In this document: one piece after another, positions 1 to 64,000 of the stretch
Layout: each line of letters begins with the position of its first letter
How positions within the stretch are numbered: position 1 is the first letter of the stretch
DNA from: an uncultured Desulfobacterales bacterium
GTDB taxonomy: Bacteria > Desulfobacterota > Desulfobacteria > Desulfobacterales > JAHEIW01
Length of the DNA: 64,000 nt
Assembly (NCBI GenBank): GCA_947259495.1
Contig: CAMYLV010000014.1
Location: forward strand, 13,761 to 77,760
Direction of reading: 5' to 3'
Translations under genes and position numbers: made by a program
The notes under the pieces: generated by a model
What the model was told of the DNA's origin: nothing
The model's database searches: none
The model's input: the letters and a program-made list of their open reading frames with translations, nothing else

Positions 1-1533
1 TGAAGACGCCGATCCGCTTGAGGGGTGAATTGCAAAACCAGATGAATTTTCTGCCCGCAACACGTGCAAACCAGTCGGTGTCTAAATTCACCGCACGCAT
101 TTCCGGCGGATAATATCCGGAAAGAACCAGCACGGTAAAGGCCAGCGCACCGAACATCAGCAACTGGAGCATGCCGACAACGTGAAAAGCCGTATAAGGC
201 ACATAATGAACAGCATGCGGTAAAATGCGATAAAGCGGTTGCGGATAGATCCCCAAAAAAATACAGATAAAGGCAGCGATTCCCATGGCAAGGCGCATAT
301 TGATCGGCGGTTCTTTAGCGCGAATGCCGGAATCGTGGCCGAAAAAAACAAAAAAAGGAACTTTGATTCCAGCATGATGGAAAACACCTGCGGAGGCGAA
401 CATCAGCATAAGCCAGATGATGGTCAGATGCTCTTCGGCGGCAGCGGCAACCGTCATCGACTTGCTGACAAATCCACTGAAAAGCGGGAACGCCGAAATG
501 GAAGCAGCCCCGATCATGCAGCAGATTGCCGTGAATGGCATGGTTTTATGAAGCCCACCGAGATCGGTTGCCCGGATTCTGCCGGTCATATGAAGCACCG
601 CCCCCGTTGACATAAACAGCAACGCCTTGTAGATGATGTGGCTGAAGGCATGGGCGACCACCCCGTTTATAGCCAGCTGGGTTCCGATCCCGATTCCGCA
701 TACCATAAAGCCCACCTGATTGATGAGGCTGTAGGCCAGCACACGTCGTATATCATTCACAATAACCGCGTAGAAGATGGGAAAACAGGTCATAAAGGCG
801 CCGGCCCAGATTAACAGCTCGGTGCCCGGAAAGGTTCGTGCCAGAATATAAACAGCGCTTTTGGTGGTCAGGGCACTCATAAATACGGCACCGGTGACGG
901 TGGCCCGGGGATAGGCGTCCGGCAGCCAGGCGTGCAGCGGAAAAACGGCTGCATTCAAACAAAATCCGGTAAAAATAAGAATGGACGCCCCATCGTTCAG
1001 GCCGATATAAGCAAATTCCGGGGTGCCGCGATTCATCACATATAGAATGATTCCGGCCAGCAAACATAGACCACCGAAAAAATGCCAGGTAAAATACCGG
1101 AAAGCGGCGGCGGAAGATGTTGAAATTTTGCGCGCCAGGATTAAAAACACCGAAGCAATCGCCAATATTTCCCAGAATATGTAAAGCGAGAAAAGATCTC
1201 CGGCAAAAGTGACCCCCAAGGCGCCACCGGCGTACATCAAACTGGCCATGTGCTGAGAATCATCCTTGATATTCAGCGCATAAAGGATGCCGATGAAGGT
1301 GATCAGAACGAACACATAGCCAAAAGCCATGCTCAGCTTGTCGACCCTGCCGAAAATCAGATCATAACTGAGAAATTCGACAATCCAGTACCTACCTGCG
1401 GGCATATAGAGCAGATTCAGGAAAGCAAGGGTCGGCAGCACGAGCAGATAAGCCTTTTTGAGTCTCCCCTTTAAAAAAGGAACCAGAAGCGCTCCGGCGA
1501 TGAGAATCGCAGCCGGCGGCACCGTTTTAATCA
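1..1533 (-). CDS. NuoM/N-MrpD-family antiporter-like subunit (third paralogue in operon); C-terminus runs off the window
   Basis: Absent from the ORF track because there is no stop in the window. My translation from the ATG at 1533 gives MIKTVPPAAILIAGALLVPF...FPLHAWLPDAYPRATVTGAVFMSALTTKSAVY...VAHAFSHIIYKALLFM, typical of MrpD/NuoN. The start overlaps the upstream small ORF. Confidence 0.85.
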
Positions 1534-1775
1534 TAGTAATCTTCCTTTCGTTTCACCAGCCACCGCAGCCCCTTGGCGATAAATATTAAGCTGACGCAAC
1601 CGATAAATCCGTAAACCGCGTAAAACCCGTAGGCCTCCTCCCATGGAAAATGGCCATGTTTGGGAGTGAAAAACTCAATGACCAGAAGTATGAGCAATGA
1701 AATATAAAAGTATTTCCTGACTCTGGCTCTATTTTTGGGTGAGTCCAAAAGTGTAATTTCACGTTGCGTTTTCAT
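1527..1775 (-). CDS. small membrane protein (82 aa), unknown function, within the mrp operon
   Basis: ORF with two hydrophobic helices. Its 3' end overlaps the start of the next gene by 7 nt, suggesting translational coupling. Confidence 0.5.
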   Translation of the reverse strand: MKTQREITLLDSPKNRARVRKYFYISLLILLVIEFFTPKHGHFPWEEAYGFYAVYGFIGCVSLIFIAKGLRWLVKRKEDYYD

Positions 1776-1786
1776 AGCGGATGTCC

Positions 1787-1972
1787 TTAATGAAAAATAA
1801 ATGCCAGGTAAAGCACGCCGGCCAAAACCAGAAGGTAGAACACCTTTTTATAAGCCGGACTGCCTTCGTGCACGAGGACCATTTTTTCCACGACATTATT
1901 GAATCGTGCCGTAATTTCCCCATCATCCTGTCTGTAGACGAATGCTTCTCCTTTTTTTTCAATCTTTCCCAT
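1787..1972 (-). CDS. small membrane protein (61 aa), unknown function
   Basis: ORF MGKIEKKGEAFVYRQDDG... with a C-terminal hydrophobic helix, packed tightly between operon genes. Confidence 0.4.
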   Translation of the reverse strand: MGKIEKKGEAFVYRQDDGEITARFNNVVEKMVLVHEGSPAYKKVFYLLVLAGVLYLAFIFH

Positions 1973-1996
1973 TTAAGCCTCTCATGTGATTACTTC

Positions 1997-2025
1997 AATC
2001 TTGCATGAAAATTAATGAGAAGTTG
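1997..2025 (+). repeat. short dispersed motif AATCTTGCATGAAAATTAATGAGAAGTTG (family R2), copy a
   Basis: Near-identical strings occur at 20203-20240, 35133-35162 and, reversed, at 10710-10755. Confidence 0.7.
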
Positions 2026-2027
2026 TA

Positions 2028-3569
2028 TTAAAATAGATTTTTAACAGCCATTTCAGCCAGACCCAGCAGATGAAATGCATCCGGGAAGAAGAAGAAAATC
2101 ACTGAAAAAAGGGCCGTCAGCGCCAGGGGCACGATCATGAAGAGATACAAGGGTCTTTCCATTTCCAGAAATCGAATTTTACCGCCGTCGGCCACGGAAG
2201 CTTCGGCGGGGGTATCGAAAAAGGCGGTTTTAACGATCGGAAAAAAATAGACAACATCCAGCAAAGAACTGGCCAGGATGACGATCAGAAAAATAATAGC
2301 TCCGGCCTGGATGGTTCCTAAGCCGAGAAACCATTTGCTGATGAAACCGGACACGGGCGGTGCCCCGCACATACCGAGGGCACCAATGGTAAACGCCAGC
2401 ATGGTCACCGGCATTTGTTTGCCGACGCCGGCCATTTGGCTGATTTCTTTTTTGCCGGTTACCACCATGATAGCCCCGGCGCAGAGAAAGAGGGTGATTT
2501 TCATAAATCCATGAAACGGAATGTGGACCATGGCGCCCTTGATGCCGAAAGGACTCAACAGGGCCACACCGAAAAGAATATACGACAATTGACTGATCGT
2601 GGAGTATGCCAGCCGACGCTTCAGATTGTCTTCGCCGATGGCAAAAAATGACCCCAGGATCATCGTTATGGAGGCAACGGCTCCCAGCCAAAGGCCGATG
2701 CCGAGTTCGCCGATCAACTCGATTCCAAACACATGACATACAATTCTGACAAATCCGAACACCCCCGCTTTGACAACTGCGACGGCGTGCAACAATGCGC
2801 TGACCGGGGTTGGCGCCACCATCGCACTGGGAAGCACCGGGGTTGGCGCCACCATCGCACTGGGAAGCCAGGAATGAAAAGGCATCCAGGCCGCTTTTAT
2901 GGAGCCCAAAGCGAAAAGAACGAACAATACAATGAGGGTCGATCCGGAAGCTGAAGCAGAGCCTAAAATCCCCCCATCGGCAAAGCGTGTCGTTCCGGTA
3001 ATCGCGTATGTCAGCACCACCGCCGCAAACAGAAACCAGCCCGAGGAGAGCAAATATACGAGGTATTTGCGGGTGGCGGCGAATGCTTCTTTGTCTTCAT
3101 GATGCGCCACCAGCCAATAGGTTGACAGGGTAAGGGCTGCATAAAAAATATAAAAAGTAACCAGATTTTCAGACAGGGCAATACTGACCGCAGAAAAAAT
3201 GGCCAGGGCAAACATAAAATAATAGCGCGTTTGAGCATGTTCTTCTAATGATCGCATGTAGCCGATGGAATACAGCGAAACCAGTATCCACAGGAAAGAA
3301 GAGGTGATGGCAAAAATCAGGCCGAATGCATCCACCCGATATCCCAGCTCGATGCCGGCTCCGATATCGATGATACGGAAGGTAAGGAAACCCCCTTCCA
3401 AGATGGCCGGTGCCATTGAGATAATAATCGCAAATTGAATTACCGCGGCAAGGATGGTGGTGCCTTCCCGGATATTGGCATGTTTGCGCAGTAAAAAAAT
3501 TCCAGGCGCCGCAATCATCGGACAGATAACGGCCAGCAACGGCTTAATGGATGGTACCATTTCCGTCAT
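2028..3569 (-). CDS. NuoL/MrpA-type antiporter-like subunit (513 aa)
   Basis: [29 protein letters not shown] is the NuoL/MrpA signature. The protein is polytopic. Its ATGA start overlaps the upstream gene. It carries a 33-bp in-frame duplication. Confidence 0.9.
   Translation of the reverse strand: [513 protein letters not shown]
2803..2868. repeat. perfect 33-bp tandem duplication inside the coding sequence
   Basis: accggggttggcgccaccatcgcactgggaagc occurs twice back to back (2803-2835 and 2836-2868). This yields [22 protein letters not shown]. Confidence 0.95.
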
Positions 3570-5065
3570 CGGGACCCCAAACCGAATGTTGAATTTACTG
3601 CATCAAGAACAGGCGTGATGATTCCGGTCATCCAAACAATACCGACCGCAAACGTTAGGCCCCCAAAAATAAGACTCGGGATCAGCATGCTCAACGGGGC
3701 CTCGGCAATCTGGAGATCCGATGGGTTGCTAACCGGTGTTGTGCGTATATAAATGATCTCAATCAATCGCCAAAAGTAGACGATCATCAGCAGAGTGCTG
3801 ACAAAGATAAAAATAAGGAACGGGTACTTTTGGGCATCGAGTATTGCCAGAATAAGATACCATTTGGTGACAAACCCCGCACTGGGCGGCATTCCAATCA
3901 TCGCCAGAATGGCTAACAAAAGCGCAAAACAGGTGAAAGGCATTCGCCGGCCGAGACCTGCAAATTTTCGAATATCCCATAAATCGAATTTATAAATAAA
4001 CGCACAGGCAGCCATGAACATACAGGCTTTGATCACGGCATGATTCAATATATGTATCAGTGCCGGGCTTAAACCCTGCGTGCAAAACGGCGCCAAACCG
4101 ATGGCCAACACGATATATCCGACATTAGCAATGCTCGAATAGGCCAGCATTTTCTTGAAATTATTTTGAACGATGGCAAAGATGGATCCGGCGATCATGG
4201 CGATGGCGGCCATCCAGCACAGAATGTCGAATACCGGCAGAAAGCCTTTGATAAAATCCAGAGTGAAAACCGAGAAGATCACCCGGATGAGCGCATAGAC
4301 GGATGTTTTGGCCACCGCCGTGGATATGATCACGCTCACCGCCGAAGGGGCATAGGTATAGGCATCCGGCTGCCAGGTGTGCAGAGGAAACAGGGCGATT
4401 TTAATTCCGAATCCGATAAAGATAAATACGAAAGCGGCTTGAATGACTTTGGTCTCATACAGAGGCGGAAGAATCATGCGCAGATCTGCCATGTTTAGCG
4501 ATCCCGTCATGATATACAGATAGCCGATACCGATCAGATAAAAGCTGGCGCCGATGGTTCCAATGATCAGATACCTTATGCTGGCAAACCTTGCGCGTCC
4601 TTTACCAATGGCGACCAGCGAATATCCGGTAAGGGATGCAACCTCCAGCAGCACAAAAAGATTAAACAGATCTCCGGTAACAATGATTCCCAGGATTCCG
4701 GTATTCAGCAGGAGGTAAAGACACCAGAACAGTGCGACAGACCCCGGCATCTCGGCTTCGACGGTTCTTTTGGCGTAAATGGCGGTAAACAGGCAAAGCG
4801 AGGATACCAGTACCAGCATAAAGGCATTGAGGTGGTCCACATAGTATTCGATACCCCACGGGGGCTCCCAGCCTCCCAGCCAGTAATGGATGGCACCTCC
4901 GGTAGTCACCGACTTAAGAATACCAATGGAAAGCAAAACGCAGCAGATCAGAGCGCCGATTGCCAGGGGAAAGCCAGCCCGCTGCACCCACCACCCCGAA
5001 AAAAATATGAAAAAAGACACGACAAGCGGAAGGACAACAATAATGGCTGGTAACTGGTGGCTCAT
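3566..5065 (-). CDS. MrpD/NuoM-N-family antiporter-like subunit (499 aa)
   Basis: FPLHTWQPDAYTYAPSAVSVIISTAVAKTSVY motif, about 14 predicted TM helices, and a stop that overlaps the next start. Confidence 0.9.
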   Translation of the reverse strand: MSHQLPAIIVVLPLVVSFFIFFSGWWVQRAGFPLAIGALICCVLLSIGILKSVTTGGAIHYWLGGWEPPWGIEYYVDHLNAFMLVLVSSLCLFTAIYAKRTVEAEMPGSVALFWCLYLLLNTGILGIIVTGDLFNLFVLLEVASLTGYSLVAIGKGRARFASIRYLIIGTIGASFYLIGIGYLYIMTGSLNMADLRMILPPLYETKVIQAAFVFIFIGFGIKIALFPLHTWQPDAYTYAPSAVSVIISTAVAKTSVYALIRVIFSVFTLDFIKGFLPVFDILCWMAAIAMIAGSIFAIVQNNFKKMLAYSSIANVGYIVLAIGLAPFCTQGLSPALIHILNHAVIKACMFMAACAFIYKFDLWDIRKFAGLGRRMPFTCFALLLAILAMIGMPPSAGFVTKWYLILAILDAQKYPFLIFIFVSTLLMIVYFWRLIEIIYIRTTPVSNPSDLQIAEAPLSMLIPSLIFGGLTFAVGIVWMTGIITPVLDAVNSTFGLGSR

Positions 5066-5083
5066 ATCTTCATCACATCGATA

Positions 5084-5566
5084 TCACGTGCTGAACAAAT
5101 TCTGCATGTCCGGATGATTCTGAATTGCCTGTCGAAACTGACCCGTGCGATAATCGAGTCGCTTTTTAATGATCACCAAAAGTCGCTGGTACATGCGCAA
5201 TCCCATCTCCGGATCCTGCCCAAAAAGTTTTTGTATCCTGTCTCTTTTAAAAGAGTAAATTTCAGATGGCTCCACGCAGACGGCATCGACGGTATATAAA
5301 CCGTCCTCGCTCATTGCCGACCAGCCGAAAGAATACCCGGGTTTAATGGACCCAATGCATGCTGTAACCTTGTCGGAAATTCTTTGCTCCAGCAGTACAT
5401 TGCCCGATCTCATCATGTAGAATCGTTCAGCGGGATCATTCTCTCGGAATAGTATTTCGTCGCGATCGAATTTCAAAATATCGATAATTTGAGCTAAATT
5501 ATCCAGCATGGGATCCGTCAGGTAAGTCAGCATGACGATTTGTTTTAAATCTTCTTTGGTTATCAT
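5084..5566 (-). CDS. cyclic-nucleotide-binding-like domain protein embedded in the mrp operon
   Basis: A beta-roll-like sequence ...ILFRENDPAERFYMMRSGNVLLEQ...GYSFGWSAM.... GGAGGA lies 6 nt before the ATG at 5566. The longer ORF from 5587 overlaps the mrpC stop as ATGA. Confidence 0.7.
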   Translation of the reverse strand: MITKEDLKQIVMLTYLTDPMLDNLAQIIDILKFDRDEILFRENDPAERFYMMRSGNVLLEQRISDKVTACIGSIKPGYSFGWSAMSEDGLYTVDAVCVEPSEIYSFKRDRIQKLFGQDPEMGLRMYQRLLVIIKKRLDYRTGQFRQAIQNHPDMQNLFST

Positions 5567-5583
5567 CCCCTGTCCTCCATGAA

Positions 5584-5979
5584 TCATTCATCCTTCAGCT
5601 GGGCCAGAATTTCATCCTCTTCAAGCGTTTGGTATTGTTGGAATACCTTAATCACGAGTGCCAGTGCGACCCCCAGGGTTGCCACGGCTACGACAATCGC
5701 GGTAAGCATCAGCACATGCGGCAGCGGATTAATATAATCTGTCGCCTGGATAGCGTGGCTTTCAGCTGCATGGCCGTGTATGATAATGGGTATGGTGGCC
5801 TTATTTTTGGCACCCAGAGATATAAAGAATAAAATGACAGCGGTTTGAAGTATGTTCATCCCGATAATTTTTTTCACCAGGTTTTTCTTGGCAATCATGG
5901 CATACAGGCCGATCATCATCAGCACAATGTAGATCCAGTAATTTAACTTGGACATGATAATCGAGATCAGCTCGTTCAC
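5584..5979 (-). CDS. mrpC: Mrp subunit C (NuoK-like)
   Basis: 131 aa with three TM helices, and the NLVKKIIGMNILQTAVILFFISLG motif typical of MnhC/NuoK. Confidence 0.85.
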   Translation of the reverse strand: MNELISIIMSKLNYWIYIVLMMIGLYAMIAKKNLVKKIIGMNILQTAVILFFISLGAKNKATIPIIIHGHAAESHAIQATDYINPLPHVLMLTAIVVAVATLGVALALVIKVFQQYQTLEEDEILAQLKDE

Positions 5980-5981
5980 CT

Positions 5982-6812
5982 TTATAATCCCTCGTCATGC
6001 CTACCTGCCGAAGCCAGGTTATAGTAAAGATGGACCATGACCGCCATCACACAGATACCGACTCCAATTTCCACCATTAAGATCCCATGGGATCTTGCCG
6101 TGACCGGGTCCACGCCGAAAATCTTTGATAATGCGCCATAATCCAGATAGTTTGATCCCAAAAAGATACTCAAGGCCCCGGTTCCAGCATAGATGAAAAC
6201 CCCAAGACCACAAAGCAGAACGGCAAACTTTTCACTGATGCGGGTAAAACTCGATCGCAGGTTGTGGGATATGGCAAACAAAATTATCGAAGCGCCCAGG
6301 ATGACGCCGCCCTGAAATCCGCCGCCCGGACTGTGATGACCGTGGGCAATGACATACAGGGCAAATATCTGGCTGAATGGAACGATGAGACGCGCGCTGG
6401 TTTTGATAATCAAATCATAAGGGACCCACATCAGATCGATTCTCTCAAATTCCCTGGACTCCCGGGGGGGCTCGGCCCCTTTTGCGATACGAAGGGTGAT
6501 CCCGGTGGGAATGTGTCGATACAGCTGCGTTTCGGGTTCAATCCGTTTGAAAATCCGCAGCAGGAAGAGGCAGGCAACGCCGGCGGAAAAAATGACAATG
6601 GTTTCAAACATCGTATCGTATCCCCGGTAATCCGCCAGTACGGCCGTGACAATATTGGGGACCGAGGTTTCCTCCATGGTGCGTTCGATATAACGGGGCG
6701 ACACATGCATACTGGCCGGTGCCTGCGGATCACCCCAGGAAGGAAAGTCCAGAGTACAATAAATCAGAAGACCCCCGAACAGAAGCACAATGAATATGGC
6801 CAGTGTCTTCAA
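5982..6812 (-). CDS. mrpB: Mrp subunit B (MnhB domain)
   Basis: NIVTAVLADYRGYDTMFETIVIF and HGHHSPGGGFQGGVILG motifs. I place the start at the TTG at 6812, which is preceded by AAGGAGG and overlaps the upstream TGA. The Arg/His-rich N-terminus of the 342-aa ORF is discarded. Confidence 0.75.
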   Translation of the reverse strand: MKTLAIFIVLLFGGLLIYCTLDFPSWGDPQAPASMHVSPRYIERTMEETSVPNIVTAVLADYRGYDTMFETIVIFSAGVACLFLLRIFKRIEPETQLYRHIPTGITLRIAKGAEPPRESREFERIDLMWVPYDLIIKTSARLIVPFSQIFALYVIAHGHHSPGGGFQGGVILGASIILFAISHNLRSSFTRISEKFAVLLCGLGVFIYAGTGALSIFLGSNYLDYGALSKIFGVDPVTARSHGILMVEIGVGICVMAVMVHLYYNLASAGRHDEGL

Positions 6813-7054
6813 TCTTTTGTCCTCCTTGAGGTGCGAAAAACCGTCGCAACGAAAAGCACGGTGCTGATGCCGGCACCAACGGAAGCTTCGGTAAAAGCCA
6901 CATCGACCGCCCCCATGATGGCCCACAGCAGGCACATCATAAAGCTGTAGGCGCCGAAAAGTATGGCGGCTCCCAGCAGGTCTTTGACCGTGATGGCGCC
7001 GATGCCGCAAATGATAACGATCAATAAAACCACGAGTTCAATCTGCCAGATCAT
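6809..7054 (-). CDS. DUF4040 / MbhD-like subunit (equivalent to the MrpA C-terminal domain)
   Basis: 81 aa with AVDVAFTEASVGAGISTVLF, matching the (A)PDVALTEAAVGAG motif of DUF4040. Confidence 0.75.
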   Translation of the reverse strand: MIWQIELVVLLIVIICGIGAITVKDLLGAAILFGAYSFMMCLLWAIMGAVDVAFTEASVGAGISTVLFVATVFRTSRRTKD

Positions 7055-7371
7055 GATTGATCTTCCTTTGTCCAGGGTTTGAGACCGGCCCGCACCCCGG
7101 CGTCCACAATGGCATGCGTGGCTGTCGGGCTGGTGATATAAACGATAATAACGATTAAAACGATCTTGGTTGCCGTTAAAAAATTATGTAAAGAGAAATC
7201 TTGAAGCACAAACACGGCAATCGCCGACAACGTCAGCAACTGACCGGCGGTATCCAGTTTTCCGGCCGGATGCAGCCGGGAGTAAAAATCGGGCAATCGC
7301 AGAATACCGATAGAGCCGCCCGTAAAAAAAGCCAGACCGCTGAACAAAAGAATCATCACAATAATTTTCAT
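7051..7371 (-). CDS. mrpG: Mrp subunit G
   Basis: GSIGILRLPDFYSRLHPAGKLDTAG is the MnhG signature. Confidence 0.85.
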   Translation of the reverse strand: MKIIVMILLFSGLAFFTGGSIGILRLPDFYSRLHPAGKLDTAGQLLTLSAIAVFVLQDFSLHNFLTATKIVLIVIIVYITSPTATHAIVDAGVRAGLKPWTKEDQS

Positions 7372-7411
7372 TGATTCTGCCTCCTTGCCGCCTTACCGCC
7401 TTGTTTGATGA

Positions 7412-7699
7412 TCAAACAGGTGGTTTTTCCTCAAATAAGCCCCTTTTTTTCTGGAAATAACGTGAAGCCGCCAGCACGGCAATAAAGTTCAGCAATGCAT
7501 ACGCCAGTGCGATATCAACAAACATGTCCACCCGACCGTAGATCAAACCGACCAGTACCAGCAGGACAGTTGTTTTACTGCCGATGGCATTCACGCCGAT
7601 GAGGCGATCCAGAACGGTCGGACCGAAAATCGCCCGGTAAAGGGACAGCAACATAATCAGGCTCAGGTAGAAGCCACTGTAATAGAATACGGTGTCCAT
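7412..7699 (-). CDS. mrpF: Mrp subunit F
   Basis: 95 aa with three TM helices and the MnhF-like sequence YRAIFGPTVLDRLIGVNAIG. Confidence 0.8.
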   Translation of the reverse strand: MDTVFYYSGFYLSLIMLLSLYRAIFGPTVLDRLIGVNAIGSKTTVLLVLVGLIYGRVDMFVDIALAYALLNFIAVLAASRYFQKKRGLFEEKPPV

Positions 7700-7706
7700 T
7701 ATTTGC

Positions 7707-8270
7707 TTATTCTGGGAAGACCTTGACTATTTTTGATTCCATGTCACCTGGAAGGGCTTGACCGGATTTGTCGTCAATGCAATGAACCGAAAACCGACCC
7801 AGCACCGTCACATTCACGGTAATCGTACCGGGGGTCAGGGTGATGGAGTTGGCAAAAGTCGTACGCGCGTAATCGCTTTTTAACTCACTATCAAACTCGA
7901 TGATCTGTGGGTTGATGAGTTCCATCATCTTAGGATGGAACACCAGATACATGACGTGTAGGTTTGCTAAAAATATCTGGTAAATCAGCCAGGGGATGTA
8001 TGCGAACAGCCGAATCCACAGCCTGAATATGCCCCGGGGCTCGTGTGAGGTAAACATCAGATCGCCCGAAAAGGCGGCCACGATGGCACTGGATATGAGG
8101 CCCAAGGTGATGTGAAATCCATCGAATCTGCCGGAGAATATGATCCATACTACAAACAGAATCACAAACGAAAGAATAAAGGTGGCACCAAACCGTTTGG
8201 CCCTTGATGTTTTGGAAGGGTTCTCTTCAGAAGGGGCATTTCTTGAGGTTGGTTGAAAATCTTTTCCCAA
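7707..8270 (-). CDS. mrpE: Mrp subunit E
   Basis: ANSITLTPGTITVNV is the MnhE motif. It is the first gene of the operon. Confidence 0.8.
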   Translation of the reverse strand: MGKDFQPTSRNAPSEENPSKTSRAKRFGATFILSFVILFVVWIIFSGRFDGFHITLGLISSAIVAAFSGDLMFTSHEPRGIFRLWIRLFAYIPWLIYQIFLANLHVMYLVFHPKMMELINPQIIEFDSELKSDYARTTFANSITLTPGTITVNVTVLGRFSVHCIDDKSGQALPGDMESKIVKVFPE

Positions 8271-8610
8271 GCTTATCCTCCCTTAAGGCACAATAAGTTT
8301 TCAAAAATACAAGCAGGCCTTTGGACTGCGAGATGTGGCAATGAAAAGAAGATTTGAATTCATGTGCGCGTGGCGAAATAGGGGCTGTAAATGAGCGTCA
8401 GCGATTCGGGTTTCTAATTATGAATAGCATCAAATAACAATCTGATAGGAACAGGGGCTAATCGGCTATGAGCGTGAATTAAAAGTGCCTTCAGGTTCAC
8501 AGGCATATTCAGCACCTGATCAGGATTACCACGCAGTGTCATACTACAAAACCGAATAAAATCTTGTCAACTGCTTATTTTATAGTTTTATTGACTGCCG
8601 TGCTGGGATT

Positions 8611-8839
8611 CTCAACTTAGGCCGTTCCCAAATTGGGCGTTCCAAATTTTAAAAAGGAGTCATTTTGTTTTATATTCAATGAATTCTATCGATCTATATT
8701 TTTAAAATTTGGAACCTTACAGGATTGCCGATCTTACCGCATCTACGGCGTCAGATACTGTCCCGCATAGGCAACTATAGTGGAACGGAATCTTCCTTGC
8801 AGCTACGGCAACCTCGACAATCGCTCAACTTAGGCCGTT
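8611..8839 (+). repeat. MITE-like structured repeat (family R3), copy A
   Basis: Shares a 59-nt core with 48929-49178 (55/59 identical): ggattgccgatcttaccgcatctac.gcgt.agat.ctgtcccgcatag.caactatag. It has an internal 16-bp hairpin, cgttccaaattttaaaa / ttttaaaatttggaac. It is bounded by the direct repeat ctcaacttaggccgtt (8611-8626 and 8824-8839). Confidence 0.8.
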
Positions 8840-9049
8840 ATTATTTAGTTGCCCAAGTTTTTTTATGAATGCCTGTCCCGGTTCTGATTGGGCCACCATG
8901 GGCGCATAAATATTGTACTCGGGTTTCACGCCTGTCAAGGAATTATTTTTTTATATTTGAAGACAGCACATATTTGACTTATAACAGAATCTTCTCTATG
9001 CTTTTTTCAAAATAACCAACCAAAGAAATCCTGGGAAGGAGATTTCGTC

Positions 9050-10543
9050 ATGGAAATTAGCGCCAACACCAAAATCGACGATCTGTTGAAAGAATACCCT
9101 TTTTTGGAAGATTTTTTGATCAACTTGTCTCCCAAATTTAAGGGCCTCAAGAATCCGATTATGCGCAAAACCATCGGCAAGGTAGCCACCCTCGGCAAAA
9201 TCGCCGGTATCGGTGGGCTGGACCTTGACGATATCTTAGCAGCCCTGACAAAGGAAATAGACCGACAAGCGGGCAAAGCCGCAACACCGGATGAATCGAC
9301 ATCCGACGGGGCCGGCAGCGTTATCAGCGACCCGGTGGAGAAGCAGGCGGCGCTCAAGGAAATTATCAAAGCTCTGCATGCGGGCGAAGACATGGCGGTC
9401 CTCAAACAAAGATTCAGCGAGTTGGTCAAGGGTGTACAAGCAACAGAGATCGCCAAGATGGAGCAAGCCCTGATGGACGAGGGCCTGCCCGCTGAAGAAA
9501 TCAAGCGCCTGTGCGACGTCCATGTTGAAATATTTAAAGAGGCGCTCGAGGAGCAGGACCTACCGGAGCCCCCGATGGGGCATCCGATTCACACCTTCAT
9601 GAAGGAAAACCGCGCTTCTGAAAAGATCATGAGCGAGACCAGCATGCTCCTGGGGCGCGTCGGACACCCTCCCAAACCCGAGGCCTTCACAGAAAACAGC
9701 CAGGCACTAAAGTCTCTTATTGAACGCTTATGCGATGTCGATACCCATTATACCCGTAAGGAGAATCAGCTTTTTCCGATGCTGGAAGCCCACCATTTTA
9801 CCGGGCCCTCTCAGGTGATGTGGTCGATCCACGATGATATCCGCGCCAGCCTCAAGCAAGCCCGGGAGGCGTTTGCCAAATCCGATCCAGAGGGCACCAT
9901 AGCACCGCTGAAAGAAGCCATACAGGCGATTCGGGATATGATCTACAAGGAAGAGCACATCCTGTTTCCCGCCAGCCTGGATATGCTATCCGATCCGGAG
10001 TGGGTCAAAGTCAAGGAGGGTGAGGCCGATATCGGTTTTGCCTGGGTCGTTCCGGATTCGGGCTGGCCCGAAAATATCATCCAGCAGCCCGCGGAGGCAC
10101 CGCCCGAACCCGAAGCGGTCGTGCAGGATGTGGCCGGGGCCCTGGGTCTGGACACCGGACACATGACCCTGGAGCAGATCAACCTGATGCTCACCCACCT
10201 GCCGGTGGACTTAACCTTTGTCGATGAAAACGACCGGGTGGCCTACTATTCGGAAGGGCCGGAGCGGATTTTTCCCCGCAGTCCCGCGATCATCGGCCGC
10301 GAGGTCCGCAACTGCCACCCGCCCAAAAGCGTCCATCTGGTCAACCAGATCCTGGATGCCTTCAAGTCCGGTTCACGGGACACGGCCGAATTCTGGATTG
10401 AACTGGGCGGCAAATTCATCTACATCCGCTATTTTGCCGTGCGGGATACGAGTGGTTATTACCGGGGGTGCCTGGAGGTCAGTCAGGACCTGACCCACAT
10501 CCGCAAACTGGAAGGCCAACAGCGGCTGCTGGACTGGGAATAG
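9050..10543 (+). CDS. DUF1858-hemerythrin-DUF438-PAS sensor-type protein
   Basis: The N-terminus TKIDDLLKEYPFLEDFL...MRKTIGKVATL is DUF1858-like. The central region has HHE-type His/Glu repeats. The C-terminus LTFVDENDRVAYYS...RNCHPPKS matches DUF438/PAS. GGAAGGAG lies upstream of the ATG. Confidence 0.8.
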   Translation: MEISANTKIDDLLKEYPFLEDFLINLSPKFKGLKNPIMRKTIGKVATLGKIAGIGGLDLDDILAALTKEIDRQAGKAATPDESTSDGAGSVISDPVEKQAALKEIIKALHAGEDMAVLKQRFSELVKGVQATEIAKMEQALMDEGLPAEEIKRLCDVHVEIFKEALEEQDLPEPPMGHPIHTFMKENRASEKIMSETSMLLGRVGHPPKPEAFTENSQALKSLIERLCDVDTHYTRKENQLFPMLEAHHFTGPSQVMWSIHDDIRASLKQAREAFAKSDPEGTIAPLKEAIQAIRDMIYKEEHILFPASLDMLSDPEWVKVKEGEADIGFAWVVPDSGWPENIIQQPAEAPPEPEAVVQDVAGALGLDTGHMTLEQINLMLTHLPVDLTFVDENDRVAYYSEGPERIFPRSPAIIGREVRNCHPPKSVHLVNQILDAFKSGSRDTAEFWIELGGKFIYIRYFAVRDTSGYYRGCLEVSQDLTHIRKLEGQQRLLDWE

Positions 10544-10610
10544 TTGGCACACTGCCCGGAGAATTTCAAGGTTGAAGATGGACAGGCGCATCCGAAGATT
10601 CTGTGATATT

Positions 10611-10709
10611 ATAGGGGTTGTCAAAAAAACATTGTGGTATTCAAACGTTTTTTTCTACAACCCCTTATGCCGCACTTCCATCATTCGAAAAATTATTATG
10701 GAAAGCGGT
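10611..10709 (+). repeat. hairpin repeat family R1, copy 1
   Basis: ataGGGGTTGTcAAAAAAAC...GTTTTTTTctACAACCCCttatgccgc.cttcc...attattatggaaagcggt. Homologous copies lie at 31326-31429 and, reversed, at 55514-55617. Confidence 0.8.
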
Positions 10710-10755
10710 GAAAATTCATTCTCAACTTCGCATTAATTTTCATGCAAGATTCAGG
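10710..10755 (-). repeat. R2 motif copy d, nested between a 14-16-bp direct duplication of the R1 tail
   Basis: The reverse complement reads cctgaatcttgcatgaaaattaatgcgaagttgagaatgaattttc. It is flanked by ttatggaaagcggt on both sides. Confidence 0.7.
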
Positions 10756-10757
10756 TA

Positions 10758-11366
10758 TTATGGAAAGCGGTATAAACGTTCAGACAGCTGCATCCCCACC
10801 ATGGCCAGGCATTCCATATCCAGGTACTTTTCAGCCCGTCTTTCAAACAGCACCGCACAGCGGGCTGCAAATTCCTCATCGGTATCATTGAAAAGCATCA
10901 AAACCGGAATTTTCGGCAACGCATTGAACTGCATGCTCAGGTCATAGGAGAAAGTTGAGGCAGGTGGATGACCATGGTTTCCTCTGCAGGCCTCTTCCAG
11001 GTATTTCAGCCGCCCTGAAAAATATTTGGCCAGCGGAGCTTCGGTATAATTAACAAATGACCCGGCGAACGGTGCCGCGTCCTTAAAATCCTTGAAGGAG
11101 ACCCAGTCATCTTCAATGGGATCGACGTCCGGGCACAACAGCAGATATTTAAACAGCACGACACTTACTGAAAAGTCAGGCCGGTTGCCGGAAGGATCGC
11201 TGAGTCCCTGAGTGGATACTCGGTGGGGATTCCCGAAAAAGGGAATGATCAATTCAGCACCACTCATTTCAGCCCCGAGCCGTTCGGCAATCCGTGCAAA
11301 GTCCAGTTCGGCAATCCGGGTCAAATAGTTCTTGTAGGTTTCCTCAAATACAGACGTTGGGTTCAT
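10758..11366 (-). CDS. DUF3786-like protein (202 aa)
   Basis: The family call is from memory of the DUF3786 layout and is not verified. The last 7 codons (ERLYRFP-stop) are encoded by the R1-tail repeat. Confidence 0.55.
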   Translation of the reverse strand: MNPTSVFEETYKNYLTRIAELDFARIAERLGAEMSGAELIIPFFGNPHRVSTQGLSDPSGNRPDFSVSVVLFKYLLLCPDVDPIEDDWVSFKDFKDAAPFAGSFVNYTEAPLAKYFSGRLKYLEEACRGNHGHPPASTFSYDLSMQFNALPKIPVLMLFNDTDEEFAARCAVLFERRAEKYLDMECLAMVGMQLSERLYRFP

Positions 11367-11433
11367 GTTTTAGGCAAAAAAATTCTTATGACGTCAGTTA
11401 TTAATTTTCAGTCGTTTTCAGGTGCCAACATTC

Positions 11434-11573
11434 AGGTTCAGCGTTCTGGGTTCAGGGTTATTGCCTTAAATCGACTGGACGAGCTGCAAGTTGGCTACTG
11501 GATCTTTTACTTTCACATTCCCTTCATGCTTTTTCAGCGTTAATCAGCCTTTGAACCTCTGAACGTTGAACCT
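11434..11573. repeat. long imperfect intergenic palindrome
   Basis: aggttcagcgttc (11434-11446) pairs with gaacgttgaacct (11561-11573) at 12/13. The centre contains gacgagct, as in the 58658-58813 element. Confidence 0.5.
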
Positions 11574-11603
11574 TTGTTCCGGCTTTGCGTGAGGCCAGGT
11601 CAA

Positions 11604-12263
11604 TTAATCAACAATCGCAAACGCGCGCACCGGAAACGACCCCATCCCCTTTACCGGGGCCGGCACCGCAAAAAACTTAAAACCTTGATCCGGCAATTGA
11701 TCCAGATGACACATATGTTCAACAATCGGAATATTGGCCTGCAGCAAGATGGAATGCGCCGGTCGGGATCCGTCAGCGGTGTCGTCGATGTTGAGCGAGT
11801 CAATGCCCACCAGTCTGGCGCCTGCGGATTTCAGGTATTCAGCTGCATTTCGGGAAAGGAAGGGATGGTTTTCAAAATACGCATCGGTTCTCCAGTGCCG
11901 GTCCCAGCCGGTATTGATAAGGACTGCTTTGCCTTTTATATCATTTCCTTCGAAAAGGTCCCGATGAATGGACCTTTTTTCGTGATCTACACGAAACACA
12001 ATACCATCCAGATTTGCGACCGACGCCATTTTAAGCCCGGACAAATCGATTCCCTTTTCATAACGGTGAAATGGCGCATCGATGTAAGTCCCGGTATTGG
12101 CCACCATTTCGATTTTCCCGATCTGAAATGTCGTACCACCCGAATAATGGGATTCAGAATCATCTCGGGTCATATGGTCGCTGATAATCGGGCCGGGCAA
12201 TCCGGTGTACGTCACCATACCATTTTTGATCACATGGCCTAAGTCTATGAATTGGGTCATCAT
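11604..12263 (-). CDS. cyclase-family protein (kynurenine formamidase-like fold)
   Basis: GTYIDAPFHR and the DxxxxH-type metal motifs of the putative cyclase family (PF04199-like). Confidence 0.8.
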   Translation of the reverse strand: MMTQFIDLGHVIKNGMVTYTGLPGPIISDHMTRDDSESHYSGGTTFQIGKIEMVANTGTYIDAPFHRYEKGIDLSGLKMASVANLDGIVFRVDHEKRSIHRDLFEGNDIKGKAVLINTGWDRHWRTDAYFENHPFLSRNAAEYLKSAGARLVGIDSLNIDDTADGSRPAHSILLQANIPIVEHMCHLDQLPDQGFKFFAVPAPVKGMGSFPVRAFAIVD

Positions 12264-12280
12264 AAATACCCTTAATTATT

Positions 12281-12538
12281 CACCGCAAAGACGCAAAGGG
12301 CGCAGAGTGAAATATCTTTTAGTTTTTCGCTGAGAGGGCGAAAAACTAAAAACCTCAGCCCTACGGGCAAGGTTTTATCTCCTAAAACAATGGTCACTGA
12401 TACTGAAGCCTAAAAATCCATTAACACCCATTTCATAATTTGATTTGCTGCCGCAGGCAGATTGTTTGGCCTGATTTTCCCTCTCAGGAAATCTGGCCAA
12501 GAAAAAATTATCTCTGCGAACTCTGCGCCTTTGCGGTG
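12281..12538. repeat. about 260-bp palindromic intergenic element (family R4)
   Basis: Left arm: caccgcaaagacgcaaagggcgcagag plus the hairpin tttttcgc-tgagagg-gcgaaaaa. Right arm: the hairpin gattttcc-ctctcagg-aaatc plus ctctgcgaactctgcgcctttgcggtg. A single-arm copy lies at 35273-35362. Confidence 0.75.
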
Positions 12539-12541
12539 AGT

Positions 12542-13249
12542 TTAGACTTCGATGGCGGCGCCGATTTTCTTCAGATGCTCCCGAAAGCTATAAGTCGGAT
12601 TTTTGCTGCGCTTTTTTACGTATTCATCAAACTTAAATTGCTGCGACAGGGTTTTTCCATTTTTGATATTTTCAGCCTGGCTTTGTTCAATTTCCGCAAT
12701 TGTGCGGGCCACAGAAATGATGTCTTCGAGATCCTGTAGCAATGCGAAAACCACCCCATCATCATCGCCGAAAACGACATCATCGGCCGTTACTTTAAAA
12801 TCACCGAACCTGGCGGTCGTGAGGGCATCCGATCCCCGCGGGTAGGCGCGCTTGGGTCCCACCGGAAAAGCACCGTAAGTAAAAACGGGAAAGCCGATCT
12901 GAATAAGCTGCGACGTATCACGGTGAAACCCCCAGACCGCAATGCCCCCCAGACCCACTGCTTGCGCCTCCAAAACGGTCAAATCCCCGATGCAGCCCTC
13001 ATGCTTCCTGGCGGCATTGTCGATCGTCAGGATATCGCCGGCAGCCGCATTGGCCATGACTTCCAGAAAAATATCCACACTCCCGGAGTGCCTGACCGGC
13101 AGTACACGCCCGGCCATCCGCCAGCCCGGCACCAGCGGTTTGATCCCAATGGGCGCCACCCGCATGAAAACGCCCAGTCGCACACATGCATCGGTAATTA
13201 AAGGGGTTGAAAGTGTGGCAAAGGCATCTTTTAGGCTCTTGTTATCCAT
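12542..13249 (-). CDS. RraA-family protein (demethylmenaquinone methyltransferase/aldolase-like fold) with a C-terminal extension
   Basis: LITDACVRLG...GDILTIDNA...GCIGDLTVLEAQAVGLGGIAVWGFHRD. GGGAGGG lies 5 nt before the ATG at 13249. Confidence 0.8.
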   Translation of the reverse strand: MDNKSLKDAFATLSTPLITDACVRLGVFMRVAPIGIKPLVPGWRMAGRVLPVRHSGSVDIFLEVMANAAAGDILTIDNAARKHEGCIGDLTVLEAQAVGLGGIAVWGFHRDTSQLIQIGFPVFTYGAFPVGPKRAYPRGSDALTTARFGDFKVTADDVVFGDDDGVVFALLQDLEDIISVARTIAEIEQSQAENIKNGKTLSQQFKFDEYVKKRSKNPTYSFREHLKKIGAAIEV

Positions 13250-13417
13250 ACAACCCTCCCGAAACGCTTTCATACCTGGAAAATAATTGGAAATCCCCAA
13301 TTGAACAATATGCAGTTTTTATTGCTAACAAGGTTATTGGAATGCTGCTTTATAAGGAACAATGGATGAAAACACAAGAAATTATATAAAATTTGAAACG
13401 CTCAATTTAGGTAAAAA

Positions 13418-14653
13418 TTATTGTTGAACTGGAAATTGCTTACAAAGGTTTCGAACGTCTTGCGCCACCTGGTTCAGGATCTGCGTACTTTCAATATTGG
13501 ACATCGACTTGTCCATCATGCGGGCAATCTGTCGCGCCTCTGGTTCCTGCATGCCTCTGGACGTAATCGCCGGACTACCCATTCGGATGCCGCTGCTGAC
13601 CTCCGGTCTTTCCGGATCAGCAGGGATAACATTGCGGTTGACAATAATTCCCACCGACTCCAGTGTTTTTTCAGCACGCGCTCCGGTTAGCCCTTTGGAT
13701 CGCAGATCGATCAACACCAGATGGTTTTCGGTCCCACCGGAAACAATTCGATACCCCAGACGTTCAAATTCAGCGGCAAAACAAGCCGCATTATTTAACG
13801 TTTTCTTTTGAAGTTCAACAAAATCCTCTGTCAAGCCCAGATGGAAGCAGACCGCCTTGGCAGCGATTAAATTGAGCGAAGGGGTCCCTTGACCACCGGG
13901 GAATATGGCCCTGTTAATACGGTCGGTGTGTTTTTGCCTGCACAAAATAACGCCGCCACGCCCCCCGCGTAAGGTTTTGTAAGTGGTAAAGGTCACAAAA
14001 TCGGCAAGGGGAACCGGACTGGGGATGACTTTTGCGGCCACCAGACCTGCAATGTGGGCCATGTCGACCAGCAAGACAGCCGAAACCGACTGTGCAATTT
14101 CAGCCATTTTTTCATAATCGATCAAACGGGGGTATGAGCTGGCACCGGCGACGATCATGCGAGGTCCGAAACTTTTAGCAAGATCTTCGATTTCGTCATA
14201 GTCAATTTGTTCGGTTTTAAGATTGAGCCCGTAATGCTGAAAGTCAAAACAGCGGCTGGTCATTGAGGCAGCATCACCATGGGACAGGTGCCCCCCGTGG
14301 GATAATTTCATCGACAGGATGCGATCACCCACATCGAGCACGGAAAAATAGACCGCCAGGTTGGCTGAAACCCCGCTGTGCGGCTGAACATTGGCATGTT
14401 CGGCTCCGAACAGACGTTTGGCTCTGGAAACGGCAAGGCTTTCCAGCGCGTCGGCATGCCGGCAGCCGGCGTGAAACCGATTGCCCGGGAATCCTTCTGC
14501 CGCTTTGAGACTGAAAATCGAACCCTGAGCTTCCAGAACAGACAGGGGTGCATGATTTTCAGCCGCAATCAGGTCCAGCGTGTTTTCAACTCTGGATTCT
14601 TCGTCCCGAATAATCCGGGCCACCTCCGGATCATCTTCCATCAAATATGGCAT
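13418..14653 (-). CDS. glyA: serine hydroxymethyltransferase
   Basis: LIAAENH...SGVSANLAVY...TTYKTLRGGRGG (PLP-Lys motif). AAGGTG lies 6 nt before the ATG at 14653. Confidence 0.95.
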   Translation of the reverse strand: MPYLMEDDPEVARIIRDEESRVENTLDLIAAENHAPLSVLEAQGSIFSLKAAEGFPGNRFHAGCRHADALESLAVSRAKRLFGAEHANVQPHSGVSANLAVYFSVLDVGDRILSMKLSHGGHLSHGDAASMTSRCFDFQHYGLNLKTEQIDYDEIEDLAKSFGPRMIVAGASSYPRLIDYEKMAEIAQSVSAVLLVDMAHIAGLVAAKVIPSPVPLADFVTFTTYKTLRGGRGGVILCRQKHTDRINRAIFPGGQGTPSLNLIAAKAVCFHLGLTEDFVELQKKTLNNAACFAAEFERLGYRIVSGGTENHLVLIDLRSKGLTGARAEKTLESVGIIVNRNVIPADPERPEVSSGIRMGSPAITSRGMQEPEARQIARMMDKSMSNIESTQILNQVAQDVRNLCKQFPVQQ

Positions 14654-14742
14654 AATTGCACCTTGGCTATTTTTATTCAAACCGCAGTTTTGCGCAGATA
14701 TCCGCAGACGACTTTGTTCGGCCTATCTGGCCGAACAGCAGA

Positions 14743-17219
14743 TTAGGTCCGGATTACCGATTTATCGGGTCCGAAGGGCTTAAAGGTGACAATCAACTGC
14801 GGCAGCAGCGTCAGGGCAGCCAATAGGGCAATGAACATAGCCAATGCCGTCAGCAGACCGAAATATATGCTGGGAATAAAATTGGACAGGGCCAGTATCG
14901 AGAAACCGATAATAATCGTCAGTGATGTGTAGTACATGGCGCGGCCAATGCTGCCGTGACATTGGAGAGCGGTCTTAATATAGCCGGTTTCAGACTGAAA
15001 CTCGTGTCTGAATCGGTAAATGTAGTGAATCGTGTTATCCACTGCAATCCCGATGCTGATGGCAGCTATGGTAATGGTCATCATGTCCAGGGGAATTTTC
15101 AGCCATCCCATAACACCCAGCACCACTGAAATCGCCAGCAGATTGGGTGCGAGGGCGATCAGCGCCAGTTTCAACGATCGAAACAGAATCAGGAACATAC
15201 CCAAAAGCGCCAGGAGGACCACTCCCAGGGTGAGAATCTGGGACTCAAACAAGCTCTGCAGCATATTATTATAGAGCACCAGCATACCGGCCAAATGGAC
15301 CTTCTCTTCCTTTAGTCCCAGTTTGTTGACCAGGTCGTGCCGGATCTTTTTCAACAGGGCGTCACGTCTCAATGATTTTTCGGAATCCTTGACACGGATA
15401 GAATATCGTAGCTGATTATGTTGGGGAGATACATAGGGTTTTAATATGATGCGCTTAAATTTTTGAGGCAGTTCGCTGTATACCAGCGCCAGCTGAAAAT
15501 TGTCCAACGGTTGGCCGTTGTTTAATTTTGCAGCCATCTTCAGCATCGTTGCCAGCGACAGGACTTTGCCGATCTCCGGCAGGCTGTCAAGGTAATCATG
15601 GATTTTAGTCGCCTGAGCCATTCGGTCGGCGGTAAACCAATATTTTTCATCATTGCCTTCTTCGAACTCATCAAACTTCTCAAATTCTTCACCGCCGGGT
15701 TCTTCGGTTTTATCCGCAGCCACTGCGATTGGTGTATCAGGCCCATCGATTTCGACAATGACATCCAATGGGGTGGTGCCACCCAGTTTTTCGTCAATGA
15801 CTTTCAGACCCCGATAAATTTCGGTGGTATCTTTGAAGTAATTAATAAAGCTGTTTTCAACGACGAGTCTGGTCATGCCGAGGACGTTCATAATTAGAAT
15901 GAGGCAGCTGCCGATGAGGATCAACCTACCATGCGCTTCGGTAAACCGGCCTAAAAATGATGTAAAAGAGAACCTTTTGGTCTTTATGACCTGCGGAGCT
16001 TCTTTGCCCAGCAACATAAGCCCGGCCGGAAAGAATAAAAATGTCACAATCAGAGAAACAACGATACCGGCACTCATCATCCAGCCAAAGGTTCTGACGG
16101 GCAGGATATCGCAGAGCAGCAGCGAACTGAATCCGGCGATCGTCGTAAATGCGGCATACAGGCAGGGCGTCAGCATTAAGCGGACGGTTTCAAGAATCAG
16201 TTGGCGCTGATCAGCTTCAGGTTTATTCAACAAAAGATCCTGGTAGCGTACGATCAAATGGATCGTAATCGCCATGGTAATGATCAGCTGTAATGATATA
16301 AAATTAGAAGAAATAACCGTGACCTTCCAGCCAAACATCCCCAGCAGTCCCATCATTGAAATGGTTGCAAAAACACAGCATAGCATCGGCAATAAGACCC
16401 AGCGAATTTTTCTAAAAATGATGCTCAAGGTAACGACGAGAAAAAATGCGACTCCGATGCCGAATACCTTCAGGTCTTGCTTAACAAAACTGATTAGATC
16501 GTCTGATATGACGCTGATGCCGCCCAGGAAGAGCTCGGCATCCTGACGGTAGTTGTCCATAATGGCCCGGATAGCGGCTATATCCTCATGTCGGATTTGC
16601 CTTCGCTTTTCTCGATGCTTTTGGAGTTGCGCTTTGACCTTTTTGAATTCGATAAATTGCCAAAACGCGTCAATAAGCCCTGATAGACTTCGTCGACCGG
16701 GAATTTAACCTGAAGACCGGTGGTCTTGAGATCGGGGCTGACAAGCAGATTTTGGTAAAGAGGACTGTTTTTAAACTCGATTGTGGCCAGATTTCGATCT
16801 ACGGTAGGAGATTCAAGGGTTTGGATGCTGGTGGTGAGTTCCTTAACCGGCACCGGAGGACTTTCCAACAAGGGGGCATCCAATATGGAAACCACTGAAG
16901 TCACCCTGTTTAACCGCTTTAATTCATCCCGCAGCCGGGTCAGTTTTTTCAGGGCCTCATCTGAGAACAAATCGGCTGTTGGGGAATAGGTCAGCAATAA
17001 ATAATCGTGCCCTCCATAGCGCGATTTAATCAGCCGCGAATATAGCAAGTCTTCATCGGTCTCGATAATCAGCGTTTCGTTGGACGCATCGAGCTTAAAG
17101 TTCTTTGCCTGATAGCCCAGAAAAATAACAATTGCCAGTAAACAAAGTATGACAATTCCCGGGCGTTGGAGAATAACGCTGTCGTAAAGACGCATTGTCA
17201 GAGAATGGCGCGTTGTCAT
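14743..17219 (-). pseudogene. MMPL/RND-superfamily exporter interrupted by a single frameshift
   Basis: ORF 16578-17219 covers the N-terminal TM helix and periplasmic domain. ORF 14743-16560 covers the rest, about 11 TM helices. The downstream frame stays open upstream to 16704 and reads ...GLIDAFWQFIEFKKVKAQLQKHREKRRQIRHEDIAAIRAIMDNY. The two frames overlap over 16578-16704. Confidence 0.65.
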
Positions 17220-17250
17220 CTAAGCAGCCTAACTCGGTGGGCAGGGGTTT

Positions 17251-17853
17251 TCAGTTGGCAATCGGTTTTTCCAGTTTCTCAAGTAGGTCGTCAAAGGTCC
17301 CATTTTTTAAAATCTCGGCAAATTGAGAGCGGTAGCTTCGAATAATGCTGACACCCTGAATCTCAATATCATATATCCGCCACCCGCTCTTTGACGCATA
17401 AAGCTTATATAACATGGATATTTTCTTACCGGTTGAAACCAGATCGGTGGGGATGTGGATTTTATTTTTGACCGCAACCGCCGACCCATAAATGATCTTT
17501 TCATCGGTATAAGCGGTGAGTTTATTGAGGTATGACCGCCGCAGGCGTTTAATAAAAAGTTCTGTAAAGCGATCTTTATTTTCCGTGGTCAGGCCCGGCC
17601 AGTGTTTTCTGCCCAGAGATAATTTGGCCATGAGCGGAAAATCAAACATGGGGGTAACGATTTCTTCGATCTGGCTTTGCTTTGTTTGTTCCTCAAGATC
17701 TTTATTTTGCAAAACCTCAAATACGGCAGCCAGTTTGGCCTTTAAAAAATCTTCAGCGCCATTTTGACTTTCGGCCAGCACCAACGGGTTCAACACGAAC
17801 AGACCCATTACAACATAAAGCCCGGCAATTTTAACCCATTTCTTTATATCCAT
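17251..17853 (-). CDS. MlaC/Ttg2D-family lipid-binding periplasmic protein
   Basis: A signal peptide plus the pattern ...MFDFPLMAKLSLGRKHW...F..LFIKRLRRSYL...IYDIEIQGVSIIRSYRSQF. Confidence 0.7.
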   Translation of the reverse strand: MDIKKWVKIAGLYVVMGLFVLNPLVLAESQNGAEDFLKAKLAAVFEVLQNKDLEEQTKQSQIEEIVTPMFDFPLMAKLSLGRKHWPGLTTENKDRFTELFIKRLRRSYLNKLTAYTDEKIIYGSAVAVKNKIHIPTDLVSTGKKISMLYKLYASKSGWRIYDIEIQGVSIIRSYRSQFAEILKNGTFDDLLEKLEKPIAN

Positions 17854-17981
17854 TTTTAGATTCTGCTCCAAATTCAAATTTTTAAGAAGGATTACATACG
17901 AATACTAGGAAGGCAAGGTTTTTTAGCGGACCGGGGTTTCTCCTCAATCTCGAAAAAGAAAGGGTCTCAAAAAAGGGCTCA

Positions 17982-19322
17982 TTATGAAGGGAAGCACTTT
18001 GCAAACGCCATCATCAGCTTTGGTGAACCCTTTATTCGAATCTTGCGGCTCAACAACGCCCATAGCAAATTCTTCTCCTTGGCCAAAAAATCCAGCCACG
18101 TGCGCGTATCTGCAGTAACATGCAGATCAGCAGTATCGACATGGCCCGCTTTAACTTCCAGGGTCTTGTTTCGAATGATTACGGTTGCCTCGCAATTATC
18201 CTCACCGGTAAATGTAAAATGATAGGTTACATCCAGTCCCTCTGATTGATTCCTTTGAAATACCACCGGCAAACTGGCAAGAAAATTTTGAGCGGAGTTG
18301 GGCCGCAGGCCGTTTCCAACACGTCTGATCGTTTTATGGGGATAACGTTTGGCAACATGGGCTTCCGCGTCAGAGCCGGGAATAACAAAAACACTTTCCG
18401 TATTGTTTTGCAACGGTTTGACAACCTGTTTCATATAAGCCTGACGATCGGCCAGGTATAGCCCGATGCGTTCATCGCCGGCCGGACAAGCCGCCAGGCA
18501 ATAGGAGGACTTGTTACAAATTCCGTAGCTTAAGCTCTGCCACATAGAGACGGTTTCCGGGTCGGCCACTTTCTTGCGGTAGTCGCGGACCGTTTTGCTG
18601 GTCACGATATTTTCCACCCAGTCTGCAAATCCTCCCAGACGCTCGCGGTAATTATGGGTGAAGCAATTTGAAAATTGGAAATTACCATCGTTGCCAACCG
18701 CACCGACCGGGCAAACAGCCGCGCACAGCTTGCATTCAATACAAGGATTGTAGTCTAATGGGCTGTCGTATGCCGTGGCCTCGCGGTCAACCAGAACCGT
18801 ATCCAACAAAATAAAATTTCCAAATCGCGGATGAAGTAGATTCCGGTTGTTTCCTAAATGCCCCAGGCCTGCGGCCACCGCAATCGGCTTGTGCGAAACC
18901 GGCCACATCTTGCCCGGCCATTTATCCAGGTCCATTGGAAATCCGCAGGCGTAATTCAGTGCGCCGACACCCTTTTGGGCCAGAACCTGGGTGACCTTGC
19001 GTGCAATCCCATCAGCTTCTTTCTGGGTTCTTATAAATTCAAGATCTCTTACAGCCTGGGATATACAACGGATATTTTCCGGATTCAGTCGACGGACAAA
19101 ACTTACCAGTGTTTGGGTGTGCGGAAAAATTTCCAGGATGTCTGCCTGATATTCGCCTAATTCAGGACGATTGATTTCAACCAGTCCGACATCATCGGCG
19201 CCGGCTTCCAGAACCTGCTGCTTTAGCCATTCGGCATCGAGAGTATTCGGCGCTTTTGTGGCCGATATTGCTTCCGCTTGCTCTCGATAGCGCTTTACGG
19301 TTGGGTGGTCTTCGAGTTTCAT
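17982..19322 (-). CDS. 4Fe-4S dicluster protein (QueG/reductive-dehalogenase-like core) with a C-terminal SCP2 sterol-carrier domain
   Basis: CIECKLCAAVCPVG and YCLAACPAG cluster motifs. The C-terminus ...LHVTADTRTWLDFLAKEKNLLWALLSRKIRIKGSPKLMMAF is SCP2-like. AAGGAGG lies upstream. Confidence 0.65.
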   Translation of the reverse strand: MKLEDHPTVKRYREQAEAISATKAPNTLDAEWLKQQVLEAGADDVGLVEINRPELGEYQADILEIFPHTQTLVSFVRRLNPENIRCISQAVRDLEFIRTQKEADGIARKVTQVLAQKGVGALNYACGFPMDLDKWPGKMWPVSHKPIAVAAGLGHLGNNRNLLHPRFGNFILLDTVLVDREATAYDSPLDYNPCIECKLCAAVCPVGAVGNDGNFQFSNCFTHNYRERLGGFADWVENIVTSKTVRDYRKKVADPETVSMWQSLSYGICNKSSYCLAACPAGDERIGLYLADRQAYMKQVVKPLQNNTESVFVIPGSDAEAHVAKRYPHKTIRRVGNGLRPNSAQNFLASLPVVFQRNQSEGLDVTYHFTFTGEDNCEATVIIRNKTLEVKAGHVDTADLHVTADTRTWLDFLAKEKNLLWALLSRKIRIKGSPKLMMAFAKCFPS

Positions 19323-19364
19323 CAGATAGCCTCCTTATGACGAATAGGGGTCTTTGTGCTTGAT

Positions 19365-19384
19365 TACATACCAACCAGTATGTA
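19365..19384. promoter_or_regulatory. candidate TetR operator 1
   Basis: The palindrome tACATACcaaccaGTATGTa lies about 45 nt upstream of the divergent 4Fe-4S/SCP2 gene. Confidence 0.5.
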
Positions 19385-19559
19385 TAATTAAAAAAATATG
19401 TCAAGCAAAAAAATGGCCAGCCCCCCTGTAAATCAAATTTTCATTTCCAGATACTTAATTTATAAATACCTGGAATTATATTTTATACTTTAATAACTGC
19501 GGACACCTAGACGATATGTTTGCCCATTAATTTTTCGTTGACATTCTCAATTAATAATG

Positions 19560-19575
19560 CATACTGGTCGGTATG
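19560..19575. promoter_or_regulatory. candidate TetR operator 2 (overlaps the tetR start codon)
   Basis: CATACtggtcgGTATG has the same half-sites as operator 1. Confidence 0.5.
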
Positions 19576-20166
19576 ATAAAAAGCAATCCAACACGGCAAA
19601 AAATTTTGGAATCAGCTTTTCAGGAAATCCATCTTCAGGGCTTTCAGGCGGCCAGTCTCAACTCAATTCTTACTAGATCAGACGTTACCAAGGGGGCACT
19701 GTATCACTATTTCCCAGACAAACAGGCTTTAGGGTTTGCAGTTGTCGAGGAGCTGATCAAAGAAGCTGTTTTGCAGTTCTGGCTGCGCCCGCTGGAGGAA
19801 GCCAGCGACCCGATTGACGGCTTGAAAGGTCTAATAAATGTGGCCGGCAAAAGCCTTTCAGATGAAGATGTTTTGCTGGGATGCCCGTTGAACAACCTCT
19901 GTCTGGAGATGTCACCCATTGACGATGGCTTCCGGCAGCGCCTAAAGCAGGTCTATGAATTATGGCGAGAGGGTTTTGCATGGGCGTTGCGCGCAGGTCA
20001 GACCAATGGAACGGTAAAATCAACTATTAATGCCATGGATTGCGCCACATTTATCGTAGCATCTCTGGCCGGTTGCCGCAGCCTGGCAAAGAATGCCCAA
20101 AGCCGCGACGTCTTGAACGCCTGCGGGCAGAATCTGACCCTCTATCTGGACACTCTTCAGCCGTGA
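19573..20166 (+). CDS. TetR/AcrR-family transcriptional regulator
   Basis: The N-terminal HTH RQKILESAFQEIHLQGFQAASLNSILTRSDVTKGALYHYFPDKQAL. Confidence 0.9.
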   Translation: MIKSNPTRQKILESAFQEIHLQGFQAASLNSILTRSDVTKGALYHYFPDKQALGFAVVEELIKEAVLQFWLRPLEEASDPIDGLKGLINVAGKSLSDEDVLLGCPLNNLCLEMSPIDDGFRQRLKQVYELWREGFAWALRAGQTNGTVKSTINAMDCATFIVASLAGCRSLAKNAQSRDVLNACGQNLTLYLDTLQP

Positions 20167-20202
20167 TCTTCTCTTTTTCAGCCCCACTTTAAAATCAGCG
20201 GT

Positions 20203-20240
20203 TAATACCTGAATCTTGCATGAAAATTAATGAGAAACTG
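20203..20240 (+). repeat. R2 motif copy b
   Basis: aatacctgaatcttgcatgaaaattaatgagaaactg. Confidence 0.7.
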
Positions 20241-20367
20241 GTTCTGAATTCTCCTCTAAGCCTTGAAATAAAAGCGTGATGGTATATAAATTGTATGGCA
20301 CGATAGAACTAAATTTTTGCCGGTTCCAGCATCGCTTATAAATTATAATTTTGTTGAAGGAACCTAC

Positions 20368-21330
20368 ATGCATATCCATACGCTGCAAAAATGGCAACAC
20401 CGCCACCGCTATAATATCGAAGACGGCCACGGGGAACGCAATACCCGCCGGGTTATTGTGCTGACGCTGTCCATGATGATCATTGAAATAATTGCCGGCT
20501 ATATGTTTGGCTCCATGGCCCTACTGGCTGATGGCTGGCACATGGGAACCCATGCGGTGGCGCTGAGCATCACGGCCTTTGCCTATTTTTATGCGCGTAA
20601 ACATTCGGATAACCCCAATTACAGTTTTGGGACCGGAAAAGTAGGTGTGCTGGGGGGCTTTACCAGCGCGGTCGTGCTGGCCGTCATTGCATTGCTCATC
20701 GGCGTTGAGTCCATTCAGCGGCTGGTTTCTCCCCTGCCCATTCGCTTCAATGAGGCCATTATAGTGGCATTCGTCGGTTTGGCGGTCAATGTAATCAGCG
20801 CTTTTTTGCTGCAGGGAAAACACCAACATCACCATGAACATCAAGCCCACGACCATGGACATACGAAGAAATTTCGTGACCACAACTTAAGAGCCGCCTA
20901 TTTTCACGTACTGGCAGATGCTCTTACGTCCCTGTTGGCCATCATTGCCTTATTTACCGGCAAAGCCTTCGGATGGATCTGGATGGATCCGATTATGGGC
21001 ATTGTCGGTGCCCTGATTATTTCTCGCTGGGCCTACGGATTGTTGGTGGATTCCGGGAAGGTGCTGCTGGACCGTGATGTCAACCCGGAGGCCATCGCCG
21101 AAATTCGATCACTGATCGAGGCGGATTCGGACAACCGGGTTGCGGATCTGCATGTGTGGCGGGTGGGCACCCACCACCTGTCGGCGATTGTATCCATCGT
21201 TACCCATTACCCCAAATCACCCGACCACTATAAAAAACTACTCGCTGATTATGATGAAATCGTTCATGTCACTGTAGAGGTCAATCCATGTGAAAGTGAT
21301 CCCTGCCTTGTCGATCCTCAAACGCCATAA
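20368..21330 (+). CDS. dmeF: cation diffusion facilitator, DmeF-like Co/Ni/Zn efflux transporter
   Basis: MHIHTLQKWQHRHRY...GSMALLADGWHMGTH and a His-rich loop HQHHHEHQAHDHGH. I chose the ATG at 20368 over the longer ORF. Confidence 0.85.
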   Translation: MHIHTLQKWQHRHRYNIEDGHGERNTRRVIVLTLSMMIIEIIAGYMFGSMALLADGWHMGTHAVALSITAFAYFYARKHSDNPNYSFGTGKVGVLGGFTSAVVLAVIALLIGVESIQRLVSPLPIRFNEAIIVAFVGLAVNVISAFLLQGKHQHHHEHQAHDHGHTKKFRDHNLRAAYFHVLADALTSLLAIIALFTGKAFGWIWMDPIMGIVGALIISRWAYGLLVDSGKVLLDRDVNPEAIAEIRSLIEADSDNRVADLHVWRVGTHHLSAIVSIVTHYPKSPDHYKKLLADYDEIVHVTVEVNPCESDPCLVDPQTP

Positions 21331-21505
21331 AGTTGACAGGCGCTACTATATTGTCCATCTTACGACTCAGGGGAATAAACTGATCAGTGGCATATTTCCA
21401 CGCCATGCCGGAATGATTGTATCTGAGATGGCGGTTCTCAACGCAAGTGAACAGAAAAAATTGAGCAAATTATGCAAAAAATTAGGATTAAAAAATAAAC
21501 CATAG
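21290..21505 (+). pseudogene. C-terminal remnant of a MarR-family regulator
   Basis: Only the wing and C-terminal helices remain (...DRRYYIVHLTTQGNKL...LNASEQKKLSKLCKKLG). The N-terminal HTH half is missing and that space is occupied by the 3' end of the CDF gene. Confidence 0.45.
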
Positions 21506-21522
21506 ACCGCAAACAGGAGAAT

Positions 21523-22140
21523 TTGACCATGAAAGTACTGATTGTTTTTTATTCCACATACGGGCATGTCTATAAAATGGCCGAGGCCGTTGCCGCAGGC
21601 GCAAAAAAGGTGGCCGGAGCTGAAGTCGACATTCGGCGGGTCCCGGAGACCTTGCCGCCGGAAGTTCTTGAAAAAATGGGCGCTGTCGATGCCCAAAAAT
21701 CATTTTCTCACATAGCCGAATGTTCTGTGGATGAGCTGGCCCAGGCCGATGCCGTTATATTCGGCACGCCGACGCGCTTTGGCAATATGTGCGGACAAAT
21801 GCGTCAATTTTTGGATGCCACCGGACAGCTGTGGGCAAAAGGTTCTCTGGTGGGAAAGGTCGGCAGCGTTTTTACCTGCAGCGCCACCCAGCATGGCGGC
21901 CAGGAATCGACCATTCTAACATTTCATGTCACCTTGCTGCACCACGGGTTTGTGGTGGTCGGCCTGCCGTATGCCTTTCAGGGTCAGATGCGAGTCGATG
22001 AGATTACCGGTGGGTCCCCATATGGCGCATCGACGATTGCCGGCGGGGATGGCTCGCGAATGCCCAGTGAAAACGAATTAGAAGCCGCACGCTTCCAGGG
22101 CAAACACGTGGCCAAAATTGCGTCAAAATTAACCGCTTAG
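21523..22140 (+). CDS. wrbA: NAD(P)H:quinone oxidoreductase, WrbA-type flavodoxin
   Basis: [21 protein letters not shown]...[10 protein letters not shown]...GGQESTI. Confidence 0.9.
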
Positions 22141-22236
22141 CCGCAATACAAAAAGCGCTTAATGACGCGTCCAGGCTGAAAAAAATTCGCTGCTGCTGAT
22201 AAGCGCAGATTATATACATTCTGTAAGGAGAATAAC

Positions 22237-23100
22237 ATGACACTGCAAGTCAGAAAAGTGGCCCGCATCATAGAGCCCAGGCCGGTGCTCGAAGGCGCCG
22301 GGGTGAGGCTTAAAAGGAGCATTGCCACCGCTGAACTGGATCATGTCGATCCATTTTTATTGTTTGATCATTTTGGATCCAGCAACCCTGCGGATTATAT
22401 GAAGGGGTTTCCCATGCATCCGCATCGCGGAATTGAAACCGTCACTTACATGATTGAGGGGCGTGTAAACCATAAAGACAGCATTGGTAATTCAGGAACC
22501 ATCACAGACGGTGATGTCCAATGGATGACGTCCGGCCGGGGCATCCTGCACGAGGAAATGCCTCAACAAATTGATGGCGAAATGAAGGGCTTTCAGCTGT
22601 GGGTCAACCTTCCGGCCAAACTCAAGATGACCGCCCCGCGCTATCAGAATATAGCATCCGATCAGATACCGAAGGTTCAGATCCAAGATGGCGTTAAAAT
22701 TAGGGTGATCGCCGGTGAAATAAACGGTGTCTCCGGCCCGGTAAAAGAGATTGCAGCCGAACCGATCTATCTGGACGTCTCGGTTCCACCAAACACCTCT
22801 TTTTCACAGCCGATTGCCAGCGGGCACGCCGCCATAGCCTATGTTTTCGAGGGTGAGGGTGTATTTGGCCCAGACGAAAGCGAACAGGAACCCGCGGTTG
22901 GCCAGCCGCGCCTGGTAGTCTTTGGTGATGGGGATCTGATATCGGCCCGGGCTATGGATCAAGGCATGCGATTTCTGCTGGTTTCAGGCCAACCTTTAAA
23001 CGAGCCCATAGCACGCTATGGACCGTTTGTGATGAATACGCAGTCGGAAATTGAACAGACGCTGCAGCAGCTCAAAAACGGCACCTTCATCCAGAAGTGA
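22237..23100 (+). CDS. pirin-family protein
   Basis: GFPMHPHRGIETVTYMIEG...HKDS.GN is the cupin metal-site motif of pirins. Confidence 0.9.
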   Translation: MTLQVRKVARIIEPRPVLEGAGVRLKRSIATAELDHVDPFLLFDHFGSSNPADYMKGFPMHPHRGIETVTYMIEGRVNHKDSIGNSGTITDGDVQWMTSGRGILHEEMPQQIDGEMKGFQLWVNLPAKLKMTAPRYQNIASDQIPKVQIQDGVKIRVIAGEINGVSGPVKEIAAEPIYLDVSVPPNTSFSQPIASGHAAIAYVFEGEGVFGPDESEQEPAVGQPRLVVFGDGDLISARAMDQGMRFLLVSGQPLNEPIARYGPFVMNTQSEIEQTLQQLKNGTFIQK

Positions 23101-23127
23101 TTTAATAACCTCATCTAATGCGCGATA

Positions 23128-23232
23128 GCTGCGTTATAAACCGATTCAAAATACTCGAATACTAACGTGTATACTCCGTTTTTGAATCGGTTTACGTCTT
23201 GCTCTCGAACATGATATGAGGCTCTAAAATCA
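23128..23232 (+). repeat. about 100-nt structured element (family R6), copy 1; candidate 3'UTR/sRNA hairpin
   Basis: A 15-bp perfect stem, taaaccgattcaaaa / ttttgaatcggttta, encloses a 28-nt loop containing ctc...tactaac.tgt...ctccg. It is homologous to 30686-30790. Confidence 0.55.
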
Positions 23233-23325
23233 CTTCTACACAATGTTGGCTATTATTTTACAAGAGGAATTATTCATTAAACATTTAAGCAGCAGTTTAA
23301 TCACAACCCAAATGGAATTAGCTGA

Positions 23326-23820
23326 ATGGTTTATCGCAAAACGGTTAAAGAAATTATCATTCTGGTGGGTGTTGCGGTGACACTGGCTTTGGTGGTTAAC
23401 TATCTTTCGCCAAAAGGTATTGCCCTGGTGGGACAGTGGGACACAGCCAAAGGCGTCATTACTGCCAATGCCACCAATGACGATGATTATCGCATTTCGG
23501 AAATCGACTGGATACCGGATGCCAGAAAAATATTTGATAACGGCGATACGCTTTTTGTGGACGCGCGTTCAAGGGATGACTATGAAAGCGGACACATCCC
23601 GGGAGCCATATCATTGCCAGTGGGCCAATTTAATGAACAGATTGAATCTTTCCTGAATCAATACCCACCTGATCAATCCATCGTTACCTATTGCTCAGGC
23701 CGAACCTGCGAAGACAGCCATCATCTGGCCCGGTTGCTCTCAGATGTCGGGTTCAGTGACGTACGGATTTTTATTGACGGCTTCCCGGGTTGGGAAGCGG
23801 AGGGATATCCGATTGAGTAA
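23326..23820 (+). CDS. membrane-anchored rhodanese-domain protein
   Basis: An N-terminal TM helix. The active-site loop is IVTYCSGRTCEDS, followed by GFPGWEAEGYP. Confidence 0.85.
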   Translation: MVYRKTVKEIIILVGVAVTLALVVNYLSPKGIALVGQWDTAKGVITANATNDDDYRISEIDWIPDARKIFDNGDTLFVDARSRDDYESGHIPGAISLPVGQFNEQIESFLNQYPPDQSIVTYCSGRTCEDSHHLARLLSDVGFSDVRIFIDGFPGWEAEGYPIE

Positions 23821-24289
23821 TTTAGGACAATCCATAATAAAAAACAGCTGGATCGAACTGGCGGCCCGTTGGATTCTGGGACTCATCTTTATTTATGCAA
23901 GTCTCCATAAGATTTTATCACCTGCGGATTTTGCCAAAATTGTTTACGGCTATGATCTTTTTCCGCATGTATTCATCAATCTGATTGCCATCATAATCCC
24001 GTTCCTGGAACTTATTGCCGGCCTGGCCCTGATCATTGGTGTTTATCCGCGCTCGGCTGCAATCGTCATTAACGGTCTGCTCCTGGCCTTTATGGCAGCA
24101 TTAACCATCAATCTGATTCGCGGCCATGAATTTGATTGCGGCTGCTTTTCCGCCGGCCAGAGCGGATATTCAAGCTCTACCAAAGTGACACTGGTACGGG
24201 ACGTCATCTATTTTGTGTTTGGTCTACAGATTGTTCTGTTTGAAGGTAATCGCAGAAGCTACTTTGGCCGACTCAATTCTCGGCATTAG
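23813..24289 (+). CDS. MauE/DoxX-family redox-associated membrane protein
   Basis: Four TM helices and the FDCGCF motif. A TTG start at 23813 follows GGAGGG and overlaps the rhodanese stop. Confidence 0.7.
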   Translation: MSNLGQSIIKNSWIELAARWILGLIFIYASLHKILSPADFAKIVYGYDLFPHVFINLIAIIIPFLELIAGLALIIGVYPRSAAIVINGLLLAFMAALTINLIRGHEFDCGCFSAGQSGYSSSTKVTLVRDVIYFVFGLQIVLFEGNRRSYFGRLNSRH

Positions 24290-24358
24290 CTTCAAATTCA
24301 TGTCAAACAGCACTGTGAGCCAGGCCGTCAGCTTTGGCAATATTAAATACAAAAATAG

Positions 24359-24399
24359 CAGGCAGAGGATATGACCCATTTCCTCTGCCTGTTTTTTTT
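24359..24399 (+). terminator. rho-independent terminator
   Basis: caggcagagga / tcctctgcctg is an 11-bp stem followed by T8. Confidence 0.8.
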
Positions 24400-24427
24400 A
24401 TTTGACAAAAAAATAAACTTATTTTAA

Positions 24428-24449
24428 TATTCAATTAATCTATTGAATA
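24428..24449. promoter_or_regulatory. candidate ArsR-type operator
   Basis: The palindrome TATTCAAT-taatct-ATTGAATA lies 15 nt upstream of the ArsR-rhodanese start. Confidence 0.5.
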
Positions 24450-24463
24450 ATTGAGGAAAAGGT

Positions 24464-25141
24464 ATGAAAAATCCAAACCGAGCGTTTAAAGATGCCATTT
24501 ATGAACAGTTTGCACGAATCGGAAAGGCCGTTTCCAGTCCGAAGCGACTGGAGCTTTTGGATCTGCTGTGCCAGGGCCCGCGAAGCGTCGAGGTTTTGGC
24601 CAAAGAGTCCAGCCTGACATTTGCCAATGCATCCCAGCATCTGCAGGTCCTGCGGGCATCCCGTCTGGTGGAGGCTGACAAAGAAGGCCTGTATGTCATT
24701 TACAGGCTTGCCGATCAAAACGTCTGTGAGTTTTTTCGGTCCATGCGGTTGCTGGCTGAAAGCAGATTGGCCGAAGTTGAGCAGATCAAACGCCGTTTCT
24801 TGGGGGGCAGAGAAGGGATGGAGCCGGTGGATTGCAAAAAACTTCTGAGGCTCCTGCGGGAAGGCGCCGTGACGGTTTTGGATGTCCGCCCGAGGGTAGA
24901 GTACAATGCCGGGCACATTCCCGGAGCCTTATCCATCCCCCTTAAAGAGCTGCAGCTGGGCCTGGCGGATTTGCCTCGCGATCAGGACATCGTGGCCTAC
25001 TGTCGGGGTCCATATTGCGTTTTATCCATTCAGGCTGTGGAAATGCTGCGTGCCCGGGGGTTCAAGGCCATCCGCCTTGAAGAAGGGATTCAGGACTTGC
25101 AGGCCATGGGGTTTCCGATCGCTGTTAACGAAGCAAGCTGA
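24464..25141 (+). CDS. ArsR/SmtB-family regulator fused to a rhodanese domain
   Basis: The wHTH SSPKRLELLDLLCQGPRSVEVLAKESSLTFANASQHLQVLR, followed by a rhodanese domain with the loop IVAYCRGPYCVLS. Confidence 0.9.
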   Translation: MKNPNRAFKDAIYEQFARIGKAVSSPKRLELLDLLCQGPRSVEVLAKESSLTFANASQHLQVLRASRLVEADKEGLYVIYRLADQNVCEFFRSMRLLAESRLAEVEQIKRRFLGGREGMEPVDCKKLLRLLREGAVTVLDVRPRVEYNAGHIPGALSIPLKELQLGLADLPRDQDIVAYCRGPYCVLSIQAVEMLRARGFKAIRLEEGIQDLQAMGFPIAVNEAS

Positions 25142-25231
25142 GCAGCAATAAATATTTACTGCTCAAACGAACGCGCGTGATCGTAACTTTCAAAAAAGAT
25201 TGTCCATAGGGACAAAAGGAAAGCTTGACCG

Positions 25232-26971
25232 ATGAGCGGTTTAAGAAAAGCTTTGCTGGCGCTGGCAGCCGTAGCGTTAACCGTGGGTTCCCTCTTGCAC
25301 GCGAATCAGGAGGTTGTTCCCAAAACAGCCACCTGGCAGGATGTGCTGACCGAGGCCAAGCAGGGCGATTACCGGATTATAGACACCGATAAATTATGGG
25401 ATCGCTATAAAAAAGATCCTGGAAAAACCCTTCTTGTGGACACCCGCCAGGAATGGGAATACCGAACCGGACACATCAAGGGCGCCCTCAATTTTCCGAT
25501 CGAGCCGACCTGGTTGTCGCGCTGGCGCAATAAAGGTGCACTGGGAAAATTTTTGGGGCCGGATAAGAATCGTTTCATCGTGTTTTACTGAGCGGGGCTG
25601 GCATGAGTCCGCAGCGACTCGGCGGCCCGGGTGGCCGTGACGCTGGGTTATAAAAACGTCTTGCGTGACCCCATGGGTTATCCGGAATGGCATGCCAGGG
25701 GTCTTCCCGTTGACAGCACCCCGGCCGGGCTTTCTGAGGTATCGCTAACACCCCAACAGTCAAGGCCCCTGCAGGGCTGGGGGATGATCTGGACGCTTCT
25801 GGGCATCTTTGCCGGCGGAATCGCCCTGAACCTGACACCGTGTATCTATCCTTTAATTCCAATTACGGTTTCCTTATTCGGCGGTCAGCGCTCTGAGAGC
25901 CAGCGAAAGCTGATGCTTCACGGGACCTGTTATATCGGCGGACTTGCGCTCACCAACTCGGTGCTCGGGGTGATTGCAGCCCTGACCGGTGGACTGCTGG
26001 GGAGTTTACTGCAACACCCGATGGTGCTCGCTCTGGTGGCTGCCGTCTTGATCTTTTTTGCCACCAGTCTCTTTGGACTCTGGGAAATACGCCTTCCATA
26101 CGCTTTATCAAAGATGGCTTCAAGGACTTACACCGGTTATTTTGGAAGCCTCTTCATGGGCCTGACATTGGGCGTGGTAGCCTCGGCGTGTATCGGCCCG
26201 TTCATTTTGGGATTGCTCACCTGGGTCGCCACCATCGGAAGCATATGGATCGCGTTTTTAATCTTCTTTACCTTGAGCCTCGGCCTGGGCTTACCTCTCT
26301 TTTTTCTGGCCCTGTTTTCCGGACAACTGAACAAACTTCCGCGTTCCGGTGAATGGATGCTGTGGGTCACGAAGCTTTTGGGTTGGATTCTGGTGGGCAT
26401 GGCTGCTTATTTTATTCAGCCGTTGTTACCTGAAACTGCAAAGATTTTCTTACTGGCAGCCGTCGCTTTAGCTGCGGCATTGCACCTGGGCTGGATCGAC
26501 AGGACTCGGGCCGGGTTCCGGGGGTTCGAGTGGCTTAGAACCGCTGCAGCCATCGTAGGCCTGATCATAGCGACTTTTCTTATCGGTTCATGGGTAATGC
26601 GAGGCCCCGGCGTGACCTGGCATCCCTACTCAGAGCAGGTATTGGCGGAAGCACAAAGATTGCAAAAACCGGTCATCATGGATTTCTATGCCGACTGGTG
26701 CGCCCCCTGCCGCGAGCTGGATGAAGTCACGTTTCATGATCCTGAAATCATCAAACAGGCGAAAAGCAATTTTACCATGATTAAGGTTGACTTAACCCGC
26801 AAAGGCAATCCGATTCACGAAAGTTTACTACGGCAATATGGAGTCAAAGGTGTGCCCACAGTTGTGTTTTTAGACCCTCAGGGAAAAGAACAGCGCGATC
26901 TGCGCCTGGTGGATTTTGTGCCCGCCGAACAATTTTTAATCCACATGGCAGAAATTAAGAAAACTCAATAA
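25232..26971 (+). CDS. periplasmic rhodanese - DsbD(CcdA) membrane core - thioredoxin fusion, read through two in-frame UGA codons (candidate Sec at 25589-25591 and 25604-25606)
   Basis: ORFs 25232-25591 and 25631-26971 share one frame. The rhodanese domain spans the gap as FIVFY-TGA-AGLA-TGA-VRSDSAARVAVTLGYKNV...GYPEWHARGLPV. Downstream are LNLTPCIYP, ASACIGP and a C-terminal WCAPC. There is an N-terminal signal peptide. Confidence 0.7.
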
Positions 26972-27163
26972 AAAAAGTACTTGAATTTGCACGAGTCGGA
27001 GGCTCGCCCAAAGGGTGAAAATTGATGAGATAAAAAGATTTTTATCCATTTTATTTGATAATTTATTAGTCTACTTCGCTGACTTGCTTAGACTGCTATT
27101 ATTAAGGTTATTAAAGCGTCTCATTAATTTTAATGCAAATTCAAGTCTTAAAAGGAGATGATC

Positions 27164-27427
27164 ATGCTGAAAATCAGATTTTTCATGAACCTGCCCAATG
27201 GAAAGCCATGAAAGCACTTTAAAAAAATGATGCCCAGGCTGGGTGAAAAATACGACATCGAGATTGAAACGATCGAAAAGCCAAAAGACGAGTATATGAC
27301 CGATGAATATTTTGAACTCGATCTGCCGGTTGCGCCTGCGGTTATGGTAGGCGATGAAATTGTTGTAGAAGGGACCGACGTTTCCAAAAAAAAACTGGAG
27401 GCGGCAATCAAGGCAGGCCTGCAATAA
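27164..27427 (+). CDS. small thioredoxin-fold protein (redox-active-disulfide-protein-2-like) with an in-frame UGA (candidate Sec at 27209-27211)
   Basis: GGAG lies 6 nt before the ATG at 27164. The translation is MLKIRFFMNLPNGKP-U-KHFKKMMPRLGEKYDIEIETIEK...APAVMVGDEIVVEG..., with the CxxC position reading GKPU. A hairpin cccaggcuggg lies 21-33 nt after the UGA. Confidence 0.55.
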
Positions 27428-27455
27428 TCCGTCTTTGTTAAAAAGGGGTAAACGT

Positions 27456-28202
27456 ATGGAAATTCAATTTACGACTAAAGACAAAAAATGGATTCAAAAA
27501 ACGATTAGGAAAACATATTCCAAAGCCGCTAAAAACCCTGGTGGCCTGTTTAGATATCCCACGGGCCATGAGGGACTGATGGCTTTAAAATATGATCCTG
27601 AACTCCTGCAGGCGTTACCGGCGGAAGTTGCCGCTTCATATTGCGGCGTGGGCAATCCCTTCACCTTAGGACCCATAAATGCAGGGGATGCTGTGCTGGA
27701 TGTGGGCTGCGGAGCCGGCGTCGACGCGCTTTTTTCAGCGATGCGGACGGGCCCTTCGGGAAAAGTGACGGGGATCGATATAACCCCTGCAATGCTTAAG
27801 CGGGCTCAAAAGAATCTTTCGATGACGGATTTAAAAAATGTCCGCTTTGAGGAAGGATCGGTTGAAAACCTGCCCTTTGCAGATGAAGTCTTTGACGTTG
27901 TAACCTCAAATGGGGCCTTAAACCTTATCCCCGACAAAACCAGGGCCTTTGGTGAGATCTACCGCGTTTTAAAATCAGGTGGACGCCTGATGGTCGCAGA
28001 CGAAATTCTAATCGGTGAATTGCCCACGGAAAAAAATAAAATAATTAAAAGCTGGGCTCAGTGAGAGGGCGGGGCAATACCGGGAAAGGATTTCCTGGCA
28101 ATGCTTCAAAAGGTTGGGTTCAAAACCCCCGAGCTGGTTGCTAAAACGGGATTTAACAGCTCACCCAAAACAGAGGGCGTATTGATTCGTGCGATAAAAT
28201 AG
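27456..28202 (+). CDS. ArsM-like SAM-dependent methyltransferase with an in-frame UGA (candidate Sec at 28062-28064)
   Basis: SYCGVGNPF and VLDVGCGAGVD motifs. Reading through gives ...KSWAQ-U-EGGAIPGKDFLAMLQKVGFKTPELV...-TAG at 28200-28202. In ArsM-type enzymes a Cys sits at this spot (yaGCiaGA...aGF). A hairpin ccgggaaaggauuuccugg lies 17-35 nt after the UGA. Confidence 0.65.
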
Positions 28203-28417
28203 ACCAAAAAATTTCGTCGAAAAGCCTGACAACAATCTTGCCAGACGAACAAGTTGTATTCACATCAATTATTAACACCCAATTCACATATCTGAATCAA
28301 CCTTTTAGGCTATAAATAAACGCCAGTGGTCAATTAAACCAGGGCCGAAGTTTGAAATATGAAGCGCCTGTGCTGATAGGACGTTTTTTAAAGCAATCAT
28401 ATTTCCGATATACTTAA

Positions 28418-28924
28418 TTAGCTGTCGGCCACACCGGCCCGCATCATTCGGCTGACCACCAGATGATGAAACGGCCGGATAATATTGAAATACACCGGTC
28501 CGGTCCAGTGTTTGTAATGCACGATCGTGGCCACATGAAACCGCTTGCGGTTTACCGCCAGGGGTTCGACGAAGACCCCAAAATAGGCGCTCAGGTGCTT
28601 ATCCTCCGGTGTTTCGCCGACCCAATATCGCTTTTCTTTTGCCAACCGCACGGTGAAGAAAGTTACAAGATCACCCACCGCAAACGATATATCTGCGGCC
28701 TTCAAATGCGGCAAGACTTCCGGCGCCTGATGTTCAACCAAACCCAGTATCTTGACCAAAACGGCGCGAATACGGTAGAGCAGCAAAACCCACCAGGGAT
28801 AGTAAGACAACATTGATGCCGCAAACTGGCGCAAGGATGTGTTGCCTTCGATGGTCTTGACGTCGATATAGTTTGATTCTTCAAACAACGGGCCAATCTC
28901 CGGAATTTGTTCAATGAAGTTCAT
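28418..28924 (-). CDS. DUF2867-like protein
   Basis: 168-aa ORF. The family assignment is from memory (SYYPWWVLLLYRIR pattern). It overlaps the upstream gene stop. Confidence 0.5.
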   Translation of the reverse strand: MNFIEQIPEIGPLFEESNYIDVKTIEGNTSLRQFAASMLSYYPWWVLLLYRIRAVLVKILGLVEHQAPEVLPHLKAADISFAVGDLVTFFTVRLAKEKRYWVGETPEDKHLSAYFGVFVEPLAVNRKRFHVATIVHYKHWTGPVYFNIIRPFHHLVVSRMMRAGVADS

Positions 28925-29250
28925 TTGGAAGGCAGCGTTTTGACAAAGTCTTTGGCCTTATTCAGCCAGGATATGAGTTGATCATCGCTTTTAAAACCCT
29001 GGCTTTCAAGCATCACCCAGCCTTTCATCGGTTTGCCGGTAATATCAAAGGGCTTGGTATGCGCTTTTTTTAATGCTTCGGTGGCCGCCTTTTCTCCCAA
29101 TCGCAGAATAAGGTAATCCTTGTAAACCCCGCAGACCATGTTCCCGTCCAGCAGGTGACAGACACCTCCGAACATCTTTTTAGCGTCGCTATTTTTCCAG
29201 CGGCTTACAATCTTTCTGATACGATCATCAATTTCCAGGTTGTAAGGCAT
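28921..29250 (-). CDS. TfoX N-terminal-domain protein
   Basis: KKMFGGVCHLLDGNMVCGVYKDYLILRL. Confidence 0.75.
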   Translation of the reverse strand: MPYNLEIDDRIRKIVSRWKNSDAKKMFGGVCHLLDGNMVCGVYKDYLILRLGEKAATEALKKAHTKPFDITGKPMKGWVMLESQGFKSDDQLISWLNKAKDFVKTLPSK

Positions 29251-29298
29251 GAGCTCCTCCTTTTTCTATGAACGAACAGCATTTGCCCGGACACTTGA

Positions 29299-29742
29299 TC
29301 AGGGGGATACGGACAAACGGTTGGCGGTTGTCAGCAACTGCATGCCCGGTGAATCCACCGGACGTTCGAGAAAACCGAATTTTTTATAAAAAGAACTTTT
29401 ACCTTTGGCCGCAAACAACCAGATAACCCGGATGTCCTGCAAGCGGCAATGTTCGATCAATTTATTCAGCAGCGTGCTGCCAATGCCCTGCCCCTGGCAG
29501 GCGGGATTGACAATCAGGTCACAGATCAGGGCATACAAAACGCCATCGGAAAGAATGCGCCCGAAGCCGACCAGACGATCATCGTCATAGACCGACAGCA
29601 CATACCAGCTGTCAGCAATTGCCCGGTAAAGCTCCTTTGAACTCGCTTGATAGGTGTGATTCCAGCCGGTGGTTTCAAACAACCGATAATAATCGGGTGG
29701 TGGCGGCGGTTGTTCGCGATAAACCATCTCTGAGTGTGTCAT
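29299..29742 (-). CDS. GNAT-family N-acetyltransferase
   Basis: The acetyl-CoA motif VNPACQGQGIGSTLLNKLI. Confidence 0.85.
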   Translation of the reverse strand: MTHSEMVYREQPPPPPDYYRLFETTGWNHTYQASSKELYRAIADSWYVLSVYDDDRLVGFGRILSDGVLYALICDLIVNPACQGQGIGSTLLNKLIEHCRLQDIRVIWLFAAKGKSSFYKKFGFLERPVDSPGMQLLTTANRLSVSP

Positions 29743-29976
29743 AATAAAACCTGCCTCGGTTTTAGGGTTTTCACTGAAAGCATCTGAGCTGCAACCTATT
29801 AAACAGAAATATTATTATTAATAAAATTGCAAGCCGAATCTCATCTTTAGCTGTCCGATGCCTTTGCCGATTCGGACTGGTTGACATTTCGAATAAGCAG
29901 CTTACCTTAACGACATTTATTGGCAGATGACCACTAAACGTACGTTCGCCCTACGCTCAAAAAAGGAGAATACGCA

Positions 29977-30654
29977 ATGGCGTTTGAAACCAAAGAACAG
30001 GTGCTGGAAATGATCCTCACCCGCGAGAAACCCAGCTGCCCGCATTGCGGTAAAGAAATGAACCTATGGGAAGTCCCTCCGGTTACCGTGGGCGATGGGC
30101 TCGGTTGGGGAACCCCCTATCTGTATATCTGCTTTAACGACCAATGTACGTGTTACGAGCAGGGCTGGAATCAGATGAAAGAGAACTATGCCCAGAACGC
30201 ATCCTATCGTTGCATGAACTATCCGGGGACTGAAACGTTTGAAATCCTGCCGGTATTCAGCAGCATGGGGGGGCGCGGTCAGGTCATCGACGACCAGGTG
30301 CTGGCCGAGCAGGAAGCCTTAAAAGAGGCAACTAAAAAAGGATTTTCACTCCTGGCAGATTGCTATGTCAGAAAGGACGGCCCCCAGGTTCTCACGATCC
30401 TGCTTGACATAACAGAGCCGATGCGCGTCAGAGTCAAAGCAGCGGAAATGATCGGAGACATCGGTGAACTGGAGGCCATCGATCCAATCCGAAATGTACA
30501 GTTCGGAAATAAAATTCTGCAAAAAAAGATCGAAGACGCCATTACAAAAATTCATGAGCGATTTTATACCCGGGAATGTCCCTTTTGTGCGGAGATTATC
30601 AAAAAGAGGGCTAAGATTTGCAAGCATTGTAGCAAGGAGGTTGCCGGCCTCTAA
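29977..30654 (+). CDS. hypothetical protein with N- and C-terminal zinc-ribbon motifs
   Basis: CPHCG...C..C at the N-terminus and CPFCAE...CKHC at the C-terminus. The central region is HEAT-like. Confidence 0.5.
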   Translation: MAFETKEQVLEMILTREKPSCPHCGKEMNLWEVPPVTVGDGLGWGTPYLYICFNDQCTCYEQGWNQMKENYAQNASYRCMNYPGTETFEILPVFSSMGGRGQVIDDQVLAEQEALKEATKKGFSLLADCYVRKDGPQVLTILLDITEPMRVRVKAAEMIGDIGELEAIDPIRNVQFGNKILQKKIEDAITKIHERFYTRECPFCAEIIKKRAKICKHCSKEVAGL

Positions 30655-30685
30655 ATTGGCCTTAAAATGCCATATTTTGCTCTAT

Positions 30686-30790
30686 AACTGTGTTGCAAAA
30701 GGGCTCAAAATGCTCACGTACTAACATGTCCGCTCCGCTTTTGACCCCTTTCGCGCCTTGTTATCAAACAAAATCTGATATTTTAAAGCC
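30686..30790 (+). repeat. R6 structured element, copy 2
   Basis: The stem gcaaaagggctcaaaa / ttttgacccctttcgc pairs at 14/16. Its sequence differs from copy 1, but the loop tgctcacgtactaacatgtccgctccgc is conserved. Confidence 0.55.
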
Positions 30791-30939
30791 AATTTCACTT
30801 GTTTAACTGTTCTATATCGAATTATCTCTCCAATAATTCTCTATTACTCAAACCAATAGCACCGTCTTATAAAACTTATAAAAACACGAAAATGAAAAAA
30901 AATGTTTAAGATTTATGTTAGATAACCGATATTTATACC

Positions 30940-31320
30940 ATGAAAAAACTTGACCGCCGAAAATTTCCCAGAATCAAAGTGTTTAACCCGATTGCCTATG
31001 ACTGTATGGATAAGAATGGTGTTCTGGTCAACCAGAATATGGGAATTGCCTTGGACATCAGTCAAAATGGCATTCTGCTGGAAACAGCCCAGATGATACA
31101 AGAAAAAAATATCTATTTATTATTCGTTGATCTGGAAGATAATATGACAAGAATCATCGGAAGGGTTGTTTTTTCCGTCAAGAATAAAGACGGAAATTTC
31201 AAAAGCGGTATTAATTTTCAAGGCGACTCCGATGCAAACATCGCGTTTGCAACCAGATTAATTCAAGCCTATCAGCAAATTGAATCAGAGCCCATTCTGG
31301 TCAATGGCGCCAGGGTTTAA
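30940..31320 (+). CDS. PilZ-domain protein
   Basis: The RRKFPR and DISQNG motifs (RxxxR ... D/NxSxxG). Confidence 0.8.
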   Translation: MKKLDRRKFPRIKVFNPIAYDCMDKNGVLVNQNMGIALDISQNGILLETAQMIQEKNIYLLFVDLEDNMTRIIGRVVFSVKNKDGNFKSGINFQGDSDANIAFATRLIQAYQQIESEPILVNGARV

Positions 31321-31325
31321 CCCTT

Positions 31326-31429
31326 ATAGTGGTTGTTAAAAAAACGTTCCGATTGCGGGACGTTTTTTTGCTACAACACTTATGCCGTCATCCTTTGTCT
31401 CGGAACATTATTATGACAAGCGGTATAAA
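31326..31429 (+). repeat. R1 hairpin repeat, copy 2 (between convergent genes)
   Basis: atagtggttgttaaaaaaacgttccgattgcgggacgtttttttgctacaac...attattatgacaagcggtataaa. Confidence 0.8.
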
Positions 31430-31463
31430 TCATCTTGATATCTTGCACCTTGAGCCTTGCGCC

Positions 31464-32012
31464 CTATTTTATATTTCTGCCCACATTGACATTCATGCTG
31501 TCGTAGGATCGAAATATTAAGCCTTCGCGCTCTCGTTTTTCTGCGGGAAAAGGTTGCTCAATCAGTTTGTTTAATTGCTCTTGTGCCTGTTCCTTTGAGG
31601 GTATCGCATCCAGCCCCTCACCCCGCTTGCGGCCGGAAACCGTATCCAGTAGGATCGCCGTGCGGCCGTCAGATACGACACTCAGCGGAATCTGGTTTTC
31701 CCCCAAAAGCCTGGCAGCAGCCAGTATTTCTCTCTCCCGCGATCCCAGAGAAGCCGCCGCACATTTAAAGGCCATGAATCGGATGGCGCCGCCGTCAACG
31801 CTGACAACCAGATCAATTTGCGAGCAGTAAGATTGGCCGGCAACGCTTATTTCAATGTCCACATCAACTTCAATATCTTCTTTTGCATAACCTTTTTCAT
31901 TGACCAAAAATCTCTCCACCATCTGCCTGTTTTCCTCAGCACCGACATTGGGAATCTCTTTGCCGGTGACAAAATCGGTGACCATGGAATAGGGTTTCAG
32001 GGTATCAGACAC
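31464..32012 (-). CDS. HsdR-N-terminal-like (PD-(D/E)XK-type) domain protein
   Basis: 182-aa ORF. The family call is from memory of the conserved neighbour of rsfS in related genomes and is unverified. Confidence 0.5.
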   Translation of the reverse strand: MSDTLKPYSMVTDFVTGKEIPNVGAEENRQMVERFLVNEKGYAKEDIEVDVDIEISVAGQSYCSQIDLVVSVDGGAIRFMAFKCAAASLGSREREILAAARLLGENQIPLSVVSDGRTAILLDTVSGRKRGEGLDAIPSKEQAQEQLNKLIEQPFPAEKREREGLIFRSYDSMNVNVGRNIK

Positions 32013-32031
32013 AAATATACCTTACTCAGTA

Positions 32032-32409
32032 CTAATTATTTGAGTTTTGCAACTTCTTTAGCGCGGGGGTCTCAATTCGTTTGGCATCGACCCAGAGCCC
32101 TTCAAGATCAAAAAATTCACGAACCGGCTCGTAAAATACGTGGATGACCACATCACCGTAATCCAGCAACACCCAATGGCCCTCGCCGGTGCCTTCAACA
32201 CTGAGGGGTTTGATTTTATGCTTTTTTAAATGGTCAACAATTGCGTCCGCAATTGCGTTTACCTGGCGGTTCGATCGCCCGCTGCAGATCATAAATACAT
32301 CCGCGATGGACGTCAGATTTTGGACATCCAGGACAACTAAATTTAGTGCTTTCTTTTTCGTCACCGCTTCTATGAACAGGTCAAGCGCAGCAACCGCGTC
32401 TTTGCTCAT
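32032..32409 (-). CDS. rsfS: ribosome silencing factor
   Basis: LDV...TSIADVFMICSGRSNRQVNAIADAI...EG...WVLLDYGDVVIHVF. Confidence 0.9.
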   Translation of the reverse strand: MSKDAVAALDLFIEAVTKKKALNLVVLDVQNLTSIADVFMICSGRSNRQVNAIADAIVDHLKKHKIKPLSVEGTGEGHWVLLDYGDVVIHVFYEPVREFFDLEGLWVDAKRIETPALKKLQNSNN

Positions 32410-33071
32410 TTATAAAGTCCTTTGTGTTTTATATATTCTGCCACTTCGGTGGGGACCCAATTTTCGATGGTTTGTTTTTGCTTCACTTCTTGCCGGATTT
32501 TCGTCGAAGAAATGTTCAGCGCCTTGACGTCACAGATATGAACAGGCTGCATGCCCGCTGATATAAAGCAGTTTTGAGAACCTGAAAACCGGTAATCCAC
32601 CGAAATTTTAGACTTAAAGTAATCTTCAAGGATTTTCCAGCCCTGTTGCGTGCTTTGACGCCGCTCATGCGGACGGGCCATGACGATCATCGGAATTTGC
32701 TCGAGCAATTCCAGGTAAGATTTCCAGGAGTCGATTTCGAGGAAGGCATCCAGGCCCATAATCAGATAAATCAGCGCGTCAGCCGGATAGGTACCTTTAA
32801 AATGGCAAACCGTATCAATCGTATACGACGGTCCGCTGCGTTGTAATTCAACATCCGACACGGTTATTCCGGAAATACCGCTAATCGCCAGTTTGATCAT
32901 CTCAAGGCGATCATCGGCACTTACCACCGTAACAGGTGTTTTATGGGGAGGCAACGCGGCTGGAATTAAAAAAATATGATCCAGGTTAAAAATTTTTATT
33001 ACTTCCGACGCAGCCCGCAGATGCCCCCGATGGATGGGGTTAAACGTGCCGCCGAATAATCCAATGCGCAT
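32406..33071 (-). CDS. nadD: nicotinate-nucleotide adenylyltransferase
   Basis: MRIGLFGGTFNPIHRGHL and ISST.IR motifs. Confidence 0.9.
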   Translation of the reverse strand: MRIGLFGGTFNPIHRGHLRAASEVIKIFNLDHIFLIPAALPPHKTPVTVVSADDRLEMIKLAISGISGITVSDVELQRSGPSYTIDTVCHFKGTYPADALIYLIMGLDAFLEIDSWKSYLELLEQIPMIVMARPHERRQSTQQGWKILEDYFKSKISVDYRFSGSQNCFISAGMQPVHICDVKALNISSTKIRQEVKQKQTIENWVPTEVAEYIKHKGLYK

Positions 33072-33135
33072 ATTATTTCAATACCATATCCATCAAGCAC
33101 GAATCAAACACTTGCTTGAGGGGTTATTATTCGCT

Positions 33136-34128
33136 TTATTTATCCAGCAGTTCGATAGTTCGCGAAATCAAGCGCTTGACCCCCTGGTTTTCTTTAGCCG
33201 AAATCAAAATGACCGGTTGCGGATCCAGCGCAGCGGCAAAGGCCTCTGCCGCCTTGGATGTGCCCGGCAAATCCATTTTGTTGAGCGCCACGATTTGAGG
33301 CTTTTGGGTCAGCTGCGGATTGAAAGATTTCAATTCCAGGTTGACGGTTTTAAAATGATCGCGGGGATGTTCCGGATCAATGGCCCCGGCATCGATCAGA
33401 TGTATTAAAATGCGGGTTCGCTCAATATGCCGCAGAAATTGGGTGCCGAGACCGGCCCCTTGATGGGCGCCTTCAATTAAGCCGGGGATATCGGCAACCA
33501 CAAATGGATCGCCCCAATCGGTTTCGACAACGCCAAGTGTTGGTGTCAGGGTGGTAAACGGGTAGTTCGCAATTTTAGGGGAGGCTGATGAAATCACGCT
33601 GATCAGCGTGGATTTGCCGGCATTGGGCAGTCCAATGATGCCCACATCGGCCAAAAGCTTGAGTTCCAGTTTAAGCTGGCGGATTAGTCCCGCTTCACCG
33701 GGTTGGGCATAACGGGGGGTTCGATTGGTCGATGTCTTGAAGCGCGCATTACCGAGGCCGCCCCGGCCGCCTTGAACGACCGTATACGTTTCGCCAGCGG
33801 TGACAAAGTCGTTTAAAACCTCGCCGGTGGCGGCGTCTTTGACCAGGGTGCCGGGTGGAATTTCGATGATCAGATCCGGGCCGTTTTTGCCGGTCTTTTG
33901 CTTGCCCTGGCCGTGGGCGCCATTTTTGGCTTTAAACTGGCGTTTGAATTGAAATGGATAGAGGGTGCGGCGGTGCAATGAGCTTTTTAGAATGACATCT
34001 CCGCCTTTCCCGCCGTCACCGCCATCCGGGCCGCCGCGCGGAACATATTTTTCACGCCGCAAACTGACGCATCCACGCCCGCCGTCACCGGATTGCACGG
34101 TGATCAGTGCTTCATCAAAAAATTTCAC
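33136..34128 (-). CDS. obg: GTPase Obg/CgtA
   Basis: The Obg fold MKFFDEA...[23 protein letters not shown] plus the G motifs GLPNAGKST and DIPGLIEGA. Confidence 0.95.
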
Positions 34129-34379
34129 TCGGCATGTACACTGACTTTTTTGCGTGACCGGCCGACTCTTTCATAGGCAACGACACCGTCGATCTTGGCA
34201 AAAAGCGTATAGTCCTTGCCCATGCCGACGTTATCACCCGGATGGATCCGGGTCCCCAGCTGGCGTATGAGAATATTGCCGGCTTTTACCTTTTGGCCGC
34301 CATATCGCTTCACACCGCGCCGTTGCGCGTTGCTGTCGCGTCCGTTTTTGGAACTTCCTGCTGCTTTCTTATGAGCCAT
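34125..34379 (-). CDS. rpmA: 50S ribosomal protein L27
   Basis: [24 protein letters not shown]. Confidence 0.95.
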
Positions 34380-34433
34380 GGTTAAAACTCCTTACAAATT
34401 AAATTCCCCAAAAACCATGGGGCCATTTAGCCT

Positions 34434-35042
34434 CTATTTGGTTTTATTTTCTGCCTTTTTCTTGGCCGTCGTTTTCGAGGCGACTGTTTTTTTGGCAGTC
34501 GGCTTGCTTGCCGCCTTTTTGGCCGCGGGCTTGGTTTCTGCCTTTTTGGCTTTGGGTTTGGCGGCCGCTTTGGCCTCAGGCTTTTGGGCTTCTTTTTTCT
34601 TTACTTCGGCTTTCGGGGTCTCAGCAGCTTTCCCTTCAGCTGTTGCTCTACTCTCCCGGGGCTTCTCTTTTTCGGCGACAGGCTTTTGGGCTTCGCTTTC
34701 AGGTTCGACTTTTTTGCGGGCCTTTACCCCCTTGGCTTTGATGCTGTCGATTTTAACGGCCGTGTATTGCTGGCGATGCCCTTGCTTGCGGCGATAACGC
34801 TTGCGGCGCTTATACTTGAAAACAATAATTTTTTTAGCTTTACCCTGTTCAACAATATGCCCCTCAACCGTCGCATCGGTCAGCACCGGTTGGCCGATAT
34901 TGACATCGGCGCCGTCGGAAATCAACAATACCTGGTCAAACGTCACCGGGCTGCCGATCTCACCTGTAATCTTTTCAACCCTGAGCGTTTCACCTTCTTC
35001 AACTTTATACTGTTTACCGCCTGAAGTCACTACCGCATACAT
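34434..35042 (-). CDS. rplU: 50S ribosomal protein L21 with an about 100-aa Lys/Ala/Glu-rich C-terminal extension
   Basis: MYAVVTSGGKQYKVEEGETL.... AGGAGG lies 8 nt before the ATG at 35042. Confidence 0.9.
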   Translation of the reverse strand: MYAVVTSGGKQYKVEEGETLRVEKITGEIGSPVTFDQVLLISDGADVNIGQPVLTDATVEGHIVEQGKAKKIIVFKYKRRKRYRRKQGHRQQYTAVKIDSIKAKGVKARKKVEPESEAQKPVAEKEKPRESRATAEGKAAETPKAEVKKKEAQKPEAKAAAKPKAKKAETKPAAKKAASKPTAKKTVASKTTAKKKAENKTK

Positions 35043-35132
35043 CGAATTAGCCTCCTTGAAAATAATCCGCTTTTTCACCATTATAAAACTTGGAATAATT
35101 AACCTTTCAGATTAAATTGTCAAGAAAAACTT

Positions 35133-35162
35133 AAATCTTGCATGAAAATAAATGAAAAGTTG
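35133..35162 (+). repeat. R2 motif copy c
   Basis: aaatcttgcatgaaaataaatgaaaagttg. Confidence 0.65.
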
Positions 35163-35272
35163 GGTTACATTTAATGACAGCAAGTTAAGCTTACTAGGGC
35201 GGTACAACAATGTGCCGATCATATATATTTGTAAAATGCAACATAAAGATACGTATTACCGATACCTGATTT

Positions 35273-35362
35273 GCCCCGTAGGGGCTGATGGGTTTTCGGT
35301 TTCCTGCCTCTCAGAGGAAACCGAAAAATAAAAAACGCTCTGCGCCCTCTGCGCCCTCTGCG
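35273..35362. repeat. R4 element, single arm
   Basis: gccccgtaggggc plus the hairpin ttttcggtttcc-tgcctctcag-aggaaaccgaaaa plus ctctgcgccctctgcgccctctgcg. Confidence 0.7.
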
Positions 35363-35401
35363 TCTCGAGCGACCGAAGGGAGCGGGTGTGATAAAGAATG
35401 A

Positions 35402-36655
35402 TCAGTTACGGCGCGAATCGGAAGAGCCATCGCAGTTGGGGCAACAATCGGACACCACCGGCAGCGGTTCAGCCAGCGTTTTTTCAGTCTCAGATATGGT
35501 CTCTTCCTGCTTTGGTGCCGGTTTGAAGCGCGCCCACAGCGCATTCCAGATGGGTTTAACCGACATCGCCAGAATCATCAGCGCACCGATCACCCCCACC
35601 CAATGCGGCACAATTTCTGAAGCCTGGCCCACTACTGCCTGGGCCGATATCCCTAACGATGCATATACCTGATCAACGATTAAACCAAAACCAACGGCAC
35701 AGACCGCAATGGATGCCAGGTAGATGGCGGTGGCCCGCTTGCCCAGCACACCGGTCAAGACCGTTAAGGAGGCGATATTGGTGGCCGGCCCGGCTAAAAG
35801 GAAAACCAGAGCTGCACCGGGGCTGACGCCTTTAAGAATCAGGGCCGCGGCAATGGGTGTTGAGGCCGTTGCACAAATATATAATGGGATACCGACCGCC
35901 AGCATGATCAGCATGGCCGGAAGACCGGAGCCCAGATATTTACCGAACATATCCGGCGGGATCAGCACTGTAATCAACCCGGCCAATATCATTCCAATCA
36001 TAAACCAGCCAGCCAGATCATCCCAGAGATCATCGACGGCGAAGCGCATACCGGCGGCAAGCTTCTCCCCAAAGGTGTGATGCCGGCGATGCTCTTCAGG
36101 CGAACAGTTTTCTCCGTCGCAGCAGCCATCCACCGGGCAGTTCAGATCCGGGGTGATGCGGGTCGTTTCGCTTTTCGGACCCAAAAGGTTTTCGGTAATG
36201 CCGGCAACCGCCGCGGTAATAAAAGCCACCACCGGACGCGCGACGGTCATGATGGGATCCAAAAGGGCATAGGTGATCGAAATGGAATCCACCCCGGATT
36301 CGGGGGTTGAAATCAAAAATGCGGTGGTGGCGCCATTGTTGGCGCCCTGTTTGCGCAGCGACACGGCTGCGGGCAGCACGCCGCATGATCACAACGGAAT
36401 CGGAATGCCAAAAAAAGCGGATTTCAGGACGGATTTAAAGCGACCCTGTCCCAGGTGTTTGGCAATCGAACTGGGATTTAAAAAAACCCGCAAAAGCCCG
36501 GCCACCAACAACCCGAACAAAATGTAAACCGAAGCGTCAACCAGTAAATCCCATGTAGCCAGTAAAATATCGATAATAAAATTCAAGTTCTTATACCTTT
36601 TTATGTAATCAAAACACTTTGCGCTATGCTCTATTTCCCGCGGAGAACACAGCAT
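35402..36655 (-). CDS. SO_0444/COG0701-type metal(loid) permease with an in-frame UGA (candidate Sec at 36389-36391)
   Basis: ORFs 36389-36655 and 35402-36379 share one frame. Read-through gives FGIPIPL-U-SCGVLPAAVSLRKQGANNGATTAFLISTPESGVDSI, where family members have PLCSCG. Cys/His-rich loops are present (CPVDGCCDGENC, CCPNCDG). A hairpin cgcagccgugucgcugcg lies about 18-35 nt after the UGA. Confidence 0.7.
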
Positions 36656-36687
36656 ATCGGAAAAAGGCCTGTTTAGGCATCGAAAAA

Positions 36688-37062
36688 TTACTCTGAGACG
36701 TGCTCCAGCCCTACATTCAACAACTCCGCCACGTGCTCATCATCCAGCGAATAATAGATCACCTGACCGTCGCGGCGGCTTTTGACCAGGGCCAGATCGC
36801 GGAAGCGCCGTAATTGGTGTGACACAGCCGACTCGGTCAGCCCTAAAAATGCAGCCAGGTCACAGACGCACATTTCCACATTTTTGAGCGCCATAACGAT
36901 TTTCAGACGGCTGGGATCACCCAGGATCTTATAAATCGAGGACAGACGTTCAATTTCTTTCGCTGATACGGTTTCCCTGCGCGCCTGCTCGACGCGGTCC
37001 AGATGGATCACGCGAACCTGGCAGTCATCCCCGTCTAAACATTTGGCTTTTGCAGATCCCAT
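36688..37062 (-). CDS. ArsR/SmtB-family metalloregulator
   Basis: LGDPSRLKIVMALKNVEMCVCDLAAFLGLTESAVSHQLRRF. AGGAG lies 6 nt before the ATG at 37062. Confidence 0.9.
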   Translation of the reverse strand: MGSAKAKCLDGDDCQVRVIHLDRVEQARRETVSAKEIERLSSIYKILGDPSRLKIVMALKNVEMCVCDLAAFLGLTESAVSHQLRRFRDLALVKSRRDGQVIYYSLDDEHVAELLNVGLEHVSE

Positions 37063-37072
37063 TTCCACTCCT

Positions 37073-37094
37073 TGAATATATGAACATATATTCA
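37073..37094. promoter_or_regulatory. candidate ArsR operator
   Basis: A perfect 9-4-9 palindrome, TGAATATAT-gaac-ATATATTCA, lies immediately upstream of the RBS. Confidence 0.55.
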
Positions 37095-37429
37095 TTTAAC
37101 CTTTCTATACACGTTTGTCAAGCCTTAACGATCCGTAATGGGTTTCTATGTTCTTAAAACTTTCGAAAAGGGAAAAAGTAGCTGTTCACACTGAAAGCGA
37201 GGCCAATAAACTTCTTAACCACATAGAAATATACATAAAAATTTCCAGACAAAATCTTTGCTCAAATCTTCGGTTTATCATTGATTTCCCCCATCCAACG
37301 TGTTATTGCCTCGCCAACCATTTCACCTCTCAGGTAGATTCTCGACTCTGATTTTTAATCCAGCCATACAAAAATGGTAATCAACTAAAATTTATAGTGA
37401 TTATAGTGGTTTTCTTATAAAACAAGCAC

Positions 37430-38656
37430 ATGGGATCTGAATCTTACGTACTGATCATCGGTTATATTTTCGGGTTTTATATGGCCTGGAATATTGGCGC
37501 CAATGACGTGGCCAATTCAATGGCATCAGCAGTTGGCGCCAAAGCCATCACCATTCGTCAGGCCATATTTATTGCCGGTATTTTAAATATTGTCGGCGCT
37601 GTTTTTATCGGCTCACATGTCACCAAAACCATCCGTAAAGGCATTGTCTCAACAGACATCCTTGCTGATCCTCATCTGGCGCTGATTGGCGCTCTATCCG
37701 CCCTTTTGGCTGCCGCTTTGTGGGTGTCTTTTGCGACCTGGAAATCACTGCCGGTGTCCACAACCCATTCAATTGTGGGCGCGATGATCGGTTTTGGTAT
37801 CATGGCCGGTGGATTTTCGGTAATCAACTGGGGCAAACTCGGTGCGGTCATATTGAGCTGGGTGATTTCTCCGGTTTTTGCCATGGTCATCGCCTTTTTG
37901 ATGTTTAAAACCATCGTCAAATTTATTTTGTCCAAAGAGGATCCTTTCGCCCAAGCCCTTAAGCTGGCGCCTTATTTCATCAGCATCGCTCTTTTTGTTG
38001 TGATCTTATCTTTTTTATTCAAGACACCGCTCGGCAAGAGGCTGGCGATCGGAACACCCCTCGCGCTTCTGGTTGCCCTGGTCTTGGCGCTCGTACTGGG
38101 ATTCGTGGCTGTCAAAATCTTGCGCAAATATATAAAAAAGAGGAATCAGAGCGGGGAAGAAGAGGTCTTTCGCAAAATTCAGATCGGCACTTCCTGCTAC
38201 GTGGCCTTAGCCCAGGGTGCCAACGACGTGGCCAATGCCATCGGACCGCTGGCGGTCATTTATTTTCTGGTTAAAACCGGCAGCGTGGGGACCAAGGTCC
38301 CGGTCCCGATTTTTCTGCTTTTTTTCGGTGGCATTGGTATTGCCTGCGGCATTGGCATGGCCGGACACCGCGTAATGGACACCATTGGCAAAAAAATTAC
38401 CACCCTGACCAATACCCGCGGTTTTTCGGTGGATTTTGCCGCCGCCACAACCGTGATGGTAGCGTCTAAAATGGGGTTGCCGGTGTCAACCACCCATGCG
38501 GCCGTGGGTGGTGTCATGGGAGTCGGCCTAGCACGCGGGATCGAGGCCGTTAATTTTAGAATTATATTTGAAATTATCCTGTACTGGGTTTTAACCGTAC
38601 CGGCTGCAGCCATCACCAGCATCGTAATTTTTAAAATCCTTCAGCTCTTTATCTAA
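37430..38656 (+). CDS. pit: PiT-family inorganic phosphate transporter
   Basis: Duplicated GANDVAN(S/A) motifs, about 10 TM helices. Confidence 0.9.
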   Translation: MGSESYVLIIGYIFGFYMAWNIGANDVANSMASAVGAKAITIRQAIFIAGILNIVGAVFIGSHVTKTIRKGIVSTDILADPHLALIGALSALLAAALWVSFATWKSLPVSTTHSIVGAMIGFGIMAGGFSVINWGKLGAVILSWVISPVFAMVIAFLMFKTIVKFILSKEDPFAQALKLAPYFISIALFVVILSFLFKTPLGKRLAIGTPLALLVALVLALVLGFVAVKILRKYIKKRNQSGEEEVFRKIQIGTSCYVALAQGANDVANAIGPLAVIYFLVKTGSVGTKVPVPIFLLFFGGIGIACGIGMAGHRVMDTIGKKITTLTNTRGFSVDFAAATTVMVASKMGLPVSTTHAAVGGVMGVGLARGIEAVNFRIIFEIILYWVLTVPAAAITSIVIFKILQLFI

Positions 38657-38667
38657 AGGAGAAAGTT

Positions 38668-39336
38668 ATGCGCATACCCTTTATTTCAATGTTTGTCACC
38701 TCGCCCTTTGATGGCGTGCAGGAACATGCCGAAATGGTGAAAGAATGCGCCTGGGTTTTTCAAAGGGCCATCGAGTGTATCATCGAAGATAGATGCGAAG
38801 ACTTTGAACATTTTAGAAAAGATATCGATAAGCTCGAAAGCGAAGCCGATGCTGTCAAGCGCCGTATCCGGGGACATCTGCCCAAGGGCACCCTGCTGCC
38901 GGTGGATAAGTTCGAGCTGTTCCGATATTTAAGAGAACAGGACAAAGTGATAGATGCCGTGGAAGAGGGCCTTGACTGGTTGTCTTTCCGGGCCGCTGCC
39001 GGCATTCCGGAAGTACTCGAAAAAGATTTTATGATTCTGGTGGAAGCGGTCACGGATCCCATCGAAGAGTTGAGCAAAATGGTGGCCGAAGCCCGTAAAT
39101 ACTTTTCAAATTTTGCAGAGGAGCAGCGGATTGTGGTTAAAGATATGATTCGCACCCTGCGTCAGCATGAACACGAAGCAGATAAACTCGAAGATACCGT
39201 CAAAGAAAAAATCTTTAACGCGATAGAGGACCCTGTGGCCGTATATCATTTAATCCGCTTAACGGAAATTATCGGTTCCATCGCCGATCACGCCGAAAAT
39301 GCCGGCGACATGATGCGGGCCATGATTGCCAAATAG
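38668..39336 (+). CDS. DUF47 / TIGR00153 PhoU-like phosphate-transport regulator
   Basis: The typical PiT partner, helical, with HE.EADK... and ..IADHAENAGD. Confidence 0.8.
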   Translation: MRIPFISMFVTSPFDGVQEHAEMVKECAWVFQRAIECIIEDRCEDFEHFRKDIDKLESEADAVKRRIRGHLPKGTLLPVDKFELFRYLREQDKVIDAVEEGLDWLSFRAAAGIPEVLEKDFMILVEAVTDPIEELSKMVAEARKYFSNFAEEQRIVVKDMIRTLRQHEHEADKLEDTVKEKIFNAIEDPVAVYHLIRLTEIIGSIADHAENAGDMMRAMIAK

Positions 39337-39377
39337 AGCCGCTTTCTAGTCCTAGTCTGACCTTATGACCTTAATAG

Positions 39378-39470
39378 CGCCAGACTGATAACGCAAAAAA
39401 TATCGCCGAACAGGTTGTTTACCTGGTTGAAGGTGAAATCACCCGGCATGCCCCCTATCCGCAGGAATAA
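39378..39470 (+). pseudogene. PhoU C-terminal remnant
   Basis: The open frame reads RQTDNAKNIAEQVVYLVEGEITRHAPYPQE-stop, which matches the last helix of PhoU (gD.A.NIAE.V.Y.V.G...RH). No upstream part is present. Confidence 0.45.
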
Positions 39471-39487
39471 ATTCGACGCTTAAACTT

Positions 39488-40541
39488 AAAGACGGGGTCA
39501 AATCTTGAATTGTGAATTCATTGCATCAAATTTAGCTCTTAATTTCGTGTCTTTTTTTAGCTTTGCTTTAGCAGCTTTAACACTGTGGCTGACCGATGAA
39601 TATGTCAATCCAAAAAGCGCGCCAATCCTTGCATTCGTCAACCGTCCTGTCTTCCAAATCAAATAGATGAGCGCGTCCCGCTGATCTTTTTCCAATCCCG
39701 ATAGACGACCAGGTTTTAATATGCGTTTCAGATCGCAGTTTAGCATCTTAGCGGCCTTACGCAAAATAATGGGAGGATCCATACGATCTGCTAATTGCTT
39801 TTGCCCTGGAATTTCATCGTGAGGCTTCTCCGGTAAATGGCTTTTGTGTATCTGCGCGACAAATTTCTTTGATCCTAAAAAACAGCCATGCCGAAAATCC
39901 TCCCACAGTTGCTTTTCTTCTTTGGAATAGCGCTGGACTTTCTCGCGGTATAATCGGTGCTGCTCTTTTCCTTCACCTGCAAATTGCGCTAAGATCAGTT
40001 CGGTTGATAACCAGGCGGGTACATTCCTTCCATATGCATACGCCCGGTAGCTGCTCCAGGGATAGTCCGCCAGTCGTTTGACAATTTCGCCCCTTAATGG
40101 ATTGCGATGAATATAACAAGAAAGCTGCAGCATATAGGCATCATTTTGCACTAAGATGCTTTTGTAACGACCTTGAAATAGATGTCCACTCCTGCTGTGC
40201 CGATAATTAAAACGAGTAGTGTACGTAACCCCAAACCAATGCATCGCTTTGGCTAAATTGCCATGTTGCGTCCTGATTAGAAGATGATAGTGATTGTTCA
40301 TTAAAACATAGGCAAACATGTCGATCGCGAAACGATCAGCCATCTCGCCAAGCGTATCCAAAAACATGCGCCGATCGTCGTCATCTATAAAAATGTCTCT
40401 TTTCTCGTTGCCGCGGGATAACAGATGATAAAAAGCCCCTTCATATTCTATCCGCCAGGATCTAGCCATATTTTAGCTAATTATTTAAGCCAAGTTAAAA
40501 TGTCAATAATTATTCACAATTCAAGATTTGACCCCGTCTTT
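39488..40541 (-). mobile_element. IS200-like Y1 (RAYT-like) transposase unit bounded by perfect 30-bp inverted repeats
   Basis: aaagacggggtcaaatcttgaattgtgaat at 39488-39517 is the exact reverse complement of 40512-40541. Confidence 0.8.
39498..40469 (-). CDS. Y1 HUH transposase (IS200-like/REP-associated type) with a C-terminal DnaA-C-like HTH
   Basis: The HUH motif NNHYHLLIRT and the Tyr region YIHRNPLRGEIV..LADYPWSSY. The C-terminus LTNARIGALFGLTYSSVSHSV is HTH-like. The last 6 codons lie inside the left IR. Confidence 0.8.
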   Translation of the reverse strand: MARSWRIEYEGAFYHLLSRGNEKRDIFIDDDDRRMFLDTLGEMADRFAIDMFAYVLMNNHYHLLIRTQHGNLAKAMHWFGVTYTTRFNYRHSRSGHLFQGRYKSILVQNDAYMLQLSCYIHRNPLRGEIVKRLADYPWSSYRAYAYGRNVPAWLSTELILAQFAGEGKEQHRLYREKVQRYSKEEKQLWEDFRHGCFLGSKKFVAQIHKSHLPEKPHDEIPGQKQLADRMDPPIILRKAAKMLNCDLKRILKPGRLSGLEKDQRDALIYLIWKTGRLTNARIGALFGLTYSSVSHSVKAAKAKLKKDTKLRAKFDAMNSQFKI

Positions 40542-40546
40542 GATAC

Positions 40547-40593
40547 AAAAAAAGGGGGCCTTCAATGTAATGTATTGAATATTGAAAGCCCCT
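40547..40593 (-). terminator. rho-independent terminator of dsrMKJOP
   Basis: On the minus strand, ggggctttcaat / attgaaggcccc(c) forms the stem, followed by T7. Confidence 0.8.
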
Positions 40594-40641
40594 TTATCAT
40601 AAATTTTAATGGAATAACGCGTCAGCGCGTCAGTGATATTT

Positions 40642-41799
40642 TTAGCTGCGGGTTTCTTCCTTGACCGAAACCGCAATTTTAAACAACGCGGTCAGCACAA
40701 AAAACCCCATGGCCCACACCCCCAGTGCAATTCCGATTTCCGGCAGAGAAGGAATATACTCATTGACTTCATGTAATGGTGATGGGGTGAACCCGCCGGC
40801 GATCATTCCCAGCCCCTTGTCAATCCAGGTTCCCAGGAAGATAACCACGCAGGCAACGGCCAGTACGCCTTCATTTTTACGGCTGGTCGGTATGACGGTC
40901 AGAATAATACCGATAATCATCAGGATAAATGAGGCCCACATCCAGGGTACGTAGGCCGTATGGCCGTGCAGGCCGACAAACAGGTATTTGATGTGATCCA
41001 TGTGTTCCGGAATCTGGCTGTAAAAGGCCACAAATACTTCACACAAAAAGAAGAACACATTGACGCAAATCGCATAGGCCACGATTTTGGCCAGAGATTG
41101 AATCTGTTCCCGGCCGGGGTCAAAATTGCTTACCCGCCGGATGATCAGGCAGCACAAAATCAGCAGTGCCGGACCGGCCGCAAAAGCCGAAGACAAAAAG
41201 CGCGGCGCCAGAATGGCGGTCATCCAGAAGCCCCTGCCCGGCAGACCGCAGTACAGGTAAGCGGTCACGGTGTGGATGCTGATGGCCCAGGGAATGGACA
41301 GGTAGATTAGCGGTTTCAACCATTTCTGGTAATGCACGCCGTTGCGTTCGGCCTCCAGCACGTTCCAGCCGATAATGATGTTTAAAATCAGATAGCCGTT
41401 TAAAACGATGGTATCCCAGAACAGCACGGAGTTAGGCGTTGGATACAAAAAGACATTAAAAATCCGCGTGGGCTGGCCTAAATCAACCAGGATAAAGGTC
41501 ACACACATCAGAACCGAAGAAATGGCCAAAAATTCGCCCAGGATGGTGACCTTGCCGAATGCTTTGTAATCATGCAGATAATAGGGCAGCACCACCATCA
41601 CCCCTCCGGCGGCCACACCCACTAGAAAGGTAAAGTTGGCAATATAAAAACCCCAGGACGTATCCCGGCTCAGGCCGGTGATCCCCAGTCCAAAATCGAG
41701 CTGTTTTAAATACAGCAGAAAACCGATACCAACAAAGACCATTAAAAAGGTCATCCAGCCATAATATTTTTTGCCGCCTTTAAGTGCTAATTCAAGCAT
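40642..41799 (-). CDS. dsrP: DsrP (NrfD/PsrC-type quinol-interacting membrane subunit)
   Basis: 385 aa, about 10 TM helices, NrfD-like, last gene of the dsrMKJOP order. Confidence 0.85.
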   Translation of the reverse strand: MLELALKGGKKYYGWMTFLMVFVGIGFLLYLKQLDFGLGITGLSRDTSWGFYIANFTFLVGVAAGGVMVVLPYYLHDYKAFGKVTILGEFLAISSVLMCVTFILVDLGQPTRIFNVFLYPTPNSVLFWDTIVLNGYLILNIIIGWNVLEAERNGVHYQKWLKPLIYLSIPWAISIHTVTAYLYCGLPGRGFWMTAILAPRFLSSAFAAGPALLILCCLIIRRVSNFDPGREQIQSLAKIVAYAICVNVFFFLCEVFVAFYSQIPEHMDHIKYLFVGLHGHTAYVPWMWASFILMIIGIILTVIPTSRKNEGVLAVACVVIFLGTWIDKGLGMIAGGFTPSPLHEVNEYIPSLPEIGIALGVWAMGFFVLTALFKIAVSVKEETRS

Positions 41800-41807
41800 T
41801 ATTCACC

Positions 41808-42596
41808 TCACACGATGTAATAAACACTGGGCTCGGTGCCCAGAATTTGTTTGCGACGAATGGTGTAATGGGTTCGGATCAGTTCGCGAACTTCCGACGC
41901 AGGATCGTACAAATCCCCGAAAGCCAGGGCGCCGTTGGAGACCTCCACACAGGCCGGTAATTGACCGACCGCCAGACGTTCGGCACAAAAATTACATTTT
42001 TCGACCACACCTTTCATACGCGTCGGAAATTTATTGTTGGTTTCCTTAATAAAGGGTCGCGGATCCCGGTAGTTAAAACTGCGGGCACCGAACGGGCAGG
42101 CCGCCATGCAGAAGCGGCATCCGATGCAGCGGTGAAAATCCATAAACACGATGCCGTCGGCTTCGCGTTTCCACGTTGCTTTGGTCGGACAGGCCCGCAC
42201 GCAGGGCGGATTCTCACAATGGTTGCACAAAACCAGAAAGGGGCGATGCTCAACCTTTTCGGCCAAAAAACGTGCCGCCTTGCCCGGAAAAGCATTGTGG
42301 TAATGCGTCCCCCAGAGCCATTTGATTTCATGGTTTTTGTTCTGCAAAGCCGGAACATTGTGAATCTTGTGGCAGGCTTCAATCAGGGGCTCCAGATCCG
42401 CCTCAGATTCGAATTTACGGGTATCGATAACCATGGCCCACTGTCTGGCCTTCAGCGATTTGGCCCCTTCTTTAATGACGACTTCAGCCCCGGTTGTCTG
42501 CTCCTCTTTGGCAAATGCATTTAAAACCGGCCGGGTGGTTAGCGCCAAGGCAGAAATTCCAAATAATCGTAAAATGCGTCTTCGGCTGCTATCCAT
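41808..42596 (-). CDS. dsrO: DsrO (periplasmic 4Fe-4S ferredoxin-like subunit)
   Basis: The Tat signal SRRRILRLFGISALA and several CxxCxxCxxxCP motifs. Confidence 0.85.
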   Translation of the reverse strand: MDSSRRRILRLFGISALALTTRPVLNAFAKEEQTTGAEVVIKEGAKSLKARQWAMVIDTRKFESEADLEPLIEACHKIHNVPALQNKNHEIKWLWGTHYHNAFPGKAARFLAEKVEHRPFLVLCNHCENPPCVRACPTKATWKREADGIVFMDFHRCIGCRFCMAACPFGARSFNYRDPRPFIKETNNKFPTRMKGVVEKCNFCAERLAVGQLPACVEVSNGALAFGDLYDPASEVRELIRTHYTIRRKQILGTEPSVYYIV

Positions 42597-42985
42597 TAGC
42601 TCTTCTCCTTCGGGTTTTCAATATGGCAACTCCAGCAGTAAGGCCTGACTGAAGCATAATTGTGACAGCGGTCACAAAATTCGGCTTTATTGGAATGACA
42701 GTCCAAACAGGTGTTGCTCAGACTCATATTAAATTCTTTGCCTTCGGGATTGACATAGATTCGTTTGCCTTCGCGCACCACAGCATCCCGCCAGACGTCC
42801 AGCAGCTGCATATGCTCGGCTTTCATGTATTCGGTAGAGCGCACACATTTTTGAGCTGCTTTGGCCTTGGGTGTCAATTCCACCTCCGGCACAGGGGCGG
42901 CTTTTCCGCGCATGTACCAGAAGGGAAACAAAACGATGAGAAAAAATATGACCACTCCCGTCACAATCAGTGCTTTACTTTTCAT
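42596..42985 (-). CDS. dsrJ: DsrJ (triheme cytochrome c)
   Basis: Three haem motifs, CLDCH, CDRCH and CWSCH. GGAGGA lies 8 nt before the ATG at 42985. Confidence 0.85.
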   Translation of the reverse strand: MKSKALIVTGVVIFFLIVLFPFWYMRGKAAPVPEVELTPKAKAAQKCVRSTEYMKAEHMQLLDVWRDAVVREGKRIYVNPEGKEFNMSLSNTCLDCHSNKAEFCDRCHNYASVRPYCWSCHIENPKEKS

Positions 42986-44642
42986 CAGCTTGTTCCTCCG
43001 ACTCAATGTCTGATTCTTCTTCGACGACCTCGCGACCCGGGATGTCCTCGCCCCGCAGATCGGTGGAGCGTTCGTTCTCCCCGGGCATAATCAGGGCATT
43101 GGCCACCATTTCATGCAACCCGGTGACATCCACTTCCGGCACCCAGTATTCCATCAGGGGTGGCAGTGCGGCCCGGTCAATGGCACAGATACAGGCCAGC
43201 ATGTTCACGCCGTGTTTTTCATGAACGTGTTTAACCGCGTTGGCGCGCGGCAAACCGCCGGTCAGACGCAATTCCATGTTTTCACCGGCATTCAGACCCG
43301 CGCCGCTGCCGCAGCAGAAGGTATTTTCGCGGATGGTGTTGGCCGGCATTTCATAAAAATGATTGCAAACGCTTTCAATGACGTAGCGCGGTTCGTCAAA
43401 GATTCCCATGCCCCGGGACGGATTACAGGAGTCATGGAAGGTTACTTTTAAGTGATCGTTGCGGCTGGGATCCAGTTCGAGTTTGCCGTGTTTGATCAAA
43501 TCGGCAACAAACTCGGCGATGTGCACCATCCGATTGGATCTGGCATTCTCGAACTTGGTACCGGTAATCGGTGAAACCGGCTCTTCCAGAAAATCGGTCG
43601 GCCCGTTCATGGTGTCCATGTACTGGTTGATGACCCGCCACATGTGGCCGCATTCGCCGCCCAGGATCCACTTGACCCCCAGGCGTTTGGCTTCGGCATA
43701 CATCTTGGAGTTGAGCCGTTTCATGGTCTCGTGCGAGGTAAAAAATCCGAAGTTGCCGCCCTCGGAACCATAGGTGCTCCAGGTCACGTCAAGCCCGTAT
43801 TTCTCCTTGAGATAATGAAACAGCATCAAGTACCCCATGGCGGTGTAAGTGCCCGGATCGGCAAACACATCTCCCGAGGGAGTAATAAAAAGAATGTCGG
43901 CGCCCTTTTTGTTGATATTGCAGTCCACCTGAACGCCGGTGATTTCTTCGATGTCTTCCACAAAAAAATCGAGCATATCTTTAAAGGCGTGGGGCTGGAT
44001 CCCCAGATGGTTGCCGGTGCGGTAACAGTTGGCCACCGGGGTGGCAATCCAGTCAATGTTGAGTCCCAGCAGGTTCAGCAGTTCCCGGCCCATAATGGTG
44101 ATCTCGGCCGTATCGATGCCATAGGGGCAAAACACCGAACAGCGCCGGCATTCGGAGCATTGAAACAGGTAGTACCACCACTCTTTGAGCACATCTAAGC
44201 TCATGGGCCGCGCCCCGTTTATTTTGCCCAGAATTTTGCCCATGCGGGTAAAGTCGTTGCGGTAAACAGATCTTAGCAGTTCAGCCCTCAGCACCGGCAT
44301 GTTTTTGGGATCACCGGTTCCGATGAAATAATGACATTTATCGGCACAGGCCCCGCAGCGCACACAGATATCCATAAATACCCGGAACGATCGAAATTTT
44401 TCCAACCGTTCCTTAAAACCTTCATGGATAATTTCCTGCCAGTTTTCCGGAAGCTGCCAGTCTTCGTCCAGCGGGTTCCACTGTCTGGCATTGGGAAGAC
44501 CGAGATATTCGACACTTTTGGGATTTGAGGCATAGCAGTACATGCCTTTGCGGATATCAACCGGAACGTCCATCCAGTCCGTTTTCGGCGGGCGGTGATC
44601 GATCTGTATGAGTTCTTCCGGTTTGGGTGTTTCATCTGCCAT
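42975..44642 (-). CDS. dsrK: DsrK (HdrD-like CCG-domain Fe-S subunit)
   Basis: CVRCGACADKCH, CSECRRCSVFCPYG and the CCG motif TFCCGSGAG. Confidence 0.9.
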   Translation of the reverse strand: MADETPKPEELIQIDHRPPKTDWMDVPVDIRKGMYCYASNPKSVEYLGLPNARQWNPLDEDWQLPENWQEIIHEGFKERLEKFRSFRVFMDICVRCGACADKCHYFIGTGDPKNMPVLRAELLRSVYRNDFTRMGKILGKINGARPMSLDVLKEWWYYLFQCSECRRCSVFCPYGIDTAEITIMGRELLNLLGLNIDWIATPVANCYRTGNHLGIQPHAFKDMLDFFVEDIEEITGVQVDCNINKKGADILFITPSGDVFADPGTYTAMGYLMLFHYLKEKYGLDVTWSTYGSEGGNFGFFTSHETMKRLNSKMYAEAKRLGVKWILGGECGHMWRVINQYMDTMNGPTDFLEEPVSPITGTKFENARSNRMVHIAEFVADLIKHGKLELDPSRNDHLKVTFHDSCNPSRGMGIFDEPRYVIESVCNHFYEMPANTIRENTFCCGSGAGLNAGENMELRLTGGLPRANAVKHVHEKHGVNMLACICAIDRAALPPLMEYWVPEVDVTGLHEMVANALIMPGENERSTDLRGEDIPGREVVEEESDIESEEQADEK

Positions 44643-44645
44643 AGT

Positions 44646-45731
44646 TTACTCCTTTTCCTCTGCTTGCTCAGGCTCTGAGGCCGGCGTTTTCGCCGCTGCG
44701 GGCTCCGGCATTTTTTCAACCGGCAATCCGACTTCCACCATTTTCTCCCTGAATTCGTCCTCATACTCATCGTAGGTATGCACCGGCACCGGGTAATTCC
44801 AGGGATTAACGTGCCGTCGGGCACGGGTGTCGGTGGGCATGTTGCGCGTCGGGCTTAAAAAAACACCGCCGAGGTGCATCAATTTGCTAAATGGAAAATA
44901 GGCAATAAAAATACTGACCAAAAAGACGTGCACAAAAAATATGGCGCTGACCCCTTCCGGAATGTTGGGCCGGAAAGTGATCAATCCCAGGGTCAGTTCT
45001 TTGGCGGCAGTCACATCAATCTTGGCGAAATAGCGCATGAGGATACCGCTGAGGGCGATTCCGAAAATCAGAAACAGTGGAAAATAATCCGATGCAATCG
45101 AAATATATTTGACCTGGCGCACAAAAAGCCGTCTGAAAAACAGGTAGCTGACAGCAGCCAGCAGAACAAAGCCCGAAAGATAAACCCCGGGCACTCCAAA
45201 TTTAAAAGCCGGATAAATGATCTCAACCCGGAAGAAACTGTCGACATTTTCAACAAGTTGAACGAAAAACGGCACCGGCTCGGTAAAAAACCGCAGATGG
45301 CGAATGAGTACCACCAGAAAAGCATAATGGAAGGCCAGCGCGCCCACCCACAAAAAAATTTCGAGCTGGTAGGACAATCGGCCGCCCTGGGTTAACTTCA
45401 TGCGGGTGTTTCTGAACAGGGACCGAAAGGTGAATATTTCCAGCGCCATCCGCACGACGATCTGCCAGCCGTTTGCCGGGCTATCAAACTTGGAATGTTG
45501 AATCCAGGGCAGAGATTTTTGCTGACCGCCCGTGGTGGGGATACTGAAGGGCACCGGCGACCGTGACCAGTTGATCACGCGATAGGCAAATCCCAGCACA
45601 AATGTGATAATCGCCAGGTAGGGAACAACGACACCCAAAAGATATTGCAGTCCTGACACCTGGGCGCCCAGATAGGAAATCAAAAAAAGAAGGATAACGG
45701 CAATCAGCGGAACGATGTACCTTAAATTCAT
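44646..45731 (-). CDS. dsrM: DsrM (NarI-like dihaem cytochrome b)
   Basis: A NarI-type membrane protein. GTGAGGTG lies 8 nt before the ATG at 45731, so the longer ORF start is rejected. Confidence 0.85.
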   Translation of the reverse strand: MNLRYIVPLIAVILLFLISYLGAQVSGLQYLLGVVVPYLAIITFVLGFAYRVINWSRSPVPFSIPTTGGQQKSLPWIQHSKFDSPANGWQIVVRMALEIFTFRSLFRNTRMKLTQGGRLSYQLEIFLWVGALAFHYAFLVVLIRHLRFFTEPVPFFVQLVENVDSFFRVEIIYPAFKFGVPGVYLSGFVLLAAVSYLFFRRLFVRQVKYISIASDYFPLFLIFGIALSGILMRYFAKIDVTAAKELTLGLITFRPNIPEGVSAIFFVHVFLVSIFIAYFPFSKLMHLGGVFLSPTRNMPTDTRARRHVNPWNYPVPVHTYDEYEDEFREKMVEVGLPVEKMPEPAAAKTPASEPEQAEEKE

Positions 45732-45801
45732 TGAACAGCACCTCACTGTAGGGCTCCGGGCTGCCGGTGCTGCCGGCAAACCCGTGGCCGGGTTGCGAAG
45801 A

Positions 45802-46350
45802 TTATGGTTTAACGCCCTTGACCTTGCGGGACCGTTCTGAGGGCTCTACAATTAAACCGGCCCGCTTAAAGGCCCGAAAGGTCTGGTTGCGCGTCTCGTT
45901 TGCGGCAATCTCGTAAATTTTTTCCCTGCAGTTCATATAAAGGTCAAAAGCCATCAGGCTCAGTTGATCAATTCTGGATTCAAAGGCCAACAATTCTTTC
46001 AGCCGGGCAGCATCCTGGAGTTCGTCTGACAGGCAGTCCCTGAGGATCTCTTTTAATTTGAGAATAAAGGCCGTGGCCTGAGACGGGGTAAAATTCTGCA
46101 CGGCGCGGATACGGATAATGGGATCCAAATGGGATTTGATCGCTTCTGAATCAAAATCGTTGAGCAATTGATCGAGTAAAAAGGGGATGCCTTCAGATGT
46201 GGTGTTACCGACCGGGTTGGCGAATTCGTCTTTTTGGCCTTTATAAAATTGAGCGGTATCGGGCGCATAGGTTTGAATGGTGGCTTCAAACCAATGCCGG
46301 ATGATGTCCTTTTTTTTCTTTTCGATAAGTCCTTTCAGACTGTTTCCCAT
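45802..46350 (-). CDS. RsbRD_N-domain protein
   Basis: ...FANPVGNTTSEGI...LDPIIRIRAVQNFTPSQATAFILKLKEI.... AGGAG lies 5 nt before the ATG at 46350. Confidence 0.65.
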   Translation of the reverse strand: MGNSLKGLIEKKKKDIIRHWFEATIQTYAPDTAQFYKGQKDEFANPVGNTTSEGIPFLLDQLLNDFDSEAIKSHLDPIIRIRAVQNFTPSQATAFILKLKEILRDCLSDELQDAARLKELLAFESRIDQLSLMAFDLYMNCREKIYEIAANETRNQTFRAFKRAGLIVEPSERSRKVKGVKP

Positions 46351-46508
46351 AAAAACTCCTGCAGGCCCGATCATAATACGCATTCGGTCAAATTTTTAAG
46401 GATCAAACCAAAGGGGTCGTTATAAACGACTTGCCCATTTCTGTCAAGGATAAATGGAAAAAAAGAGCCTCAACAAACCAAGATCAGAGAATAGGATATT
46501 TATCTAAA

Positions 46509-46901
46509 ATAATTACTTTTTTTGTCGATTCGTCTCGGGGCACGATTGGTTCTCATTAGGATGCAAAACCGGCAAAGAACTTATGGATTTCCCTATTGAA
46601 TGAAGAGGGTTATCTTCATACGACAAATTACATTATCATTGAGACGTTGGCTCTGCTTCAGAGCCGTTTGGGTTTTGAAGCGGCCTATCTTTACTCCGGC
46701 GACATTTTAGGACTTGTAGATATCTTATGGGTGCATGAGCCAAGTCATAAGAGGGCTTTTGAACTCTGGCTCAGTTTGGGCTAAAATAAATTAAGCCTCG
46801 TCGATTGTGTTAGCTTTACAACCATGCGCCATTACGAACTTGAAAACGTATTTGGATTTGACAAGCATTTTAAAGAACAGGGCTTTAAGATATTAGATTA
46901 A
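46509..46901 (+). pseudogene. PIN-domain (VapC-like) toxin pseudogene
   Basis: A single frame reads ..ITFFVDSSRGTIGSH-TAG-DAKPAKNLW...IIIETLALLQSRLG...ELWLSLG-TAA-NKLSLVDCVSFTTMRHYELENVFGFDKHFKEQGF. It has two in-frame stops and no ATG. Confidence 0.65.
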
Positions 46902-47151
46902 CCCCGGCAATTCTACCAGCCAATAAAAACGCGCCATCAGTTCGCCTTTTCCGAATTCCACAATCCGCAGCTGCTGTTTGCAGGTGGCCGAAAGTGACGA
47001 AAAAGGCCTGCAGGCCGCCATCAAAGATCAGCAGTTTAAAATCATTATCAGCGCCCTGAGCCTCTAATCGCATATTGACAATGATTTTCGGAAAAAGTAC
47101 AAGATACTTAAATAATGATAGATTTTAATTCAAGAATTAAAGGAGTCGAAA

Positions 47152-47490
47152 ATGGAGATTCACAACAGAATGGAGAACGGAGTTTTAATCATTACGATCG
47201 ATGGCCGCCTGGACGCCTCTAGTGCACCGCTTGCCGAAGAGGAAATTAAAAAAGCACTGGAGGGAGAGCAAAACCGGTTGCTTTTTGACTTAAGTTCGTT
47301 GGAGTACCTCAGCAGTGGCGGGTTGCGGGTTATTCTGGGGGCTGCCAAGGAAATCAGACGCAGAGATGGCAAGGTGGCGTTAGCCGCCCTGAAAGAATAC
47401 GTTTATGAAATTTTTGAAGTCAGCGGTTTTACCGCCATGATTCCCGTTAAAGATACTGTTGAAGAAGGTCTTAAAGAAATTGCATCTTAG
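47152..47490 (+). CDS. STAS-domain anti-sigma-factor-antagonist-like protein 1
   Basis: SpoIIAA-like ...LLFDLSSLEYLSSGGLRVILGAAKE.... Confidence 0.85.
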   Translation: MEIHNRMENGVLIITIDGRLDASSAPLAEEEIKKALEGEQNRLLFDLSSLEYLSSGGLRVILGAAKEIRRRDGKVALAALKEYVYEIFEVSGFTAMIPVKDTVEEGLKEIAS

Positions 47491-47572
47491 AAACCGTCTT
47501 GGCAAGCGGAATAAATATCGACGATAAACCTTTACTCGACACCAGGTTTCCCTGAACAGGAAAGTATGACTC

Positions 47573-48928
47573 ATGATGCCAGATAATAGCGCAGCAGAAG
47601 CCATCCTGCTGGTGGACGACAATCCCACCAATCTTCAACTGCTGTTTGAAACCCTTGACGGCCGCGGCTATAAACTGCTGATTGCCAAAGACGGCAAAAC
47701 AGCGCTTTCGATTGCCGGCAAGGCCCACCCGAATCTAATTTTGCTGGACATCATGATGCCGGAAATCGATGGCTATGAAGTCTGCCGCCAATTAAAAGCC
47801 GACCCGGCCACTGCGGAGATACCGGTTATTTTTCTTTCGGCCCTGACAGACACCACAGACAAGGTTCATGGACTGGATCTGGGTGCGGTGGATTATGTTA
47901 CCAAGCCGTTTCAGCCCGATGAGGTCATTGCCAGAGTCAATACTCACCTGACCGTTTATCGGCTTAAACAAGCCCTGGATGAAAAAAATGAAGAGTTGCT
48001 GGAGGCCAACGATCTTTTAGAAGAACGCGTCAAAAAACGCACGGCCCAGCTGGCTGAATTAAACACGGCCTACGAACGCTTTGTCCCGCGGGAGTTTTTA
48101 GGCCTATTGAAGAAGGAAAGCATTTTAGAGGTTGAATTAGGGGATCAAATTGCACAGCAGATGACTGTGATGTTCTCCGATATCCGGGGTTGGACCACCA
48201 TTTCAGAAGAGATGTCGGCTCAGGAAAGCTTTAATTTTATCAATGCCTTTTTAAATCGGGTCAGCCCGGTGATCAACGCCCACCGAGGGTTTATCGACAA
48301 CTTCCAGGGTGACGGCATGATGGCGCTTTTTCCGGAATCAACCGATGACGCCGTCCAGGCAGCGATTGCCATGCACGTGGCGGTAGCAGAATATAATCAA
48401 GACCGCCAGCAAAATGGGTTTCAGCCCATCGGCATTGGGGTGGGGCTGCACATTGGCGATCTGATGCTCGGCATCATCGGCCACGCAGAGCGCATGCAGG
48501 GAACGGTGGTGGCCGATGCGGTCAATCTGGCATCGCGCCTAGAAGGTTTGACGCGCGTATATGGCTCCTCGATCAGCATCAGTGAGCCAACCCTGTCGCA
48601 GTTTAAAGATCCCGACCAATACAAACATCGTTTCGTCGATAAGGTTCAGGTAAAAGGCAAAAAGGACCCGGTTTCGGTGCATGAGGTCTTTGACGGCGAT
48701 CCGCCGTCAGTCATTGAATTGAAAGAACAGACAAAAGAGAATTTTGAACAGGGTTTATGTTTGTATTATGACCGCAAATTTTCCGAGGCCAGCGTCAAGT
48801 TTAACCAGGTGCTGGAAAAACATCCTGAAGATCGCGCCGCCCGCATCTATCTCAAACGCTCCGCCAACTATATGGTCAACGGGGTCCCGGATGATTGGAC
48901 TGGGGTTGAAATACTGACCCAAAAATAA
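47573..48928 (+). CDS. response regulator (REC) - class III adenylate/guanylate cyclase - TPR-like tail
   Basis: The REC motifs LLVDDNP...LLDIMMPEIDG...KP and the cyclase motifs MFSDIRGWT, FQGDGMMALF and VNLASRLE. Confidence 0.9.
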   Translation: MMPDNSAAEAILLVDDNPTNLQLLFETLDGRGYKLLIAKDGKTALSIAGKAHPNLILLDIMMPEIDGYEVCRQLKADPATAEIPVIFLSALTDTTDKVHGLDLGAVDYVTKPFQPDEVIARVNTHLTVYRLKQALDEKNEELLEANDLLEERVKKRTAQLAELNTAYERFVPREFLGLLKKESILEVELGDQIAQQMTVMFSDIRGWTTISEEMSAQESFNFINAFLNRVSPVINAHRGFIDNFQGDGMMALFPESTDDAVQAAIAMHVAVAEYNQDRQQNGFQPIGIGVGLHIGDLMLGIIGHAERMQGTVVADAVNLASRLEGLTRVYGSSISISEPTLSQFKDPDQYKHRFVDKVQVKGKKDPVSVHEVFDGDPPSVIELKEQTKENFEQGLCLYYDRKFSEASVKFNQVLEKHPEDRAARIYLKRSANYMVNGVPDDWTGVEILTQK

Positions 48929-49178
48929 TTTAAATTGAGCGTTCCAAATTTTAAAATAGAAATTCTATATTTGTTCCAAGGTATTCTATCGTTTTTATTT
49001 TTTAAAATTTGAAACCCTTCGGGATTGCCGATCTTACCGCATCTACTGCGTTAGATGCTGTCCCGCATAGTCAACTATAGCGAAACAACATCTGCCTTGT
49101 AGCTACGGCAATCCTCCAGAGGCGGATCTACAGTCCTCCGAAGGCGGATCTTCGACCTCGACAATCGCTCAATTTAAA
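48929..49178 (+). repeat. R3 MITE-like repeat, copy B
   Basis: 13-bp terminal inverted repeats, tttaaattgagcg / cgctcaatttaaa. It has the same core as copy A plus an extra 44-nt segment with the direct repeat tcctcc.gaggcggatct x2. Confidence 0.8.
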
Positions 49179-49236
49179 TAAAAAATGAGCACTTCAAATT
49201 TTAGCATAAGGATAAATCTGTTTCTGGGAAAACGCA

Positions 49237-52200
49237 ATGAAGCTTAAATATAAATTATTGCTGCTTTATGCCGGTGCGGCTTTTTTTATTATGCTGGTGA
49301 TCGGCAGCTTTCTGTCATCGGCGTTAAAAGATATCACAATCGAGAGAATTGCCAGAAATTACCGCGAACAGCTGAAACACATCGATTTCGGGCTGTCCCG
49401 TTTAATCAAGGGCATTGAGCATGATTTAGAGGCCATTGCCCAAAACGAATTTGTGCGCTCCCGCGAAGATGAAAATTTTACATCCTTTCTGGATGCCGAC
49501 GAAAAATCCTTTGAATATAATTACGGGGAGCCGGAGCAGCGTATCATTTCGATATTCAACGGGTACCGCACAACCCACCCTTATGTCCATTCAGTTTACA
49601 TGGGACGTGAAAACGGCAGCTTCGTTCGTTCCCACAAACGCGCCCGTCCCACCCGCTATGACCCCAGAACCCGGCCCTGGTACGTTGAGGCGAAAGAAAA
49701 TCCCGCAACGGTTGTGCGAACACCGCCGTTTCGCTCGGTAACCACACCCGATGTCAGCATCGGATTCGTGAAAGCCATGCTTGATCCCGCGGGAACTCTA
49801 TACGGGGTTGTAGGCACTTCAATCACCCTGAAAGAACTCACCCAATATATCGCGAATATCAAACTCGACTATAACGGCCATGTTGTGCTGGCCGATAAAA
49901 AAGGCACCATTCTGGCGGGGCCAGATCAATCGGCATTGTTTACCAGTTTAAAATCTACTGATCCCCAACTGTTCGAAGATATTTATACCAATGTCGATGG
50001 GATTACCATCTTCGAAAAGGATGACCAAAAACGCTATGCATTTTATTATACCTCGCCGCTGATGGAGTGGAAGCTGGCCGCCATCGTTCCGGCTGCCGAA
50101 ATCAACAAAGTGATCCGGGTATTTGTTTTAAAAATCTTAGCGGCGCTATTTGTTGCGCTTTTGCTGCTCAGCGTGCTGACAATGATGGGCCTGCAGAGTT
50201 TTGTGATTAAGCCCTTAAAAATGCTCAACGTGGGAACCGATCATATCAAACAGACCGGTGAGCTCGATTACCGGATTGAAATAAAATCCAATGACGAACT
50301 CGGCAGCCTGGCGCAGTCGTTCAACGAAATGATCAGCTCCATCGACCAGGCGGAGTCCGCCCTGAAAGCATCAGAAGCGGAGCTCAAAAAGCATCGTGAT
50401 CACCTCGAAGAACTGGTCGCAGAACGTACCGCCGACCTGTCAAAATTAACGGAGGCTTTGGAGCAAAGCCCGGCTTCTGTTTTGATCACAGATCGAAAGG
50501 GCATAATTGAATACGTGAACCCAACATTTACCAAACTGACCGGTTACACCGCTGCCGAAGCCCTAAAGCAAAATCCGAAAATTTTGAAATCAGGAAAAGT
50601 TTCCGAATCGACCTACCGGCAACTGTGGGAAACCATTGCATCCGGAAAAATCTGGAAAGGAGAACTGATAAATAAAAACAAGTCCGGTAAAGAAATCTGG
50701 GTCAGTGCATCCATATCGCCGATTTTTAACGAGGATGGCATCATCACCCATTTCGTAGGCGTTCAAGAGGATATCACCGCGCGTAAGGAAGTTGAAAAAA
50801 AGCTGAAAGAAAGCGAAGCTCGGCATCGCATGCTGCTGGAGAGACTGCCGGAATCTGTCGTTGTTTATGATATGGAAGGCAAGGCGATCTATATTAATCC
50901 CGCATTTGAACGAACTTTTGGATGGTCGCGTGAAGCGATACTGGGCAAAAAAATCGATTTCGTGCCGCCTGAACTGGAGGCCGAAACCCAAGCAGCCATC
51001 AAAAAAATGCTGGCAGCCGGAGATGAGTCGATGTTTTTTGAGACCCAACGACTGACAAAGAGTGGCGACGCCCTCGATGTGCAGCTCAATACAGCACCTT
51101 TTCATGATCCAAATGGCCGGCAGGTAGGCAATATCGTCATTCTAAACGATATTACCGAACGTAAGCGCATGGAAAATGAGCTTATCGAGGCCAAACACGC
51201 CGCGGTTGAGGCCAACATGGCCAAAGGTGATTTTTTAGCCAACATGAGCCACGAAATCCGCACCCCCATGAATGCGGTCATTGGCATGACCCACCTGGCG
51301 CTGAAAACCACGCTGACCCCCAAGCAGCAGGATTACCTGAACAAGATCCAGTCTTCGGCCAATTCACTGCTGGGCATTATTAATGACATTCTGGATTTTT
51401 CCAAAATCGAAGCCGGCAAAATGGACATGGAATCGGTGGATTTTAATCTGGATGATGTCCTGGATAATCTGGGCAATCTGATCAGTGTAAAAGCCCAGGA
51501 AAAAGAAAACCTCGAAGTGCTTTTCGCCACCGACCAGAATGTGCCGCGCTTTTTAGTCGGCGACCCCTTGCGATTAGGCCAGGTGCTGATAAATTTATCC
51601 AACAATGCGGTCAAGTTTACCGATACGGGGGAAATTGTCGTTTCCACCGAATTGGTCAGTCAAGAGGAAGACCGGGTCACATTAAAGTTTGCGGTCAGAG
51701 ACACCGGCATCGGCCTTACCGAAGAGCAGACCGGCAAACTGTTTCAGTCGTTCACCCAGGCCGACACCTCCACCACCCGCAAATACGGCGGCACCGGACT
51801 GGGGTTGGCCATCAGTAAAAAACTGGCAAATATGATGGGCGGAGAAATCTGGGTGGACAGCGAGCCCGGCCGGGGCAGTACCTTTAGCTTTACAGCTTCT
51901 TTCGGTTCAGGGCGGGAAGATGTGAAAAAACGCTTCGCTCCGGAACGTGATCTGCGCGGCATGAAGGTTTTAGTAGTAGATGATAATCCCACCTCCAGAG
52001 AAATTTTGCGCGATTTGCTGGAATCATTTTCGTTTAAAGTCACACTGGCGGCCGGCGGTCAGGAGGGCATTACCGAAATTGAAAAGGCCGACAAAAGCAA
52101 ACCTTTTGAAATGGTCATCATGGACTGGAAAATGCCGGGAATCGACGGTATCGAAGCCTCCAAGCGTATCAAGGAACATTCCGGGCTGAGCCATGTTCCC

Positions 52201-53493
52201 CATATTGTTATGGTGACCGCCTACGGACGTGAAGAGGTGATGCGAAAAGCCGAACAGGTAGGCCTGGATGGTTTTCTGCTCAAACCGGTCAGCCCCTCGG
52301 TGCTTTTTGACACCATCATACAGGCGCAAGGTGACGAAGTGCCTGATACGTTACGCATTATGCAGGACCAGGAAGAAGTTGAAGCGTTAGCGCTGATCAA
52401 GGGAGCCAAAATACTGCTGGTGGAAGACAACGAAATTAACCAGCAGGTGGCCAAAGAAATTCTCGCGGGTGCAGGCCTGATCGTCGGCCTGGCCGATGAC
52501 GGCCAGCAGGCGGTCAATATGGTCAAAGAAAACCCATATGATGCTATCCTTATGGACATCCAGATGCCGGTTATGGATGGGTATGCCGCTACTAAAGCAA
52601 TTCGGAAGTGGGAAGGCGGAATGCGGAAAAAAGGTAAAGATCGAATTCCGATCATAGCCATGACGGCGCACGCCATGGCCGGTGATGAAGAAAAAAGCCT
52701 GCAGGCCGGCATGAACGGCCATGTCACCAAGCCCATTGATCCGGATCAGCTGTTTGCCGCATTGCAGAAATGGATCCGGTCGTCAGACGAGCGCGCAACG
52801 GTTGAGCCCGCGGATGTTGCGACCCCCCGGACGGCTGCAGGTGAGCACAGAGCAGACACCCATGAATTGCCCGACAGTCTGCCGGGTTTTGAGCTGGCCG
52901 AAGGACTCAACCGGCTGCAGGGCAATCAAAAACTTTACCGCAAACTGCTGCTGGATTTTGGTGTCACATACACCGAAGTTGCTGCCGAAATCCGGGATGC
53001 GCTGGCTGCCGGAGATTTAAAACAGGCCCACAGCCTGGTTCACAATATCAAGGGCCTGGCCGGAAATCTGGCGGCTACCGAGCTGCAGGCCGCCGCAGTG
53101 GATTTTGAAAAACTGATCAAAGGGGATCAAAAGCCGGCAGCATCCAAAAAGCAGCTCGGCCGAATATTCGAAAACCTGGAAACAGCCATCAATCGGGCAC
53201 TCAAAGCGGTTGAATCATTAGGCCCCGCACCAGGAAAAACAACCGCTGCACCGTCGAAAGACGAATTGGCGGCCATCTCCCCGCAGCTGGCAAAGGAAGC
53301 GGCCGGTCTGCTCAAAGACCCTGTTGATCTGGGTGACGTCACCCAGATCAAATCAATTGCGCAGGAACTAAAATCAAAATCCAACGTATTTGAAGCATTC
53401 AGTGATCAATGCATTCAATTCGCCGAGGACTTTGACTTCGAGGGTATCGCCAAACTGGTCGGTGAGTTGGAAAAAATCGCCAGAGAGGGTTAG
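49237..53493 (+). CDS. hybrid sensor histidine kinase: dCache-TM-HAMP-PAS x2-3-HisKA-HATPase-REC-REC-Hpt
   Basis: The H-box [16 protein letters not shown] and the G-boxes [13 protein letters not shown]. Two receivers (VLVVDDNP...[10 protein letters not shown] and ILLVEDNE...[10 protein letters not shown]). The Hpt motif is [16 protein letters not shown]. Confidence 0.9.
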
Positions 53494-53703
53494 CCGGCTT
53501 GCCGGTTGAGTGGGTTAGGGCGTTAATCGAGCTCATGTTTCTTTGAATATCGAATATCGAACAAGGAATGCAGAAGTAAGAAGGTCTTTGGTCATCAACA
53601 CTTCGACATTCTCACTCTATAAGCTATCTCAAAATTAGCAGTTCATCTTCGAAGACAGAGAAAAAAAGTTCCAAAGGTGCTCTAATGAGATGGCTTCAAG
53701 TAC

Positions 53704-54852
53704 CTACTGAACGATACCCAGCAGCAGCGCCTGGTCATCATCGGCCGGACGCCCGTTGGCAAAATTATTTACATCCTTCATGATTTCGGTGAGCAGTTCC
53801 TGGGGCTGAAGATCACCGCCGGCTTCAAGCTGCCGCAACAGCCGTTCTTCCCCGTATGTCTCCCCATTCGTATTAAAGCGTTCGGTAATCCCATCGGTGT
53901 ACATCAGAATGCGATCACCTGCGTGCAGCTCGGCTTCGGTCACCGGCACCTGCTCGTAGGGATCAATTCCCAAGGGGAACACGCCGCTGCAGGCATACTC
54001 GATCGCTTTTTTCTCAGCAGACTGGTAGATCATCGGCGGCGGATGGCCGGCGCGTGCAATCTTCAGGGTGCGGCGGCTGGCGTCGTAGACAACATATAAA
54101 GCGGTGACAAAGCTGGGGTCAGCGACTTTACACAGATGCTCGTTGAGAAAATACAACAGCTCGCCGGGCTCGGTGGGGGGTTGCGGGTAGGATCGGAAAA
54201 GCGCGCAGGTCATGGCCATCATCACCGCTGCCGGTGCACTGTGCCCCTCGGCATCGGCCACCAGAAAACCCCACTGATCGTCCGTCATTTGAACAAGGTC
54301 GTAATAGTCACCGCCGGCATACAGACTGGTTTCGTAATGTACGGCAAGCTTTAAGCCTGCTATTTCGGGCAGACCCTTGGGCAACAGCCGGCGCTGGACG
54401 ACGGAGACGACCTCGAGTTCATCTTCGAGCGCATCCTTTTTCTCTTCGACTTCGCGTTTGAGTCGATGAATGGTCAGGTGGGTGTCTACCCGCGCAATCA
54501 CTTCGTCCGGCTGAAACGGCTTGGAAACATAGTCAACCGCTCCCAGCTGAAGTCCCTGGACTTTGTCTTTGGTATCGGTGAGCGCCGATAGAAAAATGAC
54601 AGGGATGTTGGCCGTGGCGGGGTCCGCTTTCAGACGGCGACAGACTTCAAAGCCATCGATTCCGGGCATCATGATGTCCAGCAGGATCAAATCCGGCGAG
54701 GCCTTTTGAGCGATGGACAGCGCTGTTTCGCCGTTTTTAGCCACCAGAAGCTTACACCCGGTGGTTTCAAGGGTCTGATAGAGGACCTGCAGATTGGTTG
54801 GGTTATCGTCTACAAGCAGTAAAGATTCATTTTCCCGGCTGTTTTCTGGCAT
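53704..54852 (-). CDS. response regulator (REC) - PP2C/SpoIIE phosphatase (RsbU-like)
   Basis: The REC domain is nearly identical to that of 47573-48928. The PP2C motifs are GGDYYD, VADAEGHS and YTDGITE. Confidence 0.9.
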   Translation of the reverse strand: MPENSRENESLLLVDDNPTNLQVLYQTLETTGCKLLVAKNGETALSIAQKASPDLILLDIMMPGIDGFEVCRRLKADPATANIPVIFLSALTDTKDKVQGLQLGAVDYVSKPFQPDEVIARVDTHLTIHRLKREVEEKKDALEDELEVVSVVQRRLLPKGLPEIAGLKLAVHYETSLYAGGDYYDLVQMTDDQWGFLVADAEGHSAPAAVMMAMTCALFRSYPQPPTEPGELLYFLNEHLCKVADPSFVTALYVVYDASRRTLKIARAGHPPPMIYQSAEKKAIEYACSGVFPLGIDPYEQVPVTEAELHAGDRILMYTDGITERFNTNGETYGEERLLRQLEAGGDLQPQELLTEIMKDVNNFANGRPADDDQALLLGIVQ

Positions 54853-54950
54853 CCGCTATTCCTTCAGCATATTCTCATAACATACAACTTAAGGGATTGT
54901 TTCAAAAAGGTAAGGCTGCCGATCTGATACTAACTCATTTCTTTGATGTA

Positions 54951-55286
54951 CTAACTCACTTCTTTAATGCCCGCTTCAACAGAATCCGTAATAGGAATAA
55001 TTGCACCGAATCCGCTGACCTCAAACACTTCTTTCACATAGGCATTGAGGGCGCACAGAACAAATTTACCGTCTCGGCGTTTTATTTCTTTGGCAGCACC
55101 TAAAACCACCCGCAGGCCGGCACTGCTTAGATATTCAAGCTTCGCGAAGTCGAAAAGGAGCCGATTATTTTCACCTTCCAGGATGCTTTTAACGGCCTGT
55201 TCAGCTTCCGTCGCAGATGACCCATCCAAACGACCATTAAAGGCCAGAAAAACAATCCCGTTTTCTACCTTTTGACTGATTTCCAT
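54951..55286 (-). CDS. STAS-domain anti-sigma-factor-antagonist-like protein 2
   Basis: About 62% identical to STAS 1 by hand count (69/111). Confidence 0.85.
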   Translation of the reverse strand: MEISQKVENGIVFLAFNGRLDGSSATEAEQAVKSILEGENNRLLFDFAKLEYLSSAGLRVVLGAAKEIKRRDGKFVLCALNAYVKEVFEVSGFGAIIPITDSVEAGIKEVS

Positions 55287-55513
55287 TAAAAACCCCTTTT
55301 GAAAATAAATTCAGGCAGTCGATTAACCGCATTGGTGAAATACAATATCATATAATCATTTCACGGACTAAATCAACACCTTCTCACAGCAATCTAATTC
55401 AAAAGATTGTTAACCAGCCAGATCACCATAATGAAACGATGAGTCCAGCCAATGGTTTATTTCCTCATTTACAACGACGCTATTCAACGGGCAGCAATAG
55501 CATGTCGCACGCG

Positions 55514-55617
55514 GTTATACCGTTTTCCATAATAATGTTCCGGAAGACGGAAGGGCGGCATAAGGGGTTGTAGAAAGAAATGTTGGAATACCGGAACGTT
55601 TTTTTGACAACCCCTAT
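55514..55617 (-). repeat. R1 hairpin repeat, copy 3, followed by an internally deleted R1 (55619-55645, plus orientation)
   Basis: The reverse complement reads ataggggttgtcaaaaaaacgttccggtattccaacatttctttctacaaccccttatgccgcccttccgtcttccggaacattattatggaaaacggtataa. Confidence 0.8.
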
Positions 55618-55860
55618 CTAGTGGTTGTTAAAGAGCGGTGAAAATATAAAGCTTGTGGAGAAAACGGTTTAATGATACTAAGATTAAACTTAAGTTGTTT
55701 GAAAATGTCACTTTTGTACACTTTCTGGGATTAATCTTCGATTCAAGCTTAGACAAATTTTCAATTTATTATAATGTCTGATTTGGGCCTTCTTTGCCTT
55801 TTTGGAAGCCACCACCCAAGAAAATCGTACAGATACAGAAAGCTAAGGAGGATTTCGCCT

Positions 55861-56061
55861 ATGGCAGAAGGTCGTATCAAATGGTATAACGAAAAAAAAG
55901 GATATGGTTTTATCGAATCCGACGAAGAGGGTGATATCTTTGTACACAAATCCGGGATAGTAGACCACGGTTTTTTTACCTTGCGAGCCGATGACCCGGT
56001 GTCATTTGAAACAAAGCAGACCCAGAGAGGAAAACAGGCAGTCAACGTTAAGCGAATTTAA
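55861..56061 (+). CDS. cold-shock protein (CspA family)
   Basis: GRIKWYNEKKGYGFIESDEEGDIFVH (RNP1/RNP2). AAGGAGG lies upstream of the ATG at 55861. The leader is long. Confidence 0.9.
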   Translation: MAEGRIKWYNEKKGYGFIESDEEGDIFVHKSGIVDHGFFTLRADDPVSFETKQTQRGKQAVNVKRI

Positions 56062-56090
56062 TTGTCGCTGCCTATTTTATAAACAAAAAA

Positions 56091-56119
56091 GGCAGAGTCG
56101 GAAAGGGCTCTGCCTTTTT
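56091..56119 (+). terminator. rho-independent terminator (A-tract upstream, T-tract downstream; possibly bidirectional)
   Basis: The stem ggcagag / ctctgcc, followed by TTTTT. Confidence 0.8.
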
Positions 56120-56140
56120 ACTAGACCGGGATGGAGAATC

Positions 56141-56494
56141 ATGAAACAACGCTATTTTATTTCGCGCGACGAAAAGACAAGTGAGTTGACCATTCAGGAA
56201 TACGCAGTTGTTGCCGGCAACATAAAAAAGCTTGAAATCAGCACAATTGCCCGGGGCGATTTTACCCTGCTGTGCACTGAAACATACGAGGGTAAAACTA
56301 TCAAAAATGCGATCTCGGAAGGAAAGGAAGCCCTGGTAACCGCACTACGGACCGATAATCTCTACCCCATCAGCACCTATGCCGATGTGATTGCCGAATC
56401 CGTCATAGAAATATATGGCAAGAATAACAATTCGTCAAAAGAGCTGTTATTTGATGATCTGGATCTGTTTGAATCATTTCAAGACGCATCATAG
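56141..56494 (+). CDS. hypothetical protein (117 aa)
   Basis: ORF MKQRYFISRDEKTSELT... with GGATGGAGA upstream. No family was recognised. Confidence 0.45.
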   Translation: MKQRYFISRDEKTSELTIQEYAVVAGNIKKLEISTIARGDFTLLCTETYEGKTIKNAISEGKEALVTALRTDNLYPISTYADVIAESVIEIYGKNNNSSKELLFDDLDLFESFQDAS

Positions 56495-56599
56495 CATGGT
56501 CCCGTTACAGGCCTTTAAATTCAGAGGCTACCATTGACATTAAAAGACGGTTGCAAACCGGAGATGCGAGCAAAATTCAGGTAATCAAGAAGAAGATTC

Positions 56600-58075
56600 A
56601 TGAAAACACTGCTCCTATACCCGTCCTTTCCAGACACATTCTGGAGTTTTAAGCACGCCTTAAAGTTTATTCACAAAAAAGCAGCCTTTCCGCCGTTGGG
56701 TCTGCTGACGGTGGCGGCCATGCTGCCCGCTGACTGGCCGAAGCGGCTGATCGACCTCAATGTAACCCGTCTGACTGAAAAAGACATGGCATGGGCTGAC
56801 AGCGTTTTTATCAGCGCTATGGCCGTACAGCGGGAATCCGCTCGCGAGACTATTACGCGTTGCAAAAGCGCCGGTCTGCAGATCATCGCCGGCGGACCGC
56901 TTTTTACAGATGAACATGCGGCGTTTGAGGCGGTCGATCATTTTGTGTTGAACGAAGCCGAGCTGACGCTGCCGTCTTTTCTGCGCGATCTGGAACGCGA
57001 TTGCCCTCAGCGTTTGTATCAAACAACTGAATTTGCCGACCTGAGCCAAACCCCGCCGCCGTTATGGAGTCTGATCGACCTTAAACGCTACGCTGCAATG
57101 AGTATTCAGTTTTCCCGCGGCTGCCCGTTTAATTGTGACTTCTGCAATATCACGGCGTTGCTTGGGCGCCGGGTCCGCATTAAGACTGCCGCACAAATTA
57201 TGACCGAGCTGAACAACCTTTTCGGCCTGGGTTGGCGGGGGCAGATATTTTTTGTCGATGACAACTTTATCGGCAATAAAAAATATCTTCAAGTCGAACT
57301 TCTGCCCGCGCTGATTGAATGGCAGAAAGATAAAAAGTACATTCGTTTCAACACCGAAGCGTCGGTCAATCTGGCAGATGATCGGTCTTTAATGGAGATG
57401 ATGGTGGCGGCCGGGTTCGATTCGGTCTTTATCGGAATCGAGACCCCGGCCGAGGAGGGCCTTGCGGAATGCAATAAGAAGCAGAATAAAAACCGCGATC
57501 TGGTTGAAAGCGTAAAACGAATTCAGCGAACAGGCCTGCAGGTACAGGGCGGTTTTATCGTTGGTTTCGACAGCGACACACCCTCCATTTTTCAACGCCA
57601 AATTGACTTTATCCAGAAAAGCGGCATTGTAACCGCCATGGTCGGCTTGCTGAATGCCCCTCCCGGCACGCGGCTTTATAAGCGGTTGAAACAGGAGGGC
57701 CGCCTGGCCGGTCTGATCTCGTGCAATACCGACGGCACGACCAATATCATTCCGCGCATGGACCTCAAGGCATTGAGCGACGGGTATAAAAACATAATGG
57801 AACACATTTATTCGCCCAAAATATATTATGAACGGGTGCGGACCTTCCTGAAAGAGTACAAGGCCCCTAAAACGAATCTGCCGTTCAACATTCATGACCT
57901 CATGGCGTTTTTACGATCCTGCATCCGTCTGGGCATCTTTGGCAAGGAGCGTTTCCAGTACTGGAAGCTCTTATTGTGGACCATGCGCAAACGTCCTGAA
58001 CTGCTGCCATTGGCCATTACCTTTGCCATCTACGGCCATCATTTCCGAAAAGTTTGCGAAATGCACATCTTGTAA
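56600..58075 (+). CDS. B12-binding-domain radical SAM protein (DUF4070 C-terminus)
   Basis: PPLGLLTVAAML is the B12-binding-like N-terminus. FSRGCPFNCDFCNI is the CxxxCxxC cluster motif. Confidence 0.85.
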   Translation: MKTLLLYPSFPDTFWSFKHALKFIHKKAAFPPLGLLTVAAMLPADWPKRLIDLNVTRLTEKDMAWADSVFISAMAVQRESARETITRCKSAGLQIIAGGPLFTDEHAAFEAVDHFVLNEAELTLPSFLRDLERDCPQRLYQTTEFADLSQTPPPLWSLIDLKRYAAMSIQFSRGCPFNCDFCNITALLGRRVRIKTAAQIMTELNNLFGLGWRGQIFFVDDNFIGNKKYLQVELLPALIEWQKDKKYIRFNTEASVNLADDRSLMEMMVAAGFDSVFIGIETPAEEGLAECNKKQNKNRDLVESVKRIQRTGLQVQGGFIVGFDSDTPSIFQRQIDFIQKSGIVTAMVGLLNAPPGTRLYKRLKQEGRLAGLISCNTDGTTNIIPRMDLKALSDGYKNIMEHIYSPKIYYERVRTFLKEYKAPKTNLPFNIHDLMAFLRSCIRLGIFGKERFQYWKLLLWTMRKRPELLPLAITFAIYGHHFRKVCEMHIL

Positions 58076-58316
58076 ATTAACTGTAGTTCCTTTCAAAGTT
58101 CGGGCATTCACCAATTTTAGCTATGATACCATTTCCATTTTTTGATCTGCAAATAAGAGAAATTATCTGTAGCCAAGCACATTCTGATTGTCATAATAAA
58201 AAATTGGCGTAAAGGAGTATCGGAATACTGGAAATATATCTGTATTCCATGTGCATCAATTTTTAGACACTACTCCACGACTCCAAGACTCCATTACTCC
58301 AGGCACTGTTTGAATC

Positions 58317-58628
58317 ATGATTTTCATTGCCGGTGTTTCACCTAAAAAAAAGGTCTTGGATCAAAATCCGCGCCGATGTCCGGTGTGCGGGTTGAATCAG
58401 GCGACCTATCAGCGTGTGGACCAGTATCTGAGCCTGTTTTTTATTCCAATATTCAGGATCAAAAAGGGCGAACCGTTCATCGTGTGCGACCGCTGTGAGC
58501 AGACCGTCCACGGGCTCGGGCCGGATTTCAAACAGCAACAAAAGGAGGGGTCCAGGACGTGCAGGAGTTGCGGAAAAGCCCTCCATCGAGACTTTAAGTT
58601 TTGCCCACATTGCGGTAAGCGGATATAA
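58317..58628 (+). CDS. zinc-ribbon-domain protein
   Basis: CPVCG...CDRCE and CRSCG...CPHCG pairs. Confidence 0.6.
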   Translation: MIFIAGVSPKKKVLDQNPRRCPVCGLNQATYQRVDQYLSLFFIPIFRIKKGEPFIVCDRCEQTVHGLGPDFKQQQKEGSRTCRSCGKALHRDFKFCPHCGKRI

Positions 58629-58657
58629 AACCAATAGGTTTCAGGGTTTGTATATTA

Positions 58658-58813
58658 GGTTTCAGGTGTCAGGGTCTCAAAGGACAGCCTGCGACGAGCT
58701 CAGCCGAGTCGAGATCAGACGACAGAAGACAGAGGCCAAAAGCCGCAGGATGTTACACATTATCTGTATTCTGTTATCTGTCATCTGTTAACTGAAATCT
58801 GACACCTGAAACC
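58658..58813. repeat. long intergenic hairpin element
   Basis: A perfect 15-bp inverted repeat, ggtttcaggtgtcag / ctgacacctgaaacc, separated by 126 nt. The centre contains gacgagctc. Confidence 0.7.
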
Positions 58814-58845
58814 AGTATTTTACAGCCCATTTTGAAAGCATAAAA

Positions 58846-59361
58846 GTGACTCAAAACTTACCAAATGAAGGGAACGGCACCCTTGAGCGTCACGTTGTTC
58901 TGGTATCACCGGAGATCCACTGGAACACCGGCAACATCGGCCGCACCTGCGTGGCCACCGGATCCTATCTGCATCTGATCAAACCCCTGGGGTTTTCGCT
59001 GGACAGCAAGCACGTCAAGCGGGCGGGTTTGGACTATTGGCAACACGTCAAACTCCAGGTTTGGGACGATTTTGAGTGTCTGCATTCAACACTCGCTCCC
59101 CGGCCACAGGAGGTAGCCGTCTTTTCAAAAACCGGAGCGAAACCTTTCTGGACCATACCGCCGGCGTCGCGTTTATTTCTGGTATTTGGCTCCGAAACAT
59201 GGGGATTGCCAGAAAATATCCTGAGCAGGTATGCGGATGCAACTTATCACATTCCCATCACCCATGACATCAGATCACTAAACCTTTCCACGGCCGTTGG
59301 CATTGCCCTTTATGAAAGTCTGCGCCTGGCGCATTCTTTTCATGGCTGGAATATGAGCTGA
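58846..59361 (+). CDS. trmL: tRNA (cytidine/uridine-2'-O)-methyltransferase TrmL (SpoU family)
   Basis: VVLVSPEIHWNTGNIGRTC...LIKPLGF...KRAGLDYW...LVFGSETWGLP...SLNLSTAVGIALYE. The start is GTG. Confidence 0.85.
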   Translation: MTQNLPNEGNGTLERHVVLVSPEIHWNTGNIGRTCVATGSYLHLIKPLGFSLDSKHVKRAGLDYWQHVKLQVWDDFECLHSTLAPRPQEVAVFSKTGAKPFWTIPPASRLFLVFGSETWGLPENILSRYADATYHIPITHDIRSLNLSTAVGIALYESLRLAHSFHGWNMS

Positions 59362-59555
59362 ATGAACAATTTAAAGTGTTGGATATTTTAGCAATTCGAG
59401 TATAATAGGGTAAATGGCAACTCCAGCGCTGGCCGGGTTTTCCGGATTTAAGATTCATTACTTTTTATATATTGACATTTAAAGTAATGTGACTATTTTC
59501 TAATAAATTATGGGAAGCAGTACCCGACCTGCATTCAAAGGAGGATGGTAAACAA

Positions 59556-62144
<2,589 letters not shown>

Positions 62145-62166
62145 TTGCAGATATAAGTGGAACCCG

Positions 62167-62197
62167 CCCGGCTCTTTTGGAGCCGGGCTTTTCTTTT
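62167..62197 (+). terminator. rho-independent terminator of clpB
   Basis: The stem cccggctc / gagccggg, followed by cttttctttt. Confidence 0.8.
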
Positions 62198-62281
62198 GGG
62201 TGCTGATTTTTGAAAATCCTATTGTAATCTAAATTCACCCGTCGTAATATCCTTACGTTTATTATAGGATATCAATTTCTT

Positions 62282-63271
62282 ATGAGCCAATCTGGTCCCA
62301 AAAAATTACGCCGTTTTATCGATCAATTCTCCGGTGGCAATCAGGTGCTGATTGTGATTAATGCCGATCCGGATGCCATCGCCAGTGCAATGGCTGTTCG
62401 TCGCCTGCTGTGGCGCAAGGTGCCCAATGTCACGATTTCAAATATCAACATCATCAATCGGCCGGATAATCTGGCCATGATTCGGCTGCTGGGGGTGAAC
62501 CTGACTCCGTTCGCTGAGATTAAAGTGAATCAATTCAACCGGGTGGTCATCGTAGACTCCCAGCCGGATCATAATGAATTTATGACAAATCTCCAACCGA
62601 CTGCCATTATCGACCACCACCCGGATTCGGGGTGCAAAGCCCCGTTTGTGGATATCCGACCCCATTACGGCGCCACGGCTACCATTATGACCGAATATTT
62701 ACGTGCGGCCAAAATAAAGCCGTCAGTCAAGCTGGCGACCGGTTTGTATCACGGCATCAAAACCGACACCAATGATTTTAAGGGGCGAACGCAAATTGAG
62801 GATGTGCGCGCATTTCAGTATTTATTTCGATACGCCAATATCCATTTGGCCCGCAAAATCGAACAGGCTGACCTGCGATTTGATTATTTAAAATATTTCA
62901 CAATCGCTTTGCAAAACATGCGCCAGCGGAAAGGCAAAGTCTACGCCCATTTAGGCCAGGTAGTTAATCCGGATATTTGCGTGCTGATTGCCGATTTTTT
63001 TATGCGTGTAAATACCGTTACCTGGAGTATCGTGTCCGGTACCTGTGATAAAAAATTAACGATCATCTTCCGCAATGACGGCATTCGCAAAAACGCCGGC
63101 AAGGTCGCCAAAGAGGGGTTCGGAATGCTGGGCAATGCCGGTGGCCATAAAAACATGGCCAGAGCAGAAATTGCACTCCATGACCTGAAAGATCGCGTGG
63201 ATACGCGGGATGATAAAAAACTGCTGTCCTGGATTATTGGGAGGACGGCACGGAGAGCCGAGCCCAAGTAG
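62282..63271 (+). CDS. DHH/DHHA1-family phosphoesterase (NrnA-like)
   Basis: DPDAIAS, IIDHHP and GNAGGHKNMA motifs. Confidence 0.8.
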   Translation: MSQSGPKKLRRFIDQFSGGNQVLIVINADPDAIASAMAVRRLLWRKVPNVTISNINIINRPDNLAMIRLLGVNLTPFAEIKVNQFNRVVIVDSQPDHNEFMTNLQPTAIIDHHPDSGCKAPFVDIRPHYGATATIMTEYLRAAKIKPSVKLATGLYHGIKTDTNDFKGRTQIEDVRAFQYLFRYANIHLARKIEQADLRFDYLKYFTIALQNMRQRKGKVYAHLGQVVNPDICVLIADFFMRVNTVTWSIVSGTCDKKLTIIFRNDGIRKNAGKVAKEGFGMLGNAGGHKNMARAEIALHDLKDRVDTRDDKKLLSWIIGRTARRAEPK

Positions 63272-63319
63272 TTTCCATCCCTAATAGGCATGATTACAAT
63301 CATAACCGGTGGATAAAAC

Positions 63320-64000
63320 ATGATGAAAAATAATCCAGGCATAACTGTGACGATTTTAGGTTCGGGGACCTGCGTGCCGTCTTTGACGCGCAGTTCGTGT
63401 TCGGTTCTGATGCAGGTCGGGGCCTCAAAAATATTGTTTGATAGCGGACCGGGCACCATGCGGCGGCTCCTGGAAGCCCGGACCACCATTTTCGATTTAT
63501 CCCATGTTTTTTACAGCCATTTTCATCCCGACCACACGGGCGAATTTGTTCCGCTTATTTTTGCCACCAAATACCCGGACGGCAGTCGACGAAAAATTCC
63601 CCTGACAGTTGCCGGTGGCCGTGGTTTGCTGAATTTTTATGAGGGATTGAAAAACGTCTACGGCCACTGGATTGAACTGGCCCCCGGACTGCTGGAGATC
63701 ATCGAATTCGACAACAAAAATGCCGATGCGATTACATTTGAGGATTTTTCCGTATACACCGCTCCGGTAAAGCATAACGAAGAAAGCATTGCCTTCCGTA
63801 TTACCAGCTCTGATGGGTTTTCCGCGGTTTACACCGGGGACACAGACTACAGTGAAACCATCATCGATCTTGCAAAAGATACGGATTTGTTAATCTGTGA
63901 GTGTGCGCTTCCGGACAAATTGCGGGCACCCGGCCACCTGACGCCTTCGCTGGCAGGAGAATTGGCGACCAAAGCCGGCGTTGGCAATCTGGTCTTAACC
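63320..64000 (+). CDS. MBL-fold metallo-hydrolase (RNase Z/BN-like), 3' end off the window
   Basis: Not in the ORF track because there is no stop. My translation gives MMKNNPGITVTILGSGTCVPS...FYSHFHPDHTGEF...YTGDTDY.... Confidence 0.75.
   Translation, partial: MMKNNPGITVTILGSGTCVPSLTRSSCSVLMQVGASKILFDSGPGTMRRLLEARTTIFDLSHVFYSHFHPDHTGEFVPLIFATKYPDGSRRKIPLTVAGGRGLLNFYEGLKNVYGHWIELAPGLLEIIEFDNKNADAITFEDFSVYTAPVKHNEESIAFRITSSDGFSAVYTGDTDYSETIIDLAKDTDLLICECALPDKLRAPGHLTPSLAGELATKAGVGNLVLT

Follow-up and report, generated by a model that had tools for sequence, protein, structure and literature searches.

The core genes of the locus studied here, tsoB and tsoC, are those of a described selenoprotein system, the Tso operon ("three selenoprotein operon"; Haft & Tolstoy 2025, as cited in PMC13188914), which is named in PMC13188914 together with its families TsoB and TsoC. 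This review already counts ArsM-like methyltransferases and SO_0444 transporters with selenocysteine (Sec) among the known selenoproteins and links metal resistance to many new ones. We analyzed a 64,000-nucleotide stretch of DNA from an uncultured Desulfobacterales bacterium (the window), in which an NCBIfam profile search identified the fourth gene of a cluster as TsoB (NF045694, 997 bits against a cutoff of 805, full-length match) and the fifth as TsoC (NF045708, 149 bits against a cutoff of 45). The original prediction had not recognized the gene set as a described system, a view that no longer holds, since both proteins fall into families that NCBIfam curates for the Tso operon. TsoA and TsoR were not found in the window. 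On balance, and with moderate confidence, we read the locus as a variant form of the Desulfobacterales Tso selenoprotein operon in which TsoB would work in a DsbD-like manner.

The predicted elements were all present, namely 7 genes, 3 rhodanese loops, a terminator, a palindrome, and 4 in-frame TGA codons, and profile matches agreed with the domain assignments. The starts of MauE (23813), TsoC (27164), and the methyltransferase (27457) differ from those of the longest open reading frames (ORFs). All 3 rhodanese domains carry CxGxxC or UxGxxU loops, and selenoproteins make up 3 of the 4 operon products: TsoB with 2 Sec residues and TsoC and the methyltransferase with 1 each.

The first gene encodes Rhd1 (23326..23820, + strand; Pfam Rhodanese, 68.4 bits), a membrane-anchored rhodanese with an N-terminal transmembrane segment and, from its charge distribution, a predicted N-in, domain-out orientation. 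Its loop, YCSGRTC, is of the Cys type, with both loop Cys encoded by TGY in 12 of 12 orthologues, and its best NCBIfam match was the N-terminal domain of TsoB. The MauE/DoxX-family membrane protein that follows (23813..24289, + strand; PF07291, 93.1 bits; PF07681, 36.3 bits) contains the motif FDCGCFSAG. Its likeliest start, the TTG at 23813 with GGAGG ahead, gives an 8-nt overlap with the Rhd1 stop, which suggests translational coupling, and the overlap is kept in relatives. An intrinsic terminator at about 24357..24399 (+ strand; -27.1 kcal/mol, z = -7.92, followed by U8), as stable as which none of 200 shuffles proved, closes this unit. Between Rhd1-MauE and the remaining genes, relatives carry 0.7 to 1.5 kb of extra genes; what lies between MauE and the regulator varies among them and includes HMA/CopZ-like and BFD-like ORFs (NF041115 metal-binding (seleno)protein, 36.8 bits), and no HMA genes were found in the window. 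Rhd1-MauE was identified only in close relatives, within a general synteny block (WrbA-Pirin ... dn168-dn109), and a complete genome with an 84%-identical regulator (L161) lacks the pair beside it. Because the strong terminator and the extra genes in relatives split off Rhd1-MauE, the 7 genes do not form a single unit, and the pair, judged from these signals to be a separate transcription unit, would represent a neighboring periplasmic thiol-redox pair.

The third gene (24464..25141, + strand; HTH_5 and Rhodanese) encodes a repressor of the ArsR/SmtB family with a fused rhodanese domain, the loop of which reads YCRGPYC. It scored 68.7 bits with NF033788, above the cutoff of 55, but only 43 bits with the TsoR profile (cutoff 115) and 33 bits with the BigR profile (cutoff 155). 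C36, C88, C180, and C185 were invariant in 22 of 22 orthologues, and Cys36 and Cys88 appear to lie off the BigR/SqrR positions. Upstream is a sigma-70-type promoter, TTGACA-17-TAATAT (24402..24430, + strand; 10/12 consensus match), the -35 TTGACA of which is kept upstream of orthologous regulators, with the predicted palindromic operator TATTCAAT-N6-ATTGAATA (24428..24449, + strand) over the -10 box. The palindrome is perfect and has 1 exact copy in the window; its half-sites recur upstream of approximately 20 orthologous regulators, down to 69% regulator identity and with diverged flanks, as well as upstream of a Cys-TsoC operon (L169). This conservation supports the operator and the ArsR-type regulation proposed earlier. 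The repressor, with its rhodanese as a putative sensor domain for an effector, would act on its own promoter by binding the 8-6-8 palindrome that overlies the -10 box and thereby control arsR-rhd, tsoB, tsoC, and, in this lineage, the ArsM-like methyltransferase gene. The regulator does not have a CVC metalloid site, whereas a second ArsR of the window does (CVCDL motif). The latter precedes an SO_0444-family Cu/Zn efflux transporter (35402..37095 for the operon, - strand; 425 bits, cutoff 300) with a UGA at 36389-36391 on the minus strand (PL-U-SCG), and this operon is related to the Tso cluster in theme only.

In-frame TGA codons were located at 25589, 25604, 27209, and 28062 in the cluster, and we compared codons in as many as 91 related loci. 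The 2 TsoB codons (25589-25591 and 25604-25606, + strand) were TGA in 48/48 and 50/50 orthologues, respectively, the TsoC codon in 89/89, and the methyltransferase codon in 21/21, and the Cys codons of both Cys-type rhodanese loops were always TGY. Paralogues or homologues have Cys at positions aligned with the Sec sites; for the first U of TsoB, this is the catalytic Cys in solved rhodaneses. Downstream of each Sec codon lies a conserved hairpin that carries GG at its apex. In tsoB, the SECIS hairpin GCGGCC-CGGGU-GGCCGU (25622..25638, + strand) has its loop 21 nt past the second UGA and 36 nt past the first. Across 45 distinct sequences, 98.9% of its cells were paired, with compensatory changes at 2 pairs, and synonymous-codon entropy had its gene-wide minimum at codons 124-136 (0.40-0.59 bits; mean 1.35), coinciding with the hairpin. 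The candidate minimal SECIS of tsoC, GCCCA-GGC-UGGGU (27232..27244, + strand), is nearly invariant in 71 sequences (ATGATGCCCAGGYTGGG), with G-U changes that keep the pairs; at -6.5 kcal/mol, short of the -7.5 that the bSECIS model sets as its limit, this hairpin is weak, and it has no compensatory pair. The methyltransferase hairpin CCGGGAAA-GGA-UUUCCUGG (28080..28098, + strand) hardly varies among proteins of 53-98% identity, one-sided changes preserving the pairs, and the 64-nt segment 28062-28125, which includes an outer stem around it, folds at -16.8 kcal/mol. In loop size, loop G, and spacing, the hairpins agree with the bSECIS model, which calls for 3-9 nt in the loop, G within the first two of these, and 16-37 nt of spacing.

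The predicted Sec-recoding sites, including a fifth, were confirmed, with TGA conservation, hairpins, and Cys alignment bearing on the 4 cluster sites, which on this comparative evidence are genuine Sec codons. The idea that the TGA genes are pseudogenes, or that TGA is a sense codon (Trp or Gly) in this organism, is effectively refuted, although database entries give W at the TsoC site and a search of the window found neither tRNA-Sec nor sel genes. The W forms derive from short contigs and are expected if these were translated with a code reading TGA as Trp. Each TGA is conserved with frames intact on either side across proteins of 53-99% identity, full-length HMM matches span the TGAs, the SECIS hairpins are conserved at the genes that contain them, homologues have Cys rather than Trp at the aligned sites, and many ordinary genes in these loci terminate with TGA.

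TsoB (25232..26971, + strand) is a rhodanese-DsbD_TM-Trx ORF that comprises, in order, a signal/anchor, a rhodanese domain (U120-x4-U125, with the Sec loop reading FY-U-AGLA-U-VRS), a DsbD transmembrane domain (C204, C320), and a thioredoxin domain (C490-A-P-C493). DsbD_TM matched over its full length (134.8 bits) with Trx domains alongside, and the DsbD model matched residues 178-576. None of the 6 redox residues varied among 41 orthologues (55-99% identity), which upholds the predicted role of TsoB as a DsbD-like transmembrane electron conduit. As in DsbD, cytoplasmic reducing equivalents would cross the membrane via the Cys pair C204/C320 and then reach the periplasmic thioredoxin domain (C490/C493), which would reduce a U120-U125 diselenide in the enlarged active-site loop of the rhodanese domain. 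The diselenol may in turn reduce or capture thiophilic envelope species, with sulfane sulfur, polysulfide, or a selenium analogue as the likeliest candidates.

TsoC (27164..27427, + strand) is a small cytoplasmic thioredoxin-fold selenoprotein of 87 aa with the motif N-L-P-N-G-K-P-U and a UGA at 27209-27211. Cys-forms exist, and the AF2 model (pLDDT 83.5) of a Cys homologue with 71% identity gave thioredoxins, a glutaredoxin, and ArsD as best fold matches; TsoC also matches the MTH895/ArsE family weakly. With its single Sec at the N-terminus of helix 1 of the thioredoxin fold, TsoC could be the cytoplasmic partner, as donor or carrier. Thioredoxins reduce DsbD through their N-terminal Cys, which TsoC lacks, making the donor role doubtful. 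A 168-bp insert with perfect 13-bp inverted repeats at its ends (26979..27146, no strand) separates tsoB from tsoC, is present only in the window and L081, and lies outside the system.

The ArsM-like SAM methyltransferase selenoprotein (27457..28202, + strand; Methyltransf_31, 118 bits) starts 29 nt past tsoC with no terminator between, and intergenic gaps within the operon are short. Matches to NF041536, NF041537, and NF047649 covered their N-terminal 248 aa, and none of the three reached its cutoff. The earlier description of an ArsM-like enzyme with U at its conserved Cys stands as to the residue: the UGA at 28062-28064 (SWAQ-U-EGGA) falls at the CmArsM Cys224 position and, in a PDB alignment with solved ArsM, opposite the Cys of "GECLAGA". 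It stands less well as to the family, with 201 bits against the ArsM cutoff of 263 and Gly in 21/21 orthologues in place of C174, the second essential As(III)-binding Cys. The enzyme further departs from ArsM in lacking an N-terminal Cys and in the placement of its remaining Cys, which is displaced by 2 residues.

Gene order was conserved to a limited extent. TsoB lies directly upstream of TsoC in 61 of 66 loci, TsoC occurring without TsoB in the other 5 and also in Cys-forms, and the ArsR-rhodanese is upstream of TsoB in 19 of 33 evaluable loci. The methyltransferase follows TsoC in 17 of 62 loci and is absent from 45, some close relatives included, which makes it a facultative neighbor that may act as an optional downstream module. 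The proposed 7-gene unit therefore reduces to TsoB-TsoC, the only robust linkage, with Rhd1-MauE in general synteny behind the terminator. It is possible, though we think it unlikely, that no common pathway exists and that TsoB-TsoC and the regulator are the only unit, the methyltransferase, Rhd1-MauE, and other Sec genes being clustered by a selenoprotein island or lineage synteny. The confinement of Rhd1-MauE to conserved flanking genes (WrbA, Pirin, dn168, dn109), its absence from L161, the variable content between MauE and the regulator, and the patchy methyltransferase would all fit. However, the methyltransferase gene closely follows tsoC, the unusual C/U-x-G-x-x-C/U loop is common to all 3 rhodanese domains, and lineages of 53-67% identity repeatedly carry ArsM-like Sec genes next to Tso, at varied positions, so simple inheritance is insufficient.

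The original prediction suggested that the substrate could be S(0), Se, Te, or As. Substrate readings other than sulfur draw on the ArsR-family regulators, the ArsM-like enzyme, the ArsD fold match, the HMA/CopZ-like ORFs of relatives, and the MMPL exporters. Metalloid (As/Sb/Te) detoxification, in which the ArsR-type regulator senses, TsoB reduces or binds in the periplasm, TsoC is an ArsD-like chaperone, and the Sec methyltransferase methylates for volatilization, seems to us improbable. It would suit the ArsR/SmtB regulator, the enzyme's closeness to ArsM-type families and solved ArsM structures with U at the Cys224 equivalent, the ArsD and MTH895/ArsE matches of TsoC, and the ArsM-like genes that recur at differing positions near diverged Tso loci (L013, L103, L134, L147), but the departures from ArsM described above, the absence of the methyltransferase from most loci, the missing CVC site of the regulator, and the failure to find arsB, acr3, or arsC in the cluster argue against it. 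Handling of soft metals (Cu/Hg/Zn/Cd), with Sec residues as metal ligands, TsoC as a metallochaperone, and TsoB keeping periplasmic selenols reduced for metal binding, has a still smaller chance of being correct: the HMA/CopZ-like and BFD-like ORFs occur in relatives and not in the window, the cluster has neither a metal-binding domain nor an exporter, rhodanese domains and a methyltransferase are unexpected in metal efflux, and canonical Tso loci have sulfur-relay neighbors instead. Consistent with it are the SO_0444 Cu/Zn exporter with Sec 8 kb away, MMPL exporters adjoining TsoC in L010, L167, and L168, and the link of new selenoproteins to metal resistance (PMC13188914).

The Tso reading, with sulfur or a related chalcogen as substrate, is also consistent with the neighbors of related loci, where GcvH-related, TusE/DsrC, and TauE-like proteins in canonical Tso loci, TauE, DsrE, and NIR_SIR beside Cys-TsoC, and an SQR-like gene in L010 point to a sulfur/chalcogen theme. 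Compared with DsbD, the 6 redox residues of TsoB are laid out as in the electron cascade, with the periplasmic rhodanese domain standing where the DsbD alpha domain would be. Compared with the described Tso operon, an ArsR-rhodanese fusion stands where TsoR and TsoA would be, and this variant with a rhodanese-fused regulator is common.

We identified seven genes, all co-directional on the forward strand (23326-28202), and the elements observed there in the original prediction (genes, rhodanese loops, in-frame TGAs, terminator, and palindrome) were all found in the window by ORF, Pfam, and fold analysis. Rhd1 (23326-23820), with 1 N-terminal hydrophobic segment and a rhodanese domain (Pfam, 68 bits), precedes a MauE/DoxX membrane protein (PF07291, 93.1 bits against a gathering score of 27), whose start, from its sequence context, is most probably the TTG at 23813, with GGAGG in front and an 8-nt overlap with the Rhd1 stop. 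MauE is probably translationally coupled to this rhodanese partner. An intrinsic terminator (-27.1 kcal/mol, z = -7.9, then U8) lies 3' of MauE, and between it and the regulator gene is a promoter, TTGACA-17-TAATAT, whose -10 box is overlapped by the perfect palindrome TATTCAAT-N6-ATTGAATA (24428-24449). The ArsR-rhodanese fusion (24464-25141; Pfam HTH_5 and Rhodanese) is followed by the 579-codon frame of tsoB (25232-26971), with Rhodanese, DsbD_TM (135 bits, full length), and thioredoxin domains, by the 87-codon frame of tsoC (27164-27427), with no Pfam match, and by a class-I methyltransferase (27457-28202, Pfam). The rhodanese loops read YCSGRTC in Rhd1, YCRGPYC in the regulator, and Y-U-AGLA-U in TsoB, and in-frame TGAs occur at 25589 and 25604 (tsoB), 27209 (tsoC), and 28062 (methyltransferase). 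Rfam gave no match at gathering thresholds across the whole window, a permissive Rfam search of 23200-28400 returned chance matches to the terminator hairpin only, and a tRNA scan of the window found none.

Between tsoB and tsoC lies a 168-bp insert (26979-27146) ending in perfect 13-bp inverted repeats (ACTTGAATTTGCA / TGCAAATTCAAGT). It was present in the window and in contig L081 (Ga0265303_10000535) only, the latter from the same species as the window, with 88-100% protein identity in the cluster and flanking genes; relatives have 20-100 nt at this place, and no further copies were identified elsewhere in the window. The insert could be a MITE-like element.

The core of the cluster belongs to the Tso ("three selenoprotein") operon, TsoR-TsoA-TsoB-(GcvH-related)-TsoC (Haft & Tolstoy 2025, mSystems 10:e0141724, as summarised in PMC13188914), for which NCBIfam models NF045707/045695/045694/045708 exist. 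TsoB matched NF045694 with 997.4 bits (cutoff 805; model positions 2-572 of 572), and TsoC matched NF045708, "NEPxGxxU motif selenoprotein TsoC," with 149.2 bits (cutoff 45), its motif in the window being NLPNGKPU. The 2026 review lists TsoA (LULAxC), TsoB (UxxxxU), TsoC (GxxU), TsoX, and TsoY, and its table of known selenoproteins includes arsenite methyltransferase (UxxG), SO_0444-type transporters, and ArsM/DUF2284, ArsM/AhpD, and methyltransferase/UXPK-star fusions (PMC13188914). The view that this gene set was undescribed thus fails for the core, as TsoB and TsoC are curated Tso families and both ArsM-like and SO_0444 selenoproteins are covered by that review. As far as can be told from the review's account of the original Tso paper, the locus is a common Tso variant that carries no name. 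The system was first described in 2025, and its genes are known from comparative genomics only.

We read the TGAs of the cluster as selenocysteine codons, as originally proposed, on 4 lines of sequence evidence. The codon census drew on 80 metagenome loci anchored on TsoC and on species-representative genomes, which gave 11 loci with full-length TsoB, and the seed pattern of the metagenome scan held no Sec codon, so that it carried no bias to TGA. In orthologues 53% to 99% identical to the window protein, varying by protein, TGA occupied TsoB positions 120 (48/48) and 125 (50/50), TsoC position 16 (89/89), and methyltransferase position 203 (21/21), and the loop Cys codons of Rhd1 and the regulator were TGT or TGC without exception. 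Cysteine counterparts were found for all 3 proteins: in alignments, the first TsoB U falls on the catalytic Cys of both paralogues and of solved rhodaneses, the U of the methyltransferase falls on the "GECLAGA" Cys of solved ArsM, and TsoC has natural Cys forms such as NEPNGKPCKHF. NCBIfam profile matches span the TGAs at full length. Taken with the SECIS hairpins, this conservation led us to reject both a pseudogene reading and one in which TGA is an ordinary sense codon. Database "W" forms of TsoC came from short contigs and fit, as expected, translation with a code in which TGA specifies Trp. The selA/selB/selC/selD machinery of the host would be implied by the numerous conserved Sec genes only.

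Bacterial SECIS elements are modeled as a hairpin 16-37 nt from the UGA with an apical loop of 3-9 nt, a G at loop positions 1-2, and an MFE <= -7.5 kcal/mol (PMC13188914). Hairpins with the hairpin, loop, and spacing features of this model follow the UGAs of all 3 genes, with loops readable as NGGNU 21-25 nt 3' of the UGA, the MFE being marginal for tsoC. The tsoB element, GCGGCC-CGGGU-GGCCGU (25622-25638), has a 6-bp stem; in an alignment of 45 distinct sequences, 98.9% of cells are paired, and 2 pairs carry compensatory changes. Its loop is spaced 21 nt from UGA2, whereas the spacing from UGA1, 36 nt, is close to the upper limit of the 16-37 nt range. Codons 124-136 have the lowest synonymous-codon entropy of the whole tsoB gene (0.40-0.59 bits vs a mean of 1.35). 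The 2 Sec codons of tsoB, 15 nt apart (25589, 25604), are accompanied by this single covarying hairpin. Another hairpin (25592-25612), which contains UGA2, was considered as the own SECIS of UGA1 and rejected, having no compensatory changes, 1 pair broken in 16 of 45 sequences, and a loop just 8 nt from UGA1. Two UGAs so close together with apparently 1 SECIS are useful for defining the spacing limits of SelB-dependent decoding, and this arrangement is, along with the operator, the feature of the locus most directly open to testing. The methyltransferase element, CCGGGAAA-GGA-UUUCCUGG (28080-28098), has its GGA loop 23 nt from the UGA, and the 64-nt segment tested folds at -16.8 kcal/mol; it is almost invariant, with one-sided changes that retain pairs. 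The nucleotides of the tsoC hairpin, GCCCA-GGY-UGGGY (27232-27244), are nearly invariant in 71 sequences; in the window its loop is GGC, 25 nt from the UGA, and at -6.5 kcal/mol it is energetically marginal against the -7.5 limit.

None of the 91 loci held a Cys-form TsoB, and matches in Ignavibacteria and Bacteroidota taken as candidate Cys-type rhodanese-DsbD fusions proved to be ordinary DsbD with the usual alpha domain. Public gene calls (loci L161-L164 and protein records P0121-P0240) split TsoB into a 119-aa rhodanese ORF and a DsbD-type ORF of 241-401 aa, and TsoC records in the same set are cut to 65-66 aa or place Trp at the Sec site. This makes database counts and annotations unreliable for both families, and the Tso family is under-counted in metagenome annotation.

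The DsbD-like electron conduit proposed in the original prediction was borne out in TsoB, whose DsbD_TM domain matched PF02683 with 134.8 bits (positions 2-218 of 219). Six residues were invariant in 41 of 41 full-length orthologues, namely U120 and U125 in the rhodanese loop, C204 (LTPCIYP) and C320 (SACIGP) in DsbD_TM, and C490 and C493 (WCAPC) in the thioredoxin domain. A signal-like N-terminal segment (MSGLRKALLALAAVALTVGSLL) precedes the rhodanese domain, and the established topology of DsbD, transferred to TsoB, would make both soluble domains periplasmic. By analogy, TsoB most likely reproduces the beta-to-gamma-to-alpha cascade of DsbD with a rhodanese replacing alpha. Its active-site loop is 2 residues longer than that of solved rhodaneses (FYC-GGG--FRS vs FYU-AGLAU-VRS), which places the second Sec 5 residues beyond the catalytic one, and we infer that U120 and U125 form a diselenide/diselenol couple.

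For the fold of TsoC, a natural Cys homologue (71% identical) was modeled with AF2 (pLDDT 83.5). The model has a thioredoxin-type fold (beta-alpha-beta ... beta-beta-alpha) with the nucleophile in the first turn of helix 1, at the place of the C-terminal Cys of CxxC, and a Gly at the place of the N-terminal Cys, leaving a single nucleophile. Its best PDB matches were thioredoxins, a glutaredoxin, and the arsenic chaperone ArsD (TM 0.55-0.7, E ~2e-3). On this model, a carrier or chaperone role would suit the single nucleophile no less than that of a classical reductant. Genes for Cys-form TsoC adjoin 2 TauE genes, 2 DsrE genes, and a sulfite-reductase-like gene in locus L165; an ArsR-rhodanese, a CCG/Fer4 protein, and MMPL in L169; and ArsR, MMPL, and a methyltransferase in L167. 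In a few cases, Sec-form TsoC occurs as a solitary gene. The order at L165:5183-9104 is TauE, a TsoC-like copy, DUF8269-TauE, Cys-TsoC, and 2 DsrE-type genes, one of them with a faint DrsE_2 match only; the TsoC-like copy, called as truncated, is probably a Sec form. This order indicates that TsoC-type proteins recurrently pair with membrane proteins of different families.

The methyltransferase is, by sequence, ArsM-like rather than ArsM. The assignment as an ArsM-like enzyme with U at the conserved Cys holds at the Cys224 place, whereas the score is below the ArsM cutoff (NF008823, 201 bits vs 263) and Gly stands at C174. The enzyme aligns with the N-terminal 248 residues of fusion families NF041536, NF041537, and NF047649, in each case below the family's own cutoff. 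Relative to CmArsM, C224 is replaced by U and C174 by Gly in 21 of 21 orthologues, the counterpart of C72 is offset by 2 residues, and no Cys occurs before residue 63, so no C44 equivalent exists; we take C44, C72, C174, and C224 to be the numbering of the As(III)-binding Cys set in CmArsM. In several ArsM-like orthologues (loci L083, L085, L087, and L094), ...IRAQKI is directly followed by a TGA that may be the stop or a further Sec codon; the window copy ends in TAG.

The regulator scored above the ArsR/SmtB HTH_5 threshold (NF033788, 68.7 bits against a cutoff of 55; PF01022, 33.6 bits) and belongs to a family of at least 7,999 clusters at E <= 1e-20. Four Cys were invariant in 22 of 22 sequences: the DNA-binding domain has two of them (C36 and C88), and the rhodanese loop has the other two (C180 and C185). 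A BigR-like identity was rejected on the NF040642 score, 33 bits (cutoff 155), and on the Cys residues, whose positions (C36/C88) presumably differ from those in BigR. The palindrome at 24428-24449 is the sole exact copy in the window, and no second operator was found there for Rhd1-MauE or the downstream genes, the one further match having 3 mismatches and lying inside the Rhd1 coding sequence. The -35 box TTGACA and the half-sites ATTCAAT/ATTGAAT are kept in ~20 loci with regulator identity down to 69% and diverged surroundings, and from these alignments we regard the palindrome as a phylogenetic footprint. The same palindromic motif precedes an ArsR-rhodanese and Cys-TsoC operon without TsoB in L169. 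On the simplest reading, the repressor is autoregulated and takes its signal through the rhodanese domain. This sharply defined, conserved operator offers a handle for finding the inducing species and is among the most directly testable features of the locus.

Conservation of the full seven-gene order in relatives was not borne out. In a sample enriched for relatives of the window, which biases the frequencies, TsoB lay directly 5' of TsoC in 61 of 66 evaluable loci, but an ArsM-like gene occurred within 1.5 kb downstream of TsoC in 17 of 62 loci, and Rhd1-MauE was tied to flanking synteny. Upstream of TsoB, the same sample had the ArsR-rhodanese in 19 of 33 evaluable loci, TsoA (with TsoR) in 8, and another gene in 6, making the ArsR-rhodanese form, not canonical TsoR-TsoA, the commonest one among the sampled marine and sediment Desulfobacterales. 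Several close relatives whose synteny is otherwise kept (L091, L095, L096, L101, and L105) lack the ArsM-like gene, which also occurs near Tso genes at other positions in diverged lineages, as an AhpD-like fusion (L013, L103, and L147) or, in L134 (12832-13575), with a UXX-star-like C-terminus, GSGUKK*. Rhd1-MauE adjoins the operon only where WrbA, Pirin, dn168, and dn109 are also conserved, lies 0.2-1.5 kb from the regulator with differing content in between across loci, and does not accompany an 84%-identical regulator in locus L161 of a complete genome; only its position connects it with the Tso genes.

Other relatives show rearrangements and additional genes. At L013:6022-8570, two 383-aa ORFs, identical over at least the first 60 residues and probably IS copies, split TsoR-TsoA from an ArsM/AhpD-TsoB-GcvH-TsoC block, so the canonical Tso operon can be broken up. 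A gene of ~180 codons with an in-frame TGA in SPTCPL-U-RDQG (CxxU) lies between MauE and the regulator at L007:2440-2982 and recurs in L001, L008, L082, L088, L100, L109, and L123; it is absent from the window, has no NCBIfam family, and may represent an uncurated selenoprotein family. It is adjoined at L001:8013-8384, and in homologues, by an HMA and BFD-like ORF whose match to NF041115, "metal-binding (seleno)protein," starts at model position 24; the N-terminal metal-binding motif may lie upstream behind more TGA codons.

A second ArsR-linked operon is encoded on the reverse strand (35402-37095), with an ArsR bearing a CVCDL metal site and, downstream, an SO_0444-family Cu/Zn efflux transporter. 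The predicted fifth recoded UGA was confirmed here as a TGA at 36389-36391 (reverse strand) in PL-U-SCG, where the usual motif is PLCSC; read through this codon, the transporter has a full-length score of 425 bits (cutoff 300) and is of a known selenoprotein type.

Two sets of indirect signals, which point in different directions, bear on the substrate. Sulfur or chalcogen chemistry is indicated by the 3 rhodaneses and by TusE/DsrC, DsrE, TauE, SQR-like, and GcvH-related neighbors, and metals or metalloids are indicated by the ArsR family regulators, the ArsM-like enzyme, and the ArsD-like fold match, together with HMA/CopZ-like ORFs in relatives, MMPL exporters, and the nearby Sec-containing Cu/Zn exporter. 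The substrate is most likely, at low confidence, a thiophilic chalcogen (sulfane sulfur or selenium) handled in the envelope. We consider it improbable that the ArsR-rhodanese, TsoB, TsoC, and Sec-methyltransferase make up a dedicated pathway for a chalcogen (Se, Te, or zero-valent S). In such a pathway, the diselenide-bearing periplasmic rhodanese would capture or reduce the species with electrons from the DsbD-type conduit, cytoplasmic TsoC would carry it on 1 selenol, and the Sec-dependent methyltransferase would then methylate it. The regulator would sense the same species by a relay from its own CxGxxC rhodanese to Cys36/Cys88, and its fused rhodanese would take over the function that the Sec protein TsoA has in the canonical operon. 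Of the original prediction, the gene parts, the DsbD-like logic, and the 7 co-directional genes stand, and the undescribed seven-gene pathway does not.

The canonical operon in locus L004 has the order TsoR (156.6 bits, cutoff 115), TsoA (225 bits, cutoff 170), TsoB, a GcvH-related protein (NF045810), and TsoC, after which come a membrane protein without an NCBIfam match and then, on the opposite strand, TusE/DsrC and another membrane protein; by our own reading, we take the former membrane protein to be DedA-like and the latter TauE-like. Like the Tso operon, the window keeps the U-x4-U and G-x-x-U motifs, the order TsoB then TsoC, an ArsR/SmtB-type regulator upstream, adjoining genes for extra, unrelated selenoproteins, and a host within Desulfobacterota. 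It differs in having a single ArsR-rhodanese fusion instead of TsoR and TsoA, and no GcvH-related gene: the L[UC]LAxC motif of TsoA was absent from all 6 frames of the window, tblastn of the window with L004 TsoA gave no match, TsoX (HSGNPxU), the GcvH-related protein, and DsrC were likewise absent there, and the regulator, with 43.3 bits on the TsoR model (cutoff 115), is not a TsoR, which is a Dbac_1936-type ArsR. The third selenoprotein is the ArsM-like methyltransferase, and the operator is distinct from the AT-rich ATATAAAT-type palindromes of TsoR loci.

The regulator resembles YgaV-YgaP of E. coli in associating an ArsR/SmtB winged-helix repressor with a rhodanese, and solved YgaV and YgaP chains were both among the structure matches. 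Shared with YgaV-YgaP, BigR, and SqrR are conserved Cys in the DNA-binding domain and a palindromic operator over the regulator's own promoter; unlike YgaV-YgaP, the pair is fused in 1 polypeptide with a CxGxxC rhodanese loop. As in MauE-MauD, of methylamine dehydrogenase maturation, and in the DoxX-SseA-SodA membrane oxidoreductase complex of M. tuberculosis (PMC6930017), a MauE/DoxX protein is encoded with a thiol-redox or rhodanese-type partner, which here is a membrane-anchored CxGxxC rhodanese outside any methylamine dehydrogenase or SodA context. The methyltransferase shares with ArsM the Rossmann SAM-methyltransferase core and has U at the Cys224-equivalent "C-x-x-G-A" (UxxG), and it differs from the Sec ArsM-like fusion families in standing alone, without DUF2284, AhpD, or a UXPK tail. 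TsoB shares with DsbD/ScsB/CcdA a transmembrane domain with 1 essential Cys per half, a C-terminal thioredoxin domain (WCAPC), and an N-terminal domain with a third redox pair, both soluble domains being predicted periplasmic, in the order alpha-like, beta, gamma. On the DsbD model NF001419, it scored 258 bits against a cutoff of 330, over residues 178-576 only. In the ordinary DsbD homologues recovered by the same scan, the alpha domain is still immunoglobulin-like, whereas the alpha position of TsoB is a rhodanese fold with a Sec-Sec redox pair, making TsoB a rare DsbD-type conduit that ends in a Sec-Sec redox center.

Follow-up and report, generated by a model that had tools for sequence, protein, structure and literature searches.

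Two in-frame UGA codons in the tsoB gene of the window (the whole stretch of DNA that was analyzed, 64,000 nucleotides) almost certainly encode two selenocysteine (Sec) residues in one membrane redox protein. In the explanation that best accounts for the data, to which we give a probability of roughly 0.88, both UGAs would be decoded as Sec by way of a conserved hairpin, and the active-site loop of an exported rhodanese domain, served by a DsbD-like relay, would read U-A-G-L-A-U. The identification of tsoB is correct but does not amount to a discovery: the operon, the protein family, and the family motif have already been published and curated (2025), and TsoB stands as NCBIfam NF045694 (motif UxxxxU, 2 Sec) and, as a rhodanese/DsbD fusion-like selenoprotein, in a 2026 review (PMC13188914, citing Haft & Tolstoy 2025), which removes the novelty implied when the DNA was read from its sequence alone. 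What the comparative data add is a single covarying hairpin whose distance from either UGA is permissible for a SECIS.

The gene and its parts are as follows.

25232-26971, + strand: tsoB, complete coding sequence in a single frame, 579 codons, two of them UGA (Sec), followed by TAA as the stop
25232-25306, + strand: hydrophobic N-terminal segment, residues 1-25 (hydropathy highest over residues 4-25), a signal peptide or signal anchor
25391-25696, + strand: rhodanese domain, residues 54-155 (Pfam PF00581, E = 2.9e-13)
25589-25591, + strand: UGA1, predicted Sec120, where rhodanese loops carry the catalytic Cys
25604-25606, + strand: UGA2, predicted Sec125, the second U in the U-A-G-L-A-U loop
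25787-26425, + strand: DsbD/CcdA-type transmembrane core (Pfam PF02683, E = 3.4e-39)
26615-26878, + strand: C-terminal thioredoxin-like (DsbD gamma-like) domain (Pfam Thioredoxin_7, Thioredoxin_2, and Thioredoxin)

The open reading frames 25232-25591 and 25631-26971 were found to share one frame, which reads FIVFY-TGA-AGLA-TGA-VRSDSAAR and has eight sense codons ahead of the GTG at 25631. When the read-through protein was scanned with Sec entered as Cys, the seleno_TsoB profile (NF045694) gave 997.4 bits (cutoff 805), with residues 6 to 576 matching profile positions 2 to 572 of 572. Pfam assigned the rhodanese domain, the DsbD-like membrane core (DsbD_TM, 186-398), and the thioredoxin-like domain (Thioredoxin_7, 462-549) in the order of TsoB, and two Sec codons occupy the UxxxxU motif of the rhodanese loop. 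The protein contains eight hydrophobic segments and the DsbD beta and gamma regions, with conserved membrane cysteines at Cys204 (25841-25843) and Cys320 (26189-26191) and a W-C-A-P-C motif in the thioredoxin-like domain (26699-26710). The rhodanese match (50.6 bits vs a gathering score of 22.2) spans both TGAs; the sequence-only reading had correctly placed the two reading frames in one frame and the rhodanese domain across the gap between them. In public gene calls, this domain is broken by the two UGA codons. By analogy with the topology of DsbD, the N-terminal segment would put the rhodanese domain outside the cytoplasm.

Both positions carried TGA, and never TAA or TAG, in all 92 related loci examined (55-83% protein identity), a pattern far beyond chance expectation, and 115 of the 120 best N-terminal public gene calls end exactly at the first TGA. 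The argument that chance would hardly place two nonsense codons on exactly these sites was upheld, as was the reading of both UGAs as Sec codons that replace the Cys pair of a CxGxxC loop, which the comparative evidence supports: in alignments with the solved rhodaneses 6mxv, 3d1p, and 2hhg, the first position matches the catalytic Cys, and both positions are Cys in two full-length homologues, P0071 (FYCTGQTC) and P0081 (FYCAGPDC) (codons TGT/TGC and TGC/TGT in P0071 and P0081). A metagenome contig (L164) has TGC at the first position and TGA at the second. Between the TGAs, A-G-L-A is retained while the third bases of the four codons vary freely (GCG/GCA/GCC/GCT etc.), and these synonymous changes show that the four codons are translated; in-frame purifying selection acts on them and on the codons that follow the TGAs.

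These observations make it very unlikely that tsoB is a decayed gene, or two genes consisting of a rhodanese remnant and a DsbD-like gene started independently at GTG 25631. Public gene callers do split tsoB at this point, the resulting 119-aa fragments forming about 1300 clusters, and among the 120 best-scoring matches to the full-length query, more than 100 are calls of ~445 aa that start (M/V)AV(K/T)LGY. A split of this kind, however, would cut the rhodanese domain in two, and it is at odds with two stops that are always TGA, with the in-frame purifying selection, with the existence of full-length Cys homologues, and with a curated family model that covers the whole length; moreover, the conserved hairpin contains the supposed GTG start, and no ribosome-binding site is obvious ahead of this codon. 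That the TGAs are base-calling or assembly artefacts, or that an alternative genetic code assigns UGA to a standard amino acid, is scarcely credible. No specific evidence supporting either idea was found, the same two TGAs recur in 91 independent assemblies from different projects, and TGA is the ordinary stop of 11 of the 45 well-supported open reading frames in the window, which therefore uses the standard genetic code.

Decoding of the two UGAs as Sec would be directed by RNA structure, and three elements follow or overlap the codons.

25592-25615, + strand: alternative weak helix enclosing UGA2, the first hairpin of the sequence-only reading (~99% of cells paired, only one-sided wobble changes)
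25605-25620, + strand: candidate helper hairpin GAGUC-CGCAGC-GACUC, overlapping UGA2 (96.7% of cells paired)
25622-25638, + strand: SECIS-type hairpin GCGGCC-CGGGU-GGCCGU, 6-bp stem and 5-nt loop (covariation)

All three hairpins proposed from the sequence alone are present, with covariation support for the third only. The SECIS candidate at 25622-25638 is backed by this covariation and fits the bacterial SECIS (bSECIS) model. In this hairpin, 99.4% of the cells are paired, and compensatory changes were observed at two pairs (GC to AU in 11 sequences and CG to UA in 3), which may trace back to only two evolutionary events. Conservation at synonymous sites is unusually high from 25607 to 25639 (third-codon-position identity of 0.85 inside +19..+51 vs 0.62 outside, p = 8.6e-5). 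The bSECISearch model allows a loop of 3 to 9 nt, a stem of 4 to 16 bp, a free energy of -7.5 kcal/mol or lower, and a spacing of 16 to 37 nt (PMC13188914, Fig. 2). Like the consensus, the tsoB hairpin has a 5-nt loop, a 6-bp stem, and, in the loop, an invariant G at position 2 with G or U at position 3; its free energy is -9.5 kcal/mol (-7.5 or lower in 72 of 79 sequences), and its apical loop lies within the model range of both codons, 21 nt from UGA2 and 36 nt from UGA1, the latter at the edge of the model. It differs in that one hairpin fits the spacing for two UGAs 15 nt apart, whereas the model is framed per single UGA.

We adopted the hairpin register 40-45/51-56 (alignment A2). A shifted register of minimum free energy (pairs 38-44/49-55 in the same alignment) was rejected, as it showed no compensatory change and 10 broken cells. 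The regional single-sequence fold was no stabler than the folds of shuffled controls (z from -0.02 to -0.36), and pair 42-54 of the hairpin had a mean probability of only 0.28 in the thermodynamic ensemble; since thermodynamics alone is insufficient for these hairpins, we relied on covariation and synonymous-site conservation. The hairpin sequence is still present in a Cys/Cys homologue (L161) and in a Gly/Arg variant (L163), and for this reason its conservation could in part reflect coding constraint or recent ancestry. An Rfam scan at gathering thresholds returned no match, and the hits of a permissive scan of 25400-25800 (sX12, RsmW, and flavivirus xrRNA; E = 0.55-5.7) were at chance level and were discarded. 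The hairpin at 25605-25620 showed no compensatory change and one pair broken in ten sequences, with a free energy of -4.8 kcal/mol, while its synonymous sites 25609 and 25618 are 95 to 96% conserved; it and the helix at 25592-25615 are mutually exclusive.

The spacing of the conserved hairpin also bears on a reading in which SECIS-directed decoding is confined to UGA2, with UGA1 decoded poorly or differently, mostly as a stop that yields the 119-aa fragment or else as Trp or Cys by a near-cognate tRNA; the full-length mature protein would then be rare or contain a single Sec. Such a division would suit a hairpin at 21 nt from UGA2 and at the 36-nt edge of the range from UGA1, a nearer hairpin that is weak and without covariation, and the TGC/TGA contig L164, where the first position can be Cys and the second is still Sec. 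We nevertheless consider it improbable, because UGA1 is TGA in 92 of 92 loci and aligns with the rhodanese catalytic Cys, the position least tolerant of Trp or loss, and because a truncated rhodanese fragment would not fold as a domain. The occurrence of TGA to the exclusion of TAA and TAG points to Sec decoding, and two Sec residues are counted by NCBIfam and by the review (PMC13188914).

With both UGAs decoded as Sec, as we prefer, the G+C-rich hairpin at 25622-25638 would direct Sec decoding, and the weaker hairpin at 25605-25620 may help at UGA1. We infer, more tentatively and at somewhat under even odds, that the one hairpin at 25622-25638 could program two Sec insertions 15 nt apart and so place in an exported rhodanese loop a vicinal diselenide that a DsbD-type relay would recharge; as the ribosome moved on by five codons, SelB would have to work from this one element at spacings of 36 and then 21 nt. 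In the literature covered, a scope outside which the primary TsoB paper falls, we found no experimental test of the double use of one bacterial SECIS.

In DsbD, the relay runs from the cytoplasm to a membrane Cys pair, then to the gamma domain, and from there to the N-terminal domain. The beta (8-TM) and gamma (thioredoxin-like, CxxC) regions of the DsbD profile NF001419 align with TsoB over residues 178 to 576, including the membrane cysteines, and this match is confined to profile positions 161 to 573 and to 258 bits vs a cutoff of 330. The immunoglobulin-like alpha domain with its Cys pair, in contrast, is replaced by the rhodanese domain, as had been proposed and as Pfam and the NF001419 alignment support, and the terminal redox pair is Sec/Sec instead of Cys/Cys. 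By this analogy, the relay logic of TsoB is likely the same as that of DsbD.

TsoB also resembles the single-Sec rhodanese-like selenoproteins, in which Sec takes the place of the catalytic Cys of the rhodanese loop. Forms 1 to 4 of these have the motifs UxxS, UxxG, and CxU with one Sec each, and unlike TsoB, none is entered as a fusion with a DsbD core in the table of the review (PMC13188914). Compared with the solved single-Cys rhodaneses, the TsoB loop is two residues longer and its second Sec follows five residues after the first. Two CxGxxC rhodaneses encoded upstream in the window (23326-23820 and 24464-25141), whose loops, IVTYCSGRTCEDS and IVAYCRGPYCVLS, read as the sequence-only reading had given them, share the YCxGxxC arrangement, and their Cys positions correspond to the Sec positions of TsoB. 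They differ in having Cys and not Sec, and one is a stand-alone protein while the other is an ArsR-type HTH fusion.

The neighborhood of tsoB comprises the following genes.

23326-23820: stand-alone, exported-looking rhodanese, adjoining a MauE/DoxX membrane protein gene
24464-25141, + strand: ArsR-type HTH-rhodanese fusion gene, loop YCRGPYC (Pfam HTH_5 and Rhodanese)
27164-27427, + strand: tsoC, 87-aa selenoprotein gene, UGA at 27209-27211, motif NLPNGKPU
27453-28202, + strand: ArsM-like SAM methyltransferase selenoprotein gene, UGA at 28062-28064 (SWAQ-U-EGGA), TAG stop at 28200-28202

As in most related loci and as in described Tso operons, which comprise three selenoprotein genes, tsoC, the NEPxGxxU selenoprotein gene, lies directly downstream of tsoB. 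It scored 149.2 bits against NF045708 (seleno_TsoC; cutoff 45) and was found by tblastn, an exact NEPxGxxU search having missed it because of the window variant NLPNGKPU. The ArsM-like gene that follows tsoC is a departure from the known Tso loci, and its synteny is kept in the closest relatives; across its UGA it aligns with the methyltransferase portion of NF041536, NF041537, and NF047649, below the full-length cutoffs. These two selenoprotein genes, the next two downstream of tsoB, had been overlooked when the sequence was first read. Besides tsoB, the window contains three selenoprotein genes, which makes four from curated families and lends indirect support to a Sec-using organism; selA, selB, selD, and tRNA-Sec were not found within the 64-kb window.

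Upstream, the window also departs from other Tso loci. Neither the LULAxC motif nor a tblastn match to TsoA, the LULAxC selenoprotein, was found in the window, and the place that tsoA holds elsewhere, directly ahead of tsoB, is taken by the ArsR-HTH/rhodanese gene, as in the closest relatives. A TsoA match was present in 18 related loci, mostly directly upstream of tsoB, and about 50 related loci have the ArsR-rhodanese gene there instead; it is conserved in this position at 70 to 87% identity in many loci. Its product was considered as TsoR (ArsR/SmtB-type, NF045707) and rejected at 43.3 bits vs a cutoff of 115. A candidate operator palindrome upstream of tsoB, TTGTCCATAGGGACAA (25200-25215), was likewise dropped, being without conservation in 85 related loci, and in a promoter and terminator scan covering 23000-28600 the counts did not exceed those for shuffled sequence. 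The ArsR-rhodanese/tsoB/tsoC/ArsM-like arrangement without tsoA may be an undescribed Tso subtype.

Neither the review (PMC13188914) nor the BSepDB paper gives a function for TsoB. Because an ArsR-type regulator, other rhodaneses, and an ArsM-like methyltransferase adjoin the gene, a chalcogen or metalloid is a plausible substrate of TsoB. On the DsbD model, a cytoplasmic thiol or selenol donor would reduce Cys204 and Cys320 in the membrane, and from these electrons would pass to the periplasmic WCAPC thioredoxin-like domain and on to the Sec120/Sec125 pair. This pair would alternate between its diselenide and diselenol states as it acts on a periplasmic substrate.

Few bacterial proteins, to our knowledge, carry two Sec residues in one catalytic loop, and TsoB is among them. 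In public records, tsoB is split into a 119-aa fragment ("SseA" or "hypothetical protein" where named) and a ~445-aa "DsbD" or "CcdA" fragment, in more than 1000 sequence clusters, and the three other selenoprotein genes of the window would be mis-called likewise. If the proposed reading is true, a DsbD-fed periplasmic diselenide would be an unusually low-potential extracytoplasmic reductant.

Positions 25232-26971 (+) of the window translate as a single frame of 579 codons with exactly two internal stops, both TGA (25589-25591, UGA1, and 25604-25606, UGA2), the local reading being FIVFY-TGA-AGLA-TGA-VRSDSAAR. The mechanical ORF list cuts this gene, tsoB, into 25232-25591 and 25631-26971, which the sequence-only reading had correctly placed in one frame. 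A Pfam scan of TsoB, with Cys substituted at the two stops, gave the following domains.

Residues 54-155, across both TGAs: Rhodanese
Residues 186-398: DsbD_TM
Residues 462-569: thioredoxin-like domains

The rhodanese fold is therefore split by the ORF calls, as had been proposed, and the rhodaneses encoded upstream of tsoB do carry CxGxxC loops (YCSGRTC and YCRGPYC); the sequence-only observation holds in all its particulars. The protein is a standard member of the published, curated TsoB family, scoring 997.4 bits against NCBIfam model NF045694 (cutoff 805), with residues 6-576 aligned to positions 2-572 of the 572-position profile. Review PMC13188914 lists TsoB with motif UxxxxU and 2 Sec, crediting Haft & Tolstoy 2025 (mSystems 10:e0141724), and describes Tso as a "three selenoprotein operon" comprising TsoA (LULAxC), TsoB, and TsoC (NEPxGxxU) with more selenoprotein genes nearby. 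Since the family was published and curated earlier, it was already known, and the novelty implied for a vicinal Sec pair in a rhodanese loop is lost.

A search with full-length TsoB returned, among the best 120 matches listed, more than 100 proteins of about 445 aa (72-100% identity) that start with (M/V)AV(K/T)LGY just past the second TGA, and two full-length homologues of 578 aa, P0071 (FYCTGQTC) and P0081 (FYCAGPDC), in which both residues are Cys. When the 119 N-terminal residues alone were used, 1308 clusters were found, and 115 of the best 120 terminate exactly at ...(V/F)Y ahead of UGA1. Public protein collections consistently annotate tsoB, wrongly, as a pair of genes; the fragment of 119 aa, where named, is called "3-mercaptopyruvate sulfurtransferase SseA" or "hypothetical protein", and the ~445-aa fragment "DsbD" or "CcdA".

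At the DNA level, we compared 11 loci of species-representative genomes, each a MAG labelled Desulfobacterales or "delta proteobacterium", and 80 metagenome loci retrieved by the pattern VDTRQ[EDP]WE, independent of the TGA codons. TGA occupied both positions in 92/92 loci (window included) and TAA or TAG in none, and the loop read UAGLAU in 79/92. Between the two TGAs, the residues A-G-L-A are retained although the third positions of their four codons vary (e.g. GCG 53, GCA 14, GCC 14, GCT 2); the ribosome therefore passes UGA1 in frame, and purifying selection acts on the product. TGA is the ordinary stop of 11 of the 45 well-supported window ORFs, indicating the standard genetic code. The comparative data and this use of TGA effectively exclude gene decay, separate genes, sequencing error, and code reassignment; two independent nonsense hits had already been judged an unlikely form of decay, and the conserved pair and the in-frame selection bear this out. 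Together with the NF045694 score, they uphold the biological interpretation of the sequence-only reading, in which the two UGAs are read as a Sec pair in the rhodanese loop of a DsbD-type fusion.

Mean third-codon-position identity among 85 distinct sequences was 0.85 at +19 to +51 from UGA1 (window 25607-25639) versus 0.62 outside (Mann-Whitney p = 8.6e-5); this stretch is very G+C-rich, the window overall being 48.7% G+C. Three hairpins had been proposed here, the third as a SECIS candidate. RNAalifold and explicit pair counting on an ungapped alignment of 79 sequences supported one, GCGGCC-CGGGU-GGCCGU at 25622-25638, in which 99.4% of the cells are paired and two pairs show both-sided changes (GC to AU in 11 sequences, CG to UA in 3), with GU and UG intermediates present. 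None of 500 column shuffles reached the observed covariation score. The compensatory changes could, however, trace back to no more than two events in evolution. Three Ala codons within the stem show transitions only, with pairing kept, and the Ala codon at +4 shows all four bases. The register favored by single-sequence folding was rejected, having no compensatory changes and ten broken cells. Single-sequence folding of the region was no better than shuffled controls, and the ensemble probability of the key hairpin pair averages 0.28.

The bacterial SECIS model, as summarized in PMC13188914, calls for a loop of 3-9 nt with G in its first two positions, a stem of 4-16 bp, a UGA-to-apical-loop distance of 16-37 nt, and a free energy of -7.5 kcal/mol or below. 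The 25622-25638 hairpin fits it in loop, stem, G, spacing, and energy: the loop is [C/A]G[G/U][G/U][U/C], with the G invariant and the next base G or U, and the free energy is -9.5 kcal/mol in the window and -7.5 or below in 72/79 sequences. The apical loop lies 21 nt from UGA2 and 36 nt from UGA1, so a single element is inside the allowed range for both codons. The third hairpin thus stands as the SECIS candidate. The other two (25592-25615 and 25605-25620) fared less well, being mutually exclusive with one-sided, wobble-compatible changes only, and the 25605-25620 hairpin is broken in ten sequences; a role as helpers for UGA1 is possible, since synonymous sites 25609 and 25618 are 95-96% conserved.

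A caveat on the SECIS role is that the hairpin persists in loci L161 and L163, which lack the Sec codons. The L161 gene encodes the Cys/Cys protein P0081 (L161:6355-6430) and still has GCGGCC-CGGCU-GGCCGU, either a fossil SECIS after a recent Sec-to-Cys change or a sign that coding constraint explains part of the conservation. In L163, the TsoB homologue P0120 (L163:5352-5430) carries Gly (GGA) and Arg (CGA) in place of the Sec pair, both codons being one base from TGA; its gene, which keeps the downstream hairpin sequence, adjoins one for TsoX (PF26315), and P0120 looks like a redox-dead derivative. The sole Cys/Sec form among about 210 sequences is L164, a single short contig (519 nt, metagenome) and possibly a sequencing error, with TGC at position 1, TGA at position 2, and an intact hairpin (L164:465-483). 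The orthologue forms that the sequence-only reading had envisaged were found as Sec/Sec throughout the 92 loci compared, Cys/Cys in P0071 and P0081, and a mixed pair only in L164. Apart from the L164 and P0120 variants, the two Sec residues always occur together, as would fit a functional pair.

Three further selenoprotein genes lie in the window.

27164-27427 (+): tsoC, 87 aa; in-frame TGA 27209-27211, motif NLPNGKPU; NF045708 149 bits, cutoff 45
27453-28202 (+): ArsM-like SAM methyltransferase gene; in-frame TGA 28062-28064 (SWAQ-U-EGGA), TAG stop 28200-28202
35402-36586 (-): SO_0444-family Cu/Zn efflux transporter (Pfam ArsP_1), the fourth selenoprotein gene of the window; in-frame TGA 36391-36389 (IPIPL-U-SCG)

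The ORF list covers just the 66-aa tail of tsoC (27227-27427). The ArsM-like product aligns with three curated ArsM-type selenoprotein models over their methyltransferase part and lacks their C-terminal domains; a hairpin of -16.8 kcal/mol follows its TGA. With Cys for Sec, the transporter's match to NF033936 runs through the TGA and reaches 425.6 bits (cutoff 300). Elsewhere in the window are a Mrp/Mnh-type antiporter cluster (1-8270, -), an IS200-like Y1 transposase gene (39498-40469, -), and a DsrMKJOP-like set (40642-45779, -) with NrfD, 4Fe-4S proteins, and a nitrate-reductase-gamma-like subunit, consistent with a sulfate-reducing Desulfobacterales host.

The window contains no tsoA. Related loci (L001-L013, L081-L160) show two contexts for tsoB: more distant relatives have tsoA-tsoB-tsoC, whereas in the closest the genes run as in the window (WrbA, pirin, rhodanese, MauE/DoxX, ArsR-rhodanese, tsoB, tsoC, often an ArsM-like selenoprotein gene), so that in this clade an ArsR-type HTH/CxGxxC rhodanese fusion gene sits in tsoA's place, usually with the WrbA-to-MauE/DoxX genes ahead of it. 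The window's fusion protein does not reach the cutoff of the model for TsoR, the Tso regulator. The exported-looking CxGxxC rhodanese gene (23326-23820, +) overlaps the longest MauE/DoxX ORF (23744-24289) by 77 nt in another frame, and, among the closest relatives, this pair (23326-24289) is syntenic with the genes for WrbA and pirin. A perfect palindrome, TTGTCC-ATAG-GGACAA (25200-25215), lies 17 nt 5' of the tsoB start; a comparison of 85 related loci showed it not to be conserved, which makes a shared operator improbable.

Sec120, encoded by UGA1, aligns to the catalytic Cys of solved rhodaneses, and the TsoB loop is two residues longer, with Sec125 (UGA2) inside. TsoB has an N-terminal hydrophobic segment and eight membrane helices, seven seen as hydrophobic peaks and one, the Cys204 helix, inside the DsbD_TM match. 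Residues 178-576 align to DsbD over its beta and gamma regions, with the membrane cysteines Cys204 and Cys320 and the WCAPC motif conserved. By analogy with the established topology and relay of DsbD, the rhodanese and thioredoxin-like domains would both face the periplasm, and electrons would pass from a cytoplasmic donor through the membrane Cys pair and WCAPC to Sec120/Sec125, which would alternate between diselenide and diselenol and act on an exported substrate. For TsoC, the matches to a thioredoxin fold were marginal (E = 0.033 for Pfam Thioredoxin_3, about 1 for PDB thioredoxins), and no N-terminal hydrophobic stretch was seen in its sequence; it could, speculatively, be a cytoplasmic partner. 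The neighboring ArsR-type regulator, extra rhodaneses, and ArsM-like methyltransferase, with the Cu/Zn-type efflux selenoprotein elsewhere, hint at a putative chalcogen or metalloid chemistry.

Follow-up and report, generated by a model that had tools for sequence, protein, structure and literature searches.

Does the TGA triplet that interrupts a membrane permease gene of an uncultured Desulfobacterales bacterium end translation, or does it encode selenocysteine (Sec)? This question is raised by two ORFs (36389-36655 and 35402-36379, reverse strand) in the 64,000-nucleotide stretch of DNA analysed in this study (the window). The initial annotation proposed that they are halves of one gene, and indeed they constitute a single 418-codon frame whose sole break is the TGA at 36391..36389. 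Read-through of this codon yields the sequence ...FGIPIPL-U-SCGVLPAAVSLRKQGANNGATTAFLISTPESGVDSI, wherein U replaces the first Cys of a P-L-C-S-C-G-V-L-P motif. On the basis of the sequence comparisons described below, we conclude that the permease is encoded by one intact gene, and that its internal UGA almost certainly specifies Sec at a metal-binding site. We also consider it very probable that an SmtB-like repressor and a genuine SO_0444-family selenoprotein permease together form a two-gene metal-resistance operon that functions by the mechanism proposed herein.

Extent of the permease gene

The following features define the permease transcription unit.

35402..36586, reverse strand: predicted permease selenoprotein gene (SO_0444 family, ArsP_1 fold), 394 aa with Sec66, TTG start at 36586, stop TGA at 35404-35402
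36389..36391, reverse strand: UGA codon for the predicted Sec66, replacing the first Cys of P-L-C-S-C-G-V-L-P
36596..36599, reverse strand: candidate permease RBS, AAGG, 9 nt upstream of the TTG, as read from the sequence
35320..35361, reverse strand: repeat or stem rich in G+C that resembles a terminator and precedes a run of T, 40 nt past the permease stop, from a terminator scan and the sequence

The ATG at 36655 given as the start by the ORF track is probably wrong. We rejected this codon because most close relatives carry in-frame stops 1-6 codons upstream of the TTG at 36586, which close the frame above it. The TTG itself is conserved and is preceded by an RBS, which reads AAGGA or GGAGG in relatives. 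Translation therefore likely begins at this TTG to give a protein of 394 aa, and the two-gene operon likely ends at the terminator-like element.

As had been suspected, the GTG at which the downstream ORF was made to begin has no plausible RBS and codes for the Val within the conserved GVLP sequence. Many public database entries of about 320-325 aa begin at this same GTG. Most entries of the clade are shortened in this manner and so lack the first two helices along with half of the metal-binding motif. Annotation should carry a single 394-aa selenoprotein with Sec66 in place of the two called ORFs.

Sec forms, Cys forms and the selenocysteine machinery

Among 110 related loci, the Sec66 codon is TGA in 54 and TGC or TGT in 56. 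The nearest relatives include 23 genomes, representing at least four genera, with TGA at this position and seven others with TGC or TGT. The 54 TGA-bearing loci were assembled independently and exhibit protein identities of 60-100%. When genomes were drawn evenly from the phylum, the USC form was present in 13 of the 86 that carry a homologue. Comparison with Cys orthologues, a check suggested by the initial annotation, established that the Cys forms are uninterrupted genes with TGC or TGT at the Sec66 codon. Rather than being split into two genes at the location of the UGA, these homologues are single continuous proteins.

The region 5′ of the UGA is also informative. In the Sec forms, the first and second positions of these codons are conserved and the third position is free, and therefore the N-terminal part of the protein appears to be under selection at the protein level. 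Comparative codon analysis revealed purifying selection on both flanks of the UGA.

The genome encodes tRNA-Sec (75 bits, anticodon TCA) as well as SelA (615 bits), SelB (358 bits) and SelD (359 bits), each scoring above its curated cut-off. Its selD gene includes one TGA within its own sequence. Both this gene and a methyltransferase selenoprotein gene of the same genome have G-containing hairpins with a spacing similar to that of the permease hairpin described below. We infer that selenium is incorporated into the permease.

A SECIS-like hairpin downstream of the UGA

Two nested RNA features were considered for the region following the UGA.

36354..36371, reverse strand: predicted apical SECIS hairpin, 6-bp stem CGCAGC/GCUGCG, loop CGUGUC
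36341..36382, reverse strand: possible two-tier SECIS, with a lower stem formed by nt 10-17 and nt 44-51 (numbered after the U of UGA), from the RNAalifold consensus

A 6-7-bp hairpin with a GUGU-containing loop had been noted about 18 nt past the UGA, and this observation holds with small adjustments. The stem comprises 6 bp and begins 17 nt after the A of UGA, and the CGUGUC loop begins 23 nt after the UGA. This arrangement fits the bacterial SECIS criterion of a stem-loop soon after the UGA with a G in its small apical loop; bSECISearch accepts a UGA-to-loop range of 16-37 nt. The minimum free energy fold of the single sequence is not separable from those of shuffled sequences (z = -0.79), and therefore a comparative analysis was needed. 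An Rfam scan of positions 35300-37200 returned no SECIS-like match and a single chance-level hit (sR30, E 6.9).

Sec-form orthologues retain both the TGA and a conserved SECIS-like hairpin. Among 41 distinct Sec-form sequences, the entropy at the third codon position is about 0 bits at codons +7 to +11 and +13, compared with 1.2-1.8 bits at the majority of the remaining fully degenerate codons. In the Cys forms, the corresponding value for codons +7 to +11 is about 1.9 bits. Codon +12, at which Arg (CGN) completes the stem, specifies this amino acid in 40 of the 41 Sec forms and Lys in 51 of 53 Cys forms. Except for one representative with a relic, the Cys forms do not carry the CGCAGC/GCUGCG hairpin.

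This same stem was chosen as the apical stem in the RNAalifold consensus, and 98.1% of its pair cells are paired, versus 3-69% when the partners are slid. The pairs observed include C-G, U-G and U-A at the base, and A-U and G-U inside. Given that the stem varies little, classical covariation support is weak (the observed score was reached by 130 of 500 shuffles), and therefore the argument for the hairpin rests on the invariance of synonymous sites.

The structure beneath the apical hairpin is ambiguous because two incompatible stem models both exhibit changes in base pairing. In the lower stem formed by nt 10-17 and nt 44-51, 96.2% of cells are paired, versus 22-64% when slid, and one pair changes from C-G to U-A in eight sequences. 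A competing 8-bp stem between nt 6-13 and nt 32-39 exhibits G-C/C-G covariation at one pair. We did not adopt the latter as the SECIS, since it does not account for why nt 22-31 are invariant and is in competition with the apical hairpin. Thus, we only tentatively propose, from these alignments, that the lower stem flanking the apical hairpin forms a full two-tier SECIS. A 7-bp hairpin located 43 nt after the UGA (GGCGCCA-ACAA-UGGCGCC) was rejected because its synonymous sites vary freely.

The associated metalloregulator and its operator

The permease gene is preceded by a regulator gene and its control region.

36688..37062, reverse strand: ArsR/SmtB-family metalloregulator, 124 aa, ATG at 37062 (NF033788, PF01022)
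37075..37100, reverse strand: putative operator in the family-conserved register, TAAATGAATA-TA-TGTTCATATA, 12-2-12 type with core TGAAYA-NN-TGTTCA
37073..37094, reverse strand: perfect 10-2-10 palindrome, TGAATATATG-TT-CATATATTCA, directly before the AAGGAG RBS of the regulator gene
37116..37121, reverse strand: -35 hexamer TTGACA of the predicted arsR-permease promoter, at a constant distance in most related loci

The pairing of the permease with an ArsR regulator is evident beyond this genome, as the two genes adjoin in 78 of the 110 loci. The regulator scores 94.2 bits against NF033788 (cut-off 55) and 54 bits against PF01022, which upholds the family assignment made in the initial annotation. 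The protein is SmtB/CadC-like and carries both alpha3N and alpha5 ligands. The alpha3N-type set comprises C14, H20 and C65-V-C67, and the alpha5-type set comprises D108, H110, H121 and E124. Leaving E124 outside the tally, each of these residues is retained by 62-65 of the 65 distinct cognate regulators. The closest solved relatives are SmtB (1r1t, E 9e-21), CzrA and CadC, with E values across the three from 9e-21 to 3e-16, and the alpha5 ligands D-x-H-x10-H-x2-E align with the DHH...H..E of SmtB. From these residues, the regulator appears to belong with the SmtB/CadC-type sensors of Zn/Cd/Pb and not with those of arsenic.

No ars genes are present among the ORFs neighbouring the operon. Judged by their translations, the neighbours on one side are presumably L21, L27 and Obg, and those on the other side are what we take to be a multi-pass membrane protein resembling a PiT phosphate transporter and a PhoU-like ORF.

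A perfect 9-4-9 palindrome had been described as the ArsR operator located just before the regulator RBS. The palindrome is real, and it is contained within a 10-2-10 repeat (37094..37073), but the register is different, with the conserved dyad located 4 nt further upstream. The 10-2-10 palindrome is also perfect in three congeneric loci (L025, L033 and L035), is broken at one or two positions in most other congeners, and is absent from more distant relatives, which retain the conserved 12-2-12 register. The dyad in this register sits between the TTGACA -35 element and the RBS, at a constant distance from both in most of 65 distinct upstream regions, and is perfect as a 12-2-12 or 14-0-14 repeat in several of them. 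Operators of the form TGAACA-NN-TGTTCA are typical of SmtB/CzrA-type Zn sensors. A consensus promoter scan did not call the arsR-permease promoter; its -10 element (TTAAAT or TAAATG) is weak and abuts or overlaps the operator.

Permease family and putative metal site

Two further permease features are relevant to metal binding.

36077..36139, reverse strand: Cys/His-rich loop CPVDGCCDGENCSPEEHRRHH, residues 150-170, from an alignment of 35 homologues
35873..35875, reverse strand: Cys238 in P-L-Y-I-C-A-T-A-S-T-P, the second-half counterpart of the USC motif, invariant in 35 homologues

The assignment to the SO_0444 family made at the outset is well founded. The read-through product scores 425.4 bits against the NCBIfam model NF033936 (SO_0444 Cu/Zn efflux), for which the curated equivalog cut-off is 300 bits, and the match covers profile positions 1-349 of 351 and spans the UGA. 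It also scores 149 bits against PF03773 (ArsP_1). Its score of 194.7 bits against the SaoE model NF040736 falls below the cut-off of 325, and therefore we do not regard it as a SaoE member. A paralogue encoded elsewhere in the genome (contig C16), with 31% identity, lacks the PxCSC motif.

The P-L-U-S-C-G-V-L-P motif, or its Cys-form equivalent, is invariant across the 35 aligned homologues, and corresponds to the ArsP-type motif PXCSCXXXP with U replacing the first C. The cysteine pair of this motif is reportedly needed for transport by ArsP. Also invariant in the same alignment are loop residues C150, D153, C155, C156, C161, H166, H169 and H170. The segment from 150 to 170 is disordered in the AF2 model, and is probably a cytoplasmic metal-binding segment that joins the two permease halves. 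The model, whose confidence is moderate (mean pLDDT 66.8), places U66 and C238 each in a loop just before a short helix (67-79 and 239-251, respectively) and after an unwound stretch.

Searching the PDB for sequences similar to the permease yielded no match, and a Foldseek search of the PDB with the AF2 model gave nothing below E 0.06, with TM-scores of at most 0.29 and weak top matches to MFS, DASS and TRAP transporters. Sec66 is therefore not placed by any structural homologue. The permease family is among the very few transporter families with Sec at the substrate site, where selenium would serve ligand binding and exchange, not redox catalysis.

Alternative explanations

Given that a single base change converts TGC to TGA, and that the genome is a draft of 69 contigs, the TGA might be a nonsense mutation or an assembly or sequencing error, such that the gene is a pseudogene or a Cys-form permease that actually carries TGC. 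This explanation is scarcely credible when confronted with TGA at the identical codon in the 54 independently assembled loci, with purifying selection on either side of it, and with a hairpin whose synonymous sites are frozen solely in TGA-bearing sequences. We consider it effectively refuted by these comparative data. The UGA could instead be a true stop, in which case a 65-aa N-terminal peptide would be followed by a separate 325-aa protein made through re-initiation at the GTG three codons on. Many database entries have precisely this shorter form, and some termination product is to be expected because Sec decoding is never fully efficient. However, the shortened entries are automatic calls, the GTG lacks an RBS and encodes the Val of an invariant sequence, the Cys-form homologues are continuous, and a split would sever the conserved PxCSCxxxP motif. 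The constraint on the hairpin would also be left unexplained, and we judge a true stop to be very improbable.

A different type of uncertainty concerns the substrate. The permease could be a selenoprotein that transports a metalloid or organometal (methylarsenite, as does ArsP, or an Hg or Se species) in place of Zn, Cu or Cd. Its Pfam family is ArsP_1, the PXCSCXXXP sequence serves as the defining motif of ArsP (PMC5552862), and a review assigns these transporter selenoproteins to resistance against heavy metals or metalloids (PMC13188914). Moreover, the SmtB-type regulator of Thermus thermophilus is reportedly arsenic-responsive (PMC8649762). Selenols also bind As(III) and Hg very tightly. 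Opposing this view, the permease passes the NF033936 equivalog cut-off and fails the sister SaoE model (195 vs 325 bits), ars genes are absent next to it, and its Cys/His-rich loop is invariant. The regulator, for its part, retains a complete alpha5 Zn-type site together with a CadC/SmtB-like alpha3N site, and its operator is of the TGAACA-NN-TGTTCA kind, the type associated above with Zn sensors. Transport of a metalloid or organometal is accordingly considered unlikely, but by no means negligible. A substrate of the Zn/Cu/Cd type, which we favour by analogy, is borrowed from a distant Cys-form homologue that is under the control of a MerR-type regulator.

Proposed mechanism

We propose that, when metal is absent, a dimer of the SmtB/CadC-like regulator would occupy the 12-2-12-type operator over the -10 element and transcription start, and thereby repress the operon. 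Binding of a thiophilic divalent metal (most likely Zn, Cd or Pb, and possibly Cu) at the Cys-rich alpha3N site, the Asp/His alpha5 site or both would release the repressor from DNA. On the permease mRNA, ribosomes would initiate at the conserved weak TTG and, at the UGA of codon 66, SelB carrying Sec-tRNA(Sec) would bind the hairpin 17 nt downstream so that Sec is inserted and termination is avoided.

Sec66 and Cys68 at the start of a short helix, plus Cys238 in the second half of the protein, may create a mid-membrane soft-metal site for cation export, although this geometry is our conjecture from the motif positions. Since a selenolate has a lower pKa and is softer and faster-exchanging than a thiolate, Sec could provide higher affinity or turnover for thiophilic metals, and hence might confer a kinetic advantage over Cys.

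Relationship to known systems

USC forms of the SO_0444 family have been described (Haft 2022 preprint, 10.1101/2022.07.06.499078), and NF033936 is listed as a selenoprotein family in a 2026 review (PMC13188914). The Sec exemplar is WP_014809615.1 of Desulfomonile tiedjei (10.1101/2022.07.06.499078; PMC13188914). The initial annotation is thus borne out with respect to the Sec form, but the rarity of a transporter Sec that it cites does not make the gene new. Because the USC form is already published and curated, the present gene is not of a new kind; it is a further member of a catalogued selenium form, and the basic fact is in the literature.

Like the published members, it scores above the cut-off of the same model, has Sec at the first Cys of CSC, belongs to the phylum Thermodesulfobacteriota (its loci are titled Desulfobacterales and similar) and is truncated by automatic callers. 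It differs in that it derives from a different lineage, an uncultured Desulfobacterales genus. Its clade is also distinguished by a SECIS design of its own, by invariable use of TTG as the start and by a Lys-to-Arg replacement that the hairpin dictates. The published accounts of NF033936 USC forms considered here do not include an analysis of SECIS, regulator or operator.

The family founder, SO_0444 of Shewanella oneidensis MR-1, is required under ZnSO4 and CuCl2 stress, as confirmed by complementation (PMC3219624), and Cd and Cu act as inducers of a Nitratiruptor homologue (PMC10092412). Both SO_0444 and the present protein are full-length permeases with the CSC motif, encoded in an operon with a gene for a metal-responsive regulator. 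However, SO_0444 has Cys and a ZntR-like (MerR-family) regulator, whereas the present gene has Sec and an ArsR/SmtB-family regulator. Moreover, the Cu/Zn phenotype demonstrated for SO_0444 (PMC3219624) can only be inferred for our permease.

ArsP of Campylobacter jejuni is a methylarsenite and roxarsone efflux permease (Chen et al. 2015, cited by PMC6205960 and PMC5552862). It shares PF03773 and the PXCSCXXXP motif with the permease, but is encoded within an ars operon and is an exporter of trivalent organoarsenicals. In contrast, the gene described here is not accompanied by ars genes, and its product is a member of the SO_0444 subfamily that bears the additional Cys/His loop and Sec. The SAO-locus sister efflux family SaoE (NF040736) has the same CSC motif and fold, and reportedly includes no selenoproteins (10.1101/2022.07.06.499078).

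The regulator resembles SmtB (Synechococcus), CzrA (S. aureus) and CadC (pI258) in its conserved alpha5 DxH...HxxE ligands and its imperfect 12-2-12 operator over the promoter, and resembles CadC further in having CVC in alpha3 and an N-terminal Cys. Those proteins govern a metallothionein, a CDF transporter or a P-type ATPase, whereas the target here would be a selenoprotein permease with the ArsP fold.

Possible independent origins of SECIS hairpins and apparent exchange of Sec and Cys

At least four hairpin designs are found in the phylum, namely CGCAGC-CGUGUC-GCUGCG, GUGCUGCC-GGC-GGCAGCAU, CCCGC-AGUU-GCGGG and CCAC-AGGU-GUGG. Perhaps the stretch of approximately 15 codons following the Sec codon (S-C-G-V-L-P-A-A-x-x-L) has hosted several independently evolved SECIS hairpins while Sec and Cys were repeatedly exchanged, a scenario to which we give somewhat less than an even chance. 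If true, the family would constitute a natural series on how SECIS elements arise inside coding sequences, and would also bear on why selenium becomes selected at a non-catalytic binding site. Regarding the residue itself, Sec and Cys appear to have been swapped repeatedly at the metal-binding site. For example, the Cys-form locus L084 still carries a fossil hairpin and its sister L114 is a Sec form, and L084 appears to be a very recent Sec-to-Cys reversal.

This comparative set combines Sec/Cys sister pairs with several SECIS designs and with an SmtB-like repressor matched to an operator, and provides a basis for testing the effect of Sec on metal selectivity. The clade-wide use of TTG as a start codon might be tuned to slow Sec decoding. 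Finally, the sequence CUG-CCG-GCG-GCA is inherently self-complementary.

Gene structure and family

The initial annotation read this locus as a selenocysteine (Sec)-containing permease under an ArsR operator, an observation that is confirmed and an interpretation that our analysis supports once the start codon, the operator register and the likely effector are corrected. The called ORFs at 36655-36389 and 36379-35402 (minus strand) share a single frame, as had been described; it is 418 codons long, and its sole interruption is a TGA at 36391-36389. Gene callers begin the downstream ORF at a GTG that is a Val codon within GVLP, and translation through the UGA yields ...GIPIPL-U-SCGVLPAAVSLRKQGANNGATTAFLISTPESGVDSI. 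The family call to COG0701/SO_0444 also holds, as the read-through protein scores 425 bits against NF033936 (SO_0444 family Cu/Zn efflux transporter, NCBIfam; curated cut-off 300). This alignment covers profile positions 1-349 of 351, and the match thus crosses the UGA. The same protein matches Pfam PF03773 (ArsP_1) with 149 bits, and scores 195 bits, below the cut-off of 325, with the model of the sister family SaoE.

The ATG at 36655 was rejected as the permease start because, in relatives, stops close the frame 1-6 codons upstream of a conserved TTG. Given that this TTG is preceded in relatives by an AAGGA or GGAGG box, and that homologues with Cys at the motif codon (Cys forms) start with MNFI... 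exactly at its position, we assign the gene the interval that heads the following list.

36586-35402, minus strand: permease gene, 394 aa with predicted Sec66, conserved TTG start, NF033936
36371-36354, minus strand: apical hairpin, stem CGCAGC/GCUGCG, loop CGUGUC, starting 17 nt after the UGA
Start ATG 37062, minus strand: ArsR-family regulator, 124 aa, NF033788 (94 bits), AAGGAG RBS
~37100-37075, minus strand: putative operator in the conserved register, TAAATGAATA-TA-TGTTCATATA
37094-37073, minus strand: initially annotated palindrome, which forms a perfect 10-2-10 repeat and adjoins the AAGGAG RBS
25232-26971 and 27435-28202, plus strand, and L018:1474-2625 (same genome): other in-frame UGA genes, compared for SECIS spacing only

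Of 43 distinct Sec-form genes, 36 start with TTG (36584-36586 in the window; loci L024-L083), all of them within the window's clade, an all-Sec group of 36 members that uses TTG throughout. Cys-form genes start with ATG in 41 of 52 distinct cases and with TTG in one. The weak TTG is retained across 66-100% protein identity, and its use among Sec forms is probably a single inherited event.

Evidence for selenocysteine at UGA66

The genome (97% complete, 69 contigs) encodes the machinery for Sec insertion, namely a tRNA-Sec (75 bits; ARAGORN agrees, anticodon TCA), SelA (615 bits), SelB (358 bits) and SelD (359 bits), the last from a gene that itself contains one TGA. Cys orthologues, which the initial annotation had proposed to seek together with this machinery, also occur. 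Among the nearest 60 genomes, the motif codon is TGA in 23 (four genera or more) and TGC/TGT in seven; adding another 80 loci from public genomes brings the totals to 54 TGA and 56 Cys. A sample of 401 genomes drawn evenly from the phylum contains a homologue in 86, of which 13 carry U-S-C.

Selection on the protein is apparent on both sides of the UGA. Across 41 distinct Sec-form sequences, codons preceding the UGA are conserved at positions 1 and 2 and free at the third, which indicates that the N-terminal 65 residues are translated within a constrained protein. Downstream, codons +7 to +11 and +13 (counted from the UGA) have third-position entropies of 0-0.28 bits in these sequences, versus 1.2-1.8 bits at most other fully degenerate codons of the set and ~1.9 bits at codons +7 to +11 of 53 Cys forms. 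At codon +12, 40 of 41 Sec forms have Arg (CGN, which closes the hairpin stem), whereas 51 of 53 Cys forms have Lys; the hairpin has thereby forced an amino-acid replacement. The machinery, the Sec/Cys pairs, the two-sided selection on protein and the UGA-restricted selection on RNA together support the original proposal that UGA66, in place of the first Cys of PLCSCG, encodes Sec.

The Sec form of this family is already known, and the window gene adds a member, not a kind. A 2022 preprint by Haft describes USC members, the CSC of SO_0444-family proteins being occasionally replaced, and notes that the selenoprotein reference set of the NCBI annotation pipeline contains two transporter families, of which this is one (10.1101/2022.07.06.499078); its example is WP_014809615.1 of Desulfomonile tiedjei. 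A 2026 review includes 'SO_0444 family Cu/Zn efflux transporter, NF033936, UxC' among prokaryotic selenoprotein families (PMC13188914). Public entries for the window's clade (P0003-P0109), named 'SO_0444 family Cu/Zn efflux transporter' or 'YraQ (UPF0718)', are mostly fragments of 320-325 aa beginning at the GTG after the UGA, and thus Sec forms are systematically misannotated in MAG and metagenome records.

A putative SECIS hairpin

The hairpin with a GUGU-containing loop noted originally was recovered with a 6-bp stem, which RNAalifold selects as the apical stem. In the alignment, 98% of cells are paired, versus 3-69% when partners are slid, and compatible changes occur at the base (C-G, U-G, U-A) and inside (A-U or G-U). 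Shuffle-based covariation of this stem was not significant because the stem hardly varies; the case for a SECIS element is carried by synonymous invariance. For its lower part there are two competing candidates, a two-tier model pairing nt 10-17 with nt 44-51 (numbered from the U of the UGA), and an 8-bp stem pairing nt 6-13 with nt 32-39, each with one covarying pair. No SECIS-like match was returned by Rfam in the permease/regulator region. The SelD and methyltransferase selenoprotein genes of the same genome carry similarly spaced apical hairpins that contain G. Further in-frame UGAs in this genome occur in a TsoB-like gene (two), the methyltransferase gene (one) and selD (one).

At least four distinct hairpin designs occupy the same coding stretch across the NF033936 family. 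More distant USC forms (loci L087, L098, L119, L134, L149, L153, L157, L160, L165-L168, L170, L172, L173 and L176) carry GUGCUGCC-GGC-GGCAGCAU, CCCGC-AGUU-GCGGG, CCAC-AGGU-GUGG and, once, GCCGCAG-GUC-UGCGGC, and their amino acids are altered to fit (AAAS, AVAG, TGVA). On a maximum-likelihood tree built from 128 distinct proteins, Sec and Cys must have interchanged at least nine times, and well-supported branches alone force at least four of these changes. A tree uniting all Sec forms is rejected (AU p ~1e-49), with the caveat that this trait-based group was named with the tree already known.

The Cys-form locus L084 is a close sister of the Sec-form locus L114 (100% SH-aLRT) and keeps Arg at +12 despite its Cys codon. 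This gene (L084:2501-3643, from a Desulfobia sp. MAG) has TGT at the motif codon, yet retains a near-intact hairpin of the window type, GCAGCUGUGUCGCUGC. The likely explanation is that Sec recently reverted to Cys and left a fossil SECIS behind.

Predicted location of Sec66 in the permease

The sequence P-L-U-S-C-G-V-L-P fits PXCSCXXXP, the motif used for defining ArsP orthologues (PMC5552862). In an alignment of 35 homologues, the USC/CSC motif, its second-half counterpart P-L-Y-I-C238-A-T-A-S-T-P and a Cys/His-rich loop (C150-x2-D-x-C-C-x4-C-x4-H-x2-H-H) are invariant. An AlphaFold2 model (mean pLDDT 66.8, pTM 0.63) places U66 and C238 each in the loop that leads into a short helix (67-79 and 239-251), the helix following an unwound stretch. 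This arrangement suggests a pair of broken helices, related by symmetry, that meet within the membrane. Given that solved structures gave no match to the permease by sequence or by fold, we infer this geometry.

Regulator and operator

The pairing of the permease with an ArsR-family regulator, also noted initially, recurs in 78 of 110 loci. Among solved structures, the closest relatives of this ArsR/SmtB metalloregulator are SmtB (E 9e-21), CzrA, CadC and NmtR. Its D108-x-H110 ... H121-x2-E124 aligns with the alpha5 ligands of SmtB, and it carries C65-V-C67 in alpha3 and C14 and H20 at the N-terminus. All of these except E124, which was not tallied, are kept in 62-65 of 65 distinct cognate regulators, beside Sec-form and Cys-form permeases alike.

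Most of the loci with this pairing share an upstream layout of TTGACA, ~17 nt, TATATGAAYA-NN-TGTTCATATA, RBS and start codon, and several contain perfect 12-2-12 or 14-0-14 dyads. The operator core resembles the 6-2-6 core of SmtB/CzrA. The palindrome first proposed as the ArsR operator is real and lies in the same AT-rich region, 4 nt downstream of the conserved register; it is perfect in the window and three other loci of the genus, and outside the genus it is not conserved. The assignment as operator is supported, but its dyad axis lies elsewhere. Both the ligand set and the operator type indicate a Zn/Cd/Pb-type sensor rather than an arsenic sensor.

Proposed mechanism and substrate

A metal-free repressor would occupy the operator, which overlaps the predicted -10 region and transcription start, until a thiophilic cation frees the site. 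Translation would begin at the weak TTG, and hairpin-bound SelB with Sec-tRNA(Sec) would recode UGA66. The permease may then export the cation through the soft ligands Sec66, Cys68 and probably Cys238; relative to a thiolate, the selenolate would raise affinity or speed up ligand exchange.

By analogy, the substrate is anchored experimentally only in Cys-form relatives: SO_0444 of Shewanella oneidensis is needed under ZnSO4 and CuCl2 stress, as judged by complementation (PMC3219624), and in Nitratiruptor, Cd and Cu strongly induce a homologue (PMC10092412). We consider it unlikely that the substrate is an organoarsenical or Hg.

Operon and neighbouring genes

A terminator-like element lies 3' of the permease stop, and thus regulator and permease appear to form a two-gene operon. 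A tandem repeat, GCAGAGGGC-GCAGAGGGC-GCAGAGCG (35336-35361, minus strand), abuts the T-run of this putative terminator. On one flank the operon has genes for ribosomal proteins and Obg; on the other are genes for a PiT-type-looking transporter and a PhoU-like protein, all of them named from their translations. The latter pair (37430-39336, plus strand), divergent from the arsR promoter, comprises a multi-pass membrane protein of 408 aa, apparently a phosphate transporter of the PiT type, and after it a 222-aa ORF that looks PhoU/DUF47-like. At 34434-35081 (minus strand) is an ORF (MYAVVTSGGKQYKVEEG...) that looks to encode an L21-like ribosomal protein; L21 is usually ~100 aa, and this ORF has a Lys/Ala-rich C-terminal extension of ~100 residues.

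Follow-up and report, generated by a model that had tools for sequence, protein, structure and literature searches.

Our analysis points, with a probability of about 0.55, to a two-output multistep phosphorelay coupled to a partner-switching network, with the gene for the Ser kinase of that network at another place in the genome. The locus lies in a stretch of 64,000 nucleotides from an uncultured Desulfobacterales bacterium, referred to here as the window, and the open reading frames and Pfam matches agree with the five genes, the domains and the mirrored layout given in a preliminary description of this DNA. The features are as follows (window positions).

46509..46901, plus strand: interrupted PIN-like frame with two in-frame stops in its translation, bordering the STAS1/REC-cyclase/kinase block on its left side
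47152..47490, plus strand: STAS1, 112 aa, single-domain, anti-sigma-antagonist type (Pfam STAS, 81.8 bits)
47573..48928, plus strand: REC-class III nucleotidyl cyclase, 451 aa (Pfam Response_reg, 100 bits; Guanylate_cyc, 68 bits), with a PleD-type REC domain (nt 47603-47938), the cyclase domain (nt 48152-48667) and then a helical/TPR-like tail
48929..49236, plus strand: cyclase-kinase spacer, 308 nt, rich in direct and inverted repeats
49237..53493, plus strand: hybrid sensor histidine kinase, 1418 aa, with Pfam domains dCache (nt 49396-50082), HAMP (50203-50343), PAS (50452-50775 and 50836-51168), HisKA (51220-51417), HATPase_c (51559-51897), REC1 (~51967-52296), REC2 (52411-52764) and Hpt (52948-53175), then a tail of ~100 aa with no assigned domain
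53704..54852, minus strand: REC-PP2C (SpoIIE/RsbU-type) phosphatase, 382 aa (SpoIIE, 163 bits; Response_reg, 109 bits), with REC (nt 54487-54819) and PP2C (nt 53722-54282) domains and no C-terminal kinase domain
54951..55286, minus strand: STAS2, 111 aa, single-domain (Pfam STAS, 67.9 bits)

STAS1 sits 83 nt upstream of the REC-cyclase gene and STAS2 98 nt upstream of the REC-PP2C gene, and the kinase and REC-PP2C genes converge across a 210-nt gap. Domains and catalytic motifs are intact in 5/5 proteins. The kinase translation carries an H-box (SHEIRTP), two receiver motifs (DWKMPGIDG and DIQMPVMDG) and a fused Hpt domain (36 bits) with the HNIKG motif (VHNIKG), and both terminal receivers have LLDIMMP, FLSALT and KPF. 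The residue set of a multistep His-Asp-His-Asp relay is thus complete (H-box His, receiver Asp, Hpt His, and acceptor Asp, Ser/Thr and Lys). The SpoIIE match spans 186 of the 192 profile positions and identifies a PP2C phosphatase with its metal-binding Asp residues (motifs GGDYYD, VADAEGHS, YTDG and ADDDQ). Judged from sequence, a relay that branches from the single Hpt domain would be the most economical reading of the locus. In the series of events that we infer, the dCache/PAS hybrid kinase would autophosphorylate and pass phosphate from His to Asp to the His of the Hpt domain, which would in turn supply both of the closely related PleD-type receivers. Phosphorylation of REC-PP2C would set its phosphatase activity toward phospho-STAS2, and probably toward phospho-STAS1 too, and would thereby determine the pool of unphosphorylated STAS available for binding to an RsbW-type kinase or some other target. 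The Ser kinase would act in trans and would be one of two small RsbW-type proteins, from an operon on contig C13 or an orphan gene on contig C7. In the parallel arm, phosphorylation of REC-cyclase would set cyclic nucleotide synthesis, with a product made uncertain by an Asn at the base-specifying residue. The genome has only three Hpt domains; of the two outside the locus, one belongs to a kinase/Hpt/REC-cyclase operon on contig C23, suggesting that Hpt-to-REC-cyclase relay logic is in use in this genome. The REC-cyclase and kinase genes also run in one direction in every genus locus recovered. A promoter and terminator scan of the locus performed no better than on shuffled sequence, and the cyclase-kinase spacer is long and varies from ~160 to 450 nt among genus orthologues; co-transcription therefore cannot be taken as given.

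The two STAS-REC modules are true paralogues. STAS1 and STAS2 are 62% identical over 111 aa, as had been estimated, and the two stand-alone REC domains are 80% identical over a 120-aa core (74% when 142 aa are aligned and 69% across the 156 aa that take in the linker helix), which is close to the earlier hand count of about 78%. On these alignments, the similarity within each pair is far beyond chance, and comparison of the cyclase and PP2C output domains gives no similarity, in line with the claim that they are unrelated. Each STAS and each REC is the nearest paralogue of the other copy in the 4.44-Mb genome, the next nearest being 36-39% (STAS) and 43-45% (REC) identical. The alpha-1 helices of the two receivers are near-identical (PTNLQLLFETL versus PTNLQVLYQTL), and this, together with the 80% identity, fits a common phosphodonor. 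Phylogenies had been proposed as a means of dating the duplication. It is old and without gene conversion, given that the copies are 69-74% identical at the DNA level with a longest common run of 19 nt. In the best REC tree, the receiver linked to the cyclase falls with that of the kinase-linked REC-PP2C proteins from other genera, including genus g2 (support 89/81), but an in-genus REC duplication constraint was not rejected (AU p = 0.15). In the PP2C tree, the genus groups weakly with G034 (71/65; AU p = 0.083). These trees fit a STAS-linked as well as a kinase-linked REC-PP2C lineage as the source of the cyclase-linked REC. The notion of a duplicated cassette that had swapped outputs thus stands as regards paralogous modules with unrelated outputs, and the swap itself is one of two possible histories.

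Both STAS proteins retain the phosphorylatable Ser context ascribed to them (LEYLSSGGLRV in STAS1 and LEYLSSAGLRV in STAS2), as single-domain antagonists of partner-switching systems do, and SS(G/A)GLRV is invariant across all 22 aligned STAS1 and STAS2 orthologues. Within the genus, STAS1 orthologues are 69-89% identical (clade support 100/97) and STAS2 orthologues 81-91%, with 68% in G034. The genome encodes exactly three partner-switch-type small STAS proteins, the third of which, STAS3, also has the phospho-site motif DYISSAGLRVIL; the gene for a fourth small STAS adjoins MlaE. The statement that no STAS kinase is present holds for the locus, since the HATPase_c_2 (RsbW-type) profile has no match on contig C14, which carries it. 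However, the genome search that had been suggested for such anti-sigma kinases returned two small RsbW-type proteins, on C13 and C7, which corrects the impression of STAS proteins without a kinase. The C13 gene sits in a conserved operon of cNMP-binding protein, RsbW and STAS3, the C7 gene is an orphan, and a PP2C gene adjoins neither. The two kinds of locus, RsbW kinase without phosphatase and STAS/REC-PP2C without RsbW, complement each other. RsbW orthologues (at least 48% identity) occur in REC-PP2C-bearing genomes (the genus, G022, G027 and G034) as well as in G023, whose kinase gene is then followed by one for a 254-aa REC-only protein, and were not found in most genomes without a REC-PP2C orthologue; this match is drawn from close kin and has exceptions, as neither G024 nor G032, which are 87% and 60% complete, yielded an RsbW. 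The Sigma70_r2 profile has eight matches in the genome, none of them on C14 or C7 or within 140 kb of the C13 RsbW gene. This bears out the earlier remark that the locus has no sigma factor, and in the surroundings of all three loci (the STAS modules, C13 RsbW and C7 RsbW) there is neither a sigma factor nor any other target.

Kinase-controlled partner-switching circuits are already known, and the twin STAS-receiver locus is a variant of them, not a new kind of system. To our knowledge, almost all of those studied have a single phosphatase output with the kinase encoded alongside. In the RsfS/RsfR-RsfB system of Mycobacterium smegmatis, a REC-PP2C protein without a kinase domain dephosphorylates a STAS protein under the control of Asp phosphorylation (PMC10950880), and RsbK/RsbY-RsbV of Bacillus cereus is a characterised circuit from two-component system to REC-PP2C to STAS (PMC4574943). 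The locus likewise has a sensor histidine kinase linked to a REC-PP2C without a kinase domain and a single-domain STAS antagonist, and its final target, as in RsfSR, would be encoded elsewhere. In contrast to both systems, its hybrid kinase contains two receivers and an Hpt domain of its own, which implies a multistep relay, its RsbW-type Ser kinases lie outside the locus with no sigma factor linked, and it adds a second, paralogous STAS and REC module that ends in a class III cyclase. The PP2C arm has a characterised analogue in HptB/HsbR/HsbA of Pseudomonas aeruginosa (PMC8256260, PMC5085249), where an Hpt relay to a REC-PP2C sets the phosphorylation of a STAS protein whose phospho-site closely resembles those seen here, and where the STAS protein HsbA also talks to a nucleotide cyclase, HsbD, a possible further likeness to the locus (PMC5085249, PMC8256260, PMC6482189). 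However, a Ser kinase domain forms the C-terminal part of HsbR, whereas the 382-aa protein consists of REC and SpoIIE and stops once the PP2C domain is complete; HptB, which receives phosphate from several kinases, is a separate protein, whereas the Hpt domain here is fused to the kinase; and HsbD is a GGDEF diguanylate cyclase that lacks a receiver paralogous to that of HsbR, whereas the cyclase here is class III with a paralogous receiver. Among the loci examined, an HsbR-like protein (535 aa) with a downstream STAS was found solely in the Pseudomonadales MAG L088. SypE/SypA of Vibrio fischeri also has a receiver-controlled PP2C acting on a STAS-only protein with a non-sigma output, but SypE is a single RsbW-REC-PP2C chain, and the module has no Hpt kinase or cyclase (cited in PMC8256260, PMC10120452). 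The cyclase arm resembles phosphorelay-fed REC-class III cyclases, such as that of the C23 operon, in having REC fused to a cyclase beside an Hpt-bearing relay, but those loci come with no STAS gene.

The host organism is known solely from metagenome-assembled genomes. The mirrored arrangement is conserved across the genus, with the full layout on one contig in at least nine genus genomes and in the Desulfobacterales MAG L035 (the L034 and L037 loci stop inside the kinase or cyclase gene). The identity of REC-PP2C orthologues is 85-93% within the genus and falls to 61-70% for four other genera, and kinase orthologues, found in the genus and in g2, are 53-69% identical. It is possible, though we consider it unlikely, that the two arms are separate pathways with a common neighbourhood, such that the kinase feeds the co-directional REC-cyclase alone, and STAS2/REC-PP2C is an older resident of the dsrMKJOP-SpoU site that obtains its phosphate from acetyl phosphate or another kinase. 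In G034, the same flanking genes, SpoU and RsbRD_N-DsrMK, enclose the STAS/REC-PP2C pair by itself, and the kinase and the cyclase arm are both missing, indicating that this module can work with another phosphodonor. The borders of the STAS1/REC-cyclase/kinase block are marked by the decayed PIN gene and the repeat-rich spacer; as nothing of this block lies between RsbRD_N and REC-PP2C in G034, the PIN-like frame is a possible trace of its insertion. The cyclase-linked REC also trees with the kinase-linked REC-PP2C of g2 instead of the genus's own, and the PP2C tree joins the genus with G034, but neither node is significant by the AU tests above. The kinase, moreover, is adjacent to REC-PP2C in three gene orders and three families (convergent in every genus locus recovered, co-directional with REC-PP2C downstream in g2 [G022 and G024], and with REC-PP2C upstream in G032), which supports coupling of the two and makes it the older association. 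The similarity of the receivers, which extends to the alpha-1 specificity helix, likewise argues against separate pathways.

Two other alternatives concern the cyclase. Alignment with Cya2, CyaB and bPAC shows conservation of the two metal-binding Asp residues and of the transition-state Asn/Arg pair (FSDIRG, QGDGMM and AVNLASR). The base-specifying position, four residues before the second metal Asp, is Asn (IDNFQGDG) instead of Lys or Glu, and the second specificity residue is Thr. This Asn is invariant in all genus orthologues aligned, whereas the aligned outside homologues carry Lys or Glu and the nearest ones Lys; cAMP synthesis, as initially proposed, cannot be safely predicted. Rv1900c, which likewise carries Asn there, is an active cyclase. 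Lys/Asp is the mark of adenylyl and Glu of guanylyl cyclases, and altered substrate-binding residues in class III enzymes often lower activity and do not convert specificity (PMC4215837); the change from Lys could lower activity here. The main role of REC-cyclase would then be that of a competing phosphate sink or a scaffold, adjusting the flow from Hpt to REC-PP2C, which we regard as highly improbable given the intact catalytic residues and the 88-92% identity of the cyclase domain across the genus, a sign of purifying selection on an enzyme. A little less improbable, though still unlikely in our view, is that STAS1 regulates REC-cyclase directly and in a phosphorylation-dependent manner, as in the documented HsbA-HsbD interaction (PMC5085249), which would make the cyclase arm itself a partner switch and not a plain receiver-controlled enzyme. 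STAS1 and REC-cyclase are adjacent in all genus loci, and the STAS1 clade stands on a long stem, with 16 diagnostic positions, including the residue just after the phospho-Ser pair (SSG versus SSA), which suggest a new partner. However, this adjacency could be mere inheritance from the duplication, among the 80 loci examined, no STAS gene was found beside a REC-cyclase outside the genus, and a literature search gave no report of a STAS protein partnered with a class III cyclase. Among the loci compared, the STAS and REC-cyclase arm is confined to this genus. The cNMP-binding protein gene that precedes the RsbW gene in four families would close the loop, but the pair is also present in three genomes in which this REC-cyclase had no orthologue among the matches (G034, G027 and G029), and is thus not tied to the cyclase. 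Quite speculatively, STAS1 might partner the receiver-fused cyclase in this way while a non-canonical cyclic nucleotide is read by the cNMP-binding protein upstream of the trans-encoded RsbW, giving a closed feedback loop under one sensor kinase that perhaps connects with the regulation of the dsrMKJOP sulfite-reduction genes next door.

In summary, the locus is a natural case in which a STAS and receiver input module has been duplicated, joined to a different enzyme and conserved through a genus of environmentally important sulfate reducers, in which the gene for an RsbW-type Ser kinase lies far away, next to that for a cyclic-nucleotide-binding protein. If the proposed branched wiring is true, the locus would offer a compact system for understanding how one Hpt domain divides a signal between the dephosphorylation of proteins and the synthesis of a second messenger, how STAS paralogues retain or switch partners, and how an Asn at the base site affects product choice in a class III cyclase.

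The five genes and their layout proved to be as the preliminary description gave them, and all five proteins have intact catalytic and phospho-acceptor motifs:

47152-47490, plus strand, STAS1 (112 aa)
47573-48928, plus strand, REC-class III cyclase, or REC-cyclase (451 aa)
49237-53493, plus strand, hybrid kinase with dCache, HAMP, two PAS, HisKA, HATPase_c, two REC and Hpt domains (1418 aa)
53704-54852, minus strand, REC-PP2C/SpoIIE, or REC-PP2C (382 aa)
54951-55286, minus strand, STAS2 (111 aa)

STAS1 and REC-cyclase form a cyclase arm, and STAS2 and REC-PP2C form a PP2C arm. The paralogy proposed for the STAS pair was upheld, given that STAS1 and STAS2 share 62% identity along their full length and are mutual closest paralogues in the 4.44-Mb genome, with the next STAS protein at 36-39% identity. 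The two stand-alone receivers are also mutual closest paralogues (the next receiver is 43-45% identical), with 80% identity over a 120-aa core, 74% over 142 aa and 69% over 156 aa; their similarity stops early in the linker helix, after its first turns. At the DNA level the two modules are 69-74% identical with a longest identical run of 19 nt, which led us to reject recent gene conversion or a recent inverted duplication and indicates that the module duplication is old, predates the radiation of the genus and is not being homogenised.

Phylogenies of the REC and STAS pairs had been suggested as a means of dating the duplication, but the trees were not decisive. In the REC tree, the cyclase-linked receivers grouped with the kinase-linked REC-PP2C proteins of a second genus of the same family and of genome G027 (89/81), separate from the genus's own REC-PP2C clade (96/92). 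The PP2C-domain tree joined the genus weakly with G034, a genome from another family (71/65), and a species-like grouping with the second genus was disfavoured, not rejected (p = 0.083). The STAS1 clade (100/97) sat on a long stem inside a group of STAS1, STAS2 and G034 proteins whose branching order the tree left unresolved. The STAS1 clade is told apart from the STAS2 clade by 16 positions, one of which directly follows the phospho-Ser pair; at these positions the G034 STAS matches either clade about equally often. The proposed duplication of one cassette with a swap of its output is possible, given that a single in-genus receiver clade was not rejected (AU p = 0.15), but the best REC tree splits the receivers. 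A mixed origin, in which STAS1 would derive from a STAS-linked module and its receiver from a kinase-linked lineage, is equally open.

The closest public relatives of this genome are MAGs labelled "Desulfobacterales bacterium." REC-PP2C orthologues with 85-93% identity were found in 19 of the 21 other genomes of the genus, and most of these 19 also had a REC-cyclase-type match. Counting the genus genomes with contigs long enough, plus a named Desulfobacterales MAG (L035), the mirrored arrangement is conserved: REC-PP2C and REC-cyclase lie about 7 kb apart and convergent in eight other genus genomes (G006, G007, G010, G011, G013, G014, G018 and G021) and in L035. In the second genus (G022 and G024), a 183-aa open reading frame (orf183), a distant STAS (121 aa, about 30% identical), a kinase orthologue (53-58% identical) and REC-PP2C follow one another co-directionally, and the cyclase arm is absent. 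No local kinase was found in a search of this STAS/hybrid kinase/REC-PP2C operon. The orf183 frame (L027, 4806-5357, plus strand) has no Pfam match and ends 9 nt before the STAS gene; it could encode an as yet unrecognised partner of that STAS. Genome G032 has REC-PP2C upstream of the kinase. G034 has the STAS/REC-PP2C pair alone (68% and 70% identical), and the whole STAS1/REC-cyclase/kinase block is missing.

The locus is flanked by DsrMK-type and NrfD-type redox genes and an RsbRD_N-domain gene, and the G034 pair, which stands between SpoU and RsbRD_N-DsrM-DsrK, has the same flanks as the window. In G034 (L029, G034:C109, 4813-10148, plus strand), STAS/REC-PP2C immediately precedes RsbRD_N-dsrM-dsrK and runs in the same direction. 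With this neighbourhood shared by two related lineages (the genus and G034), a link between the partner switch and control of the DsrMKJOP complex is conceivable. Between the RsbRD_N gene and STAS1, at the left border of the block missing in G034, sits a PIN-like frame that contains two in-frame stops (46509-46901, plus strand; FFVDSS..., IIIETLALL...) and, from its position, may mark an old insertion border. The spacer between the cyclase and kinase genes, inside that block (48929-49236), is repeat-rich, with a 27-nt direct repeat at both ends, a tandem 21-mer and a 32-nt imperfect inverted repeat; its length among genus orthologues is about 160 to 450 nt. A scan for promoter and terminator consensus sequences gave counts close to those of shuffled sequence.

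The hybrid kinase continues for about 100 residues past its Hpt domain without a Pfam match (53176-53493, residues about 1314-1418). This stretch aligns to the kinase orthologues of both genera up to residue 1411-1418 and is thus a conserved C-terminal tail. Within a single genus, the kinase orthologues (L025, L026, L035, L115, L116 and L117) vary in length between 1307 and 1688 aa. Their alignment segments overlap in the PAS region, which suggests that they differ in the number of PAS units. Evolution seems to be much faster at the sensor end than at the transmitter end.

Neither an RsbW-type domain nor a sigma factor is encoded in the locus or elsewhere on its contig (C14), which agrees with the original observation that the locus has no sigma factor. 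The accompanying claim that there is no STAS kinase holds for the locus and C14 but not for the genome, where our search found two strong small RsbW-type kinases, on contigs C13 and C7. The C13 kinase (150 aa, 87.6 bits) is encoded between a 174-aa cNMP-binding protein and STAS3, the third-closest STAS, which carries the same DYISSAGLRVIL site. These three genes stand in a co-directional row with an 836-aa ABC transporter fusion (L011, G000:C13:272000-283000, 1921-5966, plus strand), near which there is no sigma factor or PP2C gene. The C7 kinase (163 aa) is an orphan, with no STAS neighbour in an orthologous, better-assembled locus, and no PP2C gene adjoins either kinase gene. The genome's one remaining small STAS (C31) was rejected as a partner-switch component, given that it adjoins MlaE and is MlaB-like. 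The genome thus encodes three STAS proteins of the partner-switch kind along with two kinases, and the only phosphatase gene adjoining any of the three STAS genes is REC-PP2C of the window, so that the loci complement one another.

The two genes of the cNMP-binding/RsbW pair adjoin each other in 21 of 21 genus members searched and in G034, G027 and G029, spanning four families. Its presence in the last three genomes led us to reject exclusive co-occurrence with the cyclase arm; the pair predates that arm and is independent of it. RsbW orthologues (at least 48% identity) occur in REC-PP2C-bearing genomes (the genus, G022, G027 and G034) and also in G023, where a 254-aa REC-only protein comes after the kinase. 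This co-occurrence lends weak support, given that the genomes are kin and that G024 and G032 are exceptions. In several genus genomes, a third group of RsbW-type matches (G018:C18, G013:C657, G010:C67, G008:C247, G009:C123 and G006:C48), 43-51% identical to the C13 kinase, carries at least one in-frame stop, mostly TGA; these may be pseudogenes or recoded genes, recoding being conceivable because the window's genome is rich in selenoproteins.

When aligned to Cya2, CyaB and bPAC, the cyclase was found to conserve both metal-binding Asp residues as well as the transition-state Asn/Arg pair, and its second specificity residue is Thr. The first base-specifying position is Lys in adenylyl cyclases and Glu in guanylyl cyclases (PMC4215837). 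Here it is Asn (IDNFQGDG), invariant in all aligned genus orthologues, whereas the nearest outside homologues keep Lys, one having Glu. Rv1900c also has Asn at this site and is active. The cAMP output put forward earlier is not secure, given that an invariant Asn replaces Lys and the product cannot confidently be assigned as cAMP.

We propose, with a probability of roughly 0.55, a multistep relay with STAS control and a parallel cyclase output, in which we infer the phosphotransfer steps, the identity of the Ser kinase and the target. The hybrid kinase would pass phosphoryl groups through its own Hpt to the receivers of both REC-cyclase and REC-PP2C; REC-PP2C would set the phosphorylation state of STAS2, and probably of STAS1, which an RsbW-type kinase encoded in trans would phosphorylate; and REC-cyclase would provide a parallel second-messenger output. 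Coupling of the kinase to REC-PP2C is argued for by an adjacency kept through three gene orders and by the characterised analogues RsfS/RsfR (PMC10950880), RsbK/RsbY (PMC4574943) and HptB/HsbR/HsbA (PMC8256260, PMC5085249). Coupling to REC-cyclase is argued for by co-direction in every genus locus, by the likeness of the two receivers and by a row on contig C23 (L129, G000:C23:50000-58000, 2955-7994, minus strand), where a REC-cyclase (335 aa, Guanylate_cyc 186 bits), which has one of the seven class III cyclase domains of this same genome, lies downstream of and co-directional with a 1212-aa CHASE-PAS-GAF hybrid kinase and a free 110-aa Hpt. This row is an in-genome precedent for Hpt-to-REC-cyclase signalling.

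Unlikely in our view is that the two arms are independent neighbours. STAS1 could directly regulate the cyclase, as HsbA does with HsbD, and to this we give a lesser chance still. In a survey of 80 loci from other taxa encoding relatives of REC-cyclase or its receiver, a STAS adjoined REC-cyclase only in close Desulfobacterales MAGs; no general association was found, the only other STAS neighbour being in an HsbR/HsbA-like pair of a Pseudomonadales MAG. The C23 row has no STAS gene, and our literature search turned up no published case of a STAS paired with a class III cyclase. That the cyclase is mainly a phosphate sink we regard as the least probable of these three readings; its base-specifying residue is atypical and its catalytic residues are conserved.

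In summary, the PP2C arm of the proposed relay would work like RsbK/RsbY and RsfS/RsfR, whose architecture it shares. It is not HsbR-type, given that its phosphatase has no kinase domain, and the locus is not a self-contained partner-switching operon, given that kinase and target are both absent from it. What is new is a conserved second arm, in which a paralogous STAS and receiver are joined to an atypical class III cyclase, and a network that is split over distant loci.
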